From NCBI GenBank assembly GCA_965207455.1, contig CBDBMJ010000001.1:1568001-1632000 (forward strand): a DNA stretch of 64,000 nucleotides. Reading direction: 5' to 3'. The position numbers and the translations under genes were made by a program. The stretch is from Bdellovibrionota bacterium. GTDB taxonomy: Bacteria; Bdellovibrionota; UBA1018; CAIPTA01; JAALKR01. The notes under the pieces were generated by a model. That model was given only the letters and a program-made list of their open reading frames with translations, made no database searches and had not been told where the DNA came from. Shown piece after piece: positions 1 through 64,000 of this stretch (its first letter is position 1; every line of letters begins with the position of its first letter).

Positions 1-586
1 CTTCACTACAAGTAATACTAGAGCTATCTCCAGAACCGGTAAGCCCAGAAGAAACTAAATAAAAGTTAGTACATGAGTATTCATAGATTTTCACTATATT
101 GGTTTGGGGAATATCTTCTAAAACATCGGAAAGAGATGTTTCCTCTTGCATTCGAATAAGGCTGGATTTTCTTGTTCCACTCGTAGTTTGTATTTGTATA
201 AAATCCATTGACCTCAATTCAGATTCTGCGTCATTAAGAGTACAGGTGAGAAAGTTACTTGAAGAATTATAGGATATGTTCTTTGTTATGCTGGGCTGAC
301 CTGGGCTGGACTCTTTATAAAAAGCACAAACGCAGCCACTGCCGCTTGCGCCGCAGTTATTGCTATAACGAGCGGCACTGGAGCGATCCGTTCCTTGAAC
401 ACGGACTGTAAGGATACGGTCGATTTGTTCCTTTAATGCAAATCGTATAAAAAAGGAGTTAGTCCCTGTGCTGGGACTTTCTCCACCTAGATCCACTGCT
501 CCCAATCTTTTAGGTTCGGTGGCAGAACAGGACCAAGTGATGGAAATTATTATAACGAGGGATATGGTGTAGAATATGTGTCGCAA
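1..586 (-). CDS. Cys-rich predicted lipoprotein (partial, runs off the left edge)
   Basis: Not in ORF track. Hand translation from TTG at 586, preceded by AAAGGAG: MRHIFYTISLVIIISITWSC-SATEPK..., lipobox-like ITWSC, frame open to position 1, several Cys (NCGASGSGCVC, LTC, YSC, ITC). Confidence 0.7.
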   Translation of the reverse strand, partial: MRHIFYTISLVIIISITWSCSATEPKRLGAVDLGGESPSTGTNSFFIRFALKEQIDRILTVRVQGTDRSSAARYSNNCGASGSGCVCAFYKESSPGQPSITKNISYNSSSNFLTCTLNDAESELRSMDFIQIQTTSGTRKSSLIRMQEETSLSDVLEDIPQTNIVKIYEYSCTNFYLVSSGLTGSGDSSSITCSE

Positions 587-636
587 AAAAACTCCTTTGT
601 TTAACTATAGCAAAAGAACAAATATTTCACCATTTT

Positions 637-2715
637 CTATTTCCCGCCATGAAGAGCTCCCAGCATAATGTTTACGGTAAGTAGCTGAGGTAGGACCTGT
701 GGCACCATGCTCTCCGGGTGATACACTAAGTATAGGGGCACTCCAAATCGACCATGCTTCGCTAGAGCTTTTGTAATGACAGGATCCCTACTCGTCCAGT
801 CGGCTAACAGAGTATGGACATTTTCTTTTTTGAATATTTCTTGCACTCTTTTGGACTGGAAGACTAATTTTTCATTCACCTTGCAAGTAAAACACCAGGC
901 TGCAGTGAAATTTACGAAAATAATCTTTCTCTCCGACTGTAGTTTTTCAACTAACTCTGGAGAAAAGGTTTCCCATGAGATAGCGTTTTTTGCCTGTTTT
1001 GTTTTTGCCAGATCCGTTTTTTGGGGTGGCTCAAATGTTTGGTTCAAGGCCAACCAAAAACTCAAAACTAAGAGCAGTCCCGTAAGTATTATTTGCATTT
1101 TTGATCCAGTATTGATTTTTTTTCCTACCCACAAAGACATCACAAAAAACAATAAACCAAGAAGAGTATAGGCATACTGACCCACAGTTATTTGTTGGGA
1201 AAGAACCCATCCGAGCCAAATACACGCTGCCAGCAGAGGAAAGGCAAGGAATTCTTTTAAATTGTCCATCCATGGTCCTGGTTTGGGCAGGAGACGACCA
1301 GCACTGGGCCAAAGGCTAAATAAAAAATAAGGGAGTGCCATGCCTAGAGCAAGAAAAGTGAAAATAAGAATGGTAACCGATGGAGGTTGGGTGAGAGCCA
1401 CGCCCATGGCAGTACCCATAAAAGGAGCCGTACAGGGTGTGGCCACCACTACGGCAAGAACACCGGTGAAAAAAGAAGTTCTCCATTGAGAACCTTGCAC
1501 ATACTTAGAGCCAAGACCCATGAACTGACCGCTAAAGGAAAAAAAGCCTAAGAGATTTAATCCCATGGCAAAGAAGAGAAACATCAATAGGATTAAAAAT
1601 GGAGGGGATTGGAGTTGGAATCCCCAGCCCAATTGTTCTCCTCCTGCCCGGAGTAGGAGTAGAACAGAAGCAAGCCCAATAAAAGTGGTGAGCACACCTA
1701 GGCTATAGGCCACTCCCTGTGTATACACTGTTTTATGTTCTTCTTTTAAAAATCCCAGCACCTTTAGGGCAAGCACGGGAAACACACAAGGCATAAAGTT
1801 GAGTAGCAATCCGCCCAAAAAGGCAAATAGAAGTATTTTCCAAGACCAAATGGCTTTTTCTTCCACGAAACCTTGTAAGGAGTAAGCAATGACCTCCTTG
1901 GAGTGGCGGGCTACCAATACCCCTTCAAAGGACTTGGGTTTATGTTGCCCTGTCATTTCAAAAGTTAAATGAATAGCATCCTTTGTTTTTTTTATGACAG
2001 GAGGACGGGTGTTTTTTATCATCCCCGGAGTAAGAGGGAAAAACTCAATACTCCAATCGTCTTTTTGATCTTTGTTTTTGTATAGAATGCGCTTGTCCAC
2101 CTCCAAATGAAGGGAGGTGCCACCTTGATGGTATTGGAAGAATTTCTGATCCACGGGTTGGGGCAAGCGTTGGAGAAAATACTCAAAAGAAGGTTGTTTT
2201 TTTTTATCCCATTGGAGAGATTTGTTGCTCACAGGTAGGGTGAGGCTAAGCTTCCCTTCCTCTGGAATACAAATATCTTCGCAAACTAACCATTTTACTT
2301 GGGCGTGAAGGGTGCGACTGCTTGGGGACGCAGAAGAAGAGGGAACACTGATACGAGTAAAAAGAAAAACCTCCTCATGGTAACCAAAGTCCATAAAGGA
2401 GAAACTGGATATACGATTGGGAAGGGGCCAGTGTATTTCTGAGGCTTTAAATCCTTTGGGCAAGATCCATTGTATTCTTGTGGGCAACCCCGAGTCGCCG
2501 GGGTTTTTCCAATAGGTGTGCCACTTGGAACTAATTACTAGGCGTAGAGCAACCCAGGTTTGGGTGCCTGGCTTCCAGTGCGTGTGCTGAGGGATGAGTT
2601 GCGCCTGAAGATGAGGGGTGATTACAGTGTTGGATGCACTATCCGCTGAGTTGGGAAAAATAAAAAGGAAAAAAAATAAATACCAGATCTGTCGTTTATG
2701 GTTATCCACACTCAC
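637..2715 (-). CDS. dsbD: Protein-disulfide reductase DsbD family (N-terminal DsbD domain, TM domain, thioredoxin)
   Basis: WHTYWKNPGDSG and LVCEDICIP (N-domain Cys pair), MPCVFP and TPCTAP (TM Cys), C-terminal FTAAWCFTCKVNE thioredoxin motif. Exact start uncertain. Confidence 0.9.
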   Translation of the reverse strand: MSVDNHKRQIWYLFFFLFIFPNSADSASNTVITPHLQAQLIPQHTHWKPGTQTWVALRLVISSKWHTYWKNPGDSGLPTRIQWILPKGFKASEIHWPLPNRISSFSFMDFGYHEEVFLFTRISVPSSSASPSSRTLHAQVKWLVCEDICIPEEGKLSLTLPVSNKSLQWDKKKQPSFEYFLQRLPQPVDQKFFQYHQGGTSLHLEVDKRILYKNKDQKDDWSIEFFPLTPGMIKNTRPPVIKKTKDAIHLTFEMTGQHKPKSFEGVLVARHSKEVIAYSLQGFVEEKAIWSWKILLFAFLGGLLLNFMPCVFPVLALKVLGFLKEEHKTVYTQGVAYSLGVLTTFIGLASVLLLLRAGGEQLGWGFQLQSPPFLILLMFLFFAMGLNLLGFFSFSGQFMGLGSKYVQGSQWRTSFFTGVLAVVVATPCTAPFMGTAMGVALTQPPSVTILIFTFLALGMALPYFLFSLWPSAGRLLPKPGPWMDNLKEFLAFPLLAACIWLGWVLSQQITVGQYAYTLLGLLFFVMSLWVGKKINTGSKMQIILTGLLLVLSFWLALNQTFEPPQKTDLAKTKQAKNAISWETFSPELVEKLQSERKIIFVNFTAAWCFTCKVNEKLVFQSKRVQEIFKKENVHTLLADWTSRDPVITKALAKHGRFGVPLYLVYHPESMVPQVLPQLLTVNIMLGALHGGK

Positions 2716-2728
2716 ATGTTATCATTAA

Positions 2729-2926
2729 GTGATGAAAGCGCCCAACTGTTTTGTTTGCAAGTACTTCTACCTTACATATGAGCTGCCGTTTACAAGAGGT
2801 TGTAGTAAACTGGAATTTAAATCGGCTCTAATACCCTCCCAAGATGTGTATCGAAGTTCTGGAAAGCATTGTCCTGCGTTTGAGAAAAAGAAAAAAAAGG
2901 ATCAGAGGTCTCGCTCAAAGGTCTAG
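2729..2926 (+). CDS. Small conserved four-Cys protein of unknown function
   Basis: NCFVCKYFYLTY...GC...FKS..PS..VY.SSG..C..F matches a widespread ~55-aa family (CxxC...GC...SG..C), recalled as often loosely labelled 'uracil-DNA glycosylase'. Confidence 0.7.
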   Translation: MMKAPNCFVCKYFYLTYELPFTRGCSKLEFKSALIPSQDVYRSSGKHCPAFEKKKKKDQRSRSKV

Positions 2927-4252
2927 CATTTTTTCTGGCGTATAGATACGTAGAATTTGCTTGGTCTGTTCATACCGTCGGAACAGTTCCGTAAAATTTG
3001 CCAGTGGTACAAACTCCACCTTATTGGTTCGGTTTCCTACGCGCACATAAATTTCCGAATCTTTTCTTTTTTCCGCACTCAATCCAGCATATTTAGACAG
3101 AGGACCTCGGCTAAGGGTTTCAATATAATCAACCCCCCTGTCCTTTAGTTTTTTCCTCAAACCAAGTACGTCTGGATTTTCCTCCAGTGGACCTTCGTCG
3201 TATGTGGTGCTGTGAATCTCTAGGCTTAGGTGGTAGGGTTTTCGTTCAGCCACACGCTTTGCCCAAGGGTTGTCCAGTCGTTGATTGAGATGGTGATATA
3301 GGTGATAGTCGTTATAGACAATGTATTTTTCTATATCTGTTGGGATGATGTAGGTACTGTCCGGAGAATTAAAATAGCGCTTTAAGAGTTTTTCCGTAAT
3401 CACGGACTTATAGTGGTAATAAACCATAAGGAACATGTGGTAACGGGAGAGTAAAAAATCCTCAAACGTATAGATGGCTTTACTGGAAAGGGCCAAGTGA
3501 GCAATACCTCTTGTACTATCACTTTCTTTTTCAAAAGTAGTGTGAAAGCTTAGGTTGGAGAGAAGCCAATTGGAATCGTAGTGACCGTAGCTAGCCCCCG
3601 TATAGTAAGAATCCCGTTTAAGGTAATCCATACGATCAGCGTCGATCTCACTGGAGATGATTTGATGGAGGAGCTTTCGGAAATTCACATTATTATCTAT
3701 AAAAAAATTGTCCTGTTCTTTTTGCTCCATGGAAATGGTGGCAGCAATGTGGTGGGGTTCTATTCCAAACCGTTTATGGGAACGCTTCAATACGTCGCTA
3801 AGGGAACTGTCTAAAACAATTTTTAAGGTATAGTCTTCATGGGTGGCCCTGCGGTTTGTTTTTTCACCTAGGCCCAGTGCCTTGGCCTCAGGCATGGCAA
3901 ACTCTGTGGTGTGGGAAAGGGGACCGTGACCCACATCGTGCAGTAGGGCTGAAACCCGAACCAGAAAATAAAATCGCCAAAAGACATCCGTCGATGAAAA
4001 CTCATGGTTGCGGAAAATTTCTTGGAACGCTTTTCCTGCCACACACATGGTGCCAATACTATGGGTGAAGCGGGTGTGGGTGGCACAAGGGTAGGCCAGT
4101 TCCGCAAACCCCAGTTGGTGAATGTGGCGCAAGCGTTGGAAAAAAGGATCCTCTACAACGGCTAGCTCCCAGGGAAGCACTTCAATGGATCCGTGGATTA
4201 CATCACGAATTTCCATTTTTGGCTCTTTGTTATATGGATAGTTTACGTCCAT
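2915..4252 (-). CDS. HD-domain dNTP triphosphohydrolase-like protein (SAMHD1/YwfO-like)
   Basis: IRDVIHG, FQRLRHIHQLG, HTRFTHSIG, ALLHDVGHGPLSH, IDADRMDYL, R..MFLMVYYH motifs. Start may be the ATG at 4216 (MEIRD). Confidence 0.88.
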   Translation of the reverse strand: MDVNYPYNKEPKMEIRDVIHGSIEVLPWELAVVEDPFFQRLRHIHQLGFAELAYPCATHTRFTHSIGTMCVAGKAFQEIFRNHEFSSTDVFWRFYFLVRVSALLHDVGHGPLSHTTEFAMPEAKALGLGEKTNRRATHEDYTLKIVLDSSLSDVLKRSHKRFGIEPHHIAATISMEQKEQDNFFIDNNVNFRKLLHQIISSEIDADRMDYLKRDSYYTGASYGHYDSNWLLSNLSFHTTFEKESDSTRGIAHLALSSKAIYTFEDFLLSRYHMFLMVYYHYKSVITEKLLKRYFNSPDSTYIIPTDIEKYIVYNDYHLYHHLNQRLDNPWAKRVAERKPYHLSLEIHSTTYDEGPLEENPDVLGLRKKLKDRGVDYIETLSRGPLSKYAGLSAEKRKDSEIYVRVGNRTNKVEFVPLANFTELFRRYEQTKQILRIYTPEKMLDL

Positions 4253-4821
4253 TTTGTTTCCTCTACATGGGCTTGGTGATTGATATAACGGGAAAATACA
4301 AAAAGGGCATCGGCTAGACGATTTAAGTATTGAATCACTAGGGGAGGCACGTCCTCTCCGCTATTCATAAGGAGCACACATTCTCGCTCCGCTTGCCTAC
4401 AAACAGTGCGTGCATGGTGGGCGTGGGCAGCAGCCTCAGTTCCTCCAGGAAGAATAAAAAATCGCAAAGGCTCCAGCTTACTTTCCCATTCGTCTATGGT
4501 GGCTTCCATTTCTGTTATTTCCTTAGGGGAGATGGAAAGTTTTGCCATGGTTTCATTTCCCCAAGGTTCCTTTCCTTCGATGATATTTTTACAAGCCTTG
4601 GGACTGCTCAACCAAGAAGCCAGGGCAAAGAGATCCTGCTGTACTTTTTTCGTCCATGCTTGGAGTTTGGGACAAGTGAGGTGGACATTCACAATACCCA
4701 GCAAGGAATTTAATTGATCCAAGGTGCCGTAGGTTCGCACCCGTGGATGGTCCTTGGAAACCCTAAATCCGTCACAAAGGGAGGTTTTTCCCGTATCGCC
4801 AGAACGTGTATAAATCTTCAT
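4243..4821 (-). CDS. ATP:cob(I)alamin adenosyltransferase, PduO type
   Basis: MKIYTRSGDTGKTSL, YGTLDQLNS, FILPGG, ARTVCRQAER, YLNRLADALF. Confidence 0.92.
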   Translation of the reverse strand: MKIYTRSGDTGKTSLCDGFRVSKDHPRVRTYGTLDQLNSLLGIVNVHLTCPKLQAWTKKVQQDLFALASWLSSPKACKNIIEGKEPWGNETMAKLSISPKEITEMEATIDEWESKLEPLRFFILPGGTEAAAHAHHARTVCRQAERECVLLMNSGEDVPPLVIQYLNRLADALFVFSRYINHQAHVEETKWT

Positions 4822-4938
4822 AGCCTCTTTTAACCCAGCACGGCTCTCTCAACAAGGTGAAAAATCCCTGTCGGCTGGGCGCATTATCCGCTTTTCCTCT
4901 GGTGCGCGTGGGAAAACTAGATCCTAAGAAGCTCTTTA

Positions 4939-7197
4939 ATGGAGCCGCTGAAGTGCTATACTAAACCTATGCAGGCGCAGGACTGGACCCATAAAATTCA
5001 TGAATCCATTGCTAAGGAGTACTCCCAGCAGCAGCGCATTTTATCCTTTGACGAATACATGCTTTTTTTAGGGAAGAATCCCCAACAGCAGGTTCGTTCC
5101 AGTGCTCAGTATATTGTGGATATGATGAACTATTTTGGCAGAACCGATGATCGTTTTAATATTTTCGACCAGAAATTTACTGATTCCCGCTTTAAGCTCA
5201 TTGGTTTAGAGGAGGTTCAGCAAAAAATTTATGCCATTCTCCAGAGTTTTATTCGGGAAGGTATGAACAATAAGTTGATTCTTCTCCATGGACCCAATGG
5301 CAGTGCAAAGAGTTCTTTAATCACTTGCCTTATGCGCGGTTTGGAGGAGTATTCCCATAAGCCTCAAGGAGCCCTCTATCGTTTCCATTGGATTTTTCCC
5401 GTGGATAAGTATGGAAAGTCGGCGTTGGGTTTTGGAAAAAATACGGACAGGGAGCAATACAGTTCCAACACCTACGCTAAATTAGAGGGCGACGATATAG
5501 CAGCACGCATTTCCTGTGACCTAAAGGATCACCCCTTGTTTCTCATTCCCCGGGAGGAACGAAAGGATCTTGTGAACTCTCTCCTTGAAAACAAGGAAAA
5601 TGGCAAGGAAGAGAGGTTCCATGTTTCCGAATATATTTTAAAGGGAGACCTTTCCCACAAGTCTCGACTTATTTACGAAGCTCTTCTCCAGAGTTATAAG
5701 GGGGATTACAGTAAGGTTTTAAAACATATACAGGTGGAGCGTTTTTATATTTCCAAGCGCTATCGTCAGGGTGCTGTTACTATTGAGCCTCAACTTCAGG
5801 TGGATGCCAATGCTCAGCAAGTTACCATGGATAAGTCCTTTTCCCAATTGCCTGCCTCGCTCCAGTCCTTAAACCTTGTTAATGTGGGCGGAGATCTGGT
5901 CGACGGAAATCGAGGCATGATAGAATACAACGATATTTTAAAGCGACCCATTGAGGCCTTTAAATATCTCATGGGCACCTGTGAGTCGGGCACTATCAAC
6001 GTGGCAGGAACAACTGTTTTCTTAGACGGTCTTATGATTGGCACCTGTAATGAACTCCAGTTGGATGGGTTTAAAGAGTATCCAGATTTCATGAGTTTTA
6101 AGGCTCGAATGGAGTTGGTGCGAGTTCCCTATTTATTGACTATTCAAGAAGAAAAGGAAATTTATAGCACACAAATATCTCGAGTAGCTGGTGATCACCA
6201 TGTGGCACCCCATACGTTGGAGCTGGCTGCTATTTGGGCCATACTTTGTCGTATGAAAAAACCCAATCCTGGAAATTACCCAGGTAACTTAGCCTATTTA
6301 TTTAACGGTCTTACTCCTTGGAATAAGGCTTGTTTATACAACGGAGAAAAGGTGCCCAGCACTTTTTCAGAGGAAGATAAGAAACTCCTGCGTTCCAACA
6401 TGGACCTTATCCGCCAGGAGTACAGGAATATCCCTTACTATGAGGGTCGCACAGGTCCCAGCCCCCGGGAGATAAAGCTTATTTTGTTTGATGCTTTAGG
6501 CAGAAGTGAAAATAATATTCTCTCCCCCTTGGGTTTATTTTCCGCATTAACCGATTTTGTAAAGCATACCTCTGAGTATGAATTTTTAAGGGAGAGTGCC
6601 ACGGCAGGATACCACGATGCTGTAGCCTTTATTGATAAAATCGAAGATATTTACCTGAACTTGATCGATGATGAAGTCCGCAGCAGCCTGGGCATGTACG
6701 ATGAAAAACAATTTTCCCAATTCCTTGAGAAATACATTAACCACGTCTCCCACTTTTTAAAGAAAGAAAAACTAAGAAACCCAAACACAAACCAAATGGA
6801 ATCTCCCGATGAATCCTTAATGGATGAGTTTGAACGGGTGGTGAATATTTCTGAAAATAAGGGAACTTTTCGAGAAAACATTATCACTCAAATTGGAGTG
6901 TACTCCTTAGAAAATCCAGAAGAAACCCCCAAGACTGGGAACAATTATGTGGAAATATTCCCCGCTCTTGTGAAAAAAATGAGAGATTATTATCAAAACG
7001 AACAGAGCAGTCTCCTGCGAAGCACGCACGAGGCCATGGTGGCGTATGTGGTGGACGGAAAACAACCTCAGACAGGGGATCAAAAAGAGGGAGAGCAGTT
7101 AGCACGTACCTTATTGAAAAATATGGAAGAAAGATTCTCCTATACCCCTGTTTCCGCAAGGGAAGCTTTTAGTTATTTAGTTCAAAAACGCAACTAA
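4939..7197 (+). CDS. prkA: PrkA/YeaG-family AAA+ serine protein kinase-like ATPase
   Basis: Walker A LLHGPNGSAKSS, GNRGMIEYNDILK, VAPHTLELAAIWAILCR, EGRTGPSPREIK. Start could be ATG 4969. Confidence 0.85.
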   Translation: MEPLKCYTKPMQAQDWTHKIHESIAKEYSQQQRILSFDEYMLFLGKNPQQQVRSSAQYIVDMMNYFGRTDDRFNIFDQKFTDSRFKLIGLEEVQQKIYAILQSFIREGMNNKLILLHGPNGSAKSSLITCLMRGLEEYSHKPQGALYRFHWIFPVDKYGKSALGFGKNTDREQYSSNTYAKLEGDDIAARISCDLKDHPLFLIPREERKDLVNSLLENKENGKEERFHVSEYILKGDLSHKSRLIYEALLQSYKGDYSKVLKHIQVERFYISKRYRQGAVTIEPQLQVDANAQQVTMDKSFSQLPASLQSLNLVNVGGDLVDGNRGMIEYNDILKRPIEAFKYLMGTCESGTINVAGTTVFLDGLMIGTCNELQLDGFKEYPDFMSFKARMELVRVPYLLTIQEEKEIYSTQISRVAGDHHVAPHTLELAAIWAILCRMKKPNPGNYPGNLAYLFNGLTPWNKACLYNGEKVPSTFSEEDKKLLRSNMDLIRQEYRNIPYYEGRTGPSPREIKLILFDALGRSENNILSPLGLFSALTDFVKHTSEYEFLRESATAGYHDAVAFIDKIEDIYLNLIDDEVRSSLGMYDEKQFSQFLEKYINHVSHFLKKEKLRNPNTNQMESPDESLMDEFERVVNISENKGTFRENIITQIGVYSLENPEETPKTGNNYVEIFPALVKKMRDYYQNEQSSLLRSTHEAMVAYVVDGKQPQTGDQKEGEQLARTLLKNMEERFSYTPVSAREAFSYLVQKRN

Positions 7198-7219
7198 TTA
7201 TGGTAGAGTTCACTTCTGA

Positions 7220-8224
7220 ATGAGTAGAGATTTCGAGATCACAGAAGACACCTTCCTCACAAAATGGGGAGTGGAGCCGTATGACGAAGGCCAACGTCTG
7301 GACCACTTTTTAAAACAAAAATACCGGAAGCTTTCCAGAGAATACCTTAAAAAATTTATACGAGATGGCAGAGTGCAACTCAATTACAAAATCACAAAGC
7401 CCAGTAGGATTTTAAAAAATCAAGACAAGGTATATGTACTCACAGTACGGGGAAAAGAGCCGGAAGTGGATTTAGCCTATACGGTGATCTATGAGGACGA
7501 TACCCTTTTGATAATAAACAAGCCGGGGAATTTGCCTGTGCACCCAACGGGGCGATTTTTTTTCAACACCCTTCTTACCCGTCTACGAATCGTGGGCAAG
7601 AATGAGATTGATCAAGATAAGAAATTTTATATTGTCCACCGACTGGATAGGGAAACTAGCGGCGTTCTTGCCATTGGAAAAACAAAAGAAGGTTGTGCTA
7701 ACTTAGTGGACCAGTTCTTTGAACGTCAGCCGAAAAAAGAATATTTGGCCATCGTGTGCGGACGAATGACAAAGGATGAGTATATCGTAGAGGCTCCTTT
7801 GAGGAAAGACCCCTACGCCAGGATTCGTTTAAAAATGCATACCATAGACGTGGGCTCTTCCAGTTTAGAGGAGATGAACGCACTTCCCGCAAAAACTATC
7901 TTTCGAGTGGAAAAGCGTTTCTCTAACTATACCCTCGTACGAGCCATTCCCCATACAGGCAGGCAACACCAAATTCGTGTGCATCTGGATCATTTGGGCT
8001 ATCCCATTGCAGGAGACAAACTCTATGGAAATAGCAACGAGGAATTGTTCCTACAAAACCGACACACTCCCATGAAAATAGAAGTGGAACCCGGAATTTT
8101 TCTTCACCGCCAGGCCCTCCACGCAACAAAACTCAGTCTCCGTCACCCCAAAACAGATGAATGGATGGAGTTTGAAACCGACATTCCAGAAGACATGGCT
8201 AGCTTTCTCGAAAAAGTAAACTAG
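7220..8224 (+). CDS. RluA-family pseudouridine synthase with S4 domain (RluC/RluD-like)
   Basis: GQRLDHFL (S4), INKPGNLPVHP, HRLDRETSG (catalytic Asp), TGRQHQIRVH, PIAGDKLYG. Confidence 0.93.
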   Translation: MSRDFEITEDTFLTKWGVEPYDEGQRLDHFLKQKYRKLSREYLKKFIRDGRVQLNYKITKPSRILKNQDKVYVLTVRGKEPEVDLAYTVIYEDDTLLIINKPGNLPVHPTGRFFFNTLLTRLRIVGKNEIDQDKKFYIVHRLDRETSGVLAIGKTKEGCANLVDQFFERQPKKEYLAIVCGRMTKDEYIVEAPLRKDPYARIRLKMHTIDVGSSSLEEMNALPAKTIFRVEKRFSNYTLVRAIPHTGRQHQIRVHLDHLGYPIAGDKLYGNSNEELFLQNRHTPMKIEVEPGIFLHRQALHATKLSLRHPKTDEWMEFETDIPEDMASFLEKVN

Positions 8225-9024
8225 GATCTATTTTTTAAGATATATTGTATTGCTTCAGCAAAACCCCTGCCACCTTCTTTGCTCGTAATAAAAGTGGGTA
8301 GGTGCTGGAGCCGGGGGAGAAAATTTTTAATATTTGCCACGCCAACGGTTTGGGGGAAAAACTCGAAGAGCGGTTCATCGTTGGGAGAATCTCCAAAATA
8401 AATATATTGCTCCTTAACCGCAGAAAAGTCCTCTTGGAATAATTCTTTTAGCAAAAGTTTGCAGCAACTACATTTGTCATGGTCGCCAAACCAGGCGTTT
8501 ACATGAATGGAACTAATTTTTGCACAGGCCCCAGCTTTTTCAAAATGATCCACAATGGCGTTTATTTTATCGTCGCTAAATGGAGGCACATCCTCGCAAA
8601 AATCAATGGCCATATCCACAGCACGGTAGCCCTGATCACTGGCAACACTAAGGTCTGGGTACTTTTGTTTTAGCTCATAGAAAAGCTTCCAAAGGTTGCG
8701 TTGGTTTTTTTTCCGCTCCTCCTCGTCCTGTAGAAACCGTCTTTGTAGAGAGGTGTTGGGCGCGGCGTCGAAATAAAAATAAAAAGCTCCATTTTCCCCA
8801 ATCACCGCATCCACGGGCCACATGCGCACTAAATGATCCACCCAACCAGCGGGTCGCCCTGTGATAGGAATAACACGAAGGCCAGCCTCTTTTGCGTCCC
8901 AAAGAGCACTGTAGGCCTCCTTGGGTATTTTTCCATCGAGGCTGATGGTGTCGTCAATATCAGAAAAAATACCTTTAAGGTTTTTGCAAACGTCAGGACT
9001 TAACTCTTCCATTGGATCAGGCAC
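8221..9024 (-). CDS. HAD-superfamily IIB hydrolase
   Basis: FSDIDDT (motif I), ITGRP (II), ENGA, GDSPND (IV). Confidence 0.88.
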   Translation of the reverse strand: MPDPMEELSPDVCKNLKGIFSDIDDTISLDGKIPKEAYSALWDAKEAGLRVIPITGRPAGWVDHLVRMWPVDAVIGENGAFYFYFDAAPNTSLQRRFLQDEEERKKNQRNLWKLFYELKQKYPDLSVASDQGYRAVDMAIDFCEDVPPFSDDKINAIVDHFEKAGACAKISSIHVNAWFGDHDKCSCCKLLLKELFQEDFSAVKEQYIYFGDSPNDEPLFEFFPQTVGVANIKNFLPRLQHLPTFITSKEGGRGFAEAIQYILKNRS

Positions 9025-9027
9025 AGT

Positions 9028-9780
9028 CTATTCACCCGAAGAAAAACGCACTCCCATGCCAACGGACACATAGGAGGGAAAATTCACTAGCTCAAGACCT
9101 AATTCTGCCACTGCATACATGTATGCACTAAATTCACCAATAGCTCCAAATAAAACCTGAGAGCCAGTGAAATATCGTCCCGACGATAAAAGTATTTTTA
9201 AGGGAAGGGCACCATAGACCTGAATGGGAAAGGGGAGGTAGTGAGCCTCCAGGCGCTTGTAACCAATCGGTGCTACACCAAACTCCATGGAACTATGAGG
9301 CCTGCTGCCATGGTAAATTCCCAAAAAACTCAATCCCACACCAATTTGCCCAACAGTATCTGGCAGAAGACCAAGTACACTCTGGACACCCAACTGAAAG
9401 CTGCGCTCTTTGTTTTCGTGCTCAAAAATAAATTGGCTATTGGTTGTGTCGCTAAATCCGTACTTTAGGCGTACCCCAAAGCTATCGCCCCCAAGACCTG
9501 TAAGGTTTGTTCTGCCCAGAACCCCCAGACTAAACTCATCCTTATTGGCAAGATTCGACGCGTCAAAAAGAGGGCTCGCCCACGCAAGAGGCCACATAAC
9601 AGGCATCATAAAAGTAAAAAGGAGAAGAGTAAGACAAAGGAGGCGACCGCACCCACAGGGGAAACACCCTTCCTTCAGTTCCCTCCACAAAGGGGAGGCA
9701 GATTTTTTTAACCTTCTATCCACTCTGCTAGTGTAATGGAGCATTTCAAAATGGTCAAATGGCACTTTGAAAGGTTCCAA
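9028..9780 (-). CDS. Hypothetical secreted protein, probably outer-membrane beta-barrel; true start likely downstream
   Basis: Hydrophobic stretch ending PLAWA-SP (signal-peptide-like), then alternating Gly/aromatic beta-strand pattern ending VSVGMGVRF. Confidence 0.5.
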   Translation of the reverse strand: MEPFKVPFDHFEMLHYTSRVDRRLKKSASPLWRELKEGCFPCGCGRLLCLTLLLFTFMMPVMWPLAWASPLFDASNLANKDEFSLGVLGRTNLTGLGGDSFGVRLKYGFSDTTNSQFIFEHENKERSFQLGVQSVLGLLPDTVGQIGVGLSFLGIYHGSRPHSSMEFGVAPIGYKRLEAHYLPFPIQVYGALPLKILLSSGRYFTGSQVLFGAIGEFSAYMYAVAELGLELVNFPSYVSVGMGVRFSSGE

Positions 9781-9824
9781 GGCAGGAAAAAAGTGCTATG
9801 ATTACTTGAATTTTCCTTCTTTGT

Positions 9825-9901
9825 GGTGCCTGTAGCTCAGTCGGTAGAGCATCGGATTGTGATTCCGAGGGTCGTGGGTTCAAGCCCCATCAGGCACCCC
9901 A
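9825..9901 (+). tRNA. tRNA-His (GUG)
   Basis: Acceptor stem GTGCCTG/CAGGCAC, D arm GCTC/GAGC, anticodon arm TCGGA-TTGTGAT-TCCGA, T loop GTTCAAG, encoded CCA. Encoded G-1 (9825) opposite discriminator C (9898) is the His identity element. Confidence 0.97.
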
Positions 9902-10142
9902 CCTAAATAAAGCGAATTGTAAGAAACTGAGATAATGAAATAAACAAAACAAAAACAAGAGTTTGAGTCGAATAACTGGAAAAGCTCGAGTATCTTAAAT
10001 ACACATGAATACAGTTGAAATAAGCCCAATACATGGGTGCAATGTGATTATTAATAATCATGTCTTAGTAAAAAGGTCGGCTGCATTTTTGCTTGTTAGA
10101 ATCTCCCATTTTTTTTTAGAACAAAACAATAAGGAGGTAATT

Positions 10143-10305
10143 ATGTACAGACTACAAACTAATAATCATAACCATACTGCTCGACCTTGGATTGAGTAGC
10201 GAGTCGACACTTGAGGGTTGCCTTGAAACCAAGGATTGCCTTGTGCGACTCAGAGAGTACCGTAGGCAACTTTTAAAGGTGGAGTGGAAGCCCCATTCAT
10301 CATAA
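10143..10305 (+). pseudogene. Frameshifted remnant of a small secreted-protein gene
   Basis: Strong RBS AAGGAGGT before ATG 10143 gives only 18 aa. The shifted frame reads KLIIITILLDLGLSSESTLEGCLETKDCLVRLREY...*, a signal-peptide-like segment with no start of its own. Confidence 0.35.
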
Positions 10306-10353
10306 GTGAGAAATTCGACCCAGAGTGGGCGAAATAGAAGTTCTTAAAGTGCC

Positions 10354-10647
10354 TTGCAATTGATAGCTATCGGCATAACCTTGCTTATTGCGTGTGTGGG
10401 AAACGAACATCTTTTCATTGAGGCAATGAACCTTTTACAAACTAAATATTATAATAATTATGGTCAGCGAGATTCTATGCCATCCGAAATAGAAGAAATA
10501 GTAGAACAAATTATCGAGGGTATAGCAAAATGCTATTTGTTTTTCACAGTTTTAAATTTAAAAGTATTGCCGACATCCTTGAAAAATAAAATTGAAAATA
10601 AAAGAAGAGCTATTATTGAGGAATTTGAAAAAAACAATGCCTTCTAG
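10354..10647 (+). CDS. Hypothetical protein or fragment
   Basis: 97-aa ORF with TTG start and no recognisable motif. Confidence 0.35.
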   Translation: MQLIAIGITLLIACVGNEHLFIEAMNLLQTKYYNNYGQRDSMPSEIEEIVEQIIEGIAKCYLFFTVLNLKVLPTSLKNKIENKRRAIIEEFEKNNAF

Positions 10648-10690
10648 CCTTTGAGAGGGCGTGCGCCAACTCTCTTAAGCAAGCTTGCAG

Positions 10691-11443
10691 TTACTTCCCC
10701 TGTGGGTTGAAAAGAGCTTCTGCCTCTTGGCTCTCTTTCGTCGAATAGAAATAATCTTCTATTCGTTTTAAGCGGGCTACTTTCTCGTTTGTTATATACC
10801 TCTTTCCACCCTCTTCATAGAAAGTAATATCGACCAAGCCATTTTTATTTATAGAAATTTTTGCCATCACTCCCTCACCCACTTTAGGCAAGCTTCCGGA
10901 AACATAGATGCTAGTGCCATTTCCCGTGCCAGCCTTTCCATGAAAAAAGAATTTCCAGAAAGCATAGTAGGGCTTGTAATACTCTCTAAGATCGTCATTA
11001 GAAAGTTTGTCCAAGCGGTTCTCCATTGAAGAATTTGGATCCTTATTAAATTCTTGTTCAAAAAAGTATCTATGATTGCTAAGATCTATTACTCTCATTT
11101 TGAAAAAAATTTCCTCTATTTTTTTCATACCCTCTTCACCAACTCTCTTTAAATCAAACACTCTCTTCACAAGCGTATGGCTGGCATCAATATTTTTTTT
11201 GAGAAATTCTGGATCCTCATCTATCAGTCCTCGAATTACATCCTTGTTGCCAGTGAGAAACTGACTCATTAAATGCTCGTCAAAAGCCTTCCTCCCATAC
11301 CTGAAAATTTCCTTTATTTTCCCATAGTGGTACTCGATGGCTTCTTCTTTTTCTGACAGAACCTCGGCACTTGCACTGCTGGATGCCCCACAAATAAGCA
11401 CCATTAGAACAGATATTATGAGTTTTAATTCTATTGAGCCCAT
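10691..11443 (-). CDS. Secreted hypothetical protein
   Basis: RBS AAGGAAGG, N-terminal signal peptide (…VLICGASSSASA-EV), charged helical body. Confidence 0.75.
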   Translation of the reverse strand: MGSIELKLIISVLMVLICGASSSASAEVLSEKEEAIEYHYGKIKEIFRYGRKAFDEHLMSQFLTGNKDVIRGLIDEDPEFLKKNIDASHTLVKRVFDLKRVGEEGMKKIEEIFFKMRVIDLSNHRYFFEQEFNKDPNSSMENRLDKLSNDDLREYYKPYYAFWKFFFHGKAGTGNGTSIYVSGSLPKVGEGVMAKISINKNGLVDITFYEEGGKRYITNEKVARLKRIEDYFYSTKESQEAEALFNPQGK

Positions 11444-11748
11444 TCTTATTGTTCCTTCCTTTATGATTTTATTTCATATATCCCAGCTTGAGGCATTGCT
11501 ATGCTTGTATCGCCTCGAGTCAACCCTGTCAAGTAGTTATAAGAGCATTGTAGGGGCGTAAGGGCAAAACCAGTTTTTCCATAAATAATTTAAGTAGACT
11601 AGCAATAACTGTAGGATCTTTGGACAGCCGTCTATTTTTTCGACCAAAGGACGCCCTTTCCTGCAAGCTCACTGTAATAACAAGACAGAATACTCATGTA
11701 AATAGCGAAAAATAAAGGACTTTTAACACTCTGCTTTTTAGCTTATTC

Positions 11749-11764
11749 TGGCACGCCACTTGCA
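11749..11764 (+). promoter_or_regulatory. Sigma54 (-24/-12) promoter
   Basis: TGGCACG-CCAC-TTGCA is an exact match to the TGGCACG-N4-TTGC(A/T) consensus, 50 nt upstream of ATG 11814. Confidence 0.8.
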
Positions 11765-11813
11765 TTAATAAACACATAGAGGGAAACGCAAACTGAAATT
11801 GGAGGGGAAAATC

Positions 11814-12569
11814 ATGAAAAAACAAAATACACTAACAGCCTTGGCACTGGCACTTATCCTAGCATCGCCAACAACTGGATATGCATTGAGTGCTAAAGAG
11901 GAAAGAATAGTAAGACTTAGGGTAGAAGAGCGAAAGGCTGGTATAGCTCTTGACAATATTCTAGAAGATACAGAGGAGCGAAAACATAATACGGATCGTT
12001 GGTCAAAAAAATTTGAGGATGCTGCTAAGGCTCTCGTGACAGCTAAAAAAATGCGGGAACTAAATCCTAAAAATGAATTAAGTCCTGAGGACAAAACGAT
12101 GATAAGCCTTGAGGTAAAATTTATAGTGGCTCGCGACGATCTTGCTAAAGCTCAGTGGCTGCATAATAATATTGGTGATCTAGAGGGATTTAAGATTGCT
12201 GCCAATGATTTTGCAACGCTCAAAAAACGGCTTGAAAAAAAGTTGCCTGAAGGTGAATTAAGTCCTGAGGACGAAAATATAATAAGACTTGACGTAGATT
12301 TTATAGTGGCTGAAAACGAACTTAATAAGACTCTATTCCACTCTAAATCCCTCTCCATTTTTTATTCTACTAAAGAAAATCAAGAAAAATTTGATGCTAA
12401 TATTCTGCTTGTTGAGAGACTCAGGAGAATAATTGAACTAGCTCAAGAAAGGGCAAGCGGCCAGGGAGAGCTCAATCTAGGAGTACTATCTGATGCTACT
12501 AGCAACAATGAACAACCTAGCTCTCCGACGCCAACGGTATCAACAACAAAAACCCGCACTTCTGAATAA
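11814..12569 (+). CDS. Secreted helical-repeat hypothetical protein
   Basis: GGAGG RBS, MKKQ...ASPTTGYA signal peptide, three ~60-aa repeats (LSAKEERIVRL / LSPEDKTMISL / LSPEDENIIRL), Ser/Thr/Pro-rich tail. Confidence 0.8.
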   Translation: MKKQNTLTALALALILASPTTGYALSAKEERIVRLRVEERKAGIALDNILEDTEERKHNTDRWSKKFEDAAKALVTAKKMRELNPKNELSPEDKTMISLEVKFIVARDDLAKAQWLHNNIGDLEGFKIAANDFATLKKRLEKKLPEGELSPEDENIIRLDVDFIVAENELNKTLFHSKSLSIFYSTKENQEKFDANILLVERLRRIIELAQERASGQGELNLGVLSDATSNNEQPSSPTPTVSTTKTRTSE

Positions 12570-12820
12570 ATTTTAATTTATTATAGCTTTTCTCTCCCTA
12601 AGGTATGACTCCTGCCTTAGGCACATTAATACCCCCACTTATTTTTTAAACATGGCGACAAAATATTCCCAACCACTTCGAACTGTCAGCAAGCCTTCAC
12701 CGATTAAGTCGAGTCAATGATGCGACGGGCTGTCTAAAATTAAAAATACTTCTTGACCTGCCCTGTTACTTCCTATAAAAGCAACACTAAGACTTAACGC
12801 AATAAAAAAGGAGAAAAAAA

Positions 12821-13555
12821 ATGAAAAATATTAAATCTTATACGCTAATCTTTTTATGTACACTACTAGCACTGATCACCTCAAAGCAGGCTGCTGCAAC
12901 AACAGGTGAATTTATTGAACTAAGCGCTGCAAAGAAAATTGCCCAATCATCCAATCACTCCTGTGCGCTTTTAGAGGACTCATCAATGGTTTGCTGGGGA
13001 AGTAACTCTTTTGGACAATTGGGCAATGGTACTCATCAAGACTCCTCCTCAGTACCAGTTAAGGTTGTTGGTCTAACGGGTGTATCTCAAATTGCCTTGG
13101 GGGGAGCGTTCTCCTGTGCACTTACAGAAGGTGTAAATGTAGCTGCAAAAATAAAATGCTGGGGTTCAAATCACTATGGGCAGTTGGGGGACGGCAATGG
13201 TGGTACTTTTGAAGACAAGGCTCTAACACCTGTTCAAGTTTATTCCAGAGATCAGCTACTACCTTTTATTAAAGAAATTGCAGCCGGGTATCAGCACGCC
13301 TGTGCAATTGTAGGCTTTCATCGTGAACTAGTTTGCTGGGGGCTCAATGATTATGGACAACTAGGCGCTGTTACTAAAGATCAATGTAACTATAGTGAAC
13401 AAGGAGAAGAAGTTTTATGTAGCTCAATACCAGTTAAAGTTCCTGGTATAAAGAATGTGCTGAAAATGATTTTGGAAGGAAACAGCACCTGTGTAGTACT
13501 TAAGGGCGACGAAGAAAATATGACATGCTGGGGAGAAAAGTACAAAAACCCCTAG
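12821..13555 (+). CDS. Secreted RCC1/BLIP-II repeat protein
   Basis: Signal peptide and repeats HSCAL...VCWGSNSFGQLG, FSCAL...KCWGSNHYGQLG, HACA...VCWGLNDYGQLG. Confidence 0.9.
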   Translation: MKNIKSYTLIFLCTLLALITSKQAAATTGEFIELSAAKKIAQSSNHSCALLEDSSMVCWGSNSFGQLGNGTHQDSSSVPVKVVGLTGVSQIALGGAFSCALTEGVNVAAKIKCWGSNHYGQLGDGNGGTFEDKALTPVQVYSRDQLLPFIKEIAAGYQHACAIVGFHRELVCWGLNDYGQLGAVTKDQCNYSEQGEEVLCSSIPVKVPGIKNVLKMILEGNSTCVVLKGDEENMTCWGEKYKNP

Positions 13556-13699
13556 CACCAATGGAAGGAATGCAAATTGCAGTACACAGTTATTTGTTAG
13601 TTTTGTAAGAAGCTGTGATCGGATTTATGCTCCAAGTCGATTTCTGTCCAACCACTCCATTCTTTACACATAAGTTTATTTTGGGTATGTTATGGATTC

Positions 13700-14623
13700 A
13701 TGTCTGTTGAACCCGCCTTAAAAATTGAAAATCTTGAGAAGTCTTTTGGCTCCGAAAAAGCGGTAAAGGGAATAAGTTTTTCCATAGAGCAGGGAGAAGT
13801 GTTTGGGCTTTTGGGTCCTAACGGTGCGGGCAAGAGTACCACCATTAATATGATTGCTGGAGTTTCCAATATTGGTAGTGGGAAGATTTCTATTTTTGGT
13901 GTCGACGTGGAAAAGCAATATATAGAGGCTCGAAAGGTGACAGGAGTGATGCACCAGGAAGTTGCTTTGGATATATTTTTTACGATAGAGCAGGGGCTGG
14001 GCATTCAATCTGGTTACTATGGTGTTCCCTTGGATATGAAATGGCGAGATATTTTATTGGATCGTCTTATGCTTTGGCCTCATATAAAAAAGAGACCCAA
14101 TAAGCTTTCTGGGGGGCTTAAGCGTCGTTATATGATAGCCAAATCCCTTATTCATAAGCCCAGACTATTGATTTTAGATGAGCCCACGGCTGGAGTGGAT
14201 GTGGAGTTACGTCGGAGTCTTTGGGATTTTATTCGAGAGATTAATCAGCAGGGGACAACTATTTTGCTTACCACCCATTATTTAGAGGAAGCAGAGGCGA
14301 TGTGTGGACGGATTGCAATTATGAATAATGGAGAAGTGCAAGCGTTAGAGAAAAAAGAAGTTTTATTAAATATGATTGAGGGAAAGAGGTTGGATGTGCG
14401 ACTTTCCCACCCTGCACCCACAGCCTCTGAGTTTTTGCAAAAGTTTAATCCATCTATTTCCGACAATGGATCCACTTATAAGTTTTATGTAAACGCCGAA
14501 CAATCTTCGGGAGCCATACTGGATGCTATCCGTGAGAGTGGCTTGTGTATCGCTGATGTGGAGACGCACTCAGGTTCCTTAGAAGATGTTTTTCTTAAAC
14601 TCACCAAAGATAAGAGAGTATAA
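13700..14623 (+). CDS. ABC transporter ATP-binding protein (YadG-like, ABC-2 exporter)
   Basis: GPNGAGKST, LSGGLKRR, LILDEPTAGVDVELR, LTTHYLEEAE. Confidence 0.93.
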   Translation: MSVEPALKIENLEKSFGSEKAVKGISFSIEQGEVFGLLGPNGAGKSTTINMIAGVSNIGSGKISIFGVDVEKQYIEARKVTGVMHQEVALDIFFTIEQGLGIQSGYYGVPLDMKWRDILLDRLMLWPHIKKRPNKLSGGLKRRYMIAKSLIHKPRLLILDEPTAGVDVELRRSLWDFIREINQQGTTILLTTHYLEEAEAMCGRIAIMNNGEVQALEKKEVLLNMIEGKRLDVRLSHPAPTASEFLQKFNPSISDNGSTYKFYVNAEQSSGAILDAIRESGLCIADVETHSGSLEDVFLKLTKDKRV

Positions 14624-14625
14624 TT

Positions 14626-15414
14626 ATGCATTATCAACCAGAAACTATTTTTCATCCCTATCTACCTTTTTTTTCTTTACTTACAAGGGAAGTGAAAAGA
14701 TTTCTTTCCGTAACCGTTCAATCTGTTATTACCCCGGTAGTTACAGCCTCACTCTATCTTTTTGTTTTCGGTGTAAGTTTGGGGGAAAAAATCTCTGTGA
14801 TGGAGGGGTTTACGTTTATTCAATTTGTAGTTCCCGGTCTTGTTCTTATGGCAGGGATTAATAATTCTTTTGCCAACTCTTCTTCTTCCTTATTTATGTG
14901 TCGTTATTTAGGGCATATTGTGGATTTACTTTGTGCTCCTATTAGTCCTCTGGGTTTCGTATTGGCGTTTGTGATTGCCGCTGTTCTGCGAGGTTTGCTT
15001 GTGGGCACCGTTGTTCTATGTGTGAGCCTACTTTTCACGTCGGTACCATTTGATAACCCTTGGGCTGCAGTTGGACTGTTTGCATTGAGTTGTACTATTT
15101 TCGCTCAATTTGGGCTTATCGCTGCCATTCTTTCCAATACATTCGACTCCCTCAGCATGTACACAAACTTTTTAATCCTGCCCCTTATTTATATGGGTGG
15201 TATGTTTTACCCCATTTCCATGTTGCCAGAAGTTTGGCAGAAAGTTTCCTTATTTAATCCTATTTACTATTTAATGGACGGCTTTCGCCATGCGATTCTT
15301 GGAGTGGGAGAGATGTCCCTTTGGATCAGTTTTTCCGTAGCTGGTGCTTTGGCTATTGTAACTTGTGTTCTTGCTTCGTGGATGATGTGGATAGGCTACC
15401 GTATTCGCAATTAA
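14626..15414 (+). CDS. ABC-2 transporter permease (YadH-like)
   Basis: REVKRF, FVVPGLVLMA, GGMFYPISMLP, NPIYYLMDGFR; six TM segments; 2 nt after the ATPase. Confidence 0.92.
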   Translation: MHYQPETIFHPYLPFFSLLTREVKRFLSVTVQSVITPVVTASLYLFVFGVSLGEKISVMEGFTFIQFVVPGLVLMAGINNSFANSSSSLFMCRYLGHIVDLLCAPISPLGFVLAFVIAAVLRGLLVGTVVLCVSLLFTSVPFDNPWAAVGLFALSCTIFAQFGLIAAILSNTFDSLSMYTNFLILPLIYMGGMFYPISMLPEVWQKVSLFNPIYYLMDGFRHAILGVGEMSLWISFSVAGALAIVTCVLASWMMWIGYRIRN

Positions 15415-15444
15415 AGCATAAAGTGGGAAAGCCTATTTATACTG

Positions 15445-15861
15445 TTACTTCTTACAGAGTTTATTGCCGAGGTTACAGCGATCTCCAGCTCCATGGAGCA
15501 TAAGTCCTAGAAACACAATCGCCATGGAAAGGGGATGGGACCACAAGCTGAACGCGTCGCCTCTTCCTAAATGATAGCTTATGGCTCCGAGCATGGTGCA
15601 GATTAATAGGAAACAAGCTGGTCGAAAGAAAATACCTAGGATCAAGCAAAAGGCGCCAAAAAATTCGGAAAACGCAGCAAGAAACCCAAAGAAAATGGGG
15701 AAGGGCAGTCCTGAGAGTTCTCCCAGTATTGGCCATCGTATGGGATTCATTATTTTGGGGTATCCATGGACGATAAAGACAAGGCCGATACCTAGTCGCA
15801 TAAATAAAAGTCCAAAACCGGAGAAGCGTTCTATACAACAAGAAACAAAGGGTATCTTCAT
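15445..15861 (-). CDS. DoxX-family membrane protein
   Basis: GLLFMRLGIGLVFIVHGYPKI, AAFSEFFGAFCLILGIFFRPA, HGAG. Confidence 0.88.
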   Translation of the reverse strand: MKIPFVSCCIERFSGFGLLFMRLGIGLVFIVHGYPKIMNPIRWPILGELSGLPFPIFFGFLAAFSEFFGAFCLILGIFFRPACFLLICTMLGAISYHLGRGDAFSLWSHPLSMAIVFLGLMLHGAGDRCNLGNKLCKK

Positions 15862-15873
15862 GTTTCGTCCTTT

Positions 15874-16560
15874 CTAGGTCATTAGTTCAATAATAGCATA
15901 CAGGACAATTGTTAATCCAAAGCCGGAGCAGATAACCCCTTTTACGCTAGTCATGCAGGCAGTTTTTCCTATGACGGCGTTTACTTGTAGAGCACCAATA
16001 ACAACGGCAAGAACCACAAACAGCCATGTAACGCTAAATTCATACCCCACGTCCATGGGTAGGTGGTTTGCACTGCCCATAAAAAAGAGCAAGGGAATGG
16101 AGAACAATGTATTGGTTCGGGAGGCAAGGGCTGCCTTTGCTCCGCAGTCGGCAGCATTGGGATGGTCTGCCCCGTTAGCAGCAGCAATGACAATGCGTTG
16201 GTTGGGCCAAATAATCATCCAGACATTGAGGAACATGAGGGTTCCCAGGGTTGTGCCCGTTAGTATGAGGATTCCCCAAGAGCTTTCAAATATTTCCAGT
16301 CCTCCTGCATTGGCACGAATAAGGAGGATGAGTGTTCCAGATAGAAAGGTAAACATGGCTCCCCAGCGGAACCACCATAGGGCACGTGGCAGGAGTTTCT
16401 GCACAGCGGCTTTTTTCGCACTAGGGTCTGTTTCTTGAAACCAAGAGCCTTGAACGAAGTTAAAATAATAAAGTATGCCGATCCAAGTGATCCCTGCCAT
16501 AAAGTGTATCCATCGTAGGATAAATAAAAGACCTTCTGTTGAAAATATAGCTATGTCCAT
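15874..16560 (-). CDS. PuuD/Urate_ox_N-family membrane protein (no cytochrome c domain)
   Basis: RWIHFMAGITWIGILYYFNFVQ, LWWFRWGA, GTLMFLNVWMIIWPNQ, SRTNT..SIP..FFM. Start at ATG 16560 after GGAGGAAGG. Confidence 0.75.
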   Translation of the reverse strand: MDIAIFSTEGLLFILRWIHFMAGITWIGILYYFNFVQGSWFQETDPSAKKAAVQKLLPRALWWFRWGAMFTFLSGTLILLIRANAGGLEIFESSWGILILTGTTLGTLMFLNVWMIIWPNQRIVIAAANGADHPNAADCGAKAALASRTNTLFSIPLLFFMGSANHLPMDVGYEFSVTWLFVVLAVVIGALQVNAVIGKTACMTSVKGVICSGFGLTIVLYAIIELMT

Positions 16561-16646
16561 GGTTTCCTTCCTCCTTGTATAAAAATGCCTTAACATAAGG
16601 ATAACAGCGGAAACAGGAATTGCAAGTGCTGGGAGCACCAAATTTT

Positions 16647-18773
16647 TTATTTATTTTTTTGAGGCAGGAAGGTGATTTTCTGATTGACCCAACCATTTTC
16701 GATGGCAATCAGGTCGATCAATATTTTTAAGGCTTCATTCACCTGAGGCTCCTTTTGCTCTTTGATCAACTGTTTGGTTGTCTTGTCTTTGTCTTTGGCA
16801 TTTTTCGCCAAATTGTTCTTGCTCTTCTTACGAAGCTCACTCAATTTAAAAACCCCTTTGTTCTTTTTTATCTCTGCCATGTCTTTTTTAATCTCTTTAA
16901 ACTTTGGATTATTGATGCTGCGTTTTTTGGAGTATTTCCTCAATAGGGCTACTGTTTTGTTATTTATGGGCTTCCATGGACGCTTCTTATCTATAATAGT
17001 ATTGGAGAGGAATGGGTCTATCCGTTGGGGTTTTAGGGAATTTTCATGGTATTGCTCGCCCATATTGTCAGTGGCATAGAGGCTGGGTAGGACTATGTCC
17101 GCAGTTACGCCCCGGTGTTGAGTGGAGTGTCCGCCAGGGATAAAGAACAGACCCGTGGTTACCTTTAGGGCTCCTCCGATTTGTTCCAATGGGATTACTT
17201 GCTGTATGGATCCTTTTCCATAGGTGTGGTCGTCACCCACAATTACGGCTCGCTTATAGTCCTTCAGAGCGCCGGCGACGATTTCAGAAGCGGAGGCGCT
17301 CACCCTACTGGTTAGGATTACCAGTGGTCCGGTGTATTGGGTTTGTGGGTTTTCATCTTTTAAAAGACTAATATTACGTTGGGAGTTTTTTGTGGCAACT
17401 ATGTTTCCCTCCTTGATAAAAAGGCCAGCAATTCGTACAGCCTCCAGCAATAATCCGCCACCATTTCTAGAGAAGTCTAGGAGAACACCGTCCGCACCTT
17501 CCTTATTGATTATTTCTATTTTCTTTAACATGTCCTTGTAGGAGGATCGTGGTTGGGCGCCCATTTGAGCATAGTAGAAGGACGGTAGGATAAGGTGAGC
17601 CAGTTTCAATTTCTTTTTCCCATAAGCGGTTTCTTTAAACTCTAGGCTTGTGGCAGCACTTTCTATGTTCACCTTTGCTCGTGTTAGGGTGATCACAAAG
17701 GAGCGAGTTTCCTTGCCTTGTCGTAGTATTCGTAGTCGAACAATGGATCCTTTTTTGCCCCGTATTTTTTTCACCACATTTTTCAAGCTCATATCCACAA
17801 TATCCTCTAGTGGACCTTTCTTTCCCTGACCCACGGCGAGGATTTTATCCTTCGCGTGGAGTTTATTGGATCGATAGGCAGCACCACCTGCGATTAACTC
17901 TTGGATAACGGTATAGCCATCCTCTGAGCTAAGGGAGGCTCCTATGCCTTCCAGAGAAAGACTCATGGATATTTTAAAATCCTCTAGTGCGTGCTTACTA
18001 AAATAGGTGGAGTGGGGATCTAGGGCGCCTGCATAGGAGTTTAGTAGCATGTCGTACAAATCATCATGGGAGTACTCTTGTGCTCGCTTGAGGGAAAGTT
18101 CATAGCGATGTATGAGTTTCTTCTTTGCTTTTTTAAGTTTCATGTCGTTGAGTAGGTAGCTGGAAATTTGATAATGTATTCTATCTGTTAAATATTTCTC
18201 ACTCTCTTTTAGAGTTCTAGGGCGGATTCTTTTTTTCGAATCGACAATAATAGTTACATCATCTGTAAATTTATATTTTTTCCCCAACTTTTTCCGCACA
18301 AATGCCAATTGCTCTTTTATTCGTTTTCTCTGTATGTCTATAATTATCTTTAATTTATTACAGTCCGGCTTCCGTAAATTGTCCATGAAATCGTTGATGG
18401 CCTTCTTGACTACAGCCACATCACTTGTGAGTAGTAGGCTTTTGGATTGGTCCATGTTTTTTATTACTTCTTTTTTTATTTTTTCAATAAACTGCTGACT
18501 TGCTTTTAATTTTGTATTGTGAACTTGGTTAAATAAAAAATTGGAGGCCTTGGGGAAAGCTTTGTCCGCAATATGGGTCTGGGAAAAAATTCGCATGAGT
18601 TCGGGAAGCACGTTGCAGGTGAGTCCGTTGGTGCCAACTAGACTGGATGAGCTATGGGCTGCTTTTTGGGGCCAGTAGAAGAACGCCAGCGCAATTATGG
18701 CTAGGCATACAGGGTTTAAAAGGAAAGCAACGTTACGATTGAATTTGAGCTTTTTCATTCTTATAGGATACAT
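16647..18773 (-). CDS. prc: Carboxy-terminal processing protease, S41A (Prc/Tsp) with PDZ domain
   Basis: LDPHSTY, LEGIGASL, PDZ region, DFSRNGGGLL, SASASEIVAGALKDY, TYGKGSIQ. Confidence 0.92.
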   Translation of the reverse strand: MYPIRMKKLKFNRNVAFLLNPVCLAIIALAFFYWPQKAAHSSSSLVGTNGLTCNVLPELMRIFSQTHIADKAFPKASNFLFNQVHNTKLKASQQFIEKIKKEVIKNMDQSKSLLLTSDVAVVKKAINDFMDNLRKPDCNKLKIIIDIQRKRIKEQLAFVRKKLGKKYKFTDDVTIIVDSKKRIRPRTLKESEKYLTDRIHYQISSYLLNDMKLKKAKKKLIHRYELSLKRAQEYSHDDLYDMLLNSYAGALDPHSTYFSKHALEDFKISMSLSLEGIGASLSSEDGYTVIQELIAGGAAYRSNKLHAKDKILAVGQGKKGPLEDIVDMSLKNVVKKIRGKKGSIVRLRILRQGKETRSFVITLTRAKVNIESAATSLEFKETAYGKKKLKLAHLILPSFYYAQMGAQPRSSYKDMLKKIEIINKEGADGVLLDFSRNGGGLLLEAVRIAGLFIKEGNIVATKNSQRNISLLKDENPQTQYTGPLVILTSRVSASASEIVAGALKDYKRAVIVGDDHTYGKGSIQQVIPLEQIGGALKVTTGLFFIPGGHSTQHRGVTADIVLPSLYATDNMGEQYHENSLKPQRIDPFLSNTIIDKKRPWKPINNKTVALLRKYSKKRSINNPKFKEIKKDMAEIKKNKGVFKLSELRKKSKNNLAKNAKDKDKTTKQLIKEQKEPQVNEALKILIDLIAIENGWVNQKITFLPQKNK

Positions 18774-18851
18774 GTATCCGAGAGAGATAACAATGGATGA
18801 ACAAGGGTTTACACGGGAATAAACAGAAAGTTTTCACCTTCCCATACACGC

Positions 18852-20669
18852 TTATCTTCTTATTTGGTATAACTGGTCCAATTCAGCTTTGTACTCGCCT
18901 GTTACCTTTTTTCTTTTTATTTTCAAAGAAGGTGTGAGTTGACCTTTTTCCACAGTGAGTTCTTCGGGAAGTATGTGAAATCTTTTTACGGCCTCCCATT
19001 TGGGTATTTTTCGGTTTATTTCCTGCACTTCTTTTTTTACGAGTTTTAAAATTTTCTCATTTTTAACGAGTTCTTTAATGCCACTGAAAATAATTTTTTC
19101 TTTTGTGGCGTATTGGATAATTGCGTCTTGATGGAGAGTTACGAGGGCTGTAATAAAAGGTTTTTCATCTCCATACACCACCACTTGATTTAAATAAGAG
19201 GATGATTTGGCAAGGCTTTCAATTCTTTGGGGAGCCACAAATTTTCCTCCAGCCGTTTTAATTAAGTCTTTTTTCCTATCGGTGATTTTTAGGTAACCGT
19301 CATCATCTAAATACCCAATATCTCCTGTATAAAACCATCCGTCCTTAAGGGATTCTGCCGTGGCTTCCTTGTCCTTGTAATACTCCTTGAAAACTTTTTT
19401 ACTTTTAATAAGAATTTCCCCGTCCTCTGCAATTTTCACTAAAACTTCAGGAAGTAGGAGACCCACTGTCCCCCGTTTTTCTTGACCAGGTAAATTTACA
19501 GAGATGGGGGCTGCCGTTTCTGTGAGTCCATAGCCCTGGAAAATGGGAACATTCGACATCTTCATAAAATCTGCAATGCTGTTAGGTAGAGGAGCTCCAC
19601 CGCAGATGCATATCTTTAACTTACCGCCAAAGTGCGCTTTAATTTTTGAAAAAATTAATTTCTCCGCAAGTTTGTACTGGAGAGAAACTAGGATAGAGGC
19701 AGAGCCATACTTTCTTTTTTCCTCAAGATATAAGGATCCAACGGTTGTGGCCCATTGGAAGATTTTTTCCTTGAGTGGTGAGCCAGACCGTATCGTAAAG
19801 GAAATTTTCGTATGTGCTTTTTCAAAAATTCGGGGTACAGCAAAGAAAATAGTAGGGCGCACTTCTGCAAGATTTCTAATAACTGCCTCTATGCTTTCTG
19901 CAAATACCTGGGTCCAACCCATCGAATAGGGTAAGTAGCTTTCCATTCGTCCCAAAATATGGCTCATGGGCAGGAAGGAAAGAACGGATTCGTCCTGTGT
20001 GGTGATATGTCGCAAGCTTGTACCTAAGTCCTTCATCACTGAGGCCATGGAAGAGTGCAAGAGAACCACGCCCTTGGGCTTGCCCGTTGTACCAGAGGTA
20101 TAGCAAATCGTATGTATATCCTCTGGCTTTATACTTTTTAGATTTTCTTCAAACTGCACACCCAGTTCCTTATCGTTATTGAGTCCCGTGGTGTAGATCG
20201 TGTTATAACTCACAATGGAGCGATCCGTTTTATTTTCTCCAAAGTTGAAATTCGCAATACAGGTTTTGAGGTATTGGCACTTACCCCAGATAGATTTAAG
20301 ACTTCTTAAGGCAACGGGAGTATCCAGATAAACATACTTTATCTCCCCATGGTTCATAATATATTCCATATCCTCTAGTGTGGAGGTGGGATAGATAGGG
20401 ATAATCTTAGCCTTCACTCCCATAACTGCCATATCCATTCGTGCCCAGTGGATGGAGGTATGTGCAATTACGGCCACCGAATCTCCTGGGGTCACACCCA
20501 GCTTCATTAAACCCACTCCCAATCTACGAATAAAATCTAGCTGCTCACTGAAGGTTACATCAATAAATTTGGAGCCTTTTTTATAGCGAAACCCCACCTT
20601 ATTACCATCAGTTTTCGCTCGACCCAGCAGGGAGTGACAAATAGTTGGGTATACTTCATATTCTTTCAT
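18852..20669 (-). CDS. Long-chain fatty acid--CoA ligase (AMP-binding)
   Basis: YTSGTTGKPKGV, QGYGLTET, GWFYTGDIG, ITDRKKDLIK, LTPSLKIKR. Confidence 0.93.
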   Translation of the reverse strand: MKEYEVYPTICHSLLGRAKTDGNKVGFRYKKGSKFIDVTFSEQLDFIRRLGVGLMKLGVTPGDSVAVIAHTSIHWARMDMAVMGVKAKIIPIYPTSTLEDMEYIMNHGEIKYVYLDTPVALRSLKSIWGKCQYLKTCIANFNFGENKTDRSIVSYNTIYTTGLNNDKELGVQFEENLKSIKPEDIHTICYTSGTTGKPKGVVLLHSSMASVMKDLGTSLRHITTQDESVLSFLPMSHILGRMESYLPYSMGWTQVFAESIEAVIRNLAEVRPTIFFAVPRIFEKAHTKISFTIRSGSPLKEKIFQWATTVGSLYLEEKRKYGSASILVSLQYKLAEKLIFSKIKAHFGGKLKICICGGAPLPNSIADFMKMSNVPIFQGYGLTETAAPISVNLPGQEKRGTVGLLLPEVLVKIAEDGEILIKSKKVFKEYYKDKEATAESLKDGWFYTGDIGYLDDDGYLKITDRKKDLIKTAGGKFVAPQRIESLAKSSSYLNQVVVYGDEKPFITALVTLHQDAIIQYATKEKIIFSGIKELVKNEKILKLVKKEVQEINRKIPKWEAVKRFHILPEELTVEKGQLTPSLKIKRKKVTGEYKAELDQLYQIRR

Positions 20670-20673
20670 TGAT

Positions 20674-21150
20674 TTAACCTTTCCTGTATTGCTTAAGTGC
20701 TTGTTCCATTGATCTCTTTTCGTCCTTTTTTTTCATATCTTGACGCTTATCATGTAATTTCTTTCCTTGTCCAGACCCAATCTCCACCTTTACACGGCCC
20801 CGTGAGTAGTGGAGATTTAGGGCAACAATTGCCTTACCTTTTTCCTCCATTGCTACCCGTAGTTTTTTAATTTCTTTTTTATGGAGTAACAGTTTGCGTG
20901 TACGGAGAGGGTCGTGGTTATGGTGTCCTCCGTGGGAATAGGGTTTAATGTGCAAATTAGCTAGGAAGGCCTCACCATTTTTTATATATACATAGGCATC
21001 GGCAATTTGGGAAAATCCCTGACGAATAGATTTAGCCTCTGTACCCTGGAGAGCAATTCCTGCCTCGTAAGTATCCTGAATCTGGTAGAGACGATGGGCA
21101 TTTTTATTCGTGGCAATTATTTTCACTTTCCCTGTCTTCATCATTTCCAA
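20674..21150 (-). CDS. smpB: SsrA-binding protein SmpB
   Basis: IATNKNA, YEAGIALQGTEAKSIR, RTRKLLLHKKEI, GKKLHDKR. Confidence 0.96.
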   Translation of the reverse strand: MEMMKTGKVKIIATNKNAHRLYQIQDTYEAGIALQGTEAKSIRQGFSQIADAYVYIKNGEAFLANLHIKPYSHGGHHNHDPLRTRKLLLHKKEIKKLRVAMEEKGKAIVALNLHYSRGRVKVEIGSGQGKKLHDKRQDMKKKDEKRSMEQALKQYRKG

Positions 21151-21160
21151 CCTTTCCTAC

Positions 21161-22012
21161 TCATAGTATACACTGGTCGAGCGCTTGGAATAGTCTGGCA
21201 ATTTCTTGAATCTCTAAACTTTCCGCTCTTCTCCTCCCATCAATATTTATTTTCTTGAGGGCTGCCAGAACGGGCTCATGGTTGGGAATAAAATGGCTCA
21301 ACTGAATGGAATTTTCCAACGTTTTTCGTCGGTAATGGAAGAGCCCCCTTAGGAGAGCCTCAAAATGGGGGTATGTGTGGGAGGTGAGAGCGACTAGGGG
21401 TTCTTGTCTGATTGTGAAATGGAGAACGGTAGACGATACCTTAGGTGGAGGGAAAAAAGCACTGGGAGGGAGATCCCCTACACTCTTTATGTGGAAAAAA
21501 TTCTGTAGTAAAATGCTAAGGCTACTGTATGCCTTGCTATGGTTGGAGGCTGCAATTCTTTGGGCCACCTCCTTTTGAAACATAAGTGTCATCTGTTCGA
21601 TACAATCCCTGTACTGGACCAGTCGCAGGAGAATTTCCGTGGCCATATTATAGGGAAGGTTGGACACAACGGTGAGTTTCTTAGCGCTTTGGGTTTTTTC
21701 CTGAATACTATGATAGTCGAAATGGGCTGCGTCCGCACACCAGCAAAAGAGATTCTTTGGGGCTTTCGATCCTGTGGTAATTTCTGCTTCCAATATTTTT
21801 AGCAAGGACTCATCTTTTTCAATCAGGCAAAGTATTTCTGCCCGGGCAGCCAGTGCATGGGTAAGGGCTCCCCGTCCCGGACCAATTTCCAATAACAGGG
21901 GAGTGGATGGGGGCACTTGGTGGACAATTTGTTCAATGGCGTTTGGGTCTTGGAGAAAGTGTTGACCCAGGGATTTTTTTGCTCCTTTATTTCTCATGCC
22001 TTTATTTCTCAT
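21161..22012 (-). CDS. rsmA: 16S rRNA m6,2A1518/1519 dimethyltransferase RsmA (KsgA)
   Basis: KKSLGQHFL, LEIGPGRGALT, SNLPYN, MFQKEVAQR, FFPPPKVSS, RRAESL. Confidence 0.95.
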   Translation of the reverse strand: MRNKGMRNKGAKKSLGQHFLQDPNAIEQIVHQVPPSTPLLLEIGPGRGALTHALAARAEILCLIEKDESLLKILEAEITTGSKAPKNLFCWCADAAHFDYHSIQEKTQSAKKLTVVSNLPYNMATEILLRLVQYRDCIEQMTLMFQKEVAQRIAASNHSKAYSSLSILLQNFFHIKSVGDLPPSAFFPPPKVSSTVLHFTIRQEPLVALTSHTYPHFEALLRGLFHYRRKTLENSIQLSHFIPNHEPVLAALKKINIDGRRRAESLEIQEIARLFQALDQCIL

Positions 22013-23065
22013 TCAAAGTGGACCTTTTTTTTCTACTCTCGGTTGGGGACCCAACTGCCATTGTTCCTCTCCTTGGCAATATACGGAATGGTTGTAGAGA
22101 ACTGCGCCCATGGCAGCCACCATGGCTCCATTATCGGTGCAGTACTGTGGAGGAGGGATATGTAGTTGTATGGATGGATGGAGCACTTCGCGTAGCTTTG
22201 TCCGGATGCGTGCGTTTGCAGCCACCCCACCGGCTAGGATGACCTGTTGGTAGCCGTATGTTTTCACAGCAAGTTGGACTTTATTAACAAGCATATCTGT
22301 GATGGCTTCTTGGTAGGAGGCACAGACGTCCGAGGTATTTGCATCGGGATTTTTTTGGAGAAAATACAGCAGAGCTGTCTTGAGTCCACTAAAGGAGAAG
22401 TTCAGGTTTGCTTCTTGTTTGAGGGATCTGGGAAAAGGGATGGCCTTTGGGTTTCCGCCTTGGGCTGCTTGGGAAAGGGCTGGACCTCCGCCTGGGTGGG
22501 GAAGCTTTAGGAGTCGAGCCCCTTTGTCGAAGGCTTCTCCGGCGGCATCGTCGAGTGTGTGTCCCAGGAGTTTCCATTGCATAAAATCATCTTTGATTTC
22601 ATAGAGGCTGGTATGTCCTCCAGAAACAATGAGTCCGAGAAATGGCTCCGTTGTGGATAGTTTTCTATCTTCGTCCGAATCATGGTCCAGGAGAATAGCT
22701 GCAAGGTGGGCTTCCAAATGGTTTATGGGAATCAGTGGTATTCCCAGGCTATAGGCCAATGCCTTAGCTCCGTTGAGTCCTACGATAAGAGCGCCCACGA
22801 GTCCTGGGCGGTTGGTGACAGCAATGGCGTCGATATCTTGGTAGGTTTTTCCTGCGCGCTCCAGGCACAGTTGCACCACGGGCAGGAGATTTTCCGTGTG
22901 TTTGCGTGAGGCTAGCTCTGGCACAATCCCTCCCCAACGTCGGTGCACTTCTTCTTGATGGGCCGTGGCCTCGCCCAAGATACGGCAACCGTCTTGTACT
23001 AGGGCAGCAGCGGTTTCATCGCAGCTAGATTCTATTCCAAGGATGAGCGAGCTTTTTGTAGACAT
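22013..23065 (-). CDS. tsaD: tRNA t6A37 threonylcarbamoyltransferase TsaD
   Basis: ILGIESSCDET, GGIVPELASRKH, NHLEAH, VSGGHT, DDAAGEAFDK, FSFSGLKTA, CTDNGAM. Confidence 0.96.
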   Translation of the reverse strand: MSTKSSLILGIESSCDETAAALVQDGCRILGEATAHQEEVHRRWGGIVPELASRKHTENLLPVVQLCLERAGKTYQDIDAIAVTNRPGLVGALIVGLNGAKALAYSLGIPLIPINHLEAHLAAILLDHDSDEDRKLSTTEPFLGLIVSGGHTSLYEIKDDFMQWKLLGHTLDDAAGEAFDKGARLLKLPHPGGGPALSQAAQGGNPKAIPFPRSLKQEANLNFSFSGLKTALLYFLQKNPDANTSDVCASYQEAITDMLVNKVQLAVKTYGYQQVILAGGVAANARIRTKLREVLHPSIQLHIPPPQYCTDNGAMVAAMGAVLYNHSVYCQGEEQWQLGPQPRVEKKGPL

Positions 23066-23148
23066 CAAGACTTGTCATATCGTAGGATTGCTAGAATAGA
23101 AACCATGGATTTATTGAAAATCTTTTTATAAAGGGGTATACACAAGGC

Positions 23149-24135
23149 ATGGCACCGAACTCGCCTCCCAATTCTTCATCGTCACCTCGATCCCCCAAGG
23201 TTCTCCTATTTTCTGGGAGTTCCAATCGTCCTTTGTCCGAGAAGGTTGCCAAGAGCTTGGGAATATGTTTGGGGGACATGGATCTCCGTTGTTTTAGTGA
23301 CGGCGAAATTTTTGTGAAAATTAAGGAGAATGTGCGAGGGGCCCATGTGTATATATTGCAAAGCACCTGCACGCCTGTAAACGATCATTTGATGGAGGTT
23401 TTGGTTATTGCGGACACTCTACGCAGGGCCAGCGTGGGTAGTATCACGGCGATTCTTCCCTATTACGGATATGCTCGTCAGGATAGGAAGGTAGCTCCCC
23501 GAACTCCCATTACTGCAAAGTTGGTGGCCGATCTTTTAGTGGCAGCGGGGATTGGGCGCATGGTTTCCCTGGATCTCCATTCAGGGCAAATTCAGGGTTT
23601 TTTCAATATTCCTTTCGACAATCTTTTTACCCGTCCCGTGATGATGGATTATATTCGAGATCACGTGGCTGGCGAGGGTGATCTGGTGATTGTTTCTCCG
23701 GACGCTGGTGGTGTGGAGAGAGCCCGTGCGTATGCGAAAAAAGTAAATGCCAAGGTTGCAATGATCGACAAGCGTCGTACAGGCCCCAATGAGGCCAAGG
23801 CCATGCACTTGGTGGGAGACGTAAGGGGTTGTACTGCTTTTATTGTGGACGACATGGTCGACACAGCAGGAACCTTACTAGAGGGAGTGAGTTCCCTACT
23901 CAAGCATGGTGCTATAAATGTCTATGCCTGTGCTGCCCACGCAGTTCTCTCTGGATCAGCTGTGGAGAAAATCAATGCCTCTCCCTTAAAGGAAATTATT
24001 TTTACGGATACGATTCCACTGTGTGAGGAAGCGAGCAAAAGTGAAAAATTTAGAGTAGTGACGGTTGCTGGGCTGATAGCAAAAGCAATCGAGCGTATCC
24101 ATGCCAATGAATCGGTGAGTTCTCTCTTTGACTAA
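23149..24135 (+). CDS. prs: Ribose-phosphate pyrophosphokinase
   Basis: FSDGE, PYYGYARQDRK, DLHSGQIQGFF, VSPDAGG, VDDMVDTAGT. Confidence 0.97.
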   Translation: MAPNSPPNSSSSPRSPKVLLFSGSSNRPLSEKVAKSLGICLGDMDLRCFSDGEIFVKIKENVRGAHVYILQSTCTPVNDHLMEVLVIADTLRRASVGSITAILPYYGYARQDRKVAPRTPITAKLVADLLVAAGIGRMVSLDLHSGQIQGFFNIPFDNLFTRPVMMDYIRDHVAGEGDLVIVSPDAGGVERARAYAKKVNAKVAMIDKRRTGPNEAKAMHLVGDVRGCTAFIVDDMVDTAGTLLEGVSSLLKHGAINVYACAAHAVLSGSAVEKINASPLKEIIFTDTIPLCEEASKSEKFRVVTVAGLIAKAIERIHANESVSSLFD

Positions 24136-24146
24136 AAGGATCTCGA

Positions 24147-24713
24147 ATGAAATTAATTGCGGGCTTAGGTAATCCTACTGAAAAATACCGACTCCATCGT
24201 CACAATATTGGCTTTCAGGTATTGCAGTTTTGGGTAAGTCAGAAGAAAGAGCGCTTTCAAGAGAAGTCTTCTTTTTCAGGCATGGTCAGTAAGTTTTCTC
24301 TGGGCGACGCTCCCGTGATAGCTCTCCTACCTCTCACCTACATGAACCGATCAGGAGATGCGATACAAAAAACCATGGCTTTTTATAAAATTCCCATGGA
24401 GGACGTGATTGTTATTCATGATGAAGTAGATCTTCCTGCGGGCACTGTTCGGATTAAGCGCAACGGTGGGGCAGGAACCCATAACGGTCTTCGTTCCATT
24501 CAGCCGCTGGGGAGTGAGTACTTACGGATTCGAATGGGAATAGGTATGCCACCACATTCGGCAATGGATTTAAGTTCTTATGTGTTAGGTGATTTCTCCC
24601 AGTCGGAGCAACAGCACTGGGAGAAAAAATTTCCTGATGTCATGGAGATTTTAGAGCTTTGTATAACAGGAAAAGAGAAGGTAGCCATGAACCGCTACCA
24701 TGGAAAGGACTAA
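24147..24713 (+). CDS. pth: Peptidyl-tRNA hydrolase
   Basis: LIAGLGNP, RHNIGF, PLTYMNRSG, HDEVD, HNGLRS. Confidence 0.95.
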   Translation: MKLIAGLGNPTEKYRLHRHNIGFQVLQFWVSQKKERFQEKSSFSGMVSKFSLGDAPVIALLPLTYMNRSGDAIQKTMAFYKIPMEDVIVIHDEVDLPAGTVRIKRNGGAGTHNGLRSIQPLGSEYLRIRMGIGMPPHSAMDLSSYVLGDFSQSEQQHWEKKFPDVMEILELCITGKEKVAMNRYHGKD

Positions 24714-24717
24714 ATAA

Positions 24718-25818
24718 ATGGCTTTGAGTTGCGGTATTGTGGGGCTTCCGAACGTGGGTAAATCCACTATTTTTAATGCACTAACAAATGCGGGGGCAGC
24801 GGTGGAAAATTTTCCATTCTGTACGATTGAGCCCAACCAGGGTGTGGTGTTTGTGGAGGACCCTCGATTGACGGAAATATCCCGTCGAGTGGAGCCGGAA
24901 CGCACCATTCCTGCCATGGTTGAGTTTACGGACATCGCTGGATTGGTAAAGGGCGCTGCTAAGGGAGACGGTTTGGGCAACAAGTTTTTAAGTCATATTC
25001 GTGCCACAGCGGCTATTGTCCATGTGGTTCGTTGTTTCGAGGATGACAATATTGTTCATGTGGACGGCTCTGTGGATCCTGTGAGAGACACTTCCGTTAT
25101 CGACACCGAGCTTATTCTCGCCGACCTAGAGACGGTGTTGAAACGTAGGCGAGCCTTGGAAAAGGAAAAAAAGCGCAACCCCAAGGGTGTGGCAAGCAAA
25201 CTTTTGGTAGTGGAAAGAGTACACCGTACCCTAGAGAAGGGAGGGACTGTTCGTGCCTTAGGCTTGGACAAAGAGGAAGGTGCTTTGATTCAAGACCTGC
25301 ACCTGATTACACAAAAGCCTGTTTTGTATGTGGGAAATATAGAGGAAGATTGCGCACAAAACCCGGAGGAAAATTTGAATTTTGTAAAGCTCCACGAGTT
25401 AGCCACGAAAGAGGGCAGTGGGTGTGTGGCCATTTGTGGAAAGATTGAAGCAGAAATTTCAGAATTGGAGGACTCGGGAAAGGCAGAGTTTTTAGAATCC
25501 CTTGGTTTGAAAGAAGCAGGGCTTGCCCGACTCACCCGTAAGGCCTATGAACTATTGGGTCTGCAAACGTACTTTACTGCGGGAAAACAGGAAGTGCGTG
25601 CTTGGACGATCCATAAGGGAGACACGGCTCCTCAGGCAGCTGGTGTAATTCACAGTGATTTTGAGCGCGGCTTTATTAAAGCAGAGGTATACCATGTAGA
25701 GGATTTAATGGAGCATGGGACTGAAATTCAGCTGAAGAGTAAGGGACTCCTTCGAATAGAGGGCAAAGAGTATATTGTCCAAGATGGAGATATTATGCAT
25801 TTTCGTTTTAATGTGTGA
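24718..25818 (+). CDS. ychF: Redox-regulated ATPase YchF (Obg family)
   Basis: GIVGLPNVGKST, NFPFCTIEPN, DIAGLVKGA, TYFTAG, C-terminal VQDGDIMHFRFNV. Confidence 0.97.
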   Translation: MALSCGIVGLPNVGKSTIFNALTNAGAAVENFPFCTIEPNQGVVFVEDPRLTEISRRVEPERTIPAMVEFTDIAGLVKGAAKGDGLGNKFLSHIRATAAIVHVVRCFEDDNIVHVDGSVDPVRDTSVIDTELILADLETVLKRRRALEKEKKRNPKGVASKLLVVERVHRTLEKGGTVRALGLDKEEGALIQDLHLITQKPVLYVGNIEEDCAQNPEENLNFVKLHELATKEGSGCVAICGKIEAEISELEDSGKAEFLESLGLKEAGLARLTRKAYELLGLQTYFTAGKQEVRAWTIHKGDTAPQAAGVIHSDFERGFIKAEVYHVEDLMEHGTEIQLKSKGLLRIEGKEYIVQDGDIMHFRFNV

Positions 25819-25864
25819 TCTGTTGCCTTATTTCTGACTGCCGAAAAAAGGACCGGAAAAAGGC

Positions 25865-25898
25865 AAAAAAAAGGGGCTTGTGGGCCCCTTCTTCTTTT
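25865..25898. terminator. Probable bidirectional intrinsic terminator between convergent ychF and the histone-like gene
   Basis: A-tract, AAGGGGC-ttgtgg-GCCCCTT hairpin, then T-rich tail. Confidence 0.75.
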
Positions 25899-25911
25899 CT
25901 GTACTGTAAGG

Positions 25912-26400
25912 TTACTTACGAGCTTTTTTCGCTTTTCTTTTTTTAGCTTTCTTCTTTGTAGCTTTTTTCCTAGTTGCCGTCTTTTTTGTGGCTTTTTTTC
26001 TAGTAGCTTTTTTTCTAGTAGCTTTTTTCTTTGTAGCTGTTTTTCTTGTAGCTTTTTTCTTAGCTTTCTTTTTCGTAGCTTTCTTCTTTGTAGCTTTCTT
26101 TTTCGCTTTTTTCTTAGTAGCGGCTTTTCTTGTTGTTTTCGCTTTCTTTTTCGTTTTTCTCTTCTTACGTCCGCCGCCCTTTCTGGACATTGCTACACAA
26201 GATACGTCACCCACCTTGTCAATAAAGTATAGGAATCCGCTTTCGCGTTTCACCCCACATTTTACCAAGACCTCGGGCTTAGATTTCGACCCTGATCTAC
26301 CGCGTGCCATTTTCGTGCGCGCAATATGTCCTTTTTTGTCAATATAGTATAGGTATCCAGCTTCCCGCTTTACACCCGCTTTATACACTTTCTTTGCCAT
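25912..26400 (-). CDS. Basic histone H1-like DNA-binding protein (duplicated N-terminal domain plus KKA(T/K)(K/R) repeat tail)
   Basis: GGAGG RBS before ATG 26400; two copies of GVKRExG(Y/F)LY(Y/F)IDKxG...MxR, then ~85 aa of Lys/Ala/Thr/Arg pentapeptide repeats. Confidence 0.8.
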   Translation of the reverse strand: MAKKVYKAGVKREAGYLYYIDKKGHIARTKMARGRSGSKSKPEVLVKCGVKRESGFLYFIDKVGDVSCVAMSRKGGGRKKRKTKKKAKTTRKAATKKKAKKKATKKKATKKKAKKKATRKTATKKKATRKKATRKKATKKTATRKKATKKKAKKRKAKKARK

Positions 26401-26598
26401 GGATTTTTCCTCCAAAAGGTTTATCTTTACTACCTAATCTGCCTTATGCGAACTAGGTTCTCCCAGCAATTTCTTACTGAAATTCTTTTATATGTTAATC
26501 CTAAGCTTAAAATATTAACCATCACAAGGTTTTTTTATAAGAAAATTATTTTTTTTCCCGATCTTGACCATTCTTTTAAGAAAGGATAGGAATATGGA

Positions 26599-27093
26599 AT
26601 GCAAGAAGACTCAAAAGAACCTCAGCTCCAGCCCGTTACGGTGAAGGGAAAGGCCTTCCTTGAGCGGGAGCTCAAGCGCTTGCTTTCCAAGGATCGCACG
26701 GCAGTTATTGCGGCTATTGAGGTAGCCAGAGCCTTGGGTGACTTAAAGGAAAACGCAGAATACCATGCTGCAAAAGAGCAACAGTCTTTGATCATGGCAA
26801 GAATAGACTATATAAAGGGTGTTTTAGGGAGTGCAGAGGTAATCGAACCATCGAGCCTTTCCCTCCCCCATATTGCTTTTGGATCCACCGTTACCCTCTG
26901 TGATTTAGATAAGGACGAGGAGGTTACGTATCAAGTTGTGGGGATTGACGAGTCGGACATAAAGAAAGGAAAACTCAGTTATAATTCGCCTCTAGCTCGT
27001 GCATTGATTGGTAAGCGAGTAGGGGATGAGGTTGGGGTGAAAACTCCAAAAGGGCATGCCAGTTACGAAGTCTCCAGCATCCAGTACATCTAA
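26599..27093 (+). CDS. greA: Transcription elongation factor GreA
   Basis: ARALGDLKENAEYHAAKEQQ, FGSTV, SPLARALIGK. Confidence 0.95.
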   Translation: MQEDSKEPQLQPVTVKGKAFLERELKRLLSKDRTAVIAAIEVARALGDLKENAEYHAAKEQQSLIMARIDYIKGVLGSAEVIEPSSLSLPHIAFGSTVTLCDLDKDEEVTYQVVGIDESDIKKGKLSYNSPLARALIGKRVGDEVGVKTPKGHASYEVSSIQYI

Positions 27094-29269
27094 GAAAAAC
27101 TCGAAGAGTTTGGATATGCCCCTACAATACCTCAAGGGGGTGGGACCCAAGCGTGCTAGCCTCTTTGCTCGCAGGGGGATTTGTTCCCTTAGGGACGCAG
27201 CTTATTACTTTCCTTTTCGTTACGAGGACCGTCGCAAGATTCTTCTTCCCCATGAGCTTAGGGGTATTCCCAAGGGCAGCTTCGTGGTGGTGCAAGCAAC
27301 GGCCTCCTCTTTTCAAGAGACACCCCGGTATGGTCAGCGCTCAAACGTGTATGAGTTAGTGGCTACGGGGAAATCGGGTGTCCAGCAGCTTCGTTGTACT
27401 TGGTTTCACACCTATAAAGGTATGAAGGAGAAGATCCAAGCCTTGCTGGGGAAGACGATTATTTTTTCGGGCGTTCTGGATTTTTATCGAGGGATGCCAC
27501 AGATCACCCATCCAGAGATGGAGTCCACTGGAAAAACCTCTCTCCACTGGGGGCGAGTGGTACCTATTTATTCCTTAACGGAGGGTTTGGTGCAGAAGAA
27601 TGTTCGGGAAGTAGTGTATAAGGCGTTGCAGTTTTGCCTACCCCATTTGGAGGAAGATTTACCCGACGATCTGCGCACACGCCACGGTTTAATTCCTGTA
27701 CAGAAGGCAATCCAGGAGATGCATTTCCCCTCTAGCCTGCCGGAAACTACACAGGGACTCCAGCCCGCTGCCCACTATCGGCTCCTCTTTGAGGAGTTCT
27801 TCAAATTTCATTTGCTTCTACTCAAGGAGCGACGGGAGAGGACACAAGAGGCAGCGCCCAGTTTTATTATTTATGATCGGATAGCCAAGGGGGTTCGGGA
27901 TCGCCTTCCATTTTCCCTTACCAAGGGTCAGGAAAAGGCGATTGAGGAGATTCGCAGGGATTTAAAGAAAGCAGTGCCCATGCAGCGTCTCTTACAGGGC
28001 GACGTGGGTAGTGGAAAAACCCTCGTAGCTTTGCTTACTTTAGTGGAGGCTGTGGAAAACGGTAAGCAGGGGGCCTTGATGGTGCCCACAGAAACATTGG
28101 TAGAGCAGCACTACCAAACCATATCCAAGTTACTGGAAGGCACTTCTGTGCGTTTAGGCTTACTTAAGGGGAGCTTACAAAAAAAAGAAAAGGAGCGCGT
28201 ACAGAAGCGAATTGCCTTGGGGGAGTTGGATATTGTTTTAGGCACCCATGCTTTGATCCAAGAGGCAGTGGAGTGGAAGGATTTGGGGTTTGTGGTGGTG
28301 GACGAGCAGCAACGCTTTGGAGTGCACCAGCGGAGTGTCTTCAATCGAAAGAAATCCTGCGTGCCCCATATACTCACCATGACGGCAACGCCCATTCCCC
28401 GATCATTGGCCCTAACCGTATTTGGTCCCTTGCACTTGAGTGTTCTTTTGGAAAAACCTGCTAACCGTGGGTCCGTTATTACAAAAGCGATCTTGGGGAC
28501 TAATCGTCAGCGGCTATATAATCTTTTCCATAGGGAGGCCAGTGCTGGTCGACAGGGTTATTTGGTCTATCCGTTGATTGAGGATTCGGACAAGGAGGAT
28601 GGCAAGCAACGAGGAAAATCGGTTATGGAGGAGTACCATCGTTTAAAAGAGGGAGCGTTGAAGGGGCTACGATTAGGGGTGGTCCATGGAAAGATGTTGC
28701 CTGAGGATCGAGAGGTTGTGATGGGTCGTTTTTATCGGGGGGATATTGACGTTCTTATGAGCACCACCGTAATTGAATTGGGCATTGATGTTCCCAACGC
28801 TACGGTCATGGCAGTGGAGAATGGGGAGTACTTTGGCCTTTCCCAGTTGCATCAGTTACGGGGAAGGGTAGGACGAGGGGAGCACAACAGTTATTTTGTT
28901 TTGGTTACGGACCTTCCGGAGAAGGGGGAGCAGGTAGCAAATTCCTTTTTTTCTGAGGAGGCTCAAAGTGGAGAGGGGGCTTGGCAGCGGTTCCGGGCTT
29001 TAGAAAAATATGGCGACGGTTTTCGTATTGCGGAAATGGATTTAGAGCTTCGGGGACCAGGGAGTTTTCTAGGGCTTCGACAAAGTGGGCAGTTTGCTTT
29101 TCGTATGGGGAGTATTGTTGAGGACAAGGAGATTTTTGAGAAATCTCGTCTTGCAGCGTTGGATCTATGGGAAAAAGACCCCGACCTTACCAGCCCTGCC
29201 CACCAAAAATTACGATCTTTTTGTGAGCGTATTGTTTCTGAACTTGGTTATACTTTAAAAAGTGGTTAA
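27056..29269 (+). CDS. recG: ATP-dependent DNA helicase RecG
   Basis: LKGVGP, P.RYEDR, RLLQGDVGSGKT, VDEQQRFG, MTATPIPRSL, GLSQLHQLRGRVGRG, DLELRGPG. Start uncertain (27056 or 27116). Confidence 0.96.
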   Translation: MPVTKSPASSTSKKNSKSLDMPLQYLKGVGPKRASLFARRGICSLRDAAYYFPFRYEDRRKILLPHELRGIPKGSFVVVQATASSFQETPRYGQRSNVYELVATGKSGVQQLRCTWFHTYKGMKEKIQALLGKTIIFSGVLDFYRGMPQITHPEMESTGKTSLHWGRVVPIYSLTEGLVQKNVREVVYKALQFCLPHLEEDLPDDLRTRHGLIPVQKAIQEMHFPSSLPETTQGLQPAAHYRLLFEEFFKFHLLLLKERRERTQEAAPSFIIYDRIAKGVRDRLPFSLTKGQEKAIEEIRRDLKKAVPMQRLLQGDVGSGKTLVALLTLVEAVENGKQGALMVPTETLVEQHYQTISKLLEGTSVRLGLLKGSLQKKEKERVQKRIALGELDIVLGTHALIQEAVEWKDLGFVVVDEQQRFGVHQRSVFNRKKSCVPHILTMTATPIPRSLALTVFGPLHLSVLLEKPANRGSVITKAILGTNRQRLYNLFHREASAGRQGYLVYPLIEDSDKEDGKQRGKSVMEEYHRLKEGALKGLRLGVVHGKMLPEDREVVMGRFYRGDIDVLMSTTVIELGIDVPNATVMAVENGEYFGLSQLHQLRGRVGRGEHNSYFVLVTDLPEKGEQVANSFFSEEAQSGEGAWQRFRALEKYGDGFRIAEMDLELRGPGSFLGLRQSGQFAFRMGSIVEDKEIFEKSRLAALDLWEKDPDLTSPAHQKLRSFCERIVSELGYTLKSG

Positions 29270-29280
29270 TATAAAAGGGT

Positions 29281-30153
29281 ATGCTCAAAACAAATCGTAC
29301 CCAAGGTTATATCCGTTCCTTTGACCACCACCGTTTATTCTATTCCTGTGAGGGGCCGCCCAACGCTCCCGTGCTTTTGTTTGTATATGGCTTAATGTGT
29401 TCCTCGATTAACTGGAAATACCAGATCGATTATTTTAAAAAAAAGTACCGGGTTTTGTACTTAGATTTTCGGGGACATAGTCGTTCGGACACTCCTGAGG
29501 ATTTCTCCCAGGTGACTCTGGAGAATCTTACCAAGGATCTGGCTACCCTGCATGATGAGTTGGACTTAGGTCCCGTACCCGTATTGGGTTATTCTTTTGG
29601 GGTAAACGTGGCCTTAGAGTTCTACCGTATGTTTCCCAAAAAGGCGTCTAGTTTAGTGCTATTGAGTGGAACCCCTAAGGATCCGTTTGAAACCATGTTT
29701 CACCATAATTTCCTACAGGTTGGTTTTGAGCAGTTATCTAGGTTTTATTATGCGGCTCCTGAGCTGTTTTCTAAAATTTGGAAATTGCAGTCCTTGAACC
29801 CACTTTGTAAGGAGTTTATTACCCGGGTGGGTTTCGACCGAAAATTGGCAAAAAAAGCTGATATTGCAGGTTATGTGGAGACAGCGCTGGCCACAGATCC
29901 GGGGGTATTTATGGAGTTATTAGCCAGCTTTGTTGATTACGATGCTTGTTGTTGGCTATCTGAAATCAAGATTCCTGTGTTAATTATGGGTGGGGAGCGG
30001 GATATGATCATTCCTCCCATCAATCAAAAAATACTCCACAAGCTTATTTCAGGCAGTGAGTTGGTTATTTGGCCCGGTGGAAGCCATAGTGTACAAATGG
30101 AGCAGAAAGAAAAAGTAAATGAAAGAATTGAGGATTTTGTAGGAGCTCTTTAG
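29281..30153 (+). CDS. Alpha/beta-fold hydrolase
   Basis: DFRGHSRS, nucleophile elbow GYSFG, GERD, GGSH. Confidence 0.88.
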   Translation: MLKTNRTQGYIRSFDHHRLFYSCEGPPNAPVLLFVYGLMCSSINWKYQIDYFKKKYRVLYLDFRGHSRSDTPEDFSQVTLENLTKDLATLHDELDLGPVPVLGYSFGVNVALEFYRMFPKKASSLVLLSGTPKDPFETMFHHNFLQVGFEQLSRFYYAAPELFSKIWKLQSLNPLCKEFITRVGFDRKLAKKADIAGYVETALATDPGVFMELLASFVDYDACCWLSEIKIPVLIMGGERDMIIPPINQKILHKLISGSELVIWPGGSHSVQMEQKEKVNERIEDFVGAL

Positions 30154-32520
30154 TTAATATAAGGGCTTTCCCTTGTCTTTTCCCTGCATAATAATCCCAT
30201 TTTCGATGAGACCCCCAATGAGTGTTGAATTGACATGCACAGTTTTGGAAGATAATTTTTTCTTCAGTACCCGATCCGTTCCGTATAAATATTTAAACAC
30301 GGCTTCAAAGGTTTCCTGTAGGATTTGAATATCGTCATATTTTTTATATTTTTTATCGGGCCAGTGGATAGCTAAAAAGGAGCCAAAACGATCCTGTAGA
30401 TCCAATGTATTTATATCTGCCGTATCGTAGCCGACTAAATGGAAGCAATCTTTTGTTAGGTGGGGTCCATGGTCTCCATTAATGATGATAATGGAATCGC
30501 GGTTACTTTCTAAAATTGTATTGATGTCATTGCGCATTTCAATATTTGCTTTTTTTAACCTGTGATGAAATCTTTCTACTTCATCGGGAAGGCAGGCTCC
30601 AGAGTTTTGGCTATGGTAGGGACCTGTGTGGGTGTGTAGGAATTTGGGTTGTGTTGTTTGTGCCCCCATAATTTTTCTTTTTTTCTGGATCCATTCTTCT
30701 TTGGTGTATTCCTTAAAGTCATCCATAATGTCGAATTTAAACCGTTGTGTTTGCAAGCCCCTGAGTAGTATTTCATGACCTTTTGTGGCTTTTTTGAATT
30801 CCGGGAAAAAATAATCATAGGCATTTTTTGCTTCCAGTACAAAATAATCTCCTAGAACAGCGTACGTTTTGTAGCCTTGTTTTTTTAAGGTGCTTACCGT
30901 TAAGCTATCTCCTGCCATAACTCTTCGATCCTTCACTGATGGCGATCTACTAATATCCAAAACTCCAGCCATTGATACCAATGTGCTCACGCCCAGTGAG
31001 TATGTTTTAGGGTAGATTACAAAATTATTGGATCGCAGGAAATCTTCTTGGTCTTTATTATTGATGCCATATTGAAGCATAATTTGATTCTGTACATAGG
31101 CATCGTAGGTTAATAAATAAATATCTGGTTTCTTTTTGAGTTCTCCTTTCGGTAGAAAGTAGTCGTATGATCGGACTGACGTTTCACTGATGCGGTGGGT
31201 GGCATTTTCCGACCTCATGTACGCATATATGCTATTGACGGAAAAATAAAGCATCGCCAAAAAGAATAGTAAGGATCGGAATTTCGAGCGCAAGTAGAAA
31301 AGAATGGCACTAATGGTGGCAAAAATAGCAAAAGGCAATAAGCGGTCCGGTTTCTCTACCCAATGGAAGGAATGGGAAAAAATGGGTAGGGAAGCATAAA
31401 GGTATAGTAGGGATATACTAAGGGGCACTAATAAGGACACACCCACATAGCGTTGTAAAAAAATGGGAATGATAACCGCAATGATCAAAGCTATGGATAG
31501 GGTAGCGATTAAAAATAGGAAAATTTCTGAAACTTTCAGTATATCTCTATTGTAGATAATATATTGTACTATGGGAGCCATGGGGATCAGTAATAAGGAA
31601 AGGTCTCGCCAACCATAGTTTTGATGGGGTAATTTTATCTCTTGGTTGAGTTTCTGGATTTCATTCCATTTATTTTTATACCGAGCCCATACATAAAAAA
31701 CAAATGCTAGGGCAATGGGTATGGCAAGAAATCTAACCGTGTCTTTTACTAGGCATTGACCAATGAGACCAATTCCCAAAAGATGTTGTATGGATAGTGA
31801 GTAGATAATGATGATGAGTAAGGGAACAACAAATTCTGCTCTCGCAATAAAGGCAGCATTTCTCCAGAGTGATTTGAGTTTTTCCCGTTCTTTTACGAAT
31901 GGGTATTGGCAGATATTTTTTACTAAAAAAATAAAATTATTAGTTGTCCAGTACAGGATTATGCCTGAGGGAGCGTTGTACAGGAGAAAGAAAAAAAGGA
32001 CATTCACAACGCTTGCTTGCAGCCACCGGTGAAAAGAAAAAAATGGCATAAGCAGGGAGGCAAGGAAGTTAATAGACAGCATGAGTGGAGGCAGGACATT
32101 GGTTCGTGGAACTAATTGGTCTGGTGCTCCCAGATCGGGAATAACAGAAAAACTCTGACCCTTGAGGCTTGGCAGGTCCGAGAACAGATAAAAAGCAAGA
32201 ATCAGAAAAGGTATTTGCACAAGCAGGGGAGTAATTCCTAAGATGGAAAAGATTGGATTATAGGAGTAGCGGTTAAACAGGGACTGTTTTCTTAGGAAGA
32301 GTGCCTTGCCTTTATACAGTGATTTTAAATGATCCAGCTGTGGTGAGAGAATTTCATTATAGATGCGTTCCCATGCAGAGAATTTCTCTGCATATCTCAC
32401 AAAAGGATAGGTGATTAGGCTTGTAAGAAACGAAAAGAGTAGAATGGAGAATCCATAACTGCCCGTAATATTTACGATGCCCAGGTATATATGTTCTGCG
32501 CCAGATAGTAGGAAATTCAT
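30154..32520 (-). CDS. Fusion: YidC/Oxa1-like domain + multi-TM region + alkaline-phosphatase/sulfatase (LtaS-like) domain
   Basis: N-terminal ~205 aa align by eye with the YidC core (YGFSI..., NP, PLLVQIP, DLGAPD, LPPLM, PSGIILYWTTNN). C-terminal KPDIYLLTYDAY, STLVSM, HTGPYH, IIINGDHG are alkaline-phosphatase superfamily motifs. Confidence 0.8.
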   Translation of the reverse strand: MNFLLSGAEHIYLGIVNITGSYGFSILLFSFLTSLITYPFVRYAEKFSAWERIYNEILSPQLDHLKSLYKGKALFLRKQSLFNRYSYNPIFSILGITPLLVQIPFLILAFYLFSDLPSLKGQSFSVIPDLGAPDQLVPRTNVLPPLMLSINFLASLLMPFFSFHRWLQASVVNVLFFFLLYNAPSGIILYWTTNNFIFLVKNICQYPFVKEREKLKSLWRNAAFIARAEFVVPLLIIIIYSLSIQHLLGIGLIGQCLVKDTVRFLAIPIALAFVFYVWARYKNKWNEIQKLNQEIKLPHQNYGWRDLSLLLIPMAPIVQYIIYNRDILKVSEIFLFLIATLSIALIIAVIIPIFLQRYVGVSLLVPLSISLLYLYASLPIFSHSFHWVEKPDRLLPFAIFATISAILFYLRSKFRSLLFFLAMLYFSVNSIYAYMRSENATHRISETSVRSYDYFLPKGELKKKPDIYLLTYDAYVQNQIMLQYGINNKDQEDFLRSNNFVIYPKTYSLGVSTLVSMAGVLDISRSPSVKDRRVMAGDSLTVSTLKKQGYKTYAVLGDYFVLEAKNAYDYFFPEFKKATKGHEILLRGLQTQRFKFDIMDDFKEYTKEEWIQKKRKIMGAQTTQPKFLHTHTGPYHSQNSGACLPDEVERFHHRLKKANIEMRNDINTILESNRDSIIIINGDHGPHLTKDCFHLVGYDTADINTLDLQDRFGSFLAIHWPDKKYKKYDDIQILQETFEAVFKYLYGTDRVLKKKLSSKTVHVNSTLIGGLIENGIIMQGKDKGKPLY

Positions 32521-33833
32521 TTGTCGCTCGCCATATTTTTAGATGGTTGTGCTAGGTAATCGGCAATATATTCTGAGGAATTGCCGAGATTTTTAATTGT
32601 TTTTTGTCGGAATTCTTTTAAATCTAGATTCGTATTTTGGAGAAGAGTTTTTTCCACAATTTTCGTTAACGTTTTTATTTCACTTTTTTTAATAAAGCTT
32701 CCTATCTCATGGGTGGCTTGTTCTCCCCATATTTCTGCCAAATCATCTGCCTCAAATAGGAATAAATTTTCCCTAGGTACTTCCAAAGAAATTACAGGTT
32801 TTTCGTATGTGAAGGCATAATCAAACCGTAATGAGGATGTGTCCGATATTAAAAGGCTGGATTTTTGCATAGAATCTCCGGGGGAGATTTCTCTATCCCA
32901 GGTAATATTTTTATATTTTTCTGTTTCCTTCTCACAAGTGCGAATAAAATCAGCCTCGATTTGATAGGAATAGGGATGGGCTCGAATAATAATTTCATAG
33001 CCTGCACGTGCCAGTTCTATTATGAAACCTAGGCCATAGGTCTGTAGGCATCCCTTCTCTCCCCATGAGGATCCCACAAGTAGGGTGTTTTTGTCATAAG
33101 CTAAATTATTTTTCCTGTTTTGATAGAGTTTATCTAAATAGGGTAAGCCCATGGTCACTAATTCTTTTCTTTTGAGGTTTCTTTTTTTCTCTATAGTACG
33201 AATGGCGTTGATCTGGAAATCGCCGACGAGGAGTACGCTATCATAGTGGTCCAAAGAGCCTTTCTTGTAGTAGGAAATATCTGCCACTGAGTGAAAAACA
33301 TGAACGAGGTTTTTTACTTTTGCAGGTCGGTCAAAAGGATAACTTTTTGTCCCAATATTCGGTGACGTGGCTAGCATTACGGGAGCGATGCTCTTGGATA
33401 GTCGTGAAAATCCGAGAATATTTTTTCTTAGCAGCTTGGAGTGCATAAAGGGGCTATCTATTGTTAAGGCTTCATCATGGACGTCGAAAGTAAAATACCG
33501 GAACGAGATTTTCTTTTTTATCAAAGCCGCAATAATGGGTTGGAATGTGTCCCTATATTCCCTACCTTCACCGAATATAATGGGCATGTCCGTATTATAA
33601 AAAATATTTTTACTCCTACCCATTAGATTATAGATAAAAGATTGAACGGAATAAATAAGAGCGCCAAAGATGGATAGTATGGCTGTAACTAGGGCGCTGC
33701 TACTGCCGGGGTCTAGGTAGCCGTATGCTCGGTTGGGAAGAATGAATAGGATGAGAATGGGCCAAGCCAGCAGCGATGCCCTGTGTAAAAACGCCATAGA
33801 TGAGAGAATAAAACAAAAAATATATAAGGTCAA
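32517..33833 (-). CDS. TagF/TarF-like CDP-alcohol:polymer phosphotransferase with signal-peptide-YLDPGS-TM leader
   Basis: VHVFHS, GLPYLD, LLVGSSWG, IRAHPY, LISDTSSLRFDYAF match the CDP-glycerol glycerophosphotransferase family. Stop overlaps the start of the YidC fusion (ATGA). Start may be ATG 33797. Confidence 0.8.
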   Translation of the reverse strand: MTLYIFCFILSSMAFLHRASLLAWPILILFILPNRAYGYLDPGSSSALVTAILSIFGALIYSVQSFIYNLMGRSKNIFYNTDMPIIFGEGREYRDTFQPIIAALIKKKISFRYFTFDVHDEALTIDSPFMHSKLLRKNILGFSRLSKSIAPVMLATSPNIGTKSYPFDRPAKVKNLVHVFHSVADISYYKKGSLDHYDSVLLVGDFQINAIRTIEKKRNLKRKELVTMGLPYLDKLYQNRKNNLAYDKNTLLVGSSWGEKGCLQTYGLGFIIELARAGYEIIIRAHPYSYQIEADFIRTCEKETEKYKNITWDREISPGDSMQKSSLLISDTSSLRFDYAFTYEKPVISLEVPRENLFLFEADDLAEIWGEQATHEIGSFIKKSEIKTLTKIVEKTLLQNTNLDLKEFRQKTIKNLGNSSEYIADYLAQPSKNMASDK

Positions 33834-33897
33834 CCTTGGGCCTCCATTGAAGAGTTAAGCGATGGGTGGTATGTATGGGGAATATTGAGGATAGTCC

Positions 33898-35172
33898 ATG
33901 AGTGATAAAACAGTTTATGTTGGTATGAGCGCAGATTTACTGCATCCAGGGCATATAAATATTTTAAAAATAGCTGCTTCCCATGGAAAGGTGACGGTTG
34001 GGCTTTTAACCGATAAGGCTATCGCTAGTTATAAGCGATTGCCCTATATGGAGTATGAGCAAAGAAAAGCAGTTGTGGAGAGTATTGGTGCTGTTCACCA
34101 AGTAATTCCTCAGTACAGCTTGGACTATACGGAGAACTTGGAGCGTGTTCGTCCCGATTATGTTGTTCATGGTGATGATTGGATGTCTGGCTCGCAACGT
34201 AGGGTTAGGGACAAGGTTATTGAGCAAATAAAACAATGGGGAGGGGAATTAATTGAACCCAAGTATACAGAGGGTATTAATTCAACGAACTTAAATATGA
34301 TCTTGCGTGAGATTGGCACAACACCAGACATACGAAGGAAAAGATTATATCGTTTAATTCAGTCGAAATCGCTTGTGCGAGTTATGGAGGCCCATAACGG
34401 TTTAAGCGCATTAATTGTGGAGAAAACTCGGGTTAAAAAAGAAAATGTGGATCAGGAATTTGATGCCGTATGGGAGAGCAGCCTCACGGATTCTGGATCC
34501 AAGGGGAAACCGGATATTGAGCTTGTGAGTCCCAACGATCGTCTCCAAACCGTGAACGAGATTTTTGAAGTGACCACAAAGCCAATGATATATGATGGTG
34601 GCACAGGTGGTTTTCCTGAGCATTTTGTATTTACGGTGCGTTCTTTGGAGAGGCTTGGAGTTTCCGCTGTTATTATTGGAGATACACTGGGTTTAGGCTC
34701 CACTTTGGGTGCGGAATATAAGCAAGCTCCCACCGAAGATTTTTGTTATAAAATTAGGATGGGTTGCAAGGCATCGATTACCAAGGATTTTATGATTATG
34801 GCAAGAATAGAGAATATTAAAAAAGATATGGGGAGTGCTCTGGATCGAGTCGAGGCTTATATTCATGCTGGAGCCAGTGCCATTATGGTACATTCAGGGG
34901 ATGCGTCTGAGGAAATGAAATTTGCAAAGGAATACCACAAAAAAGGTCATACAGCGCCGCTAGTGTGTATGCCATCCAATTATAGTCATGCTTATGAAGA
35001 GGATCTTATGAAAGCAGGTTTTCAAATTATCATCTATGGAAATCAATTATTGTGTTCCGCATATCCTGCAATGAAGAAGACGGCAGAGCTGATTTTAAAA
35101 AATAATCGTTCTTTGGAGTGTGATGATTTTTGTGCAGACACCAGCGACATTTTTAATTTAATTTCAAGATAG
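33898..35172 (+). CDS. Cytidylyltransferase (HxGH) fused to a phosphoenolpyruvate mutase domain with degenerate catalytic motifs
   Basis: ADLLHPGH and YTEGINST intact. PepM features [30 protein letters not shown] present, but D-x-D reads DGG and EDK-x5-NS reads [10 protein letters not shown]. Confidence 0.85.
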
Positions 35173-35182
35173 CGAGAAATAC

Positions 35183-36310
35183 ATGATAAAAGAATTTATT
35201 GGAAGGGGCAGTGTTCAGGCACTTTTTGATCATATACGATTGAAAAATCACTCTGATATTTTCATCGTCACGGGAAAGAAACCATTTCAAAACACAGGTA
35301 TAAAGGAACTGCTTACATCTTATTTTTCCACCACAAAGTGCCATTTCTTCACGGATTTTTCTGTGGACCCCAAATGGATGGACATGAAGAAAGGGATAGC
35401 TGCTTTTCAGCAAAGTAAGGCTGGAGCAATTATGGCTATCGGTGGAGGCAGTGTGATGGATATGGGCAAATTGATTAAGGCGGGTTCAGTTCATAAAGAA
35501 AATTTTATGGATATTGTGTTGAAGGGTAAGCCTTTGACGAATCCAGGAGTTCCCCTTTATATTGTACCCACAACGGCTGGATCGGGTAGTGAAGCTACGC
35601 ACTTTGCGGTTATCTATATAGAAGGAAAAAAATATTCTCTTGCCCACCCATTTATTTATGCAAATGCTGTTGCTGTTGATTCAGAAATGACAGCCTCAAT
35701 GCCTCTCGCGCTAAGAGCCCAAACCGCCTTTGATGCCCTATCTCAGGCCACAGAATCCTACTGGTCCTGTGGTGCCACAACAGACAGCAGAGTTCATGCA
35801 AAAAAAGCCATGCAACTTATTTTGCCCAATATGGTTGCAGCCGTTAATCAGCCAAACGATGAGAATAGAGGCGCGATGATGGAGGCTGCGCACCTAGCAG
35901 GGAAAGCGATTGATATATCCAAGACAACACTAGCCCATGCCCTGTCCTATCACTTAACTTCTGAATATTCCATTCCCCATGGTCATGCGGTAGCCCTTTG
36001 CCTTGGTAAATGTTTTACTCTTCATGGAAATGCCGAATCTCTTTCACCCCTATATACAAAAAATTCCTTCCAGAAAATCATGGAAGACATATATAAACTG
36101 TATGGTTGCAAAAACGCAAAAGAATGTGAAGAAAAATGGTATCGACTTATGGATGCTTGTCATCTAGAGCGTTCGTTATTGAAAATAGGTCTTAATACAA
36201 AAGAGCTCCAGGGGGTATTTTCTAAAAGTGCGAACCCGGAAAGGTTATCCAATAACCCGGTGAAAGTAATGCCGAGAGATATCCTAACGATGTATGATTT
36301 TTCTTATTAG
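35183..36310 (+). CDS. Iron-containing alcohol dehydrogenase, phosphonoacetaldehyde reductase-like (PhpC/FomC type)
   Basis: GGGSVMD, PTTAGSGSEATHFAV, DALSQATESYWS, AGKAIDISKTT.AHALSY..T....IPHGHAV; 10 nt after the PepM fusion. Confidence 0.82.
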   Translation: MIKEFIGRGSVQALFDHIRLKNHSDIFIVTGKKPFQNTGIKELLTSYFSTTKCHFFTDFSVDPKWMDMKKGIAAFQQSKAGAIMAIGGGSVMDMGKLIKAGSVHKENFMDIVLKGKPLTNPGVPLYIVPTTAGSGSEATHFAVIYIEGKKYSLAHPFIYANAVAVDSEMTASMPLALRAQTAFDALSQATESYWSCGATTDSRVHAKKAMQLILPNMVAAVNQPNDENRGAMMEAAHLAGKAIDISKTTLAHALSYHLTSEYSIPHGHAVALCLGKCFTLHGNAESLSPLYTKNSFQKIMEDIYKLYGCKNAKECEEKWYRLMDACHLERSLLKIGLNTKELQGVFSKSANPERLSNNPVKVMPRDILTMYDFSY

Positions 36311-37339
36311 GATGGGCAGTATATAATAAAGAAAAGCAATAAGCATGTAAGGAATAAAAAGAAATGTGCTGTCCTTATGGAGAATGCTCATCATTATTCT
36401 ATCCATGTAGCCAGGTGTATGTGTTTCTTCTAGTTTTATTTCCTCTGGTTTTATTTTCTTCGCAGCGCTGCAAATTTTTTTGTAAAATTCAAACCATTTA
36501 TTTAATGGAGCATGTTTTACTAAATGAAGGAAAAAGAATCGTATATAGAATAGATGGAGCAGGGTCATGTCTCTCTTGGAGGCTTTGATGCTGTTATAGG
36601 CTTCCTTGGAGAACTCATACGACGGGAAAACATCAAAAGATTGAAGAGAGCGTTTGCTTGTTATGCTGCCTGCATGCCTCCGGTAGTAAAGCAAGGTATG
36701 GTTTATTTTGCATATCTTATTAGAAACAAGAAACATTTTTTTTGCAGGTAGAATATCCTCGCTCATCCTTAGATCAGCAGGAGCTTGTATATTATATTGG
36801 TTCCAAACGGATTTTTTAAAAAGTTTCCAGCATATCGTTATAAAATGAAAAGAATGATAGAAGAAATCGTCAGAGAGGTCTTGGCGACAAAACACTGAGG
36901 GAAGTGTACTAAATTCTTGATTAAATTTTGTAGAGGCTGGGGCAGGCAGTGGCGTATAATTTTTCTGGTCTTTAAATTTTTTATAATCCCCTAAGACAAT
37001 ATCAGCATTATGTTCTACGGCTGCTTTATGGGCTTCTTCTAGGGCGTTGGGAGGAATCAAATCATCCGGGTCGAGGAAGAATAGGTATTCCCCTTGGGCG
37101 TGCGCCACTCCTGAGTTGCGAGCAGCACCCGTGCCCTGGTTTTCTTGGGTTAGGATTTTAATTCGAGGGTCAAGTGCTGCTGCCTCGCGAACAATTGCTT
37201 CAGACTGATCTGGAGATCCATCTATAACGAAGATGGCTTCCCAATTTTCCATGCTTTGATTTTGCACGGAGATCAGGCAATTCTTTAGCCAAGGTTCCAC
37301 ATTATACACGGGCAGGATGATAGAAATACTAGGACCCAT
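36284..37339 (-). CDS. Glycosyltransferase family 2
   Basis: ISIILPVYNVE, IDGSPD, NQGTGAARN, FLDPDD, SEDI, YYRR...SIT. Confidence 0.9.
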   Translation of the reverse strand: MGPSISIILPVYNVEPWLKNCLISVQNQSMENWEAIFVIDGSPDQSEAIVREAAALDPRIKILTQENQGTGAARNSGVAHAQGEYLFFLDPDDLIPPNALEEAHKAAVEHNADIVLGDYKKFKDQKNYTPLPAPASTKFNQEFSTLPSVFCRQDLSDDFFYHSFHFITICWKLFKKSVWNQYNIQAPADLRMSEDILPAKKMFLVSNKICKINHTLLYYRRHAGSITSKRSLQSFDVFPSYEFSKEAYNSIKASKRDMTLLHLFYIRFFFLHLVKHAPLNKWFEFYKKICSAAKKIKPEEIKLEETHTPGYMDRIMMSILHKDSTFLFIPYMLIAFLYYILPILIRKIIHR

Positions 37340-37395
37340 AGCTTGGAGCGTATCAGATTTTTTATTCGAACGGAACCAGAAACAGAGGCATATTG

Positions 37396-38484
37396 TTATT
37401 TATTGAACCATACCCGCAACTGCCTTACCCAAGATGGAGGAAGGTGATAGATGACTTGACTGCGAATCATACTATTGAATGTGAGAATCATGAGGTGTAG
37501 AAATACAATAAAAGATTTTCTTTTCCACTTATGCAAGTTGAGTCCATCTAATTTCTTTTCGGTTTTTGCGTACTCCATTTTTGCAATTAGTGGGGCGCAT
37601 TGGGTATAAAAGTGCCACCAGTCTTTGCGAGGGATTACGAACAGTATGGAGAACCTAAAGGAGCGAATAAAAAATTTCTCCATCTCAAGGCGGAGTGTTT
37701 TCCAGTGCGGTATGGATTGAAAAGATTCCATGGCCAGTGGATAGGCTCTTAAAATTTCAAGTGATTTTTTTGTTCGTTGGCCGGTATTACTATTGTATCT
37801 TCGGCGATACAAAACAGTTACAAATGGGCAAGAGACAATAATTTTACTGGAATGGAAGAATTTTTTCACTGGGATAATATCTTCTGCCATTAATAGGTTT
37901 TCAGGAACATGGCAATTCAGCTCTGCCCATAATTGTCTTCGGAACAATTTTCCCCAGCACGTTATGGTAAAACTACTTAGGATTAATTTTTCATATTTGT
38001 CTTTGAGCGTAGTCCAATCCAACGTTTCTGTTTCTTTGGGAAAAAAATTAAGAAAGGAATTTTGTAATGGATAGTTTTTATTTGCATGGGGTTTTTCTTT
38101 TTTATCTATAAAGGTATGGAAATCTCCAATCACCATATCAGCTCCGTGTGACTGGGCTGCTTGGTATAGATTTTCTAAGGCGTTATTGGCAAGCACATCA
38201 TCGGAGTCTAAAAAGCACAGGAACTCTCCCCCAGCATGTTGGCATCCCGTATTGCGAGCAGCTCCTAGACCCATATTTTTTGTATGCTCTAGGATTGTAT
38301 ATCTCTGGTCTGCCCCAGCGTAGGACTCCATGATTTCTTTAGAGGCATCTTGAGAGCAGTCATTTATCAGAATGGCTTCCCAGTCCTGAAAGCTTTGATT
38401 TTGCACGGAGCTTAGGCAATCATTTAGCCAAGGTTCCACATTAAATACGGGAATGATCAGGCTAATTTTGCAGGTTGATGGCAT
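37396..38484 (-). CDS. Glycosyltransferase family 2 (paralog of neighbour)
   Basis: ISLIIPVFNVE, NDCSQD, NMGLGAARN, FLDSDD, AEDI. Start at ATG 38484 after AAGGA. Confidence 0.9.
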   Translation of the reverse strand: MPSTCKISLIIPVFNVEPWLNDCLSSVQNQSFQDWEAILINDCSQDASKEIMESYAGADQRYTILEHTKNMGLGAARNTGCQHAGGEFLCFLDSDDVLANNALENLYQAAQSHGADMVIGDFHTFIDKKEKPHANKNYPLQNSFLNFFPKETETLDWTTLKDKYEKLILSSFTITCWGKLFRRQLWAELNCHVPENLLMAEDIIPVKKFFHSSKIIVSCPFVTVLYRRRYNSNTGQRTKKSLEILRAYPLAMESFQSIPHWKTLRLEMEKFFIRSFRFSILFVIPRKDWWHFYTQCAPLIAKMEYAKTEKKLDGLNLHKWKRKSFIVFLHLMILTFNSMIRSQVIYHLPPSWVRQLRVWFNK

Positions 38485-38536
38485 GGTATGTTCCTTGCTT
38501 ACTATAGTGTATGGGCGTAATCCAGTCAAGTGCCTG

Positions 38537-41410
38537 TTACAGGTCAAATTTTGACTTGTTCGGAATGAAAATTGTCTTTACTCGTTTATCCATAAATACT
38601 TTATCTTTGGTCAGTAACTCCATAAAAGAGTCTTCCTCTAGGTGGAGTGTGTAGTTCACATGATAGTTTATATTTTTTATTTTCACATAACGTTTCACAA
38701 GTGGATACAATTCTCTATTAAAAGACAACGCCCGCAGGTTTGCTGTTTTCATTTTCTGGGATATTTTTGCGCCCCATTTTTGAGCCTCGGATTTAGAGAG
38801 TTTCTTTTCCATTGGCAGAAGATGGCGGGACACAGACCAGCCTTTTTTTTGTATTTTTTTGAGAATGGGCATAGTTAATGAGAATACAAGGATGGATTTA
38901 TTTTTTATTTTAAATTTTTTATCAATGCCATCCAATTGCTTTAGGATTTTTTTGTAATTATGTTCATTTAAATTTTTCAATTCCAAAACCAACCGCTGTA
39001 TTTTTTTGTGTGAAATTTTGCTGAGATAATTTTCTAGCTTCAAACCTAGGGAATTAGCATTTTCTCCAAGATGAAGATTTCCATCCTTTGCAAGCCAAAG
39101 GTTTAGCCCAAAAGATCGGAAGCCATTATTCCATGCTTCTTTTAGCTTTCCCAGTGAGTTTACTTTACTTAAAAAAACTCGGTTGGATTGCTTGGATTGT
39201 ACAAGGTCCATCGTATTTTTCCTTGTCCAGTAAATAGCATTATCACTATCTGTATATTTTTTCTTTCTACGCAAGACGTAGGCTTCACTTGGTTTTAGCT
39301 CATAGTTTGAGGAAGATAAATCGTATTTAGAGTGATAGCGTTTTGTTTTTATATTGAAAATTCCGATTAAAGTATCGTAGAGAAAACCGTTGGAATACAG
39401 CGATTGGGTGTTATTTAATAATGCTTGGAATTTATTTGGGTATCGTTTTTTGTATTTGGGGGAAAACCACGCAAGCATGGGGATTTCTGTCATCTCGTAG
39501 GTGAAACTTCCAGAATTATGCCCCAGATTATTAAAAATATCCTCACTGTGATCGGAAATATAGAGAAAACCAGTAACACCACCTTTCTTTTGTACTATTT
39601 TTAAAAGAGAGCTAACCACATAATCATTATAGAGTACGCTGTTATCATAGCAATTTATATTCTCCCAGTTGAATTTTTTTGAATCGCTTGAAATTGTTGA
39701 ACCAAAATTTCCTGGCTTTAAGCTGCCCGTAAATAGAGGAAACTCATTTTTCGGATATCTTGCACAATAATGTGAATGACTGCCCATTAGGTGCACAAAA
39801 ATTATGCGGCTCTTCTTGGTTTTCTCCATTAACACATTTTCCACTTCTTTAATCATTCCTCCATCATATTTATCCGCTCGTACTCTTTTCCCGATTGTTG
39901 AGTTTATACTCACCACATTTTTTGCCTCTAAGCCAATGGCAGCAGCCATATTATCCCAAGGACCCATTAAATTCTGATTGGAAATCCAATGGGTTTCTGC
40001 ATGGGATTTATTTATTATATTTATGATAGAGGGTGACTGGTGATATTTTTTTTCGTTTAATTGGTTTGCCTCTGTTAATGCCAAGCTAAGAGTTGCACCT
40101 GTATGGGTGTGGCTGGAATAAGCATTTTGGAATACAATTAAATTTTCCATTTTTGACAAATTCGGTGTTGTTTCCCGTGCGTAACCATAAAGACCCATAT
40201 GCTGTTTATTTAATGATTCGCCAATTACCACAATATAGATTTCATCTTCCTCAGTCTTGCTTGCAGTAATGTCAACTCCCTTTGTTCGTGATGATTGGAA
40301 TTTTCTAAATAATATTAGTTGACGGGTATACCGGTAAGAACTCATTATAATGAGTTCTGGAATTTTAGGGTGCTTGAGTTGAGCCAGACCTATGGTAAAT
40401 GTGATAAGTATTAGAACTATAAGGTAAGAAGCCTTTATTTCCACACCCTTCATTTTCTTTTGTTTCCATAGCAGCGCTATAAAAATAGCTGATATAAGGC
40501 TTGCAATAAGTCCCCATTGGAGAGGAATAAAACTAAGAGCATGCTCCCATACCTCCTTATAATTAGATTGGAGTAATGCAACCACAGTATGCCTATCAAT
40601 GCTTGCCCCATAATTTATGGTGTATGCTATGAACAATGCCGGCACAACGTATGCTGCAAAAAATACGATATGAAGGCAAGCTGAAAGAACTTTAAATCTC
40701 AAGGATTGTGAGGATTTTTGCTGAAAAAGAATAAATAAAAATGTAAAGCCCATTGCTAGGGAGGTATAAATAATTGCCGTTCGAAGATCTTGCGCTCCCC
40801 AGTTGATTTTTTCTGCCAGTAACGATAATAGAAATATAAAATAGGAATTTATAAAAATTACGGCATAGCCCTTAGTAAATAAAAAAATGAAAAGTATGAA
40901 CCATAAAAATACTGGTATACAAGAATATAGAAAGTGCCATCTATCTTTGATTTTTATTCGAAGATCTGCTCGATGGAAGAAAGAATTACCATGCCCAGTT
41001 GCAATTATCTCAATTTCATCACCTGTGCGAACATCTAAGAATAACTGACTCTTTGCCGTTACTAGGACTTTTTGAATTATTTTCCCATTCTTCTTAATAC
41101 GAAAATCTATATTTCCAGTACTTGAGGCTGGTGCAATGGAAAAATTGAATCGAATATTTGCTGGCTGGAGAAATACAATACGTCCAGTGGCAGAATTTTT
41201 TGTACTTATTTGGATAAAAAAATAGCTATCTGTAACTTTTTTAAATAAAGCTTCTTGGCTTGTGCTTACGGTGTTAAATTTGTAGTAATCTTTATTTATA
41301 TCCTGATAGCCATCTCCCATGGGAGCTAGAATGAAGTACGTCGCAAATATACTGATAATCCCTAAGAATAGAAGAATTTTTTTTCTTTTATTGTCCAGCA
41401 AGTGTTTCAT
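38537..41410 (-). CDS. Phosphoethanolamine-transferase family (EptA/CptA-like) with extra N- and C-terminal domains
   Basis: TM block, then VIGES, YGYARETTP, HT (Thr nucleophile), VHLMGSH, YDNSVLYND, SDHSE, GH; ~215-aa C-terminal extension. Confidence 0.85.
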   Translation of the reverse strand: MKHLLDNKRKKILLFLGIISIFATYFILAPMGDGYQDINKDYYKFNTVSTSQEALFKKVTDSYFFIQISTKNSATGRIVFLQPANIRFNFSIAPASSTGNIDFRIKKNGKIIQKVLVTAKSQLFLDVRTGDEIEIIATGHGNSFFHRADLRIKIKDRWHFLYSCIPVFLWFILFIFLFTKGYAVIFINSYFIFLLSLLAEKINWGAQDLRTAIIYTSLAMGFTFLFILFQQKSSQSLRFKVLSACLHIVFFAAYVVPALFIAYTINYGASIDRHTVVALLQSNYKEVWEHALSFIPLQWGLIASLISAIFIALLWKQKKMKGVEIKASYLIVLILITFTIGLAQLKHPKIPELIIMSSYRYTRQLILFRKFQSSRTKGVDITASKTEEDEIYIVVIGESLNKQHMGLYGYARETTPNLSKMENLIVFQNAYSSHTHTGATLSLALTEANQLNEKKYHQSPSIINIINKSHAETHWISNQNLMGPWDNMAAAIGLEAKNVVSINSTIGKRVRADKYDGGMIKEVENVLMEKTKKSRIIFVHLMGSHSHYCARYPKNEFPLFTGSLKPGNFGSTISSDSKKFNWENINCYDNSVLYNDYVVSSLLKIVQKKGGVTGFLYISDHSEDIFNNLGHNSGSFTYEMTEIPMLAWFSPKYKKRYPNKFQALLNNTQSLYSNGFLYDTLIGIFNIKTKRYHSKYDLSSSNYELKPSEAYVLRRKKKYTDSDNAIYWTRKNTMDLVQSKQSNRVFLSKVNSLGKLKEAWNNGFRSFGLNLWLAKDGNLHLGENANSLGLKLENYLSKISHKKIQRLVLELKNLNEHNYKKILKQLDGIDKKFKIKNKSILVFSLTMPILKKIQKKGWSVSRHLLPMEKKLSKSEAQKWGAKISQKMKTANLRALSFNRELYPLVKRYVKIKNINYHVNYTLHLEEDSFMELLTKDKVFMDKRVKTIFIPNKSKFDL

Positions 41411-41419
41411 ATCTGAATT

Positions 41420-42649
41420 CTATTTGATTTTTACCTCCACACTATTTGCCACAATGGACCGAGAGTGTATCTGAGGGGGAGTTTCCATCACAAAAGCTAT
41501 TTGTATATGGGATATATCCAGAAGCACTTCTCGCTGGGAATGTGTACTAATGTATAAACCTGCCATATAGTCCCCAAGATTTAATTGCATGGCACACATC
41601 CGCACATTTATTTCCAGTATACCTTTATTGAATTCAAATATGGAGTTGGTATGCAATCCTGGAATATGGAGAATGGGGTCTATTTCATTATTATGAATCC
41701 ATGTGTCCACAAAACAAGGACCATAGTCCTTATCAGCCTTCAATTTAAAATGAAAATTCCAGTCATCTCCAGATTTTACGTTTCCGCATGATTTGACCTC
41801 TAAAATTTCTATTCCATCCTCTTGGTGCTTTATTTTAATGTCCTCAAATTCTCTCCCCATGGAATCCCTTGCGTACCTATCTGCCGTGGATTCAATATCG
41901 CCTAGGTGGACCAATTTCCCGTGGTTTAATAATAAACCTTTATTACAGAGTTGTTTCGTGAGGTTAATATTGTGGGAGACAAATAGGATCGTCTTTCCTT
42001 CACTTTTTGAGGCCGCGTTCATTTTTTGTATGCATTTTTGTTGGAACTCCACATCCCCAACTGCGAGAGCTTCGTCTATAATCATAATATCACTCTCCAA
42101 ATGGGCTGCAACGGAAAAGCCCAGGCGTGCACCCATTCCAGAAGAGTAGCGCTTTAGGGGGACTTCTAGGAATGTTTCCACGCCGGCAAAGTCCACAATT
42201 TCATCGAAGCGTCGCCCTATTTCTCGTTTGTTCATGCCCAGTATGGCGCCGTTGAGGTAGATGTTTTCCCGCCCCGTTAATTCGGGATGGAATCCTGTGC
42301 CCACCTCTAAGAGGCTAGCAATACGCCCCCGTATGGAAAGGCGTCCCGTGGTGGGTTCTGTGATTTGACTAAGGATTTTCAGTAGCGTGGATTTCCCTGC
42401 TCCATTACTACCAATAATACCCAGCTTGTCGCCTTTTTCTACTTCCAGGTTAATCCCTTGGAGGGCCCATATTTTTTTTTGGTTGCTTTTTTGGTTTTGA
42501 AAGAACCGCCAAGGGCGCAGAGATTTTTTCGCTCCTCGAACTAGGGACTCCCGGAGGGTGTCATACCCGGAGTAGCGGTTTTTTTTACTTTCTTGGATTT
42601 GGTAGCACTTGCTAACATCCTCTATTTTAATGGCTAGATCATCACGCAT
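41420..42649 (-). CDS. wzt: Polysaccharide ABC exporter ATP-binding subunit Wzt with C-terminal domain
   Basis: GSNGAGKSTLLK, LEVGTGFHPELTGRENI, YSSGM, DEALAVGD, VSH; ~130-aa C-terminal beta domain. ATG at 42649 directly follows the wzm stop. Confidence 0.9.
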   Translation of the reverse strand: MRDDLAIKIEDVSKCYQIQESKKNRYSGYDTLRESLVRGAKKSLRPWRFFQNQKSNQKKIWALQGINLEVEKGDKLGIIGSNGAGKSTLLKILSQITEPTTGRLSIRGRIASLLEVGTGFHPELTGRENIYLNGAILGMNKREIGRRFDEIVDFAGVETFLEVPLKRYSSGMGARLGFSVAAHLESDIMIIDEALAVGDVEFQQKCIQKMNAASKSEGKTILFVSHNINLTKQLCNKGLLLNHGKLVHLGDIESTADRYARDSMGREFEDIKIKHQEDGIEILEVKSCGNVKSGDDWNFHFKLKADKDYGPCFVDTWIHNNEIDPILHIPGLHTNSIFEFNKGILEINVRMCAMQLNLGDYMAGLYISTHSQREVLLDISHIQIAFVMETPPQIHSRSIVANSVEVKIK

Positions 42650-42650
42650 A

Positions 42651-43478
42651 CTATATTTTGTCCGCAAACTCGCGCTCCATTTTGAAAAATACCTTAAAGC
42701 CAACAAAAATCGCTATGAGGGTTAAAGCAATAGACATAAAAAAACCTGGTAAATAAAAATCTACGTTTTCTCCTAAAATACTCCATCGGTACCCATCAAT
42801 TACTCCCACCATTGGGTTTAGGGAATACCAAAAACGCCACTGATCGGGAATAGTGGCACTGGAAAAACCCACTGGGGAAATATACAGACCGAACTGAACA
42901 ATAAATGGTATTACATAGCGGAAATCTCGATAGAAAACATTGAGGGTGGAAATAATGAGAGCAATGCCAATGGTGCTCATTATGCCAAGAAGCATAAAGC
43001 AGGGAAGGAGGAGGATTTTCCAGTCGGGTACGAATTGATAGTAGACCATAAGACCAAATAAAATAAACAGAGAGATGAAGGTGTCCACAAGAGCAGTCAT
43101 GATAGTACTCATGGGTATGATGAGGCGGGGGAAATAGATTTTTGAAATGAGTTGGGTATTGTTAATCAAGCTGTCACTACTGAGTTGAATAGCAGAGGCA
43201 AAGAATTGCCAGGGAAGCAGTCCCGCAAACACGAGAAGTGCGTAGGGGGTGTCTCCTTCTGTGGGCAGTTTTGCCAGCTTTCCAAAAATTAGGGTGAACA
43301 CCACCATGGTAAGAAAGGGACGAAGCACAGACCATAGTATACCAAGGAGGGTTTGTTTGTAACGAATGAGAATATCTCGCCAAGCTAGGACAAAGAATAA
43401 TTCACGGAACGCGTATAAGGATTGCCAGTAATTCCTTGTTTTTTTATTGGCGACGATTTCTAGGACTGTATCACTCAT
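42651..43478 (-). CDS. wzm: Polysaccharide ABC exporter permease Wzm
   Basis: RDILIRYKQTLLG.LW..L.P, GLLPWQFF, LISKIYFPR, RDFRY, LNPM. Confidence 0.93.
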   Translation of the reverse strand: MSDTVLEIVANKKTRNYWQSLYAFRELFFVLAWRDILIRYKQTLLGILWSVLRPFLTMVVFTLIFGKLAKLPTEGDTPYALLVFAGLLPWQFFASAIQLSSDSLINNTQLISKIYFPRLIIPMSTIMTALVDTFISLFILFGLMVYYQFVPDWKILLLPCFMLLGIMSTIGIALIISTLNVFYRDFRYVIPFIVQFGLYISPVGFSSATIPDQWRFWYSLNPMVGVIDGYRWSILGENVDFYLPGFFMSIALTLIAIFVGFKVFFKMEREFADKI

Positions 43479-43530
43479 CTGTATAGGTAATAGCTATTTT
43501 ATATGAGGAAAAATGTCAAACAAAATATCT

Positions 43531-44682
43531 CTATCTGGATAATTTGATAAGAACGGATATGGGAAAATGGTCGGAAAACCCGGCATTTCTTGGAGTAGAC
43601 GCATGAAAGTTATAGCGAAGAGGAATATTGGTAATACGAGTGCCATAGGAGGGGTGTTTATTGGCAGTGTATGTATAGGTGGTGGTGATTTTTTCATGGG
43701 TAAATATCTTGAAGGATCGGGATTGTACTTCCATGCCTTTTCCGTCGTTGAGGTTCTGGGTGAGAAAGAAATAGTCCAGAAAATTCCATGCCATTTTAGG
43801 TGGGTAAAAGTAGGTACCGAATGGATTCCTTTTTTTGGCTCCTGTATTTATATTTTCACCCATCTTTTGGCGCTTCATCCTTTTTATATCCATAAGGGCA
43901 TTGGGCAATTCGCTATTCAGTAGAACAGACTGGAATGGGTGGGGGTAGTCTCTTGGGATAGTATTAAAATCTCCCGTTACTAAACCGTGGTAGTTATTTT
44001 CTCCAAAGTGTTTTCTATCGGAGTCCATAAATTCTTTCAATAGCCTAGCCATAACTAATCGACGGTCGCTGGGGTTAGCTTGTGAGGGCCAGTGGTTATT
44101 ATAGATAGCAAGTACATTATTTGTATTTCCTTTTTTCGGTCGAAAGTACACACCTAAAATATCTCGAGCAGGTCGCTTGGAAAAAACTGCAGAGGTTCTG
44201 TGACTAATATATTCCACCTTATTCTCATTGTATAAGAGGGCAACATCTATTCCCCTGGGGTCGGAACCTTCCTCAATAATAAAGTGCTGAAATCCCAAAG
44301 CAGCAGCGATCTTCTCCACCACATATTTATTTTCCACTTCCTGTACAGCAAGAATATCGGGAATACCTCCCTGTAAATCAAAGAGCAATTTTATTTGTTG
44401 TAGCTTGAGTCGAAATTTTTTCTCTGTCCAGTCCGTCAATAAACATTCTTTTTTACGAAGGCTACTCATTTTTTCACAGGCGTCTACTTTTCCCGGCCAG
44501 TCCGCAGGCAGAAAGGTCCAATCGTTTTTCCTTTCGTCGTGTTTATTGTCGAAAAAGTTCTCCACATTATAGGATGTAACTTTTAATACCCTATCTTTTG
44601 CAACATTGCTGTATTCTCCGGCATCGATCTTTTGGGATTGAATAAATACCAAGACCGCGATTATAATTAATGTGAACTTCAT
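43531..44682 (-). CDS. Secreted endonuclease/exonuclease/phosphatase-family protein
   Basis: Signal peptide; SYNVENFFD, QEVEN, DPRGIDVALLY, NHWPS, GDFN, SDHFP. Confidence 0.88.
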   Translation of the reverse strand: MKFTLIIIAVLVFIQSQKIDAGEYSNVAKDRVLKVTSYNVENFFDNKHDERKNDWTFLPADWPGKVDACEKMSSLRKKECLLTDWTEKKFRLKLQQIKLLFDLQGGIPDILAVQEVENKYVVEKIAAALGFQHFIIEEGSDPRGIDVALLYNENKVEYISHRTSAVFSKRPARDILGVYFRPKKGNTNNVLAIYNNHWPSQANPSDRRLVMARLLKEFMDSDRKHFGENNYHGLVTGDFNTIPRDYPHPFQSVLLNSELPNALMDIKRMKRQKMGENINTGAKKRNPFGTYFYPPKMAWNFLDYFFLTQNLNDGKGMEVQSRSFKIFTHEKITTTYTYTANKHPSYGTRITNIPLRYNFHASTPRNAGFSDHFPISVLIKLSR

Positions 44683-44863
44683 AGATTCTCCTATTTGTTA
44701 AATTTCATTGATTACATGGGTAGTGTCTCCTATGTGCGGAGTTTCTAGCAATTCTTTATTTTAATTTTTTAATTTTTTTTCTTTTGAAATTTTTACAATA
44801 AAGGTAGCTGCGTAAATATATTCTTACGTTCCCTAACATTAATGCGCAACAATCTGGAGTTTT

Positions 44864-45172
44864 TTATTGTAGTAATTTTTTTTGTAAGTCCCCGGACGCA
44901 TGCATTTCTGTAATAATATCACAACCGCCAATGAACTCACCATGAATGAAAACCTGAGGAGAGGTGGGCCACTGTGTGTATTTCTTGAGTCCCTCCCAGA
45001 TTTCTCTTTCTTCCATGATATTTATATAGTCAAAATCTGCATGCACCGCTTTTAGGGCCTCCACAGTGCGAGCTGAAAACCCACACATGGGAAAAGAGGG
45101 CGTTCCCTTCATAAAAATAAAGGCAGGCTTGGATTTTACTTTTTTTTCAATGATTTGCTGTATGTTACTCAT
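44864..45172 (-). CDS. grxD: Monothiol glutaredoxin Grx4
   Basis: FMKGTP..PMCGFS, WPT.PQ, GEFIGGCDI. Confidence 0.93.
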   Translation of the reverse strand: MSNIQQIIEKKVKSKPAFIFMKGTPSFPMCGFSARTVEALKAVHADFDYINIMEEREIWEGLKKYTQWPTSPQVFIHGEFIGGCDIITEMHASGDLQKKLLQ

Positions 45173-45209
45173 AATGTGGGCTCCTTTTACAATAGCTATT
45201 GTTATTCAG

Positions 45210-45470
45210 TCACTTAGTCTCCATAAACCCCTGTTCCTTGGCTTGCTTGGGCGTAAGGGTCTTCATGGATAGTGCATGAACGTCGTTTGTTTGAATTTCT
45301 TTCGCAAAGAGGTCTAAAATAAGCTTGTGCTGCTGTATGAGACTTTTTCCCTCAAAGGCATCAGCAATGACCAATGCATGAATATGGTCGCCCCCCCCAA
45401 GATCCTTTATTTCAGCACTGGCCCCAGGCACCTTATGCTCAATGCGCTCTTTAATCTCCTTTAACTCCAT
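45210..45470 (-). CDS. BolA/IbaG-family protein
   Basis: GGGDH, FEGKSLIQQH, VHALSMKT; adjacent to grxD as usual. Confidence 0.9.
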   Translation of the reverse strand: MELKEIKERIEHKVPGASAEIKDLGGGDHIHALVIADAFEGKSLIQQHKLILDLFAKEIQTNDVHALSMKTLTPKQAKEQGFMETK

Positions 45471-45638
45471 AGCTTGGGTATAGATGATTTTTACTTAGAT
45501 TGGAAGTGAAAACGATGGTGAGGTAGGCATTTTTGCCGCAAAGGCCCAGCGGTCTGGGTGATTGCATGATGGGTTTGCTGTACGCTCAAATCAGCTATAC
45601 TATTTTGATACCAATAGTCTGATGTTGCAAGCCGATAC

Positions 45639-45673
45639 AAAAAAAGCCCTCTTTTAAAAGAAAGCTTTTTTTT
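45639..45673 (-). terminator. Intrinsic terminator after the 45696-46457 gene
   Basis: Minus strand reads GCTTTCTTTTAAAAGAGGGC (hairpin with G-U pairs) followed by T7. Confidence 0.6.
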
Positions 45674-45695
45674 AGTATAAATTTATTCAATTCAG

Positions 45696-46457
45696 TTAAT
45701 TGATAATAGGGATAAGATACGTTGCATCCTCATTATTATTCAAATGGGCTGCGATTCTTTCAACCTCATCCGTAGAGGCTTCAGGAATTAATTTGTTGTC
45801 TATCATATAATACAATTTAGCTAGGCTATCGACCTTATAAGCAGCGATTGCGCAACCATTCTCTATATATTCATTAACTACTTTATTTATTCTGTTTTTA
45901 TTATCACGGCCTCCTCGTGAATAAAAATAATGTTCTTCTATTTCAGGGTAGTTACATATTTCAGCTATATTTTGGAAATTTTCAACTAAAGGAACTGTAT
46001 TGGCAATTTGCTGTATTGATTCTGCTGACGCTCCCTTGGGATCGAACACAAGTTCCACCTCTGGGTTCAAATCAGCGGCTACGGCAGATCCAACATAAAA
46101 AAATAAGGATATTGCTCCCAGAATCCCACCTATGCTGGTCATCATAGCCCTATATTTCATAGAATCTGAAGCAAGGTAAATATTTCTAGTATTTACAGCA
46201 TTTCCTAACCCACGTGCATGTAATTGCTTGTGATGCTGCAAAGCAAGTTGCGCTTTATTGAAGGCCGCTCCTTGGTATAAAGCAAGAACAAAAGATGCTC
46301 CAGCTGCTACGAGAAGTCTGCCATTACCGGCGGCCGCATATTGTGGGCTAACTAAAGCAAGACAAAGCAGCATAGCTAATATATTTTTTATTTTTTTCAT
46401 TTCATTTTTTATTTTTTCCATTTCTTTCTCCCTATTGTGTTTAATTATTTGCTTCAA
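45696..46457 (-). CDS. Secreted/membrane orphan protein
   Basis: Signal peptide (MKKIKNILAMLLCLALVSPQYAAA), two further hydrophobic segments, acidic C-terminal domain. True start likely 46421 or 46400. Confidence 0.7.
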   Translation of the reverse strand: MKQIIKHNREKEMEKIKNEMKKIKNILAMLLCLALVSPQYAAAGNGRLLVAAGASFVLALYQGAAFNKAQLALQHHKQLHARGLGNAVNTRNIYLASDSMKYRAMMTSIGGILGAISLFFYVGSAVAADLNPEVELVFDPKGASAESIQQIANTVPLVENFQNIAEICNYPEIEEHYFYSRGGRDNKNRINKVVNEYIENGCAIAAYKVDSLAKLYYMIDNKLIPEASTDEVERIAAHLNNNEDATYLIPIIN

Positions 46458-46577
46458 TCAATATTTAAGACACCATACGTCAAATTAGGTTATTGGTCAA
46501 GTATTATTTTCGCATATTATTATTTTTTTTAACTTATTGTTTTTACTGGATTTATTGAAATTATTGCCATCTTGCGC

Positions 46578-47234
46578 CTATTCTAAACGATCGTAGGTGA
46601 GGTAGAGTTCTCCCGAGCGGACGAAATTTTCTTTTAATTTCCAGCGAGTAAAATGGGGTGGAGTAAACCCCGTTCCCTCAAAGAGGCTGGGGGCCTTCCT
46701 ACCACCAATGAGTAGCGGACACAGGGTGAGGTAAATACGACTCACTAAATCCTGCTCCAAGAAATCGCTATTAAGTTCTCCACCACCCTCTAGGAGCAAG
46801 TGCTGAAAACCAGCTTTGCCCAAGGTCTGAAGAATCTTTTTGGGACGGGGACGTAGCGTTGGACAAACCACTACCTGCACACCCTTACTCTCGAAGTATT
46901 TTATGGCACTCGTAGAGGCATTTTTGCCACAAAATACCCAGCGGTCTATCTTGTGGGCTTGTTCCCAGGGGGTTTTTTTGGGGAGTCGGAGCCGAGAGCT
47001 AATAATAATGGTGGCTGGTTGTTTTTTTTTCGACCCTGAGGTTAGGGGTCGGGGATGGGCAACGAAGGTCTTGGCTCCCATAATTACGGCGTCGACCTTT
47101 CCGCGTAGTTGGCGCATGCGGGTTCTGTCAAAGGGACTCCCCATTTCTATGGGGCCACGCAGAAAGCTCGCAATTTTTCCATCTATACTGGAAGCCATAT
47201 TAATAGATACATGTGGTAATTTCACCTGAGGCAT
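46578..47234 (-). CDS. RibD C-terminal (DHFR-like) reductase domain protein
   Basis: MASSIDGKIA, LRGKVDAVIMGAKT, LLLEGGGELN, PLLIGG. Confidence 0.87.
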   Translation of the reverse strand: MPQVKLPHVSINMASSIDGKIASFLRGPIEMGSPFDRTRMRQLRGKVDAVIMGAKTFVAHPRPLTSGSKKKQPATIIISSRLRLPKKTPWEQAHKIDRWVFCGKNASTSAIKYFESKGVQVVVCPTLRPRPKKILQTLGKAGFQHLLLEGGGELNSDFLEQDLVSRIYLTLCPLLIGGRKAPSLFEGTGFTPPHFTRWKLKENFVRSGELYLTYDRLE

Positions 47235-47514
47235 GAGTCCTTATAATATGAATCCTATGGAAAACCAAGGTAACAGCCTTGCATTGCTACTTCTCCACAA
47301 CCGATATGCCGCATTAAATTAATCCTCCATTCCATTGACGCTCCCCTGAATTATTAATAATAAAAAAGATTATACACTGTGGTGTGATCTTTCCTTTTGC
47401 CCCTACATTTAAAATTAAAGCTTTGACATCAGATGACCGATCAGATTATTGTGCACCTTACAAAAGAAACGCGCGGTGTGTTTCTTAAATTTAATAAATA
47501 GAAAGGAAAAAATT

Positions 47515-48123
47515 ATGAATAATATACTAAAACTAACTTTTGCACTCGGTATAGTCTTTGCTTTGTTGAGTCCTCCAGTTTTCGGAGCAACAAGTGTAGA
47601 GAAAACGCTAGAATGTACCGACGGGAGGAATCTCAGGGATTCCATGGAGCAACGTTTTATAGTGTGCTCTACAGAAATAATAGAGCTTGAGGTGAACGGA
47701 GAAGTAAAAACTTTTACAGTTCAATTCAATTTCAGATCTTTACATCACGGCGATCCTGTCCCGGCTCAATCTACACATAATAGTGCTAGGAGTCCCAATG
47801 GTGGTTACTCGGTTTATTATCAGGAAGATCCCTCTCAACTGGGAGGTTTTGTACACGTATATGCCAAAAATACTCCGAAAGACGAGAGAGTATTCAAGAA
47901 ATACTATTGCAGCAATGATCCAGATACTTTTTCAGAGTGTTACTACATGTCAAAGAAAATTCAATCGTATGAAGGAGATCTGGGCAAGGATGTTAAACTT
48001 GAACTTGAAATTAACGTTAAGTTATTTGGTAGGAAGACTGAAGTCCAGTCTTGGGGAAAGGAATATCTTCCTATAAAAGTTGTTGCTGTGCTTCGACTTA
48101 GAGCGCCTATTTCCTCCCTGTAG
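47515..48123 (+). CDS. Secreted orphan protein with four Cys
   Basis: AAGGA RBS before ATG 47515, signal peptide ending PPVFG-A, terminator downstream. Confidence 0.72.
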   Translation: MNNILKLTFALGIVFALLSPPVFGATSVEKTLECTDGRNLRDSMEQRFIVCSTEIIELEVNGEVKTFTVQFNFRSLHHGDPVPAQSTHNSARSPNGGYSVYYQEDPSQLGGFVHVYAKNTPKDERVFKKYYCSNDPDTFSECYYMSKKIQSYEGDLGKDVKLELEINVKLFGRKTEVQSWGKEYLPIKVVAVLRLRAPISSL

Positions 48124-48167
48124 TTTTTATTTTTTTTAAAACTAATACAAGTATAGAGAATAAAATG

Positions 48168-48200
48168 AAATCCCCTCCATGATGAGGGGATTTTTTTATT
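48168..48200 (+). terminator. Intrinsic terminator
   Basis: AAATCCCCTC-catgat-GAGGGGATTT followed by T-tract. Confidence 0.85.
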
Positions 48201-48431
48201 TAGCCCTGCACTCGTGACAACTACCTAGAGCTAAGTTATAAAAGCCTCTATTCTGCCTACTATGCGTCTGAACTGAGGCACATAGAAAAAATCTTATTAC
48301 TTGAGCCTTCTCCTATTTGATTTTCCAGCCCACTGGCCTTAAATTATTACAAATAAAGAATATTATGCAATGTGTTGTAAGATTTCCATTTTGCTGAGGT
48401 GGAAATTTTCATTTTGGAGCAACGATACGCG

Positions 48432-48460
48432 TTGACAAATGCGCCGCATTTGTATAGCTT
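48432..48460 (+). promoter_or_regulatory. Sigma70-like promoter with overlapping 19-bp palindromic operator
   Basis: TTGACA-17 nt-TAGCTT; ACAAATGCG-C-CGCATTTGT (48435-48453) is a perfect inverted repeat. Confidence 0.6.
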
Positions 48461-48467
48461 AATCAGC

Positions 48468-49595
48468 ATGTTCCAATTCCGACGCAAGCGACCTAAAAAG
48501 ATAAAGATTGTTACCAGCGACATGCATCTCTCTGCGGGTCTATTCATTGACGGAAAGCCCAATCCCTACGAGGACTTTTACCACGACCACGAGTTTGTGG
48601 CCCTATTGGAATATTTTTCTCAGGGAATTTATGGCGACGGTTGTGAGGTGGAGCTTGTTTTAAATGGGGATGTCTTCGATTTTCTCAATGTATCTTTGGA
48701 TGGTGCGTTTTCTGAGCAGATTACGGAGGCCATGAGTTTAAGAAAGCTTCAAATTATTTTCGACGGTCACCCTGAGGTTGCAAATGCCATGCGGGAGTTC
48801 GTGGCCTGCCCTGGTAAATATATTGTATACAATGTGGGCAACCACGACCCTGATTTCTTTTTCCCCAAGGTGCGGGAGCTTTTTTGTAAAACTTTGATGG
48901 GGTCCAATGTTTCTCCGAGCAAAGTTCATGTGAATGTGGAAAAGGAGTATTTGGAATATCCCGGATTGCGAATTCACCATGGTAACGAATATGAAGCCAT
49001 ACATGTGATGAGTTATGAAAAGCCAATTATTACAGAGGGGGTGAAGGAGCCCATATTAAATATTCCTTGGGGAACGGTTTTTGTTTTGAGTATTGTGAAC
49101 CGATTTAAGCGACAACGGGATTATATCGACAGGGTCAAGCCTGCAAAGCTTATGATCTTTTGGGGTTTACTCACGGATCCCATATTTATGATAAAGCTTC
49201 TCTTCATCACGTCGGTCTATTTTTTAAAAACAAGATTTATTTACAGTCCTTCGAGGCGCGCTCCCCTTAGAACCACAATGCGTATCTTAAAGGAGGGGGC
49301 CACTCCCTTTCATAGTATGAAGGGTCACGCTGAGGCTATTTTGGAGAGTAAGCCAGATGTGCATACAGTGATCTTTGGTCACACACACGGGGCCATGCAA
49401 CACCGCTATTCCACGGGAAAGACCTATATCAACACGGGCACTTGGACTCGTATGGTGAACCTCGATCTGCTCCACCTTGGTCAAAGTGTACGCCTTACCT
49501 TTGCTTTAGTGGAATACGATAAGAAGGGGGATTGTGTGGCTACTTTGCAGGAATGGATGGGAGTGCCTGCGCCCCATAAAATGTATAACGTATAG
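48468..49595 (+). CDS. Calcineurin-like metallophosphoesterase
   Basis: SDMH, GDVFD, GNHD, HHGN, GHTH motifs; ATG 48468. Confidence 0.88.
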   Translation: MFQFRRKRPKKIKIVTSDMHLSAGLFIDGKPNPYEDFYHDHEFVALLEYFSQGIYGDGCEVELVLNGDVFDFLNVSLDGAFSEQITEAMSLRKLQIIFDGHPEVANAMREFVACPGKYIVYNVGNHDPDFFFPKVRELFCKTLMGSNVSPSKVHVNVEKEYLEYPGLRIHHGNEYEAIHVMSYEKPIITEGVKEPILNIPWGTVFVLSIVNRFKRQRDYIDRVKPAKLMIFWGLLTDPIFMIKLLFITSVYFLKTRFIYSPSRRAPLRTTMRILKEGATPFHSMKGHAEAILESKPDVHTVIFGHTHGAMQHRYSTGKTYINTGTWTRMVNLDLLHLGQSVRLTFALVEYDKKGDCVATLQEWMGVPAPHKMYNV

Positions 49596-49596
49596 A

Positions 49597-50553
49597 TTAT
49601 TTTTTCTGGATAATGGAGGCGTTTCTTTGTAGGCCTTGTAGTTTGGGTCGAGAAAGAGCCCTATCTCGAAATTCTGTTTGGAATTGTTTTTCGTCCATGG
49701 TTTGTATTTTATTGAGGGAGATCCATTCGATGGGAGGAGCGCCTTCTTCTTTTCGTTCATGTCGTAGGTTTTTGTCGTTCCAGGGGCATACCTCTTGGCA
49801 GATGTCGCAGCCTAAGATCCAGTCGCCCATAAGTGGGTGGTATTTCTCGTCGATATTTCCCTTATGTTCAATGGTTAAATAGGAAATGCATTTGCGACTA
49901 TCTACGGCCCGCTTATTTTCCAAAATAGCTTCGGTGGGGCAAGCGTCGATACAGCGACGACAAGATCCACAGTGATCCGCAATGGGCAGATCTGCCTCTA
50001 ACTCTGCTGTGCTAATAACCTCTCCCATCCAAAACCAAGAGCCCTCTTGGGGATGTATCAGCATGGCGTTTTTTCCAATCCAGCCCAGTCCTGCTTGTAC
50101 GCCGAGGCTGCGTTCTGGAATAGCGCCAGTGTCCACGTAAGCGAGGCTTTTATTTTTTTGCTTCCCATGACCGTCGATAAATGCGGCTAGTTTTTCCAGT
50201 AGGGCTTTGAGTACAAAGTGGTAGTCTTTGCCTTGGGCATAGCGAGCGATACGACCATATGGTTCGTTTGGATCTTTTTCGAGAAGGGGTAGTGTCTTTT
50301 CGCCGGGGAAGTGGAGGCCGCAGACGATGGCAGATTTTGCATCGGGCAGAATATTGCAAAGGCTTCCTCGACGTTGTTGTTGTCGTTCCAGGTATTTCAT
50401 TTCCGCACCATAGCCTTGGTCTATCCACCACTTATAGAATTTTTCCTGTGTGGCGTTCATTTCGCTGGTGATCCCTACTAGATGGAAGCCCAATTGACGC
50501 GCCTTATCTTTCACCATAGTAGAGGACAGAGTTTCCATATCTTTTTTTAACAT
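49597..50553 (-). CDS. queG: Epoxyqueuosine reductase QueG
   Basis: IARYAQGKDYH, VDTG..PER, AGLGWIGKN, CGSCRRCIDACPT, CISYLTIE, GCDICQEVCPWN. Confidence 0.95.
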   Translation of the reverse strand: MLKKDMETLSSTMVKDKARQLGFHLVGITSEMNATQEKFYKWWIDQGYGAEMKYLERQQQRRGSLCNILPDAKSAIVCGLHFPGEKTLPLLEKDPNEPYGRIARYAQGKDYHFVLKALLEKLAAFIDGHGKQKNKSLAYVDTGAIPERSLGVQAGLGWIGKNAMLIHPQEGSWFWMGEVISTAELEADLPIADHCGSCRRCIDACPTEAILENKRAVDSRKCISYLTIEHKGNIDEKYHPLMGDWILGCDICQEVCPWNDKNLRHERKEEGAPPIEWISLNKIQTMDEKQFQTEFRDRALSRPKLQGLQRNASIIQKK

Positions 50554-50592
50554 AAAGACTCCAGCGGTCCAGTTTTGTGATACCTAAAAGTC

Positions 50593-51435
50593 ATGGATCA
50601 AAAAGAGTTAAGTAGGGACGAGCTGGAGGGTCTAGCTAGGGATGTGCGTGTTCATATTATCCGCATGCTTTGTGAGGCAGGCAGTGGTCACCCAGGGGGC
50701 AGCCTTTCCTTAGCCGATATTTTAACTACTTTATATTTTCAGGTGCTTCGTCACGATCCCAAAAATCCGGACTGGGAGGATCGGGAGCGTTTTATTTTAA
50801 GTAAGGGTCATGGTGTGCCCACTCAGTATGCTTGTCTTGCGAAGGCGGGGTATTTTTCCGAGGATAGGCTTATCACCCTGAGGAAGAGGGGAAGTGCTTT
50901 GCAAGGTCACCCGGACCGTATGCGTTTGCCGGGAATAGAGGCAAGTACGGGAAGTTTAGGACAAGGGCTTTCCGTTGCCCAAGGAATTGCTTTAGCGATG
51001 CGACTGAATAAGAAAGACCACATGACCTATTGTGTATTAGGGGATGGGGAGCTTCAAGAGGGGCAGGTTTGGGAAGCAGCAATGAGTATTCCCATGCTTA
51101 AGTTGGGTCATTTGTGTGCTGTTGTGGATGCGAACGGATGTCAGATTGACGGCAATGTATCCGACGTGATGAACATTGAGCCCTTGGGTGCAAAGTTTGA
51201 AAGTTTTGGTTGGCAAGTGGTGGAAATCGACGGTCACGATGTGTGTGCTATACGAGATGCTTTTTTTCAAGCCAAGTCTGCGGCCAGTGGTGGAAAGCCC
51301 ACCATGATTATTGCCCGCACCACTAAGGGAAAGGGTGTGAGTTTTATGGAAGGAAAAGTAGGTTGGCATGGAGTAACTCCCTCTCGGGAAGAGGCGGACA
51401 GGGCTATTAAAGAACTAATGGCAGGTGGGCAATGA
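50593..51435 (+). CDS. Transketolase N-terminal subunit
   Basis: SGHPGGSLS, LSKGH, LQGHP, TGSLGQGLS, GDGELQEGQVWEA, WHG. Confidence 0.94.
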   Translation: MDQKELSRDELEGLARDVRVHIIRMLCEAGSGHPGGSLSLADILTTLYFQVLRHDPKNPDWEDRERFILSKGHGVPTQYACLAKAGYFSEDRLITLRKRGSALQGHPDRMRLPGIEASTGSLGQGLSVAQGIALAMRLNKKDHMTYCVLGDGELQEGQVWEAAMSIPMLKLGHLCAVVDANGCQIDGNVSDVMNIEPLGAKFESFGWQVVEIDGHDVCAIRDAFFQAKSAASGGKPTMIIARTTKGKGVSFMEGKVGWHGVTPSREEADRAIKELMAGGQ

Positions 51436-52388
51436 GCACTACTACTAACAAACCTCAGGTTACGCCTCAGGCTACACCCAAGGCCACACGCCAAGCATTT
51501 GGTGAAGCTCTTTTGGAATTAGGATCCAAGCATCCCGACATTGTTGTTCTCGATGCAGATCTTTCCTGTTCCACCAAAAGTAGTCTTTTTGCGAAGGAAT
51601 TTCCCCATCGATTTTTTCAGATGGGTATTGCTGAAGCAAATATGATTGGTACGGGAGCGGGTTTAGCTCTTGCGGGAAAAATTCCTTTTATTTGCAGTTT
51701 TGCTTGTTTTCTTACGGGTCGTTTTGATCAAATTCGTATGTCCATTTCCTACACCTGTGCGAATGTGCGTATTGTGGGAACCCATGCGGGTGTGGGTATT
51801 GGAGAAGATGGTCATTCGCAGATGGGTTTAGAGGATATGGCGTGTATGCGATCCCTTCCCAATATGACTGTTTTGCAGCCAGCAGACGAGGCTGAGACAA
51901 AGGCTATGGTGGAGGAGCTTATTACCTATGACGGACCTGCTTACTTGAGGCTCCTTCGTCAAAATGTTCCCCCTGTTCATGCTCCCAATACAAAATTTAA
52001 AATAGGCGCTATGCACGTTTTAGAAAAAGGATCGGCTGCGTTGGTATTGGCTACAGGTGGAGTGGTGCATACAGCGTTAGAGGCAGCTAAGAGTTTACAG
52101 CTTCCCTTAGAGGTGGTGAATGTATCGTCGATTAAGCCCATAGATCGGGAGTTTTTGCAAAAAGCCACGGAGCGATTTTCCACTTTTATTACGGTGGAGG
52201 ATCACTATATTGAGGGTGGTTTAGGGGGAGCAGTGGCTGAGGTCTTGGGAGATTTAGGCACGCCCACTAGGCTTCACCGGATTGGTGTGGAAAAGTTTGG
52301 TGAGAGCGGTAGTCCCAGTGATTTATACGAAGAGCATGGTCTTTCGGCTGCTGGTTTGGAAAGTCGCTTTTCCAAGCTTTTATTATAG
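51432..52388 (+). CDS. Transketolase C-terminal subunit
   Basis: ATRQAFG, DADL..ST, GIAEANM, GEDGHSQ, TVEDH...GGLG; ATGA overlap with the N subunit. Confidence 0.94.
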   Translation: MSTTTNKPQVTPQATPKATRQAFGEALLELGSKHPDIVVLDADLSCSTKSSLFAKEFPHRFFQMGIAEANMIGTGAGLALAGKIPFICSFACFLTGRFDQIRMSISYTCANVRIVGTHAGVGIGEDGHSQMGLEDMACMRSLPNMTVLQPADEAETKAMVEELITYDGPAYLRLLRQNVPPVHAPNTKFKIGAMHVLEKGSAALVLATGGVVHTALEAAKSLQLPLEVVNVSSIKPIDREFLQKATERFSTFITVEDHYIEGGLGGAVAEVLGDLGTPTRLHRIGVEKFGESGSPSDLYEEHGLSAAGLESRFSKLLL

Positions 52389-52391
52389 CGT

Positions 52392-52805
52392 ATGGGTATT
52401 TTTTTAGATCATATTGGTATAGCGATACAAAAGAATTCTCCTTTGATAAAACTTTTTGAGGTTTTGGGCTTACCGGTGGACGCCACTGAGGTGGTGCCGG
52501 AGGAAAAGGTAAAGGTGCATTTCGTTCCTCTTCCCAAGGGCAAGGCTAGAGTGGAGTTATTGGAGGGTGTGGAGCCTGAATCAAAAATCACCAAGTTTTT
52601 AGAGAAAAGAAAAAAAGACGGTGTTCATCACCTTTGTTTTCGAGTCGACGACTTAGATCTAGTTAGTCAAAAGATACGCGCCCTAGGTTTTTCCCTTGTT
52701 TACGACCAACCGGGAAAGGGTGCTGGTGGATGTAAGGTAAATTTCATTCATCCCAAGACCACGGGCGGGATTTTGATTGAGCTTTCTAGCGCTCCCGCTG
52801 ATTAA
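52392..52805 (+). CDS. mce: Methylmalonyl-CoA epimerase (VOC family)
   Basis: DHIGIA, VELLE, GVHHLCFRVDDL, NFIHPKTTGGILIEL. Confidence 0.88.
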   Translation: MGIFLDHIGIAIQKNSPLIKLFEVLGLPVDATEVVPEEKVKVHFVPLPKGKARVELLEGVEPESKITKFLEKRKKDGVHHLCFRVDDLDLVSQKIRALGFSLVYDQPGKGAGGCKVNFIHPKTTGGILIELSSAPAD

Positions 52806-52823
52806 TACAAAGCTCTCTGTTTA

Positions 52824-54668
52824 TTACAAATCACAGGTTCTGCCATGAATAACAACCCCTGGAGTGCCGCAGATTAAAGTGAGTTCGCTGTCTTTTGGTG
52901 TGGCGCCTGAAAATATTTCAGTCTCTCGCAGTAATTGATTATTTAAATCCCAACCGCTTATATTCAGTTCGGTCAGATTGGGTGCAAAGGCAAAAATATT
53001 AGAAAATTTCATCACATTAGAGATATTGAAATTAGATACATTAAGGGTAATTAAATTCTCAGCATGAGAAAACATACTGCTCATATCTATTACTTGAGAG
53101 GTATCAAAATTAGAGACATCCAGAGAAATTAAGCTCCTGTTGTTATAAAACATATCACTCATATCTATAACACGAGAGGTGTTGAAACTAGATAGATTAA
53201 GAGAAGTTAGGTTGAAGGCATTGCTGAACATGTCTCTCATATTTGTAACACGAGAGGTATCAAAGCTAGATATATCAAGAGAAGTTAAATTATTAGTATG
53301 AGCAAACATATCACTCATGCTCATTACATTGGAAGTATCGAAATTAGATAGGTTAAGTTCGGTTAAATCCGAAGCAAACCAAAACATTCCGCTCATATTT
53401 TTCACGCTAGAGGTATCAAAGTTAGATACATCCAAAGTAGTTAATTTATCAGAAACAGCGAACATCCAGCTCATACTCGTAACATGGGATGTATTAAAAT
53501 TAGAGACATCTAGGGCAGTTAAACTTTTCATATAAGAAAACATACCTCTCATATTTGTAACGAGAGAAGTATCAAAATTAGATACGTCAAGGGCAGCTAA
53601 ACTATCAGTACCTCTAAACATATTTTTCATATTTGTAACACGAGAGGTATCAAAATTAGAGACATCCAGAAAACTTATGATATCAGAATTAGCAAACATC
53701 CTGCTCATATCTGTAACGAGAGAAGTGTCAAAATTAGAGACATCCAGTGCAATTACGCTACTCGTACGCCTAAACATATTTTTCATACTTGTAACACGAG
53801 AGGTATCAAAATTAGATACATCCAGCGCGGTTAATTCCCGAGAATCATCGAACATATTGCTCATATCGGTAACACGGGAAGTATTGAAATTAGATACATC
53901 CAGCGCAGTTAATTTCTGGGTATGCGCAAACATCCAGCTCATATCGGTAACACTAGAGGTATTCAAGTTAGATACATCAAGCGAAGTTAATTTATTCGCT
54001 CGAAGAAAGATATTGCTCATATCGGTAACACGAGAAGTATCGAAATTAGAGATATCCAGGGTAGTTAAGCTCCTAGTATAAGCAAACATCCAACTCATAT
54101 CGGTAACACTGGAGGTATCTAGACCAGACAGATCAACAGAATTTAGTTCTATAGCATGGAAAAACATACCCACCATACTCGTTACCTTAGAGATATCCGT
54201 ACTGCCAGAGGTAAATGAAGTAAGGTTGCACCTACTAAAAGCATCCTCAAGACTCACCCAACCCACCTTTCCAAGGCTTTCCACTTCAAGAATCTGCGTG
54301 CTCTCATCAAGTGAGCAACCGGACAGTGCCTCTAAGGTTCCTTGAATTGTAACTTTATAATAACCAGATGATCTATAGGTATGATGTTTTGCAGGATCGT
54401 CATAAGAGGTGACTCGTTGAGGCTTGGATCCATCACCCCAATTCACAGTAAAATTGTAATGATAGCCTTCTCTTAGGGAAAGGGTACGATTAAGAGTTTC
54501 ACCAGTGGGCCAGAAGAATACAAAGGGTGCTTTCTCATCCACAGCCGGGTTTGCTGATGATAGGCTGGTAGCGAGAGTGTGCGGTGCTAAAGCAGCAAAA
54601 GCATGCATTGGTGCGCCTCCCACAATAGCTAGCGTTAGGATCCATAATAATAGAACTTTATTTTTTAT
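52824..54668 (-). CDS. PKD-like + DUF285/BspA-type LRR surface protein, copy 1 (ATG replaced by ATA)
   Basis: YNFTVNWGDGS domain, about 16 26-aa repeats LTxLDVSNFDTSxVTxMxxMF, C-terminal LICGTPG...RTCDL. The signal peptide extends upstream of the GTG at 54623 to an ATA at 54668. Confidence 0.85.
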   Translation of the reverse strand: MKNKVLLLWILTLAIVGGAPMHAFAALAPHTLATSLSSANPAVDEKAPFVFFWPTGETLNRTLSLREGYHYNFTVNWGDGSKPQRVTSYDDPAKHHTYRSSGYYKVTIQGTLEALSGCSLDESTQILEVESLGKVGWVSLEDAFSRCNLTSFTSGSTDISKVTSMVGMFFHAIELNSVDLSGLDTSSVTDMSWMFAYTRSLTTLDISNFDTSRVTDMSNIFLRANKLTSLDVSNLNTSSVTDMSWMFAHTQKLTALDVSNFNTSRVTDMSNMFDDSRELTALDVSNFDTSRVTSMKNMFRRTSSVIALDVSNFDTSLVTDMSRMFANSDIISFLDVSNFDTSRVTNMKNMFRGTDSLAALDVSNFDTSLVTNMRGMFSYMKSLTALDVSNFNTSHVTSMSWMFAVSDKLTTLDVSNFDTSSVKNMSGMFWFASDLTELNLSNFDTSNVMSMSDMFAHTNNLTSLDISSFDTSRVTNMRDMFSNAFNLTSLNLSSFNTSRVIDMSDMFYNNRSLISLDVSNFDTSQVIDMSSMFSHAENLITLNVSNFNISNVMKFSNIFAFAPNLTELNISGWDLNNQLLRETEIFSGATPKDSELTLICGTPGVVIHGRTCDL

Positions 54669-54716
54669 GATATGTCTCCACGTTCATAATCCGCCATCCT
54701 CAATGAGGTGCTTTTG

Positions 54717-56105
54717 TTACAAATCACAGGTTCTGTCACCAACAACAAACCCTGGAGTGCCGCAAATTAAAGTAAGTTCATCGTTCTTTGGTGAGGTGCC
54801 TGAAAACATTTCTGATTTTATTAAAAATTGATTACTCAAATCCCAACCACTTATATTAAGCTGGGTGAGGCCCTTCATATAAGAAAAAATTTCACTAAAG
54901 TTCAACACATTGGCAGTATCAAAATTAGATAGATCAAGGGAAGATATATTATAAGCACCAAAAAACATATACCTCATATCCCTCACATTAGAGGTATCAA
55001 AATTAGATACATCAAGAGAAGTTAAGCCCGAAGTAACAGAAAACATACTAGTCATATTTTGCACTTTAGAAGTGTCAAAATTAGATACATCAAGAGAAGT
55101 TATATTATAAGCACCAGAAAACATATGCCTCATATCCCTCACATTAGAGGTATCAAAATTAGATACATCAAGAGAAGTTAAATTGACAGTACGAATGAAC
55201 ATCCCACTCATGTCTGTAACATTAGCGGTATCAAAATTAGATACATCAAGAGAAACTAAAAGATTGTTATCAACAAACATGTTGTCCATAGTTGTGACAT
55301 TAGAGGTGTCAAAATTAGATACATCGAGTGCAGTTAGTTCCCTTAAATCATAAAACATTCTCTGCATATTTGTAACACTAGAGGTGTCAAAACTAGATAC
55401 ATTTAGTGTAGTTAAATTACGAGCATGCAAAAACATGCCCCGCATATTTGTAACACTAGAGGTATCAAAACTAGATAAATCAAGAGAAGTTAATTTGAGA
55501 GTATTCGCAAACATCCCACGCATATCTGTAACACTAGAGGTATCTAGACCAGATAAATCGACAGAGGTTAAGTCTCGAACCCCATAAAACATATCAGCCA
55601 TACTCTTTACTTTAGACGTGTCTGTATTGCCTGCGGTAAATGAAGTAAGGCTGCATCTACTAAAAGCGTTTTCAAGAGTTAACCAACCAACTTTTCCAAG
55701 ATTCTCCACGCTACGAATTTTACTATAGTTATATGAACAGCCAGATAGGGATAAGGCCTCAAAGGTTCCTTTGATTGTAACTCTGTAAGTGCCAAGTGAT
55801 TTATACTTATGATATTTAGAGGGATCATCATAAGAAGTAATCCGTTGAGGTTCAGAACCGTCGCCCCAATCCACAGTAAAGTCGTAATTATAGCCCTTAC
55901 TTAGGGGAAGGGTAGTATTTTTGTAGGAATGCCAAGTAAATACAAAAGGGAAATTCTCATCCACTGTCGAGTTTGCTGATGGCATGCTGGTATCGATAGT
56001 GGGTGGTGCTAAAGCAGCAAACGCATGCATTGACCCTCCCGCAGCAACGGTTAGCACTAAACTCCATAACAATAGAGCTTTATTTTTTATTGTTTTATTT
56101 TTCAT
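54717..56105 (-). CDS. PKD-like + DUF285/BspA-type LRR surface protein, copy 2
   Basis: MKNKTIKNK leader, DFTVDWGDGS, 26-aa LRRs, LICGTPG...RTCDL. Confidence 0.9.
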   Translation of the reverse strand: MKNKTIKNKALLLWSLVLTVAAGGSMHAFAALAPPTIDTSMPSANSTVDENFPFVFTWHSYKNTTLPLSKGYNYDFTVDWGDGSEPQRITSYDDPSKYHKYKSLGTYRVTIKGTFEALSLSGCSYNYSKIRSVENLGKVGWLTLENAFSRCSLTSFTAGNTDTSKVKSMADMFYGVRDLTSVDLSGLDTSSVTDMRGMFANTLKLTSLDLSSFDTSSVTNMRGMFLHARNLTTLNVSSFDTSSVTNMQRMFYDLRELTALDVSNFDTSNVTTMDNMFVDNNLLVSLDVSNFDTANVTDMSGMFIRTVNLTSLDVSNFDTSNVRDMRHMFSGAYNITSLDVSNFDTSKVQNMTSMFSVTSGLTSLDVSNFDTSNVRDMRYMFFGAYNISSLDLSNFDTANVLNFSEIFSYMKGLTQLNISGWDLSNQFLIKSEMFSGTSPKNDELTLICGTPGFVVGDRTCDL

Positions 56106-56153
56106 AACTTGTCCCTCCATTTATAATCTACCATCCTTAATGAACTCCTTTTG

Positions 56154-57776
56154 TTACAAATCACAGGTTCTGCTATGAGTAACAATTCCTGGAGTGCCAC
56201 AAATTAAAGTAAGTTCATCATCCGGTGTAGTCCCGTAAAACATTCTGGAGGTTCTCCATCTGGGTACTTTACTTAAATCCCAGCCACTTATATTAAGCTG
56301 GGTGACCCTCATATAAGAAAAAATTTCACTAAAGTTCAGCACATTGGCAGTATTAAAATTAGATAGATCAAGGGAAGATATCTTATAATTACCAGAAAAC
56401 ATATTACGCATATTATGCACTTTAGAAGTGTTGAAATTGGATACATCAAGGGAGGTTAAACCCGAAGCGTTAGCAAACATATACCTCATATCCCTCACAT
56501 TAGAGGTATCAAAATTAGATACATCAAGAGAAAGTAAACTATTGTTATCAGTAAACATTTTGTACATAGTTGTGACATTAGAGGTATCAAAACCAGATAC
56601 ATCGAGTGTAGTTAGTTCCCTCAAATCATAAAACATTCCATGCATCTTTGTAACGCTAGAGGTATCAAAACTAGATATATTTAGTGTAGTTAAATTACGA
56701 GCATGCGAAAACATGTACTGCATATTTGTAACACTAGAGGTATCAAAACTAGATAAATTAAGAGAAGTTAAATTAAAGGTATTAGCAAACATCCCACTCA
56801 TGTCTGTAACAGTAGAGGTATCAAAATTAGATAGATCAAGAGAAAGTAAACTATTGTTATCAGTAAACATGCTGTACATAGTTGTGACATTAGAGGTATC
56901 AAAACCAGATACATCGAGTGTAGTTAGTTCTCTCAAATCATGAAACATTCCATGCATCTTTGTAACGCTAGAGGTATCAAAACTAGATATATTTAGTGCA
57001 GTTAAATTACGAGCATGCGAAAACATGTACTGCATATTTGTAACACTAGAGGTATCAAAACTAGATAAATCAAGAGAAGTTAATTTTAAAGTAGTCGAAA
57101 ACATCCTGTGCATATCTGTAACACTAGAGGTATCAAAACTAGATAAATCAAGAGAAGTTAATTTTAAAGTAGTCGAAAACATCCTGTGCATATCTGTAAC
57201 ACTAGAGGTATCTAGACCAGACAAATCAACAAAGGTTAAGTCTCGAGCTCTATAAAACATCTCAGCCATACTCTTTACTTTAGACGTGTCTGTATTGCCT
57301 GCGGTAAATGAAGTAAGTTTTGTGTATTTACTAAAAGCACGCCTAAAGCTTAACCAGCCAACCTTTCCAAGTTGCCTTACTTCAATCAATTTATTATTAG
57401 GTTCGTAAGAACGCCATGCTTCCAAGCGTCCTTTAATTTTAATCACATAATCTCCAGCTATCTCATAAGTATGAGTTGAATCTTCATCATTGTAAGAATT
57501 GATTTTTTGAGGACGTGAACCATCACCCCAATCAACAGTAAAGTTATAGTTATAACCTTTTGGTATGTCCATGGTTATACTAGGATCTTCATCGCGAATA
57601 CGCCAAACAGATATAAAGGGAACACTCTCATCTATTGTTGGATTTGTTGATAGTGTACTAGTGGCAAGAGTGGATGGTGCTAAAGCAGCAAACGCATGCA
57701 TTGACCCTCCCGCAGCAACGGTTAGCACTAAACTCCATAATAATAGAGCTTTATTTTTTATTATTTTATTTTTCAT
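56154..57776 (-). CDS. PKD-like + DUF285/BspA-type LRR surface protein, copy 3
   Basis: Same architecture, with recent internal duplications. Confidence 0.9.
   Translation of the reverse strand: MKNKIIKNKALLLWSLVLTVAAGGSMHAFAALAPSTLATSTLSTNPTIDESVPFISVWRIRDEDPSITMDIPKGYNYNFTVDWGDGSRPQKINSYNDEDSTHTYEIAGDYVIKIKGRLEAWRSYEPNNKLIEVRQLGKVGWLSFRRAFSKYTKLTSFTAGNTDTSKVKSMAEMFYRARDLTFVDLSGLDTSSVTDMHRMFSTTLKLTSLDLSSFDTSSVTDMHRMFSTTLKLTSLDLSSFDTSSVTNMQYMFSHARNLTALNISSFDTSSVTKMHGMFHDLRELTTLDVSGFDTSNVTTMYSMFTDNNSLLSLDLSNFDTSTVTDMSGMFANTFNLTSLNLSSFDTSSVTNMQYMFSHARNLTTLNISSFDTSSVTKMHGMFYDLRELTTLDVSGFDTSNVTTMYKMFTDNNSLLSLDVSNFDTSNVRDMRYMFANASGLTSLDVSNFNTSKVHNMRNMFSGNYKISSLDLSNFNTANVLNFSEIFSYMRVTQLNISGWDLSKVPRWRTSRMFYGTTPDDELTLICGTPGIVTHSRTCDL
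56523..57210. repeat. Recent intragenic tandem duplications (312-bp and 78-bp units)
   Basis: ATCAAGAGAAAGTAAACTATTG at 56523 and 56835 (offset 312 = 4 LRRs); near-exact 78-bp tandem at ~57040-57210 (DMHRMFSTTLKLTSLDLSSFDTSSVT twice). Confidence 0.9.
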
Positions 57777-58022
57777 AATTTGTTCTCCTCTTTATTTTAT
57801 CGTTTAAGCAAATTAATTTTTTAAATGTCTTTTCAAAAGTAAAGGTTAAGATGGAATAAGATAAAAAGTCAATGCAGTAAATTAGTTTATTTAGTTTGGT
57901 CGCAAAACACATAACTAAAAATGATTGTGTCATAGAATTTTTATTTGCATTTGTCTAAAGGCATTATGAGTAACGTGTCAGAATATATCAATTTTAGTTT
58001 CGCCCCCCACAGTATTTAAAAA

Positions 58023-58130
58023 TACTTTATTAGTGCCACGACTATATTAAGTGCCAATGAATCTATCACCTTACCTATAAAAGAAGGTTACAACTGCAAT
58101 GGGGAAAATGGAACCAGCAGTACCGTCAGG
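58023..58130 (+). pseudogene. Eroded remnant of a PKD-LRR gene N-terminus
   Basis: Hand translation YFISATTILSANESITLPIKEGYNCNGENGTSSTV resembles PFISVW..TLPLKEGYNYNFTVDWGDG of paralogs; shares TGCCAATGAATCyATCACC with 59730. Confidence 0.65.
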
Positions 58131-58446
58131 AATCCATCTTGTTATTTATCACTGGAACATATAGTCAGTCAGAAATTGGATGAATCACCAAGCTTTATTT
58201 TTCAATAAAAAAAATACAGCGACGCATGAGGCATAAAGTTCAAAAGAATTTGAACTGTTGCTTGCAGTCAATAATTTCCTTTTCGATAACAAGTTGATAA
58301 CGGTGATGCGTAAGGAAAAAATTGTTTTATTAATTCTTGACATGATTATTAAGTGTCGGCAAACTTTTTAAAGAAAGGTTACAAACTTTAATGAATGATA
58401 TGGAAATAAATCAGGAGGAAAAATGATACAAAAAGAAAAACAATTT

Positions 58447-59517
58447 ATGAAAAATAAAATAATAAAAAATAAAACTCTATTATTATGGAGCTTAATCTTG
58501 ACCGCCGTGGTGCTTGTGCCAATGCATGCTTTTGCTGTTTTGATGCCGTCCACTCTTGCTACCAACATATCACCAACAGATCCAACGGTGGATGAGAACG
58601 CTCCTTTTGTATTTACTTGGCGTGCTCACCGCAATGCTACTCTTCCCCTAAAGGAAGGCTATAATTATAACTTTACTGTTGATTGGGGTGATGGATCTGA
58701 ACCCCAAAAGGTCACTTCTTATGACGATCCTGCAAAACACCACGAGTATAAATCACGCGACTCTTACAAAGTTACAATTAAAGGAACCTTCGAGGCTATG
58801 GGGAATTGGTCAACTTTCGGTAAGGGAGAACTTCTTAAAGTAGAAAATCTCGGAAAGGTTGGCTGGGTGACTCTTGAAAGTGCCTTTTCTAATTGTTGGA
58901 TTGGTAACCTTACCTCGTTCACCTCCGGCAATACGGATATTTCTAAAGTAAAGAGCATGGCTCATATGTTTCATTGTGCTGCACACTTAATCTCTGTTGA
59001 TCTATCTGACCTAGATACCTCTAGTGTTACAGATATGAGTGAGATGTTTTCGCATACTCCCAAATTAACTTCTCTTGATTTATCTAGTTTTGATACCTCT
59101 AATGTTACAAATATGAAGAGCATGTTTTATAAGGCAAAGAACTTAGCTGCACTTGATGTATCTAGCTTTGATACCTCTAATGTCACAACTATGAGCTATA
59201 TGTTTGCTAAGACCTTTAATCTAACCTCTCTTGACCTATCTCACTTTGATACTTCTAATGTTACAAATATGTACAATATGTTTGCTAAGACTTTTAGTTT
59301 AACCTCTCTTGACCTATCTCACTTTGATACCTCTAATGTTATAGAAATGAGTGGGATGTTTGCTTTTTCTAGCTTGGTTTTGCTTGATGTCACGGGATGG
59401 AATACTCAAAATGTAAAAAGTCGGTATGTTTTTGCTAGAATGGCAGAAGATCTAATTGTGTACTGTGAATCAACAAGATCAGAATTCTTTGGCAGGCCTT
59501 GCTACCACAAATCTTAA
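58447..59517 (+). CDS. PKD-like + DUF285/BspA-type LRR surface protein, copy 4
   Basis: MKNKIIKNK leader, YNFTVDWGDGS, LRRs, divergent two-Cys C-cap (VYCES...GRPC). Confidence 0.9.
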   Translation: MKNKIIKNKTLLLWSLILTAVVLVPMHAFAVLMPSTLATNISPTDPTVDENAPFVFTWRAHRNATLPLKEGYNYNFTVDWGDGSEPQKVTSYDDPAKHHEYKSRDSYKVTIKGTFEAMGNWSTFGKGELLKVENLGKVGWVTLESAFSNCWIGNLTSFTSGNTDISKVKSMAHMFHCAAHLISVDLSDLDTSSVTDMSEMFSHTPKLTSLDLSSFDTSNVTNMKSMFYKAKNLAALDVSSFDTSNVTTMSYMFAKTFNLTSLDLSHFDTSNVTNMYNMFAKTFSLTSLDLSHFDTSNVIEMSGMFAFSSLVLLDVTGWNTQNVKSRYVFARMAEDLIVYCESTRSEFFGRPCYHKS

Positions 59518-59604
59518 ACTAGCCTTGCATATATACTATTAAGCACGAGCAAACTTTCGAAAGAATATTATAAATTTAATAAATAATACAGAAAGAAAAA
59601 CAAT

Positions 59605-59796
59605 ATGAATTGCCGCTTAGCTTTGGCTATTTGCTTATCCGTTGGGCTTTTCTTTACAACAGCACTGAAGGCTGCGCCTGATCGATCAAATGAAAAGACC
59701 CCTTTCGTATCAACATGGAAAACAATTACTGCCAATGAATCCATCACCCTGTCTTTAGTACAAGGCTTCAAGGTATTAGGAATAAAATCATTATAG
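59605..59796 (+). pseudogene. Truncated PKD-LRR paralog (signal peptide and first strands only)
   Basis: Signal peptide, then EKTPFVSTWKTITANESITLSLVQGF; similarity ends before TVDWGDG and the ORF stops. Confidence 0.7.
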
Positions 59797-59804
59797 TGAA
59801 AGGT

Positions 59805-60272
59805 TTAGTTGTTCTCGGCTAGAGAAGCAGAAACAATAAAAGCAGCTTTAATATTTTCCTTACGTGCGTCTACAGTCAGTGAGATATCCAGTTCGTATTT
59901 CGAGTTATGAACTCCACCCTTAGCTCTACAAATGAATACCTTGGAGTCACGAGTGATACACCTATGAGTCACATAGCTTCTTACTGAAGATCCGTTGTCG
60001 TGAAAAGATATTTCTAATTCAAGTCCATTATCGCTATCACTGAATTTAGCTACAACTTGAAGACCTCTCGCACTAGCAGTGCAACGCAATCTAAAATACT
60101 CTCCGTCAATAGGAGTCTGTCTACTACACTTACTTGTTTCGCTATCAACCTCCACCATATTACCAAGATCTGGGTATGTGGCTTGACCAGGGTGTTGTTC
60201 TACTCCGCAGCCATATAGCATGCTAGCGCTAATAAGGGCGGTTATAATTATATTTTTTCTTGTACGCATCAT
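59805..60272 (-). CDS. Predicted lipoprotein, orphan
   Basis: Basic N-terminus, hydrophobic core, lipobox LYGC; four further Cys. Confidence 0.75.
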   Translation of the reverse strand: MMRTRKNIIITALISASMLYGCGVEQHPGQATYPDLGNMVEVDSETSKCSRQTPIDGEYFRLRCTASARGLQVVAKFSDSDNGLELEISFHDNGSSVRSYVTHRCITRDSKVFICRAKGGVHNSKYELDISLTVDARKENIKAAFIVSASLAENN

Positions 60273-60501
60273 TGTTTTATACTCCGTATTATTCGTGTTT
60301 ATTCTGCTACATACTGACCATAGATCAATACTGCTGTCAATAAAAAATTACCCATGTGTAGGAGCACAGCTAAAACCTCATAATGCGACATATTGTTTTC
60401 TTTGTTTTAATGGTTCTTGCATTTACTTTTTATCCATCATAGGCTTCAGCTTGAAAGAGACAACATGAATTAAAAATCAACTTAAAAGAGGAAAACAAAT
60501 T

Positions 60502-61335
60502 ATGAAAAATAAAACTCTATTATTATGGAGCCGAACACTAACCATTGCTGCTTTGTTGGCACCTGCTGTCCTCTTCACTGGCTGCGTAGACTCATCAGAG
60601 GGGCCAACAGTAGATGAGACGGCACCTTTTATCTCTGTTTGGCATATTAAAAGTGAAAACCTTACGGTTACCCTTCCTCTAAAAAAGTATTATAACTACA
60701 ATTTCACTGTTGATTGGGGTGATGGTTCATTTCCTACAGCAGTCCTCTCTTACCATGATTTAAATAAAACGCACACTTATGAGAGAGCCGGGAAGTATGT
60801 AGTTACAATTGCTGGACTTTTAGAAACATGGGGTGTTGACAGGTTTTATGGCGAAAATCCTACTGAGTTCATTGAAGTAACGCAACTTGGAAAAATGGGC
60901 TGGTTAAGTTTGAGAAGAGCATTCCCTGGGAATTCCATTAAAAAATTCAATGCTGGTAAAACAGATACCTCTGGAGTAACAAGTATGAGCCGTATGTTTG
61001 AAGGTGCCGAGAATATAACCTCCCTTGATTTATCTGCTTTTAACACCTCTAGCCTAATAGATATGAGTGAAATGTTTTCTGAAATGTCGAGCGTAACTGT
61101 TCTGGATTTATCCCATTTTGATACCTCTAATGTAAAGTATGTTGAAAATATTTTCAGGGATATGCCTAGTCTCATTCAGTTGAATATAATGGGCTGGGAT
61201 TTAAGAGCACTGAGTGAAGCACATAGTCCTCTAATGTTTGTAGGTACTACAACGGAAGATAGTAAACTCAAGTTAATTTGCAATCCAAATATTATTGCAG
61301 CCTCTATTTATGGAAGAACCTGTGACCGGCAATAA
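60502..61335 (+). CDS. PKD-like + short LRR surface lipoprotein, copy 5
   Basis: Lipobox LFTGC, YNFTVDWGDGS, 3-4 LRRs, LICNP...GRTCD. Confidence 0.88.
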   Translation: MKNKTLLLWSRTLTIAALLAPAVLFTGCVDSSEGPTVDETAPFISVWHIKSENLTVTLPLKKYYNYNFTVDWGDGSFPTAVLSYHDLNKTHTYERAGKYVVTIAGLLETWGVDRFYGENPTEFIEVTQLGKMGWLSLRRAFPGNSIKKFNAGKTDTSGVTSMSRMFEGAENITSLDLSAFNTSSLIDMSEMFSEMSSVTVLDLSHFDTSNVKYVENIFRDMPSLIQLNIMGWDLRALSEAHSPLMFVGTTTEDSKLKLICNPNIIAASIYGRTCDRQ

Positions 61336-61359
61336 AAAATTATTATTTCATTAAGAGAG

Positions 61360-62823
61360 ATGGTAAAAAAATCACCCCGCTGGCTCTATAAAATTCTATT
61401 ACTATGGGGCTTGCTAACTATTACTGTTGGGCTAATATACTTTTTTGCTCCCACTGCTATGAACATGTTGTGGAGAAACTCGACAATAGATGAAAAAGCA
61501 CCCTTTATATCTGTTTGGCAGATCAGCCGTAAAAATCCCAGTGTTACGCTTCCCATAAAAAATCTGAGTGGTGATATCGATTTAAAGGGGCATAGCTATA
61601 ATTTCACCGTTGATTGGGGGGATGGTTCAGAACCAAAAAAAATTACTTCTTATAATGATACGGATAAAACCCATGTTTATAAGAAACCTGGAAAGTATAT
61701 AATTACAATTAGGGGAGATTTAGGAATTTGGTACAACGGTCATAGAGCAGATGAGAGCGACCATGATTTTGTAGGCTTTCCGCGCTCTATCTCTGGCGAA
61801 GACCGGCTCATTGAAGTAAAACAACTAGGAAAAGTTGGCTGGAGGAGTTTGGCAACAGCTTTTTTTGAACATAAAAACCTTAGAAAATTTACCCTTGGTC
61901 ATACAGATACCTCTAAAGTGCTGGATATGAGCAGTATGTTCTCTGATGCCACAGGCTTAACTTCGCTTGACTTATCCGGCTTGGATACCTCTAGTGCGCT
62001 ACTTATGATAGAAATGTTTAATGAAGCTTCCAACCTAAACTCCCTTAATCTTTCTAATTTTGATACCTCTAATGTAATAAATATGAGCGGTATGTTTCGT
62101 TATGCTTCGAGTTTAACTTCCCTTGACCTATCTCATTTTGATACCTCTAAAGTGCAAAGTATGGGAGAGATGTTTCATCGTACTGCAAGCTTAAAATCCT
62201 TAGATATATCTAACTTTAATACCTCTAAGGTGAGCAGTATGGTGGAGATGTTTCACGGTGCTTCAAGTTTAACTTCCCTTGATCTATCTCATTTTGATAC
62301 TTCGAATGTAGTGCGTATGGGATCTATGTTTACTGACACCTCAAGTTTAACTTCCCTTGATCTATCTCATTTTAATACTTCTAAAGTGCGCAATATGAGT
62401 AGTATGTTTGCTGTTACTTCGAGCTTAACTTCTTTGGATGTCTCTAATTTTGACACCTCTACTGTGGAATCTATGGGCGGTATGTTTTTTAAGACTTCAA
62501 GTTTAACCTCCTTGAATCTATCTAGTTTTAATACTTCTAATGTGAGGAGCATGACCCACATGTTTTCTGATGCTTCGAGTTTAACTTCCCTAGATTTGTC
62601 TAATTTTAATACCTCTAATGTAGAAAATGCTGAAGATATCTTCAAAAACATGACCCGTCTCAAGCAACTGGATATAAGTGGCTGGAATTTAAAATCACTG
62701 AATAAAAAAAATAGTTTCCGAATGTTTTCAGGCACTACACCAAAAGATAGTAAGCTTGCCTTGACTTGCGATCCAAAGGTTATTATTGCTTCTGTTCATG
62801 GCAGAACTTGTGACCTGAAATAA
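61360..62823 (+). CDS. PKD-like + DUF285/BspA-type LRR protein, copy 6 (N-terminal membrane anchor or signal)
   Basis: Hydrophobic N-terminus, YNFTVDWGDGS, about 10 LRRs, LTCDP...GRTCDLK. Confidence 0.9.
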   Translation: MVKKSPRWLYKILLLWGLLTITVGLIYFFAPTAMNMLWRNSTIDEKAPFISVWQISRKNPSVTLPIKNLSGDIDLKGHSYNFTVDWGDGSEPKKITSYNDTDKTHVYKKPGKYIITIRGDLGIWYNGHRADESDHDFVGFPRSISGEDRLIEVKQLGKVGWRSLATAFFEHKNLRKFTLGHTDTSKVLDMSSMFSDATGLTSLDLSGLDTSSALLMIEMFNEASNLNSLNLSNFDTSNVINMSGMFRYASSLTSLDLSHFDTSKVQSMGEMFHRTASLKSLDISNFNTSKVSSMVEMFHGASSLTSLDLSHFDTSNVVRMGSMFTDTSSLTSLDLSHFNTSKVRNMSSMFAVTSSLTSLDVSNFDTSTVESMGGMFFKTSSLTSLNLSSFNTSNVRSMTHMFSDASSLTSLDLSNFNTSNVENAEDIFKNMTRLKQLDISGWNLKSLNKKNSFRMFSGTTPKDSKLALTCDPKVIIASVHGRTCDLK

Positions 62824-62895
62824 AAAATCCCATCTCACCCCTCCCCAATTATATCAATCAAGAAATTCTTGAGGGGGGTTGAGATAGGTCAGCCC

Positions 62896-63216
62896 TTAGG
62901 CGGCCTGAAAATATTTTTTCAACTCTAATAGAGTTCTTTTGTCCATATCTATGAAATGATAGCCAACACCTTTGTGCTGACCGAATCTTTTTTCATGCAC
63001 TATCTTTGCGGTAACATTTTCTAAATGTACGCCGTTAGGTAGTGAGAAAGAGAGATACGACACATACTCTTGCTCCTGAGACAGCTGCTTGTTTTTCGCC
63101 AAAAATCCATCTTTGGATAAGTTGCTAGCCTCTAGGGTAAAAGTATAGTCTCCATTTCTTTCAGATACGAACAACCCTATTGTTCTAATCCGGTCTGATT
63201 TTCTACGTTCTTTCAT
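62896..63216 (-). CDS. PilZ-domain protein
   Basis: ERRKSDR (RxxxR), NLSKDG (D/NxSxxG), GVGYHF. Confidence 0.82.
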   Translation of the reverse strand: MKERRKSDRIRTIGLFVSERNGDYTFTLEASNLSKDGFLAKNKQLSQEQEYVSYLSFSLPNGVHLENVTAKIVHEKRFGQHKGVGYHFIDMDKRTLLELKKYFQAA

Positions 63217-63291
63217 AGTAACTCCAACTCTTCTCTAGCTACATCACTTCAGTTCTACCTGCGCTAGAGTCGCAGACATTGCTCCATTAGA

Positions 63292-63307
63292 TGCAAGAAT
63301 GCTGCCA
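63292..63307 (-). promoter_or_regulatory. Probable sigma54 promoter for the PilZ gene
   Basis: Minus strand TGGCAGC-ATTC-TTGCA, GG and GC correctly spaced, ~75 nt upstream of ATG 63216. Confidence 0.6.
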
Positions 63308-63462
63308 ACATTCCGGTTTTGGGGAATTTTTTATTATTCTCTAGTGGAATTAAGCACTTAACGATCCCCTGGAATAATCCTTCGGCTTCCGTGGGGGGAA
63401 TTGTAGGGATTTTTTTTGCCTATATGTTCGACACTCCGTTATCTTTCATACACAATAGGGTT

Positions 63463-64000
63463 ATGCCGCATGGTCAACAAGTCCAGTTCCATATTCCCAG
63501 AATGGGTATGGTTATTCGTACTATTCTAATTGTGAGTGTGGTGATGTTCCTACTTCAGCTTATTGGAGAGCAGTTTTTTCATTTTCCTTTGAGTGCTTTT
63601 TTGGGATTTGTGCCTGCGCGTTTGGCTTCGGGGTGGATTTGGCAGCCTTTTACGTATGCGTTTCTTCATGGAGGAATATGGCATCTGGTGTTTAATTTAT
63701 TTATTCTTTGGAGTGTGGGTTCTGAGTTGGAGCAGATTTGGAGTCGGAGGTTTTTTCTACTTTATTTTTTTGGTTGTGCTGTGGGTGCGGCTCTCACATA
63801 CGGTTTATTTGCGTCGATGGGTGTTGGGGGTGGGCCTTTCGTTCCTGTGGTGGGTTCCTCTGGAGCTGTCTACGGTTTTTTATTGGCCTACGGTATTTTA
63901 TTTGGAGAGCGCGTGCTTTACTTTTTTATGATCTTTCCCATTAAGGCGAAGTATTTTGTGATGATTTTGGGTGGGATTGTATTGGTTTCCACTGTTTTTT
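63463..64000 (+). CDS. Rhomboid-family intramembrane serine protease (partial, runs off the right edge)
   Basis: Not in ORF track. Hand translation MPHGQQ...WIWQPFTYAFLHGGIWHLVFN...GSELE...VVGSSGAVYG (GxSG catalytic Ser). Alternative in-frame ATG at 63424. Confidence 0.9.
   Translation, partial: MPHGQQVQFHIPRMGMVIRTILIVSVVMFLLQLIGEQFFHFPLSAFLGFVPARLASGWIWQPFTYAFLHGGIWHLVFNLFILWSVGSELEQIWSRRFFLLYFFGCAVGAALTYGLFASMGVGGGPFVPVVGSSGAVYGFLLAYGILFGERVLYFFMIFPIKAKYFVMILGGIVLVSTVF

Follow-up and report, generated by a model that had tools for sequence, protein, structure and literature searches.

What is a YidC-type insertase fold doing when it is fused to a putative surface transferase, coupled to a TagF-like gene and placed back to back with genes for the activation of a phosphonate? 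This arrangement lies in a 64,000-nucleotide stretch of DNA from a Bdellovibrionota bacterium, which was analysed as a whole and is here called the window. In our judgement it is evenly balanced whether the locus is what it appears to be, namely a donor cassette joined to a three-part membrane module (a TagF-like protein, a YidC-like domain, and a transmembrane plus alkaline-phosphatase-superfamily part, TM+AP) that places 2-hydroxyethylphosphonate (HEP) on an envelope molecule. No description of such a module was found in the literature searched.

Table 1. Genes and domains of the locus, in window coordinates
Feature	Position	Strand	Length	Assignment
YidC-AP fusion gene, P0001	30154-32520	-	788 aa	
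YidC-like domain, P0001 residues 1-206	31903..32520	-		five helices and cytoplasmic hairpin
Polytopic block, P0001 residues 207-445	31186..31902	-		seven predicted helices (DSSP of AF2 model)
Extracytoplasmic alkaline-phosphatase-superfamily (AP) domain, P0001 residues 446-788 and stop	30154..31185	-		fold match
TagF-like gene, P0002	32517-33833	-	438 aa	Pfam Glyphos_transf PF04464
Cytidylyltransferase-PepM (CT-PepM) fusion gene, P0003	33898-35172	+	424 aa	Pfam PF01467 and PF13714
Fe-ADH gene, P0004	35183-36310	+	375 aa	Pfam Fe-ADH and ADH_Fe_C
GT2 gene	36284-37339	-		Pfam PF00535, E 1e-35
GT2 gene	37396-38547	-		Pfam PF00535, E 5e-38
CptA/EptA-like phosphoethanolamine-transferase-family gene	38537-41410	-	957 aa	Pfam Sulfatase, 141 bits
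Wzt-like ATPase gene, ABC glycan exporter	41420-42706	-		Pfam ABC_tran
Wzm-like permease gene, ABC glycan exporter	42651-43478	-		Pfam ABC2_membrane

The original prediction described two divergent, tightly coupled gene pairs beside a Wzm/Wzt glycan locus, and this layout was found in every respect: the open reading frames lie where it placed them with their domains (4/4), the neighbours are as described, and the TagF-like and fusion genes share an ATGA stop/start overlap that can be read directly (...gac aaa tga / atg aat ttc). The exporter lies 5 kb beyond the four-gene set, past both GT2 genes and the gene for the 957-aa protein, and its two components score under the cut-offs of the NCBIfam TagH/Wzt and Wzm models. 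The two GT2 enzymes are the likely makers of a glycan acceptor. The 957-aa protein, which matches the NCBIfam CptA models at E 4.8e-65 and under their cut-offs, is a second outward-facing AP-superfamily enzyme of the locus.

A fusion protein whose N-terminal domain did not model as YidC would have spoken against the prediction, and the domain does model as YidC. Residues 22-202 match Pfam 60KD_IMP/YidC (PF02096; E 1.3e-17, 64.7 bits against a cut-off of 35), E. coli YidC chains match by phmmer at E 4.8e-8, and the model superimposes on 6al2_A (VIA; Z 18.7, rmsd 2.8 A, 195 aligned) and 3wo6 (VIA; Z 18.4, rmsd 2.4 A, 194 aligned; Foldseek TM 0.76), with the five-helix core and cytoplasmic hairpin of the YidC/Oxa1/SpoIIIJ insertases complete. 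It differs from those insertases in three ways. The NCBIfam YidC model TIGR03592 reaches 60.5 bits, under its cut-off of 84.3; the domain is a second copy, fused or coupled to enzymes, in a genome that also encodes a housekeeping YidC with Lys in the groove; and the groove Lys/Arg of the first core helix is replaced by Ser. This last change extends to the family, where the 51 members having a residue in that column carry mostly Ser (21), Asn (13) or Thr (9), otherwise Ala (3), Phe (3), Val (1) or Tyr (1), and never Lys or Arg (0/51). An in vitro study reports that purified E. coli YidC scrambles glycerophospholipids (PMC11047089).

The partner encoded by the overlapping gene is recognisable mainly by its fold. 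P0002 matches PF04464 at E 7.6e-7 (28.9 bits against a cut-off of 22.1) over profile positions 147-291 of 367 only, and gave no NCBIfam match and no PDB match by sequence. With its AF2 model (pLDDT 83.1) as the Foldseek query, TagF chains take all of the first ten places (3l7i to 3l7m; E about 1e-11 to 1e-10, best 3l7i at 1.7e-11), followed by TarL 8va1 and the capsule polymerases 8qoy and 8a0c, with generic GT-B enzymes close behind. Taken together with the fold of the fusion protein, these matches uphold the predicted pairing of a TagF-like enzyme with a YidC-like/LtaS-like fusion. Two histidines, H181 and H286 (the latter in R-x-H-P), are invariant in 15/15 sequences of alignment A3 and are candidate counterparts of the catalytic histidines of TagF, H444 and H584. 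From TagF, TarL and the TagF-like capsule polymerases, whose fold, CMP-linked donor and action at the cytoplasmic face it would share, P0002 differs in its identity of about 15%, in its obligate association, as partner or as fusion, with a YidC-like domain and an outward-facing AP domain, in a donor that is probably a phosphonate, and in its transmembrane N-terminus. The true start is probably the ATG at 33794, from which a leader ending in AYG, the motif Y-L-D-P-G-S-x-S (also written Y-x-D-P-G-x-G-S; here YLDPGSSS, between two hydrophobic segments), one helix and a cytoplasmic GT-B-like catalytic domain follow in order.

It is this N-terminus that sustains the foremost rival, in which the YidC-like domain serves in assembly or docking, a reading that is live although we consider it unlikely. 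The domain would be a dedicated insertase or permanent dock for the Y-x-D-P-G-x-G-S segment or for the polytopic AP enzyme and would only hold the complex together, the TagF-like enzyme modifying a lipid-linked glycan in the cytoplasm before export by Wzm/Wzt and the AP domain performing a separate step outside. The classical YidC-only substrates include M13 procoat, with a cleavable leader, an acidic stretch and one helix, and Pf3 coat. Some TagF-like forms resemble the former, with a cleavable-looking leader ending in A-x-A, a short acidic stretch and one helix; most of the 80 TagF-like loci recall the latter, the motif beginning 3-9 residues past the first Met. All sequences of A3 have the motif unchanged, and 76 of the 80 loci have it or, judged by eye, a close variant. 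TagF-family enzymes, moreover, are known to work in the cytoplasm, where the final polymer is their substrate.

The modelling of the two membrane proteins together, as proposed in the original prediction, also favours contact, if weakly, and counts for the main reading as well. Residues 1-445 of the fusion protein and the TagF-like protein gave an ipSAE of 0.50 (runs 0.49, 0.50 and 0.52, sharing at least 47% of contacts, with partner pLDDT at least 73) against 0.00 for the best control, a result classed as weak support. Of 157 solved complexes 116 attain the mark, as do 2 of 215 mismatched pairs; scores no higher than 0.60 account for only 18 of the 157 and for both of those mismatched pairs. 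These counts hold only roughly because our own alignments were used. Against docking, the genome already has its housekeeping YidC, the family-wide loss of Lys/Arg from the groove is an argument against its acting on acidic tails as an ordinary insertase would, and an insertase fused in cis to its own client would be unusual. Such a role would also leave a strictly conserved, catalytically intact AP domain outside the cell without a donor.

The YidC-like, TagF-like and AP parts are linked, in an arrangement that is more than chance. Among 78 loci with the TM+AP family, a YidC-like domain is nearby in 13 and a TagF-like gene in the same 13, the other 65 having neither, and a YidC-like domain accompanies the TagF-like family in 72 of its 80 loci, most of the eight misses being short or cut contigs. 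The co-occurrence anticipated by the prediction was thus seen at 13/13 and 72/80 loci. The module is widespread in bacteria and takes several forms: a YidC-AP fusion in the window, in gammaproteobacteria and in loci L057 and L078; a TagF-AP fusion (about 1020-1040 aa) alongside a free-standing YidC-like gene of 232 aa in L060, L081, L082 (twice) and L058; and all parts as separate genes in L073. The best 150 representatives include 42 YidC fusions and 2 TagF fusions. Linked members do not form one clade of the AP-domain tree, on which they need 6 changes, and none of the 30 relatives searched carries the fusion (0/30), which leaves the case without support from conservation in the lineage.

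Homologous fusions are also linked to nucleotide-activation genes, a connection whose absence would have counted against the prediction. The HEP cassette (CT-PepM, phosphonopyruvate decarboxylase or Ppd, and Fe-ADH) adjoins the module in 6 loci of 5 phyla, and also in L084, L086 and L110; in L052 the five-gene cassette stands alone, without glycan genes. Other modules adjoin AEP, LicC/choline-kinase-type or other donor cassettes, which are swappable, and of the 15 loci that come closest to the CT-PepM gene, only 2 have a TagF-like gene and 1 a YidC-like domain. The link between donor and module is loose: the association with phosphonates stands, but not as an exclusive one.

Turning to the outer half of the fusion protein, the original prediction placed the TagF-like domain inside and the AP domain outside, and the model bears this out: loop hydropathy and K/R counts put the K/R-rich loops inside, and with five plus seven helices the AP domain is predicted to lie outside and the TagF-like domain inside. 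The last five of the seven helices are common to relatives lacking YidC and correspond in alignment to the membrane domain of PbgA/EptA, and full-length PbgA 6xlp_A aligns with residues 298-786 (VIA). Pfam Sulfatase (PF00884) falls just under its cut-off at 532-690 (E 6.9e-5, 22.7 bits against 25). The top structural matches of the AP domain (VIA, Foldseek) are PbgA/YejM chains (Z 20.4-20.7; periplasmic domain 5i5h by VIA, Z 20.7, rmsd 3.5, 269 aligned), followed in VIA by EptC 6a82_A (Z 20.0), LtaP (Z 18.7) and LtaS (Z 18.3). The putative metal ligands are D473, H631, H636, D683 and H684 and the putative nucleophile is T513, roles that we assume from motif likeness and from a weak hhalign register with the window's own CptA-like protein (probability 12%, E 0.0024). 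Among the best 150 representatives, D/E473, S/T513 and H636 are kept in 150/150, D683 in 149/150, H684 in 148/150 and H631 in 147/150.

P0001 shares its build with EptA/MCR-1, EptC, LtaS/LtaP and PbgA/YejM, an AP fold outside the membrane that comes after a helical membrane domain (Z 18-21), as well as conservation of the Ser/Thr nucleophile and of the acidic, His and Asp-His ligand columns; BcsG, OpgB, GacH and PptA are also membrane-anchored proteins of this superfamily. It differs from them in its identity of 10-14%, its sub-threshold Sulfatase score and its seven rather than five helices, set after a YidC fold. Known members, moreover, draw head groups from bulk phospholipids, without a dedicated CMP-donor transferase.

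Two of these relatives suggest further readings. LtaS builds polyglycerolphosphate from phosphatidylglycerol, and by analogy the TagF-like enzyme could make a HEP-headed lipid that is flipped and polymerised by the AP domain to poly(hydroxyethylphosphonate). The LtaS and LtaP matches, the free hydroxyl of HEP and the L052 cassette without glycan genes are consistent with this, but we think it improbable, as the module also stands beside AEP and choline-type donors, which could not polymerise so, EptC and PbgA are at least equal to LtaS as matches of the AP domain, and we know of no polymer of this type. PbgA/YejM, for its part, is described as an LPS-binding protein and not a transferase, and its place at the head of the structural matches would suit a non-catalytic, sensing or lipid-binding AP domain in a regulatory fusion. 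This is less probable again, given the near-invariant ligand and nucleophile columns and the operon coupling of P0001 to a donor pathway and a transferase.

The donor cassette itself agrees with the predicted cytidylyltransferase-PepM fusion and Fe-ADH. P0003 consists of a cytidylyltransferase (about residues 1-140; CTP_transf_like PF01467 at 11-113) and a PEP mutase (about 148-424; PEP_mutase PF13714 at 152-399), both over their Pfam cut-offs. The first is 64% identical (86/135 residues, E 3.5e-54) to PDB 5x3d_A, a 160-aa entry named PEP phosphomutase that we take to be the HEP cytidylyltransferase domain of Fom1; the second matches 5unc and 1m1b, and the PEP mutase model TIGR02320 is by far the best-scoring NCBIfam model on P0003 at 289.7 bits, under its cut-off of 319.55. 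Among NCBIfam models, P0004 scores highest with one associated with phosphonates, TIGR03405 (Phn_Fe-ADH), at 156.2 bits far under the cut-off of 423.7. Relatives of P0004 are accompanied by CT-PepM and Ppd in L052, L057, L059, L060, L073 and L082, and this gene context makes P0004 a candidate phosphonoacetaldehyde reductase, forming HEP. As presented in Rice et al. 2019 (PMC6697681), the Fom1 cytidylyltransferase makes CMP-HEP and exemplifies PF01467. The identity to 5x3d and the CT-PepM/Ppd/Fe-ADH cassettes beside the module elsewhere support CMP-HEP as the likely donor. The HEP pathway was recovered only in part, with PepM and reductase families at the locus but no Ppd in the window; the sole genomic Ppd match (C1:684659-685768, 395.9 bits, over cut-off) lies about 0.9 Mb away, inside a second, AEP-type phosphonate cluster, and Ppd must be supplied in trans.

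The pair recalls Fom1/FomC of fosfomycin biosynthesis in Streptomyces wedmorensis, in PF01467 lying N-terminal to PEP mutase and in the Fe-ADH partner, and also PntC-type phosphonyl tailoring, where CMP activation of a phosphonate precedes transfer; the same account terms the transferases after CMP-phosphonates enigmatic (Rice et al. 2019, PMC6697681). In contrast to Fom1/FomC, the locus lacks later fosfomycin genes and Ppd, and the activated phosphonate is apparently passed to membrane transferases. That the genes make a soluble fosfomycin-like natural product is hardly credible: the Fom1-like and FomC-like pair does match the first steps of that pathway, but the annotated neighbours include no homologue of a methyltransferase, epoxidase or hydrolase, and the partners are membrane enzymes within a glycan export locus.

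Returning to the placement of HEP on the envelope, we propose a model in four steps. The PEP mutase domain would form phosphonopyruvate, Ppd encoded elsewhere phosphonoacetaldehyde, the Fe-ADH would reduce this to HEP and the Fom1-like domain would yield CMP-HEP. The TagF-like enzyme, anchored to the inner membrane face through its Y-x-D-P-G-x-G-S helix, would then free CMP by moving the HEP-phosphonyl group onto a hydroxyl group of an intermediate bound to the membrane, for which a lipid, for instance diacylglycerol or a glycolipid, is the simplest candidate. It is plausible that the polar head of this intermediate crosses the membrane through the hydrophilic groove of the YidC-like domain, which without its positive charge would be a dedicated scramblase and not an insertase. 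Finally, the EptA/LtaS-type domain would take the head group on Thr513 and pass it to the final acceptor, probably a glycan made by the adjacent GT2 enzymes and exported by Wzm/Wzt. Counting against this mechanism are the Sulfatase, TIGR03592, TIGR02320 and TIGR03405 scores under their cut-offs, the lead of PbgA/YejM among structural matches to the AP domain, the loose donor link, the 65 TM+AP loci with neither partner nearby, and the absence here of a Ppd gene that is present in 6 other HEP-type loci. Furthermore, since TagF enzymes normally act directly on a lipid-linked polymer in the cytoplasm, the last two steps would be unnecessary if P0002 did likewise. The original reading is supported in part: the domains, their linkage, the topology and CMP-HEP as the likely donor are supported, the carrier, the passage through the groove and the final acceptor stand as proposals, and the tie to phosphonates is not exclusive.

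The proposed logic has parallels. In the GtrA/GtrB/Gtr-type (GtrA/B/V), ArnC/ArnEF/ArnT and CsbB/GtcA/YfhO systems of three-component extracytoplasmic decoration, the lipid is loaded by a transferase in the cytoplasm, flipped by a small membrane protein and then used by a second transferase, outside, to decorate the polymer, and the use of phospholipid head groups by EptA and LtaS is similar in kind. Those three-component systems move sugars on undecaprenyl phosphate with flippases of GtrA or SMR type, whereas here a phospho(no) head group activated with CMP would be the cargo, and a protein of insertase fold is the candidate flippase. If this is true, a re-purposed copy of YidC would serve in a machine that probably attaches a C-P compound to the cell surface.

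The segment at 30154–36310 consists of two divergent gene pairs, identified from the ORFs of the window and set out with their neighbors in the table below. The original prediction had described these pairs, their domains, an adjoining Wzm/Wzt locus and an ATGA overlap between the genes for the TagF-like protein (P0002) and for the YidC-like fusion protein (P0001), and every one of these items proved to be right when checked by ORF calling and Pfam. The TagF-like ORF probably begins later than its listed TTG: 13 codons on, an ATG opens a leader, MAFLHR..., that resembles the leaders of relatives, and its use would give a divergent intergenic region of 103 bases instead of 64. A promoter and terminator scan of 29800–36700 returned fewer sites than were found in shuffled sequence, and nothing usable.

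Locations and annotations of the features discussed (window coordinates unless a contig or locus is named; C1, contig of the source genome; L, fetched gene locus; AP, alkaline-phosphatase superfamily; Ppd, phosphonopyruvate decarboxylase)
Feature	Location	Strand	Length	Annotation
Two divergent gene pairs	30154–36310			P0001/P0002 and P0003/P0004
P0001, YidC-like/AP fusion		minus	788 aa	60KD_IMP (YidC family), 64.7 against cut-off 35, residues 22–202; weak Sulfatase match, 22.7 against cut-off 25, residues 532–690
P0002, TagF-like		minus	438 aa	Glyphos_transf (TagF family), 28.9 bits against cut-off 22.1
P0002, listed TTG start (probably too early) to downstream ATG	33794–33833	minus		
P0003, cytidylyltransferase–PEP mutase		plus	424 aa	CTP_transf_like and PEP_mutase
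P0004		plus	375 aa	Fe-ADH
Two GT2 glycosyltransferases		minus		beyond the two gene pairs
CptA/EptA-like protein		minus	957 aa	beyond the two gene pairs
Wzt/Wzm ABC exporter pair		minus		beyond the two gene pairs
AEP-type cluster	C1:679900–688100 (L004:4897–13066)			LicC-like nucleotidyltransferase, CDP-alcohol phosphatidyltransferase, LysE, PepM–NTP_transf_3 fusion, Ppd, class-V aminotransferase, MipA
Ppd match	C1:684659–685768			395.9 bits, above cut-off
YidC–AP fusions, Treponema putidum ATCC 700334	L104:3539–17069		895, 904, 901, 953 aa	four genes in one row with two TagF-like genes
Gammaproteobacterial loci	L005:12438–16809; L007:3190–7633			YidC–AP fusions, different donor cassette
Conserved neighbor family	L011:7288–8667		~460 aa	no Pfam match
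DUF285/leucine-rich-repeat paralogues	52824–59517		599, 467, 540, 364 aa	four, clustered
Endonuclease/exonuclease/phosphatase-family proteins	43531–44682; L004:136–1260; L023:10507–12483			

The N-terminal part of P0001 is a diverged second copy of YidC. In an AlphaFold2 model built from 21 family sequences (mean pLDDT 82.7), residues 1–206 superpose on Bacillus halodurans YidC (3wo6; Z 18.4, rmsd 2.4 Å, 194 residues aligned) and on Escherichia coli YidC (6al2_A; Z 18.7, rmsd 2.8, 195 aligned). Only two proteins of the source genome match PF02096, P0001 and the housekeeping YidC, a separate 570-aa ORF adjoining mnmE. A charged groove is a defining feature of an insertase-type YidC; the groove lysine in the first core helix of the housekeeping protein aligns with a serine in P0001, and none of the 51 family members with a residue in that column has lysine or arginine there (S 21, N 13, T 9, A 3, F 3, V 1, Y 1). 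The P0001 family thus keeps the YidC fold without the groove charge of insertase-type YidC.

Residues 451–787 of the model resemble the periplasmic domain of YejM/PbgA (Z 20.7, rmsd 3.5, 269 aligned), together with those of EptC (Z 20.0), LtaP (Z 18.7) and LtaS (Z 18.3). Seven predicted helices separate the YidC-like and AP domains and, as full-length PbgA spans model residues 298–786, the last five of them resemble the membrane domain of that group. Given that the YidC core terminates in the cytoplasm, and that the loops at 206–229 and 276–303 contain 7 and 8 Lys/Arg residues respectively, the helix count and charge distribution suggest that the AP domain should face outwards, as it does in EptA and LtaS. 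Among the 150 best family representatives, hardly any variation is seen in the columns that look like the metal ligands and nucleophile of the AP superfamily: D/E473, S/T513 and H636 are kept in all 150, D683 in 149, H684 in 148 and H631 in 147. Such conservation speaks for catalytic activity and against a PbgA-like binding role, and makes a PbgA-like sensor the less likely reading of P0001. An hhalign comparison of the P0001 family with the window's CptA-like protein was weak (probability 12%), and was used solely as a pointer to the motif register.

The partner protein, P0002, is TagF-like in fold. Its model (pLDDT 83.1) finds TagF chains in all ten of its best Foldseek matches (3l7i, E 1.7e-11), followed by TarL and TagF-like capsule polymerases, with generic GT-B enzymes close behind. 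The N-terminus is unusual, consisting of a hydrophobic leader ending in AYG, the sequence YLDPGSSS and a single helix. Y39, P42 and S46 never vary across a family alignment of 15 sequences, and D41, G43 and G45 hardly do; a strict pattern for this motif is matched in 70 of 80 TagF-like loci, with near variants recognized by eye in six more. Some relatives have a leader ending in A-x-A, and most start 3–9 residues ahead of the motif. Because Lys/Arg residues follow the N-terminal helix, the motif should lie at the outer face of the membrane and the catalytic domain on the cytoplasmic side, together with the CMP-linked donors.

Evidence that these three parts form a module comes from comparison of loci. 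A single-sequence query with P0001 returned no related locus; a family-alignment query returned 113 relatives in species-representative genomes, from which 78 loci were kept. By tblastn with the window proteins, 13 of the 78 have a YidC-like domain close to the AP gene, and these 13 are also the ones with a TagF-like gene. The parts are joined in different ways. Pfam identifies YidC–AP fusions in the window, in Alteromonadaceae, Colwelliaceae and Vibrio (L005–L008), in Neptunomonas and Shewanellaceae, and in one Spirochaetaceae and one Puniceicoccaceae MAG, while two Clostridiales MAGs have TagF–AP fusions of ~1020–1040 aa, each following a free YidC-like gene of 232 aa. A similar arrangement is found in Erysipelothrix inopinata, with a 171-aa YidC-like ORF, and in a second Spirochaetaceae MAG, where the YidC-like ORF is cut; in a Sumerlaeota MAG each of the three parts is a gene of its own. 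P0001 has 366 matching clusters in a representative library at E values up to 1e-30, and our own HMMs for the YidC-like and TagF-like parts, applied to the best 150 of these, identified 42 YidC fusions, 2 TagF fusions and 106 with neither.

The reciprocal search with the TagF-like family gave at least 580 confirmed relatives and 80 kept loci (37 from Spirochaetota, 29 from Bacillota, the remainder spread over nine further named phyla and one unassigned). A YidC-like domain is present in 72 of these, and most of the eight misses are short or cut contigs. The P0001-type AP domain was detected by tblastn in only 7 of the 80; among 14 YidC-bearing ORFs (786–953 aa) from these loci, ten also have weak Sulfatase or Phosphodiest matches in Pfam, and the wider family therefore combines YidC with a diverged AP domain. 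The cultivable oral spirochaete Treponema putidum holds two TagF-like genes in the same row as its four YidC–AP fusion genes.

The gene fusions make binding between P0001 and P0002 likely beforehand. Complex prediction with P0001 residues 1–445 and P0002 gave an ipSAE of 0.50 (runs 0.49, 0.50 and 0.52; best control 0.00), with at least 47% of contacts shared between runs and partner pLDDT of at least 73, and was rated as weak support. Of 157 solved complexes, 116 attained the mark applied, as did 2 of 215 mismatched pairs; passing scores of 0.60 or below were confined to 18 of the 157 and both passing mismatches. These benchmark counts hold only roughly, as our own alignments were used.

The divergent pair points to 2-hydroxyethylphosphonate (HEP) as the donor group in this organism. 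The first 139 residues of P0003 match PDB 5x3d_A (E 3.5e-54, 86/135 identical), an entry named as a 160-aa PEP phosphomutase and which we take to be the cytidylyltransferase domain of Fom1. The Fom1 cytidylyltransferase is described as converting CTP and HEP to CMP-HEP, and 23.6% of PEP mutase proteins as carrying a PF01467 fusion (Rice et al. 2019, PMC6697681); PhpC-type Fe-ADHs are described as reducing phosphonoacetaldehyde to HEP, with the HEP type making up 8.5% of ppm neighborhoods (Li and Horsman 2022, PMC8942020); and the phosphonoglycans of two actinomycetes are said to contain HEP (Yu et al. 2014, cited in PMC13576164). For P0004 the top NCBIfam model is a phosphonate Fe-ADH with a score far under the cut-off, and we make this assignment by context. 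No Ppd was found within the window. The only match in the genome sits outside it, inside a canonical AEP-type cluster, from which the HEP pathway of the window would therefore have to borrow its Ppd.

The link between module and donor is not exclusive. An HEP cassette (cytidylyltransferase–PepM, Ppd and Fe-ADH) accompanies 6 of the 13 YidC/TagF-positive loci, and a variant set one more (L078). The cultivable Neptunomonas qingdaonensis CGMCC 1.10971 (L052) carries an HEP-type module as a cassette of five genes. In the four marine gammaproteobacterial loci (L005–L008) the phosphonate set gives way to genes for a PPDK_N/PEP-utilizers protein (~1000 aa), a Peptidase_C26/GATase protein and a LicC-like nucleotidyltransferase, and in the Erysipelothrix locus LicD is accompanied by a protein that matches choline-kinase/APH in Pfam and is LicC-like by tblastn. 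By tblastn, 20 of the 80 TagF-like loci carry PepM and 18 carry Ppd; an AEP-type aminotransferase turns up in 13 and Fe-ADH in 5, and 32 have a LicC-like gene. Conversely, the 15 loci closest to P0003 include a TagF-like gene in only two, a YidC-like domain in one, and an HEP cassette without the module in five.

Nor is the triad a property of the whole family to which the AP enzyme belongs. By tblastn, YidC-like and TagF-like genes are both missing nearby in 65 of the 78 loci, mostly Chloroflexota, and among 43 neighboring proteins from a subset of these, Pfam found no Glyphos_transf; 11 of the neighbors belong to a conserved ~460-aa family that has no Pfam match. This family (counterparts in L010, L016, L036–L039, L041, L046, L056, L066, L071 and L077) accompanies YidC-less relatives of ~580 aa, mostly in Anaerolineales; its members are mostly 43–82% identical to one another (L066, 31–36%), the C-terminal half resembles a class-I SAM methyltransferase by eye, and it may represent an alternative partnership for this outside enzyme. 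We reject a single origin of the YidC/TagF-linked AP proteins, as a careful AP-domain tree requires six changes (bootstrap 5–95% range 6–6). The linked members are clustered on this tree (0/500 shuffles as low), which is midpoint-rooted and carries no claim as to gain versus loss.

Within its own lineage the module looks acquired, since none of 30 relatives searched has a full-length P0001 orthologue (matches there are housekeeping YidC only) and G+C falls across the locus, from 0.46–0.50 in the housekeeping stretch at 22–30 kb to 0.36–0.40 over most of 30000–46000, with two bins at 0.42–0.43. We claim no donor lineage; the glycan and phosphonate locus may likewise be acquired. The window also contains four clustered DUF285/leucine-rich-repeat paralogues, and endonuclease/exonuclease/phosphatase-family proteins recur beside such envelope loci.

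The best-supported reading of the locus has four steps. CMP-HEP would be made in the cytoplasm by the identified enzyme families, with Ppd supplied in trans. The TagF-like enzyme, whose fold and side of the membrane are shown above, would then place the HEP-phosphonyl group on a membrane-bound acceptor, and the resulting intermediate would arrive at the outer leaflet. The YidC-like groove is the obvious candidate route for this passage, as this part is always present and has lost the charge linked to insertion of proteins, and as in vitro scrambling of glycerophospholipids is reported for E. coli YidC, Get1 and Oxa1 in purified form (Li et al. 2024, PMC11047089). Finally, by analogy with EptA and LtaS, the AP domain would pass the head group via Thr513 to an envelope acceptor, here probably the glycan exported by Wzm/Wzt. 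The main rival to this four-step reading confines the YidC-like domain to building the complex, by inserting or docking the N-terminus of the TagF-like protein, which resembles Pf3 or procoat. A poly-HEP synthase is less likely, as is a soluble natural product.

Extending the four-step reading, we tentatively entertain, as a doubtful but possible proposal, that the YidC/Oxa1 fold without its groove charge is a dedicated scramblase that carries a lipid-linked, CMP-derived phospho(no) head group across the bilayer, physically coupled to its TagF-like maker and EptA/LtaS-type consumer. The module would then be a self-contained, donor-swappable machine that makes, flips and attaches, distributed through Spirochaetota, Bacillota and the nine other named phyla of the 80 TagF-like loci, and the invariant Y-x-D-P-G-x-G-S N-terminus of the TagF-like protein would contribute to a hand-over site at the outward opening of the groove.

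The component families are known, and the overall purpose, decoration of the envelope with an activated phospho head group, is of a known kind. What is new is the module architecture and the use of an insertase fold; the full-text literature searched, subscription journals and supplements aside, contains no description of a YidC-like domain that is linked with TagF-like and LtaS/EptA-like enzymes. A conduit role, if proven, would be categorically new. Surface phosphonate and phosphocholine-type decorations influence immune recognition and how well cells withstand phosphatases and cationic peptides. Rice et al. (2019, PMC6697681) call tailoring after C–P bond formation enigmatic, and for the open step of delivering CMP-activated phosphonates to the surface the module offers a concrete candidate, one accessible to genetic and biochemical tests in Treponema, gut and rumen Clostridia, Akkermansia, Desulfovibrio and marine gammaproteobacteria. 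Were the YidC-like domain to move a lipid head group and not a protein, it would be the first natural insertase fold specialized for lipid transport, and would bear on the unsolved problem of which factors flip lipids across bacterial membranes.

Follow-up and report, generated by a model that had tools for sequence, protein, structure and literature searches.

The locus raises the question of why a cytoplasmic TagF-like phosphotransferase should begin with a signal-peptide-like segment, a YLDPGSSS motif and a single membrane helix, and what such a leader might do. The gene lies in a stretch of 64,000 nucleotides from a Bdellovibrionota bacterium (contig CBDBMJ010000001.1, positions 1,568,001 to 1,632,000), called the window here, and all positions given below are those of the window. 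A sequence-only reading of this DNA had proposed that the leader could be a peptide carrier, a covalent shuttle or docking element handled by the neighbouring YidC-like protein, by analogy with the Tyr of DltX in D-alanylation.

The leader-bearing gene and its neighbours in the window

The open frame at 32517..33833 of the minus strand counts 438 codons from a TTG at 33833 (stop codon 32517-32519) and reads, in order, ILILFILPNRAYG, YLDPGSSS and ALVTAILSIFGALIYS. The ATG at 33797 is the likely start, because the homologue P0002 (83% identical) also begins with MAFLHR. The gene call of the source (P0001) is N-truncated and cuts the leader off. The sequence-only reading had placed the motif at the position given in Table 1, with which the codon positions on the minus strand agree, and had described a signal-peptidase-type site, the motif, one transmembrane helix and a TagF-like domain, an anatomy confirmed by the sequence and by Pfam. 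In the window leader, A at -3 and G at -1 (A-Y-G) stand directly before the Tyr, and from the -3/-1 statistics we infer cleavage after A-Y-G.

Table 1. Positions of the leader-bearing gene, its segments and the adjacent genes in the window
Feature	Position	Strand	Basis
Leader-bearing TagF-like phosphotransferase gene, 426 aa	32517..33797	-	ATG 33797; Pfam PF04464; AF2
Signal-peptide-like segment, residues 1-26	33720..33797	-	MAFLHR n-region, hydrophobic core, NRAYG end
YLDPGSSS cap motif, residues 27-34	33696..33719	-	Tyr codon 33719-33717; last Ser codon 33698-33696
17-residue hydrophobic helix ALVTAILSIFGALIYSV, residues 35-51	33645..33695	-	One face formed by small residues
Juxtamembrane stretch QSFIYNLMGRSK, predicted cytoplasmic, residues 52-63	33609..33644	-	Family profile comparison
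TagF-like (GT-B fold) catalytic domain, residues about 72-426	32520..33584	-	Pfam, AF2, Foldseek
YidC-like/sulfatase-like fusion protein, 788 aa	30154..32520	-	4-nt overlap with the TagF-like gene; Pfam, NCBIfam YidC models
Cytidylyltransferase-like/PEP mutase fusion, divergent gene	33898..35172	+	CTP_transf_like 47 bits, PEP_mutase 153 bits (Pfam); TIGR02320 289.7 bits
Fe-dependent alcohol dehydrogenase	35183..36310	+	Pfam Fe-ADH 116 bits

The Pfam model Glyphos_transf (TagF family, PF04464) matched residues 212-349 of the 426-aa protein with 28.9 bits (cut-off 22.1). The AF2 model of the protein had a pLDDT of 89 and a helix at residues 30-59, and its top Foldseek match was TagF 3L7M (E 6.5e-12), with further matches to TagF 3L7I (E about 1e-11) and TarL 8VA1. 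The fold and PF04464 are common to the window enzyme and the TagF/TarL CDP-alditol phosphotransferases (PDB 3L7I-M, 8VA1), whereas the identity is 12-15% and the N-terminal leader module belongs to the window enzyme. H166, H169, H274, D183, D186 and R272, among others, are invariant in the TagF-like domain across alignment A1.

The downstream gene encodes a YidC-like domain of five transmembrane segments (residues 22-202), a further transmembrane bundle and a periplasmic domain resembling the sulfatase/alkaline-phosphatase superfamily. The model 60KD_IMP (YidC/Oxa1, PF02096) matched this protein with 64.7 bits (Pfam cut-off 35), while the Sulfatase model (PF00884) reached 22.7 bits, which is under its cut-off of 25. 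The protein has 62 homologues, some of them with a precomputed PF00884 match, and conserved blocks such as GDHGP stand out in the consensus of its alignment A4. The search of the genome for YidC returned this accessory copy with 69.4 bits and a housekeeping copy with 198.9 bits on contig C3.

Glycosyltransferases share the operon with both genes. The divergent cytidylyltransferase-PEP mutase fusion, judged by its domains, would make and CMP-activate a phosphonate cargo, and because it is adjacent, CMP-phosphonate is the likely donor of the window TagF-like enzyme. Fusions of this type are described in PMC6697681. The best NCBIfam match of the Fe-dependent alcohol dehydrogenase was Phn_Fe-ADH with 156 bits (under the cut-off of 423.7), and the enzyme is a candidate phosphonoacetaldehyde reductase giving 2-hydroxyethylphosphonate.

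Conservation, free forms and gene linkage of the leader

Conservation of the motif in homologues had been set beforehand as a point on which the carrier idea could fail. The pattern Y[LI]DP[GAS][ST][GS]x was present at the same position in 117 of the 120 homologues among the matches listed, and the other three, P0001 among them, are N-truncated gene calls. Judged by these alignments, conservation of the leader motif is far beyond chance. Y, D and P were invariant in an alignment of 35 homologues, and Y, D, P and G across 19 aligned leaders of fused and free forms, including that of the window; the family counts are drawn from sequences picked with a profile or a regular expression that both contain the motif, which inflates the apparent invariance. 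The cap is kept at 40-50% overall identity in many phyla. When the leader profile was searched against its own genome, the window leader scored 69 bits (E 1.5e-18).

The geometry of the module is likewise conserved. The distance from the motif to the first K/R was exactly 17 residues in 373 of 383 family members; the residue at -1 was Ala in 363 and Gly in 11 of them, and position -3 was occupied by A, V, L, S, I or T. A hydrophobic core upstream together with small residues at -1 and -3 was found in 310 of the 383 members, while 57 have no signal peptide at all, and at three loci (L008, L011 and L016) in-frame stops upstream leave no room for one. A free N-terminal Tyr can therefore not be essential. 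The usual order of the module, as read from the aligned members, appears to be a Sec-type signal peptide ending in A-x-A or A-x-G, the cap A-Y-[LIV]-D-P-G-[ST]-G-[SN] with the predicted cleavage site between its A and its Y, a 17-residue helix and the predicted cytoplasmic end K-x-aromatic-aromatic-Y-K/R.

In the positional profile, module positions 9, 13, 16 and 20 keep small residues, K/R at position 26 has a frequency of 0.97-0.98 and Y at position 30 one of 0.86-0.90. The small-residue face and the conserved K26 and Y30 would fit specific helix packing and two functional ends. The window leader keeps the Y of the juxtamembrane pattern (SFIY); directly after the helix, where 97-98% of members have K/R, the window protein and P0002 carry a rare Q.

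The sequence-only reading had also stated that the motif and helix recur as tiny stand-alone frames in glycan-modification loci, and such frames were found. At six loci (L031-L036) the TagF-like gene has no leader and a separate tiny ORF encodes it. At E<=1, 1268 proteins of 22-72 aa matched the leader profile, with the motif in all 120 among the matches listed, and at E<=1e-3 there were 6172 matching cluster representatives (50% identity). The microprotein has a median length of 80 aa (146 among the best 150 of the 6172 representatives), and its genes are often missed by gene callers. Cultured bacteria with the free form include a Colwellia and a Vibrio. By these profile matches the leader is a separable module found mostly as a free single-pass membrane microprotein, and the leader of the window is a fused copy of this widespread, uncurated protein. 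Neither Pfam nor NCBIfam has a family model for the microprotein or the leader; the sequence-profile search of the PDB with the leader gave chance-level matches only (E>1), and the ESM Atlas search returned unnamed clusters only.

To describe the neighbourhoods, we used a genome sample seeded with a DNA pattern that also fixed the Ala codons before and after the motif, and which thus represents the A-Y...G-S/T-A subset among the matches listed. For Pfam we took the genes flanking 17 of the 35 free loci, the first ones listed, together with five fused-family ORFs; the other loci were annotated with home-made HMMs only (16 YidC-like, 15 TagF-like and 7 sulfatase-like sequences). Within 5 kb of the 20 fused copies among the matches listed, TagF-like and YidC-like genes were present in 20/20 each and sulfatase-like genes in 17/20. 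For the 27 free copies with full flanks among the matches listed, the same distance contained YidC-like genes in 21 cases, TagF-like genes in 19 and sulfatase-like genes in 16, the thin sulfatase model probably undercounting. In this set 26 of the 27 had a YidC-like or a sulfatase-like neighbour. Because YidC-like genes were absent near 6/27 and sulfatase-like genes near 11/27 of these free copies, no single membrane partner is universal in the motif-seeded sample. In loci seeded by homology instead (8-row alignment), the YidC/sulfatase protein adjoins the TagF-like gene in 24 of 29.

Moreover, the modules are joined in natural fusions: leader with TagF-like and YidC-like with sulfatase-like in the window, and leader, TagF-like and sulfatase-like in a single chain in P0438. 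By these domain arrangements, the four modules are linked to one another. The linkage within 5 kb and the fusions fit the earlier suggestion that the leader is tied functionally to the adjacent YidC-like protein. Around this constant module the cargo genes vary from locus to locus. They are of the phosphonate type in the window and at L056 and of the phosphoramidate type at L034, L040 and others, and methyltransferase or NoeA-like genes occur as well.

Possible roles of the leader

The explanation we prefer, and hold tentatively at a little under an even chance, is that the leader is a non-covalent membrane subunit coupling the cytoplasmic loader to the YidC-like protein and the periplasmic transferase. 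Its topology would be N-out and C-in, which would place the cap against the periplasmic side of the membrane and leave the TagF-like domain cytoplasmic; this topology is self-consistent with the triple fusion P0438 and with the K/R right after the helix. The presumed docking partner of the helix is the co-encoded YidC-like/sulfatase-like protein, whose membrane part it would contact by non-covalent packing, and this packing would tie a cytoplasmic enzyme using a CMP-activated head group to a periplasmic transferase of the alkaline-phosphatase type. Together, the four modules would presumably transfer a phosphonyl group, bound in the cytoplasm to a cytidine nucleotide, onto an envelope acceptor. 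The head group of the window is probably 2-hydroxyethyl- or 2-aminoethylphosphonate, and the invariant Tyr/Asp/Ser cap may help to position or gate a membrane-bound intermediate. A point against the coupling subunit is that the near-invariant Y, D and S/T, as they appear in the alignments, go beyond what helix packing calls for and would suit a chemical role of the cap.

As for the contact itself, the housekeeping YidC has K at the position of the groove Arg, the basic residue in the first core helix of YidC, and 13 of the 15 accessory YidC-like proteins of free-microprotein loci have R/K there. The same position holds Ser in the YidC-like domain of the window and K/R in 0/19 members of the YidC-sulfatase subfamily to which it belongs. 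Thus, a simple Asp-Arg groove contact cannot be general, and docking of the Asp to the groove Arg was dropped as a general rule. The complex prediction for the 788-aa protein (A4, 40 rows) and the 41-aa leader (A3, 19 rows), run without controls, gave 0.04 and 0.01, where the mark is 0.32, and speaks neither for nor against binding.

The chemistry of the cap is the starting point of a rival reading, which we regard as unlikely, namely that the leader is a covalent shuttle. The cap Tyr or Ser/Thr would be esterified with a phosphonyl, phosphoramidyl or methyl-phosphoryl group and serve as a membrane-anchored donor for the periplasmic transferase, while the groove of the YidC-like protein would bring the short tail within range of the cytoplasmic loader. 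The near-invariant Y, D and S/T at the membrane surface argue for this, and so does a cap that is constant where the head-group genes vary, as expected if it meets a constant phosphorus centre. Tyr would be a good leaving group for a nucleophile of the EptA/LtaS type, which is a further point for a shuttle, and there are parallels in the phospholipid donor of EptA/LtaS and in the Tyr of DltX for D-alanine. All loaders make phospho-esters on hydroxyls, whether TagF-like or the NoeA-like kinase-methyltransferase (PMC9758233), and the occurrence of the leader as free or fused matches that of the DltX 'acyl shuttle' motif (PMC12148441). Against it stands the topology: loader and cap would lie on opposite sides of the membrane, in the cytoplasm and the periplasm respectively, so that a DltX-like shuttle would need an extra access route. 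In the model, moreover, the TagF-like active site is a cleft of a soluble GT-B fold with no MBOAT-like membrane funnel, and near 6/27 free copies among the matches listed a YidC-like gene is absent.

A more specific form of the shuttle, by analogy with known donors, would have the cap esterified inside the hydrophilic groove of the YidC paralogue on its cytoplasm-accessible side; once on the periplasmic side, the cap would hand the group to the alkaline-phosphatase-type transferase, and the Tyr would leave like diacylglycerol from a phospholipid donor. We find this transmembrane phosphoryl or phosphonyl shuttle peptide rather doubtful; if true, it would extend the DltX principle from acyl to phosphorus groups and mean that a member of the YidC family does something besides inserting proteins. 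A sacrificial carrier loaded before insertion and used once is also unlikely, as fused forms would spend a 426-aa enzyme each time.

Improbable, in our view, is that the leader is an insertion signal only, with the cap and short helix making the accessory YidC-like protein insert an N-out anchor in the manner of procoat or Pf3, with no later role. The M13 procoat and Pf3 coat proteins are YidC-only clients, built either of a signal peptide, a short acidic periplasmic stretch, a helix and a basic tail, or of a short N-tail and a helix. The module resembles them in these two layouts and is encoded beside a YidC-family protein; the two natural forms (signal peptide in 310/383, none in 57/383) mimic the two classical clients, and a YidC-like neighbour accompanies nine of the ten fused forms without a signal peptide. 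However, M13 procoat and Pf3 are phage coats that use the housekeeping YidC, whereas the module, with its invariant cap, is encoded on the chromosome in envelope-modification loci, where it has a YidC paralogue of its own. An insertion signal would have no purpose in the thousands of free microproteins, which have nothing further attached, it leaves the conserved K-x-aromatic-aromatic-Y-K/R end and the exact 17-residue spacing unexplained, and a housekeeping YidC is already in the genome. A generic membrane anchor with a motif conserved only by common descent is very improbable: TagF-type enzymes need membrane association, for which a single N-terminal helix would suffice, but the invariant cap at such low overall identity over many phyla, the independent existence of the leader as a free gene, the fixed spacing and the conserved partners already disfavour it.

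Relation to known systems

Periplasmic modification in three-part systems relies on a cytoplasmic loader, a flippase and a periplasmic transferase, and enzymes of the EptA/LtaS type use membrane-anchored phosphodiester donors. The window is similar in that one operon has, beside glycosyltransferases, an enzyme for a nucleotide-activated group and a polytopic protein with a periplasmic sulfatase-like domain. No three-part system is known to include a YidC-family domain or a conserved microprotein.

The proposed analogy with DltX stands for the architecture and fails for family membership. Like the module, DltX is a tiny protein that crosses the membrane once and has an invariant Tyr where its helix emerges on the extracytoplasmic side (PMC12148441). 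Its motif, too, is either free or, in PatA and other MBOAT proteins, fused to the enzyme that it serves (PMC12148441), and its pathway brings a cytoplasmically made group to an envelope polymer, as proposed for the module. However, DltX has its motif FXYXXF at the C-terminus, MBOAT and SGNH partners and an acyl ester (PMC12148441), whereas the module has A-Y-x-D-P-G-S/T-G-S at the (mature) N-terminus, partners that are TagF-like or NoeA-like, YidC-like and sulfatase-like, and a phosphorus head group. By these differences in motif, protein end and partner enzymes, the leader is not a member of the DltX family.

The later 'phosphonyl tailoring' steps are called enigmatic in the abstract of PMC6697681, and the attachment of phosphonates and related phosphorus head groups to the surface after nucleotide activation is an acknowledged gap. 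Term searches in the available text of PMC6697681, PMC8942020 and PMC8931226 found no mention of YidC, glycerophosphotransferase or TagF. The literature search found the motif strings nowhere and nothing that joins three of the terms phosphonate, PEP mutase, glycerophosphotransferase and YidC; pairings of YidC, phosphoramidate, 2-aminoethylphosphonate and phosphonoglycan gave no such system among the matches listed.

The window and several thousand related loci point to a recurring four-part machine composed of a cytoplasmic loader, the microprotein or leader, an accessory YidC-family protein and a periplasmic alkaline-phosphatase-type transferase, which would serve head groups of the phosphonate, phosphoramidate and methyl-phosphate types. 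The natural forms, fused or free and with or without a signal peptide, are ready-made constructs for asking whether a YidC paralogue has been recruited for the export of small groups and whether, in addition to DltX, there is a second 'shuttle microprotein' principle.

A related setting is the Lani_1193-1195 neighbourhood (PMC9758233), where a microprotein of the same family lies beside NoeA/NoeB-like genes. Loci of this type have the same kinds of partners: a kinase-methyltransferase or TagF-like protein, an alkaline-phosphatase-fold membrane protein and a YidC paralogue. The microprotein is free in them and the cargo is of the phosphoramidate or methyl-phosphate type, whereas in the window the TagF-like enzyme carries the leader, the YidC-like and sulfatase-like domains share one chain, and the cargo genes are of the phosphonate type. 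The fused form with a phosphonate cargo is what is new in the window.

The leader-bearing TagF-like protein and the free form of its leader

The leader peptide quoted in the sequence-only reading, YLDPGSSS, is present exactly as described in the minus-strand ORF of a TagF-like protein. The frame opens at a TTG codon, but translation more likely starts at ATG 33797, since MAFLHR is also the beginning of P0002, the closest homologue at 83% identity. The resulting protein of 426 aa opens with a signal-peptide-like stretch of 26 residues ending in A-Y-G. The motif (8 residues) follows, then 17 hydrophobic residues, a short linker and a catalytic domain matching Pfam Glyphos_transf (28.9 bits, above the cut-off of 22.1). 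Its predicted structure (pLDDT 89) has a GT-B fold, and the best solved fold matches were TagF (3L7M, E 6.5e-12) and TarL. As called by the source, the gene product (P0001, 368 aa) begins only at the Met past the helix, so that signal peptide, motif and helix are all omitted; the module is probably often missed by automatic annotation. The 3' end of a promoter-like element, a consensus match only, is 8 nt from the ATG, with no obvious Shine-Dalgarno sequence in the gap; the 5' leader of the gene may be very short or absent.

Positions of the features in the window
Feature	Position	Strand	Remark
ORF, TagF-like protein	32517..33833	-	frame opens at TTG 33833
YLDPGSSS motif	Tyr 33719-33717, last Ser 33698-33696	-	from translation
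Residue 52 (module position 26)	33644-33642	-	Gln
Promoter-like element TTGACC-17-TATTCT	33805-33833	-	consensus match
788-aa protein: YidC-like domain, further TM helices, sulfatase-like match	30154-32520	-	downstream of the TagF-like gene, overlap 4 nt
Two GT2 glycosyltransferases and, beyond them, a CptA/EptA-like phosphoethanolamine transferase	36284-41410	-	upstream, same strand

The homologue search with the TagF-like protein returned 209 proteins at E ≤ 1e-3. Among the best 120 of these, the pattern Y[LI]DP[GAS][ST][GS]x occurred in the N-terminus of 117, and the other three were N-truncated gene calls. The homologues span many lineages: Alteromonadaceae, Colwellia, Vibrio, Cloacimonadota, Lentisphaerae/Victivallales, Akkermansia, Kiritimatiellia and Thermodesulfobacteriota. 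In an alignment of 35 sequences with 38-82% identity to the window protein, Tyr, Asp and Pro do not vary. The motif is conserved and not due to chance.

In L031-L036, the most distant six loci, any TagF-like gene present aligns only from about residue 85 on, and the leader is a tiny separate ORF adjoining it, in L031 a called protein of 69 aa (P0167). At E ≤ 1, a leader profile (41 columns, 19 leaders) matched 1268 proteins between 22 and 72 aa long, with the motif in all 120 of the matches listed. Among 1.84 billion cluster representatives, 6172 matched at E ≤ 1e-3, and 120 reached E ≤ 1e-10; the best 150 of the 6172 included 146 newly found ones with a median length of 80 aa, and few of the 150 had the length of TagF. 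The leader can thus be separated from the enzyme as a module and occurs mostly free, which bears out what the sequence-only reading said of tiny stand-alone ORFs. Pfam-A and NCBIfam hold no model for it, the sequence-profile search matched no PDB chain, and the literature search for the motif strings found no publication. One protein, P0270 (161 aa), carries two tandem copies, identified as two profile stretches, the first with a degenerate cap, YLDPSAGS.

Anatomy and topology of the module

The anatomy was analysed over 383 members, comprising 117 TagF-fused and 266 free or representative matches. Since the profile or regex used to select these sets itself includes the motif, its apparent invariance is inflated; with the regex relaxed to admit F/W/H in place of Y and E/G/N in place of D, only Y and D turned up. 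The residue just before the motif (-1) is Ala in 363 members and Gly in 11; A/V/L/S/I/T occupy position -3, and Y, F or H prevail at -2; together with a hydrophobic core upstream in 310 members, this fits a Sec signal peptide followed by a signal peptidase I site. The proposed succession of signal-peptidase-type site, motif, helix and TagF-like domain is retained, but not a universally exposed N-terminal Tyr. Only 12 or fewer residues precede the motif in 57 of the 383, and in L008, L011 and L016 a stop codon lies in frame 12-14 codons upstream, too close for a signal peptide to fit, so not every member can need a free N-terminal Tyr. Since the short forms also keep Ala at -1, the conserved unit is A-Y-x-D-P-G-S/T-G-S/N.

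The first K/R lies exactly 17 residues past the motif in 373/383 members, and the positional profile retains small residues at module positions 9, 13, 16 and 20, which form one helix face. A second conserved block follows on the cytoplasmic side (K/R26, aromatics at 28-29, Y30 and K/R31). Position 26 is Gln in the window protein and P0002, and Lys/Arg in 97-98% of members. The helix is predicted to run N-out, C-in; the cap would then sit on the periplasmic side at the membrane surface, next to the sulfatase-like domain in the periplasm. This orientation is suggested by the cleavable-looking signal peptide, the basic residues past the helix, the nucleotide-using catalytic domain and the order of parts in P0438, a metagenome protein of 1035 aa that joins a short-form leader, a TagF-like domain, a TM bundle and a sulfatase-like domain in one chain with no YidC-like part.

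Gene neighbourhoods and cargo genes

The 788-aa protein downstream combines a YidC-like domain (60KD_IMP, 64.7 bits) with a weak sulfatase-family match (22.7 bits, below the cut-off of 25). As a housekeeping YidC (198.9 bits) is encoded elsewhere in the genome, the window's copy is accessory. According to tblastn, such a YidC-like/sulfatase-like protein adjoins the TagF-like gene in 24 of 29 loci with close TagF-like homologues (L002-L030). The other five are L016 and L020, on contigs below 4 kb, L025 and L026, whose contigs end less than 500 bases downstream of the TagF-like gene, and L030.

Seeding by the motif's DNA pattern alone (Ala-flanked subset) gave at least 78 new loci with flanks. 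The regex matched within an ORF in 74 of 78 (L054, L064, L067 and L112 had no match and were left out), and a hydrophobic helix followed in 69 of the 74, six of these 69 being places already among the homology-seeded loci. The five without a helix (L043, L080, L082, L094 and L105) resemble chance matches and were rejected.

Neighbours within 5 kb of the module in motif-seeded loci, classes assigned by home-made HMMs, of which the sulfatase model is thin
Copies	n	TagF-like	YidC-like	Sulfatase-like
Fused	20	20 (ORF itself)	20	17
Free, all	49	30	34	26
Free, at least 4.5 kb on both sides	27	19	21	16

Pfam agreed with the neighbour assignments in 17 free loci and L031-L036. The fused copies represent two TagF-like subfamilies. 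A YidC-like or sulfatase-like gene accompanied 26 of the 27 full-flank free copies, and none of the 27 lacked all three classes; YidC-like genes are the most frequent neighbours of the module, yet not universal. Natural fusions join the leader to the TagF-like domain (the window and many others) and the YidC-like to the sulfatase-like domain (the window and 18 homologues among the matches listed). One usually basic position in the first core helix of YidC (residue 33 or so in the 788-aa protein) is K in the housekeeping YidC, R/K in 13/15 accessory YidC-likes of free-microprotein loci and S/T/A/N/F, never K/R, in 19/19 YidC~sulfatase proteins including the window's. Two archaeal MAGs (Woesearchaeota, L045; Micrarchaeota, L114) carry a variant with the same cap and a different helix pattern adjoining a sulfatase-like gene; the flanks examined contain no YidC-like gene.

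The divergent neighbour in the window encodes a cytidylyltransferase-like domain fused to PEP mutase. It is followed by an Fe-ADH gene, for which the phosphonate-pathway PsrA model scores best in NCBIfam, below the model's cut-off. According to PMC6697681, 23.6% of PEP mutases carry the PF01467 fusion, and Fom1, an example, cytidylylates hydroxyethylphosphonate. Based on this fusion and precedent, the donor of the TagF-like domain is likely a CMP-phosphonate. No phosphonopyruvate decarboxylase was found in the window. A second phosphonate cluster about 900 kb away (L153, G000:C1:683159-687268), on which the window cluster may depend for this enzyme, encodes one (TIGR03297, 395.9 bits, above cut-off) with a PEP mutase~NTP_transf_3 nucleotidyltransferase fusion and a class-V aminotransferase. 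Elsewhere, a free microprotein occurs with a TPP enzyme and an Fe-ADH (L056); other loci carry methyltransferases or NoeA-like methyltransferase proteins, or PPDK_N/PEP-utilizer proteins, C26-type amidotransferases and NTP transferases (L034, L035, L040, L051, L066 and L072), a set resembling the Campylobacter O-methyl phosphoramidate genes Cj1416-1418. The L034 amidotransferase best matched gamma-glutamyl-CDP-amidate hydrolase (135.6 bits, below the cut-off of 250). Different cargo genes beside the same module indicate that the module is constant while the head-group chemistry varies.

Possible role of the module

The existence of a fused form argues strongly that microprotein and TagF-like enzyme act jointly. 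The small-residue face, exact 17-residue length, two conserved ends, fusions and linkage lead us to favour, tentatively and at somewhat under even chances, a helix making specific packing contacts with a membrane partner; it would thereby tie the cytoplasmic loader enzyme to the periplasmic transferase. The locus would follow the known scheme of loader, membrane step and periplasmic transferase, with an uncharacterised conserved part in it. PMC9758233 noted that a NoeA-like kinase-methyltransferase has conserved neighbours, some small and some with an alkaline-phosphatase fold, and assigned them no role. Nothing on such a system was found among the papers listed by literature searches combining phosphonate or phosphoramidate terms with YidC, and a term search of PMC6697681, PMC8942020 and PMC8931226 returned no YidC, TagF or glycerophosphotransferases. 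The window contributes the fused form, phosphonate cargo, forms that lack a signal peptide, a triple fusion and the fixed 17-residue geometry.

That a cap residue shuttles the head group covalently, the proposal made by analogy with DltX, is unlikely. In PMC12148441, DltX is a microprotein whose invariant Tyr at the helix's outer end moves a group between two active sites, and its motif is free in the Dlt system and fused to an MBOAT enzyme in others; the parallel is a true one in architecture, a Tyr-bearing microprotein that is free or enzyme-fused. A carrier would fit with Tyr, Asp and Ser/Thr being nearly invariant, with a cap that stays the same while the head groups differ, and with loaders that all esterify hydroxyls, but loader and cap lie on opposite membrane sides, the TagF-like active site is no membrane funnel, and a use-once version is at odds with the fused forms. 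A pure insertion signal is more improbable still: the two natural forms resemble procoat-type and Pf3-type YidC clients, but free microproteins would be left without a function. A generic anchor is hardly tenable, being contradicted by motif conservation, separability, fixed anatomy and gene linkage.

Upstream of the TagF-like gene, the two GT2 glycosyltransferases have hydrophobic C-termini, and beyond them lies a 957-aa CptA/EptA-like phosphoethanolamine transferase with about 250 residues past its sulfatase domain; these genes likely belong to the same envelope-modification region.
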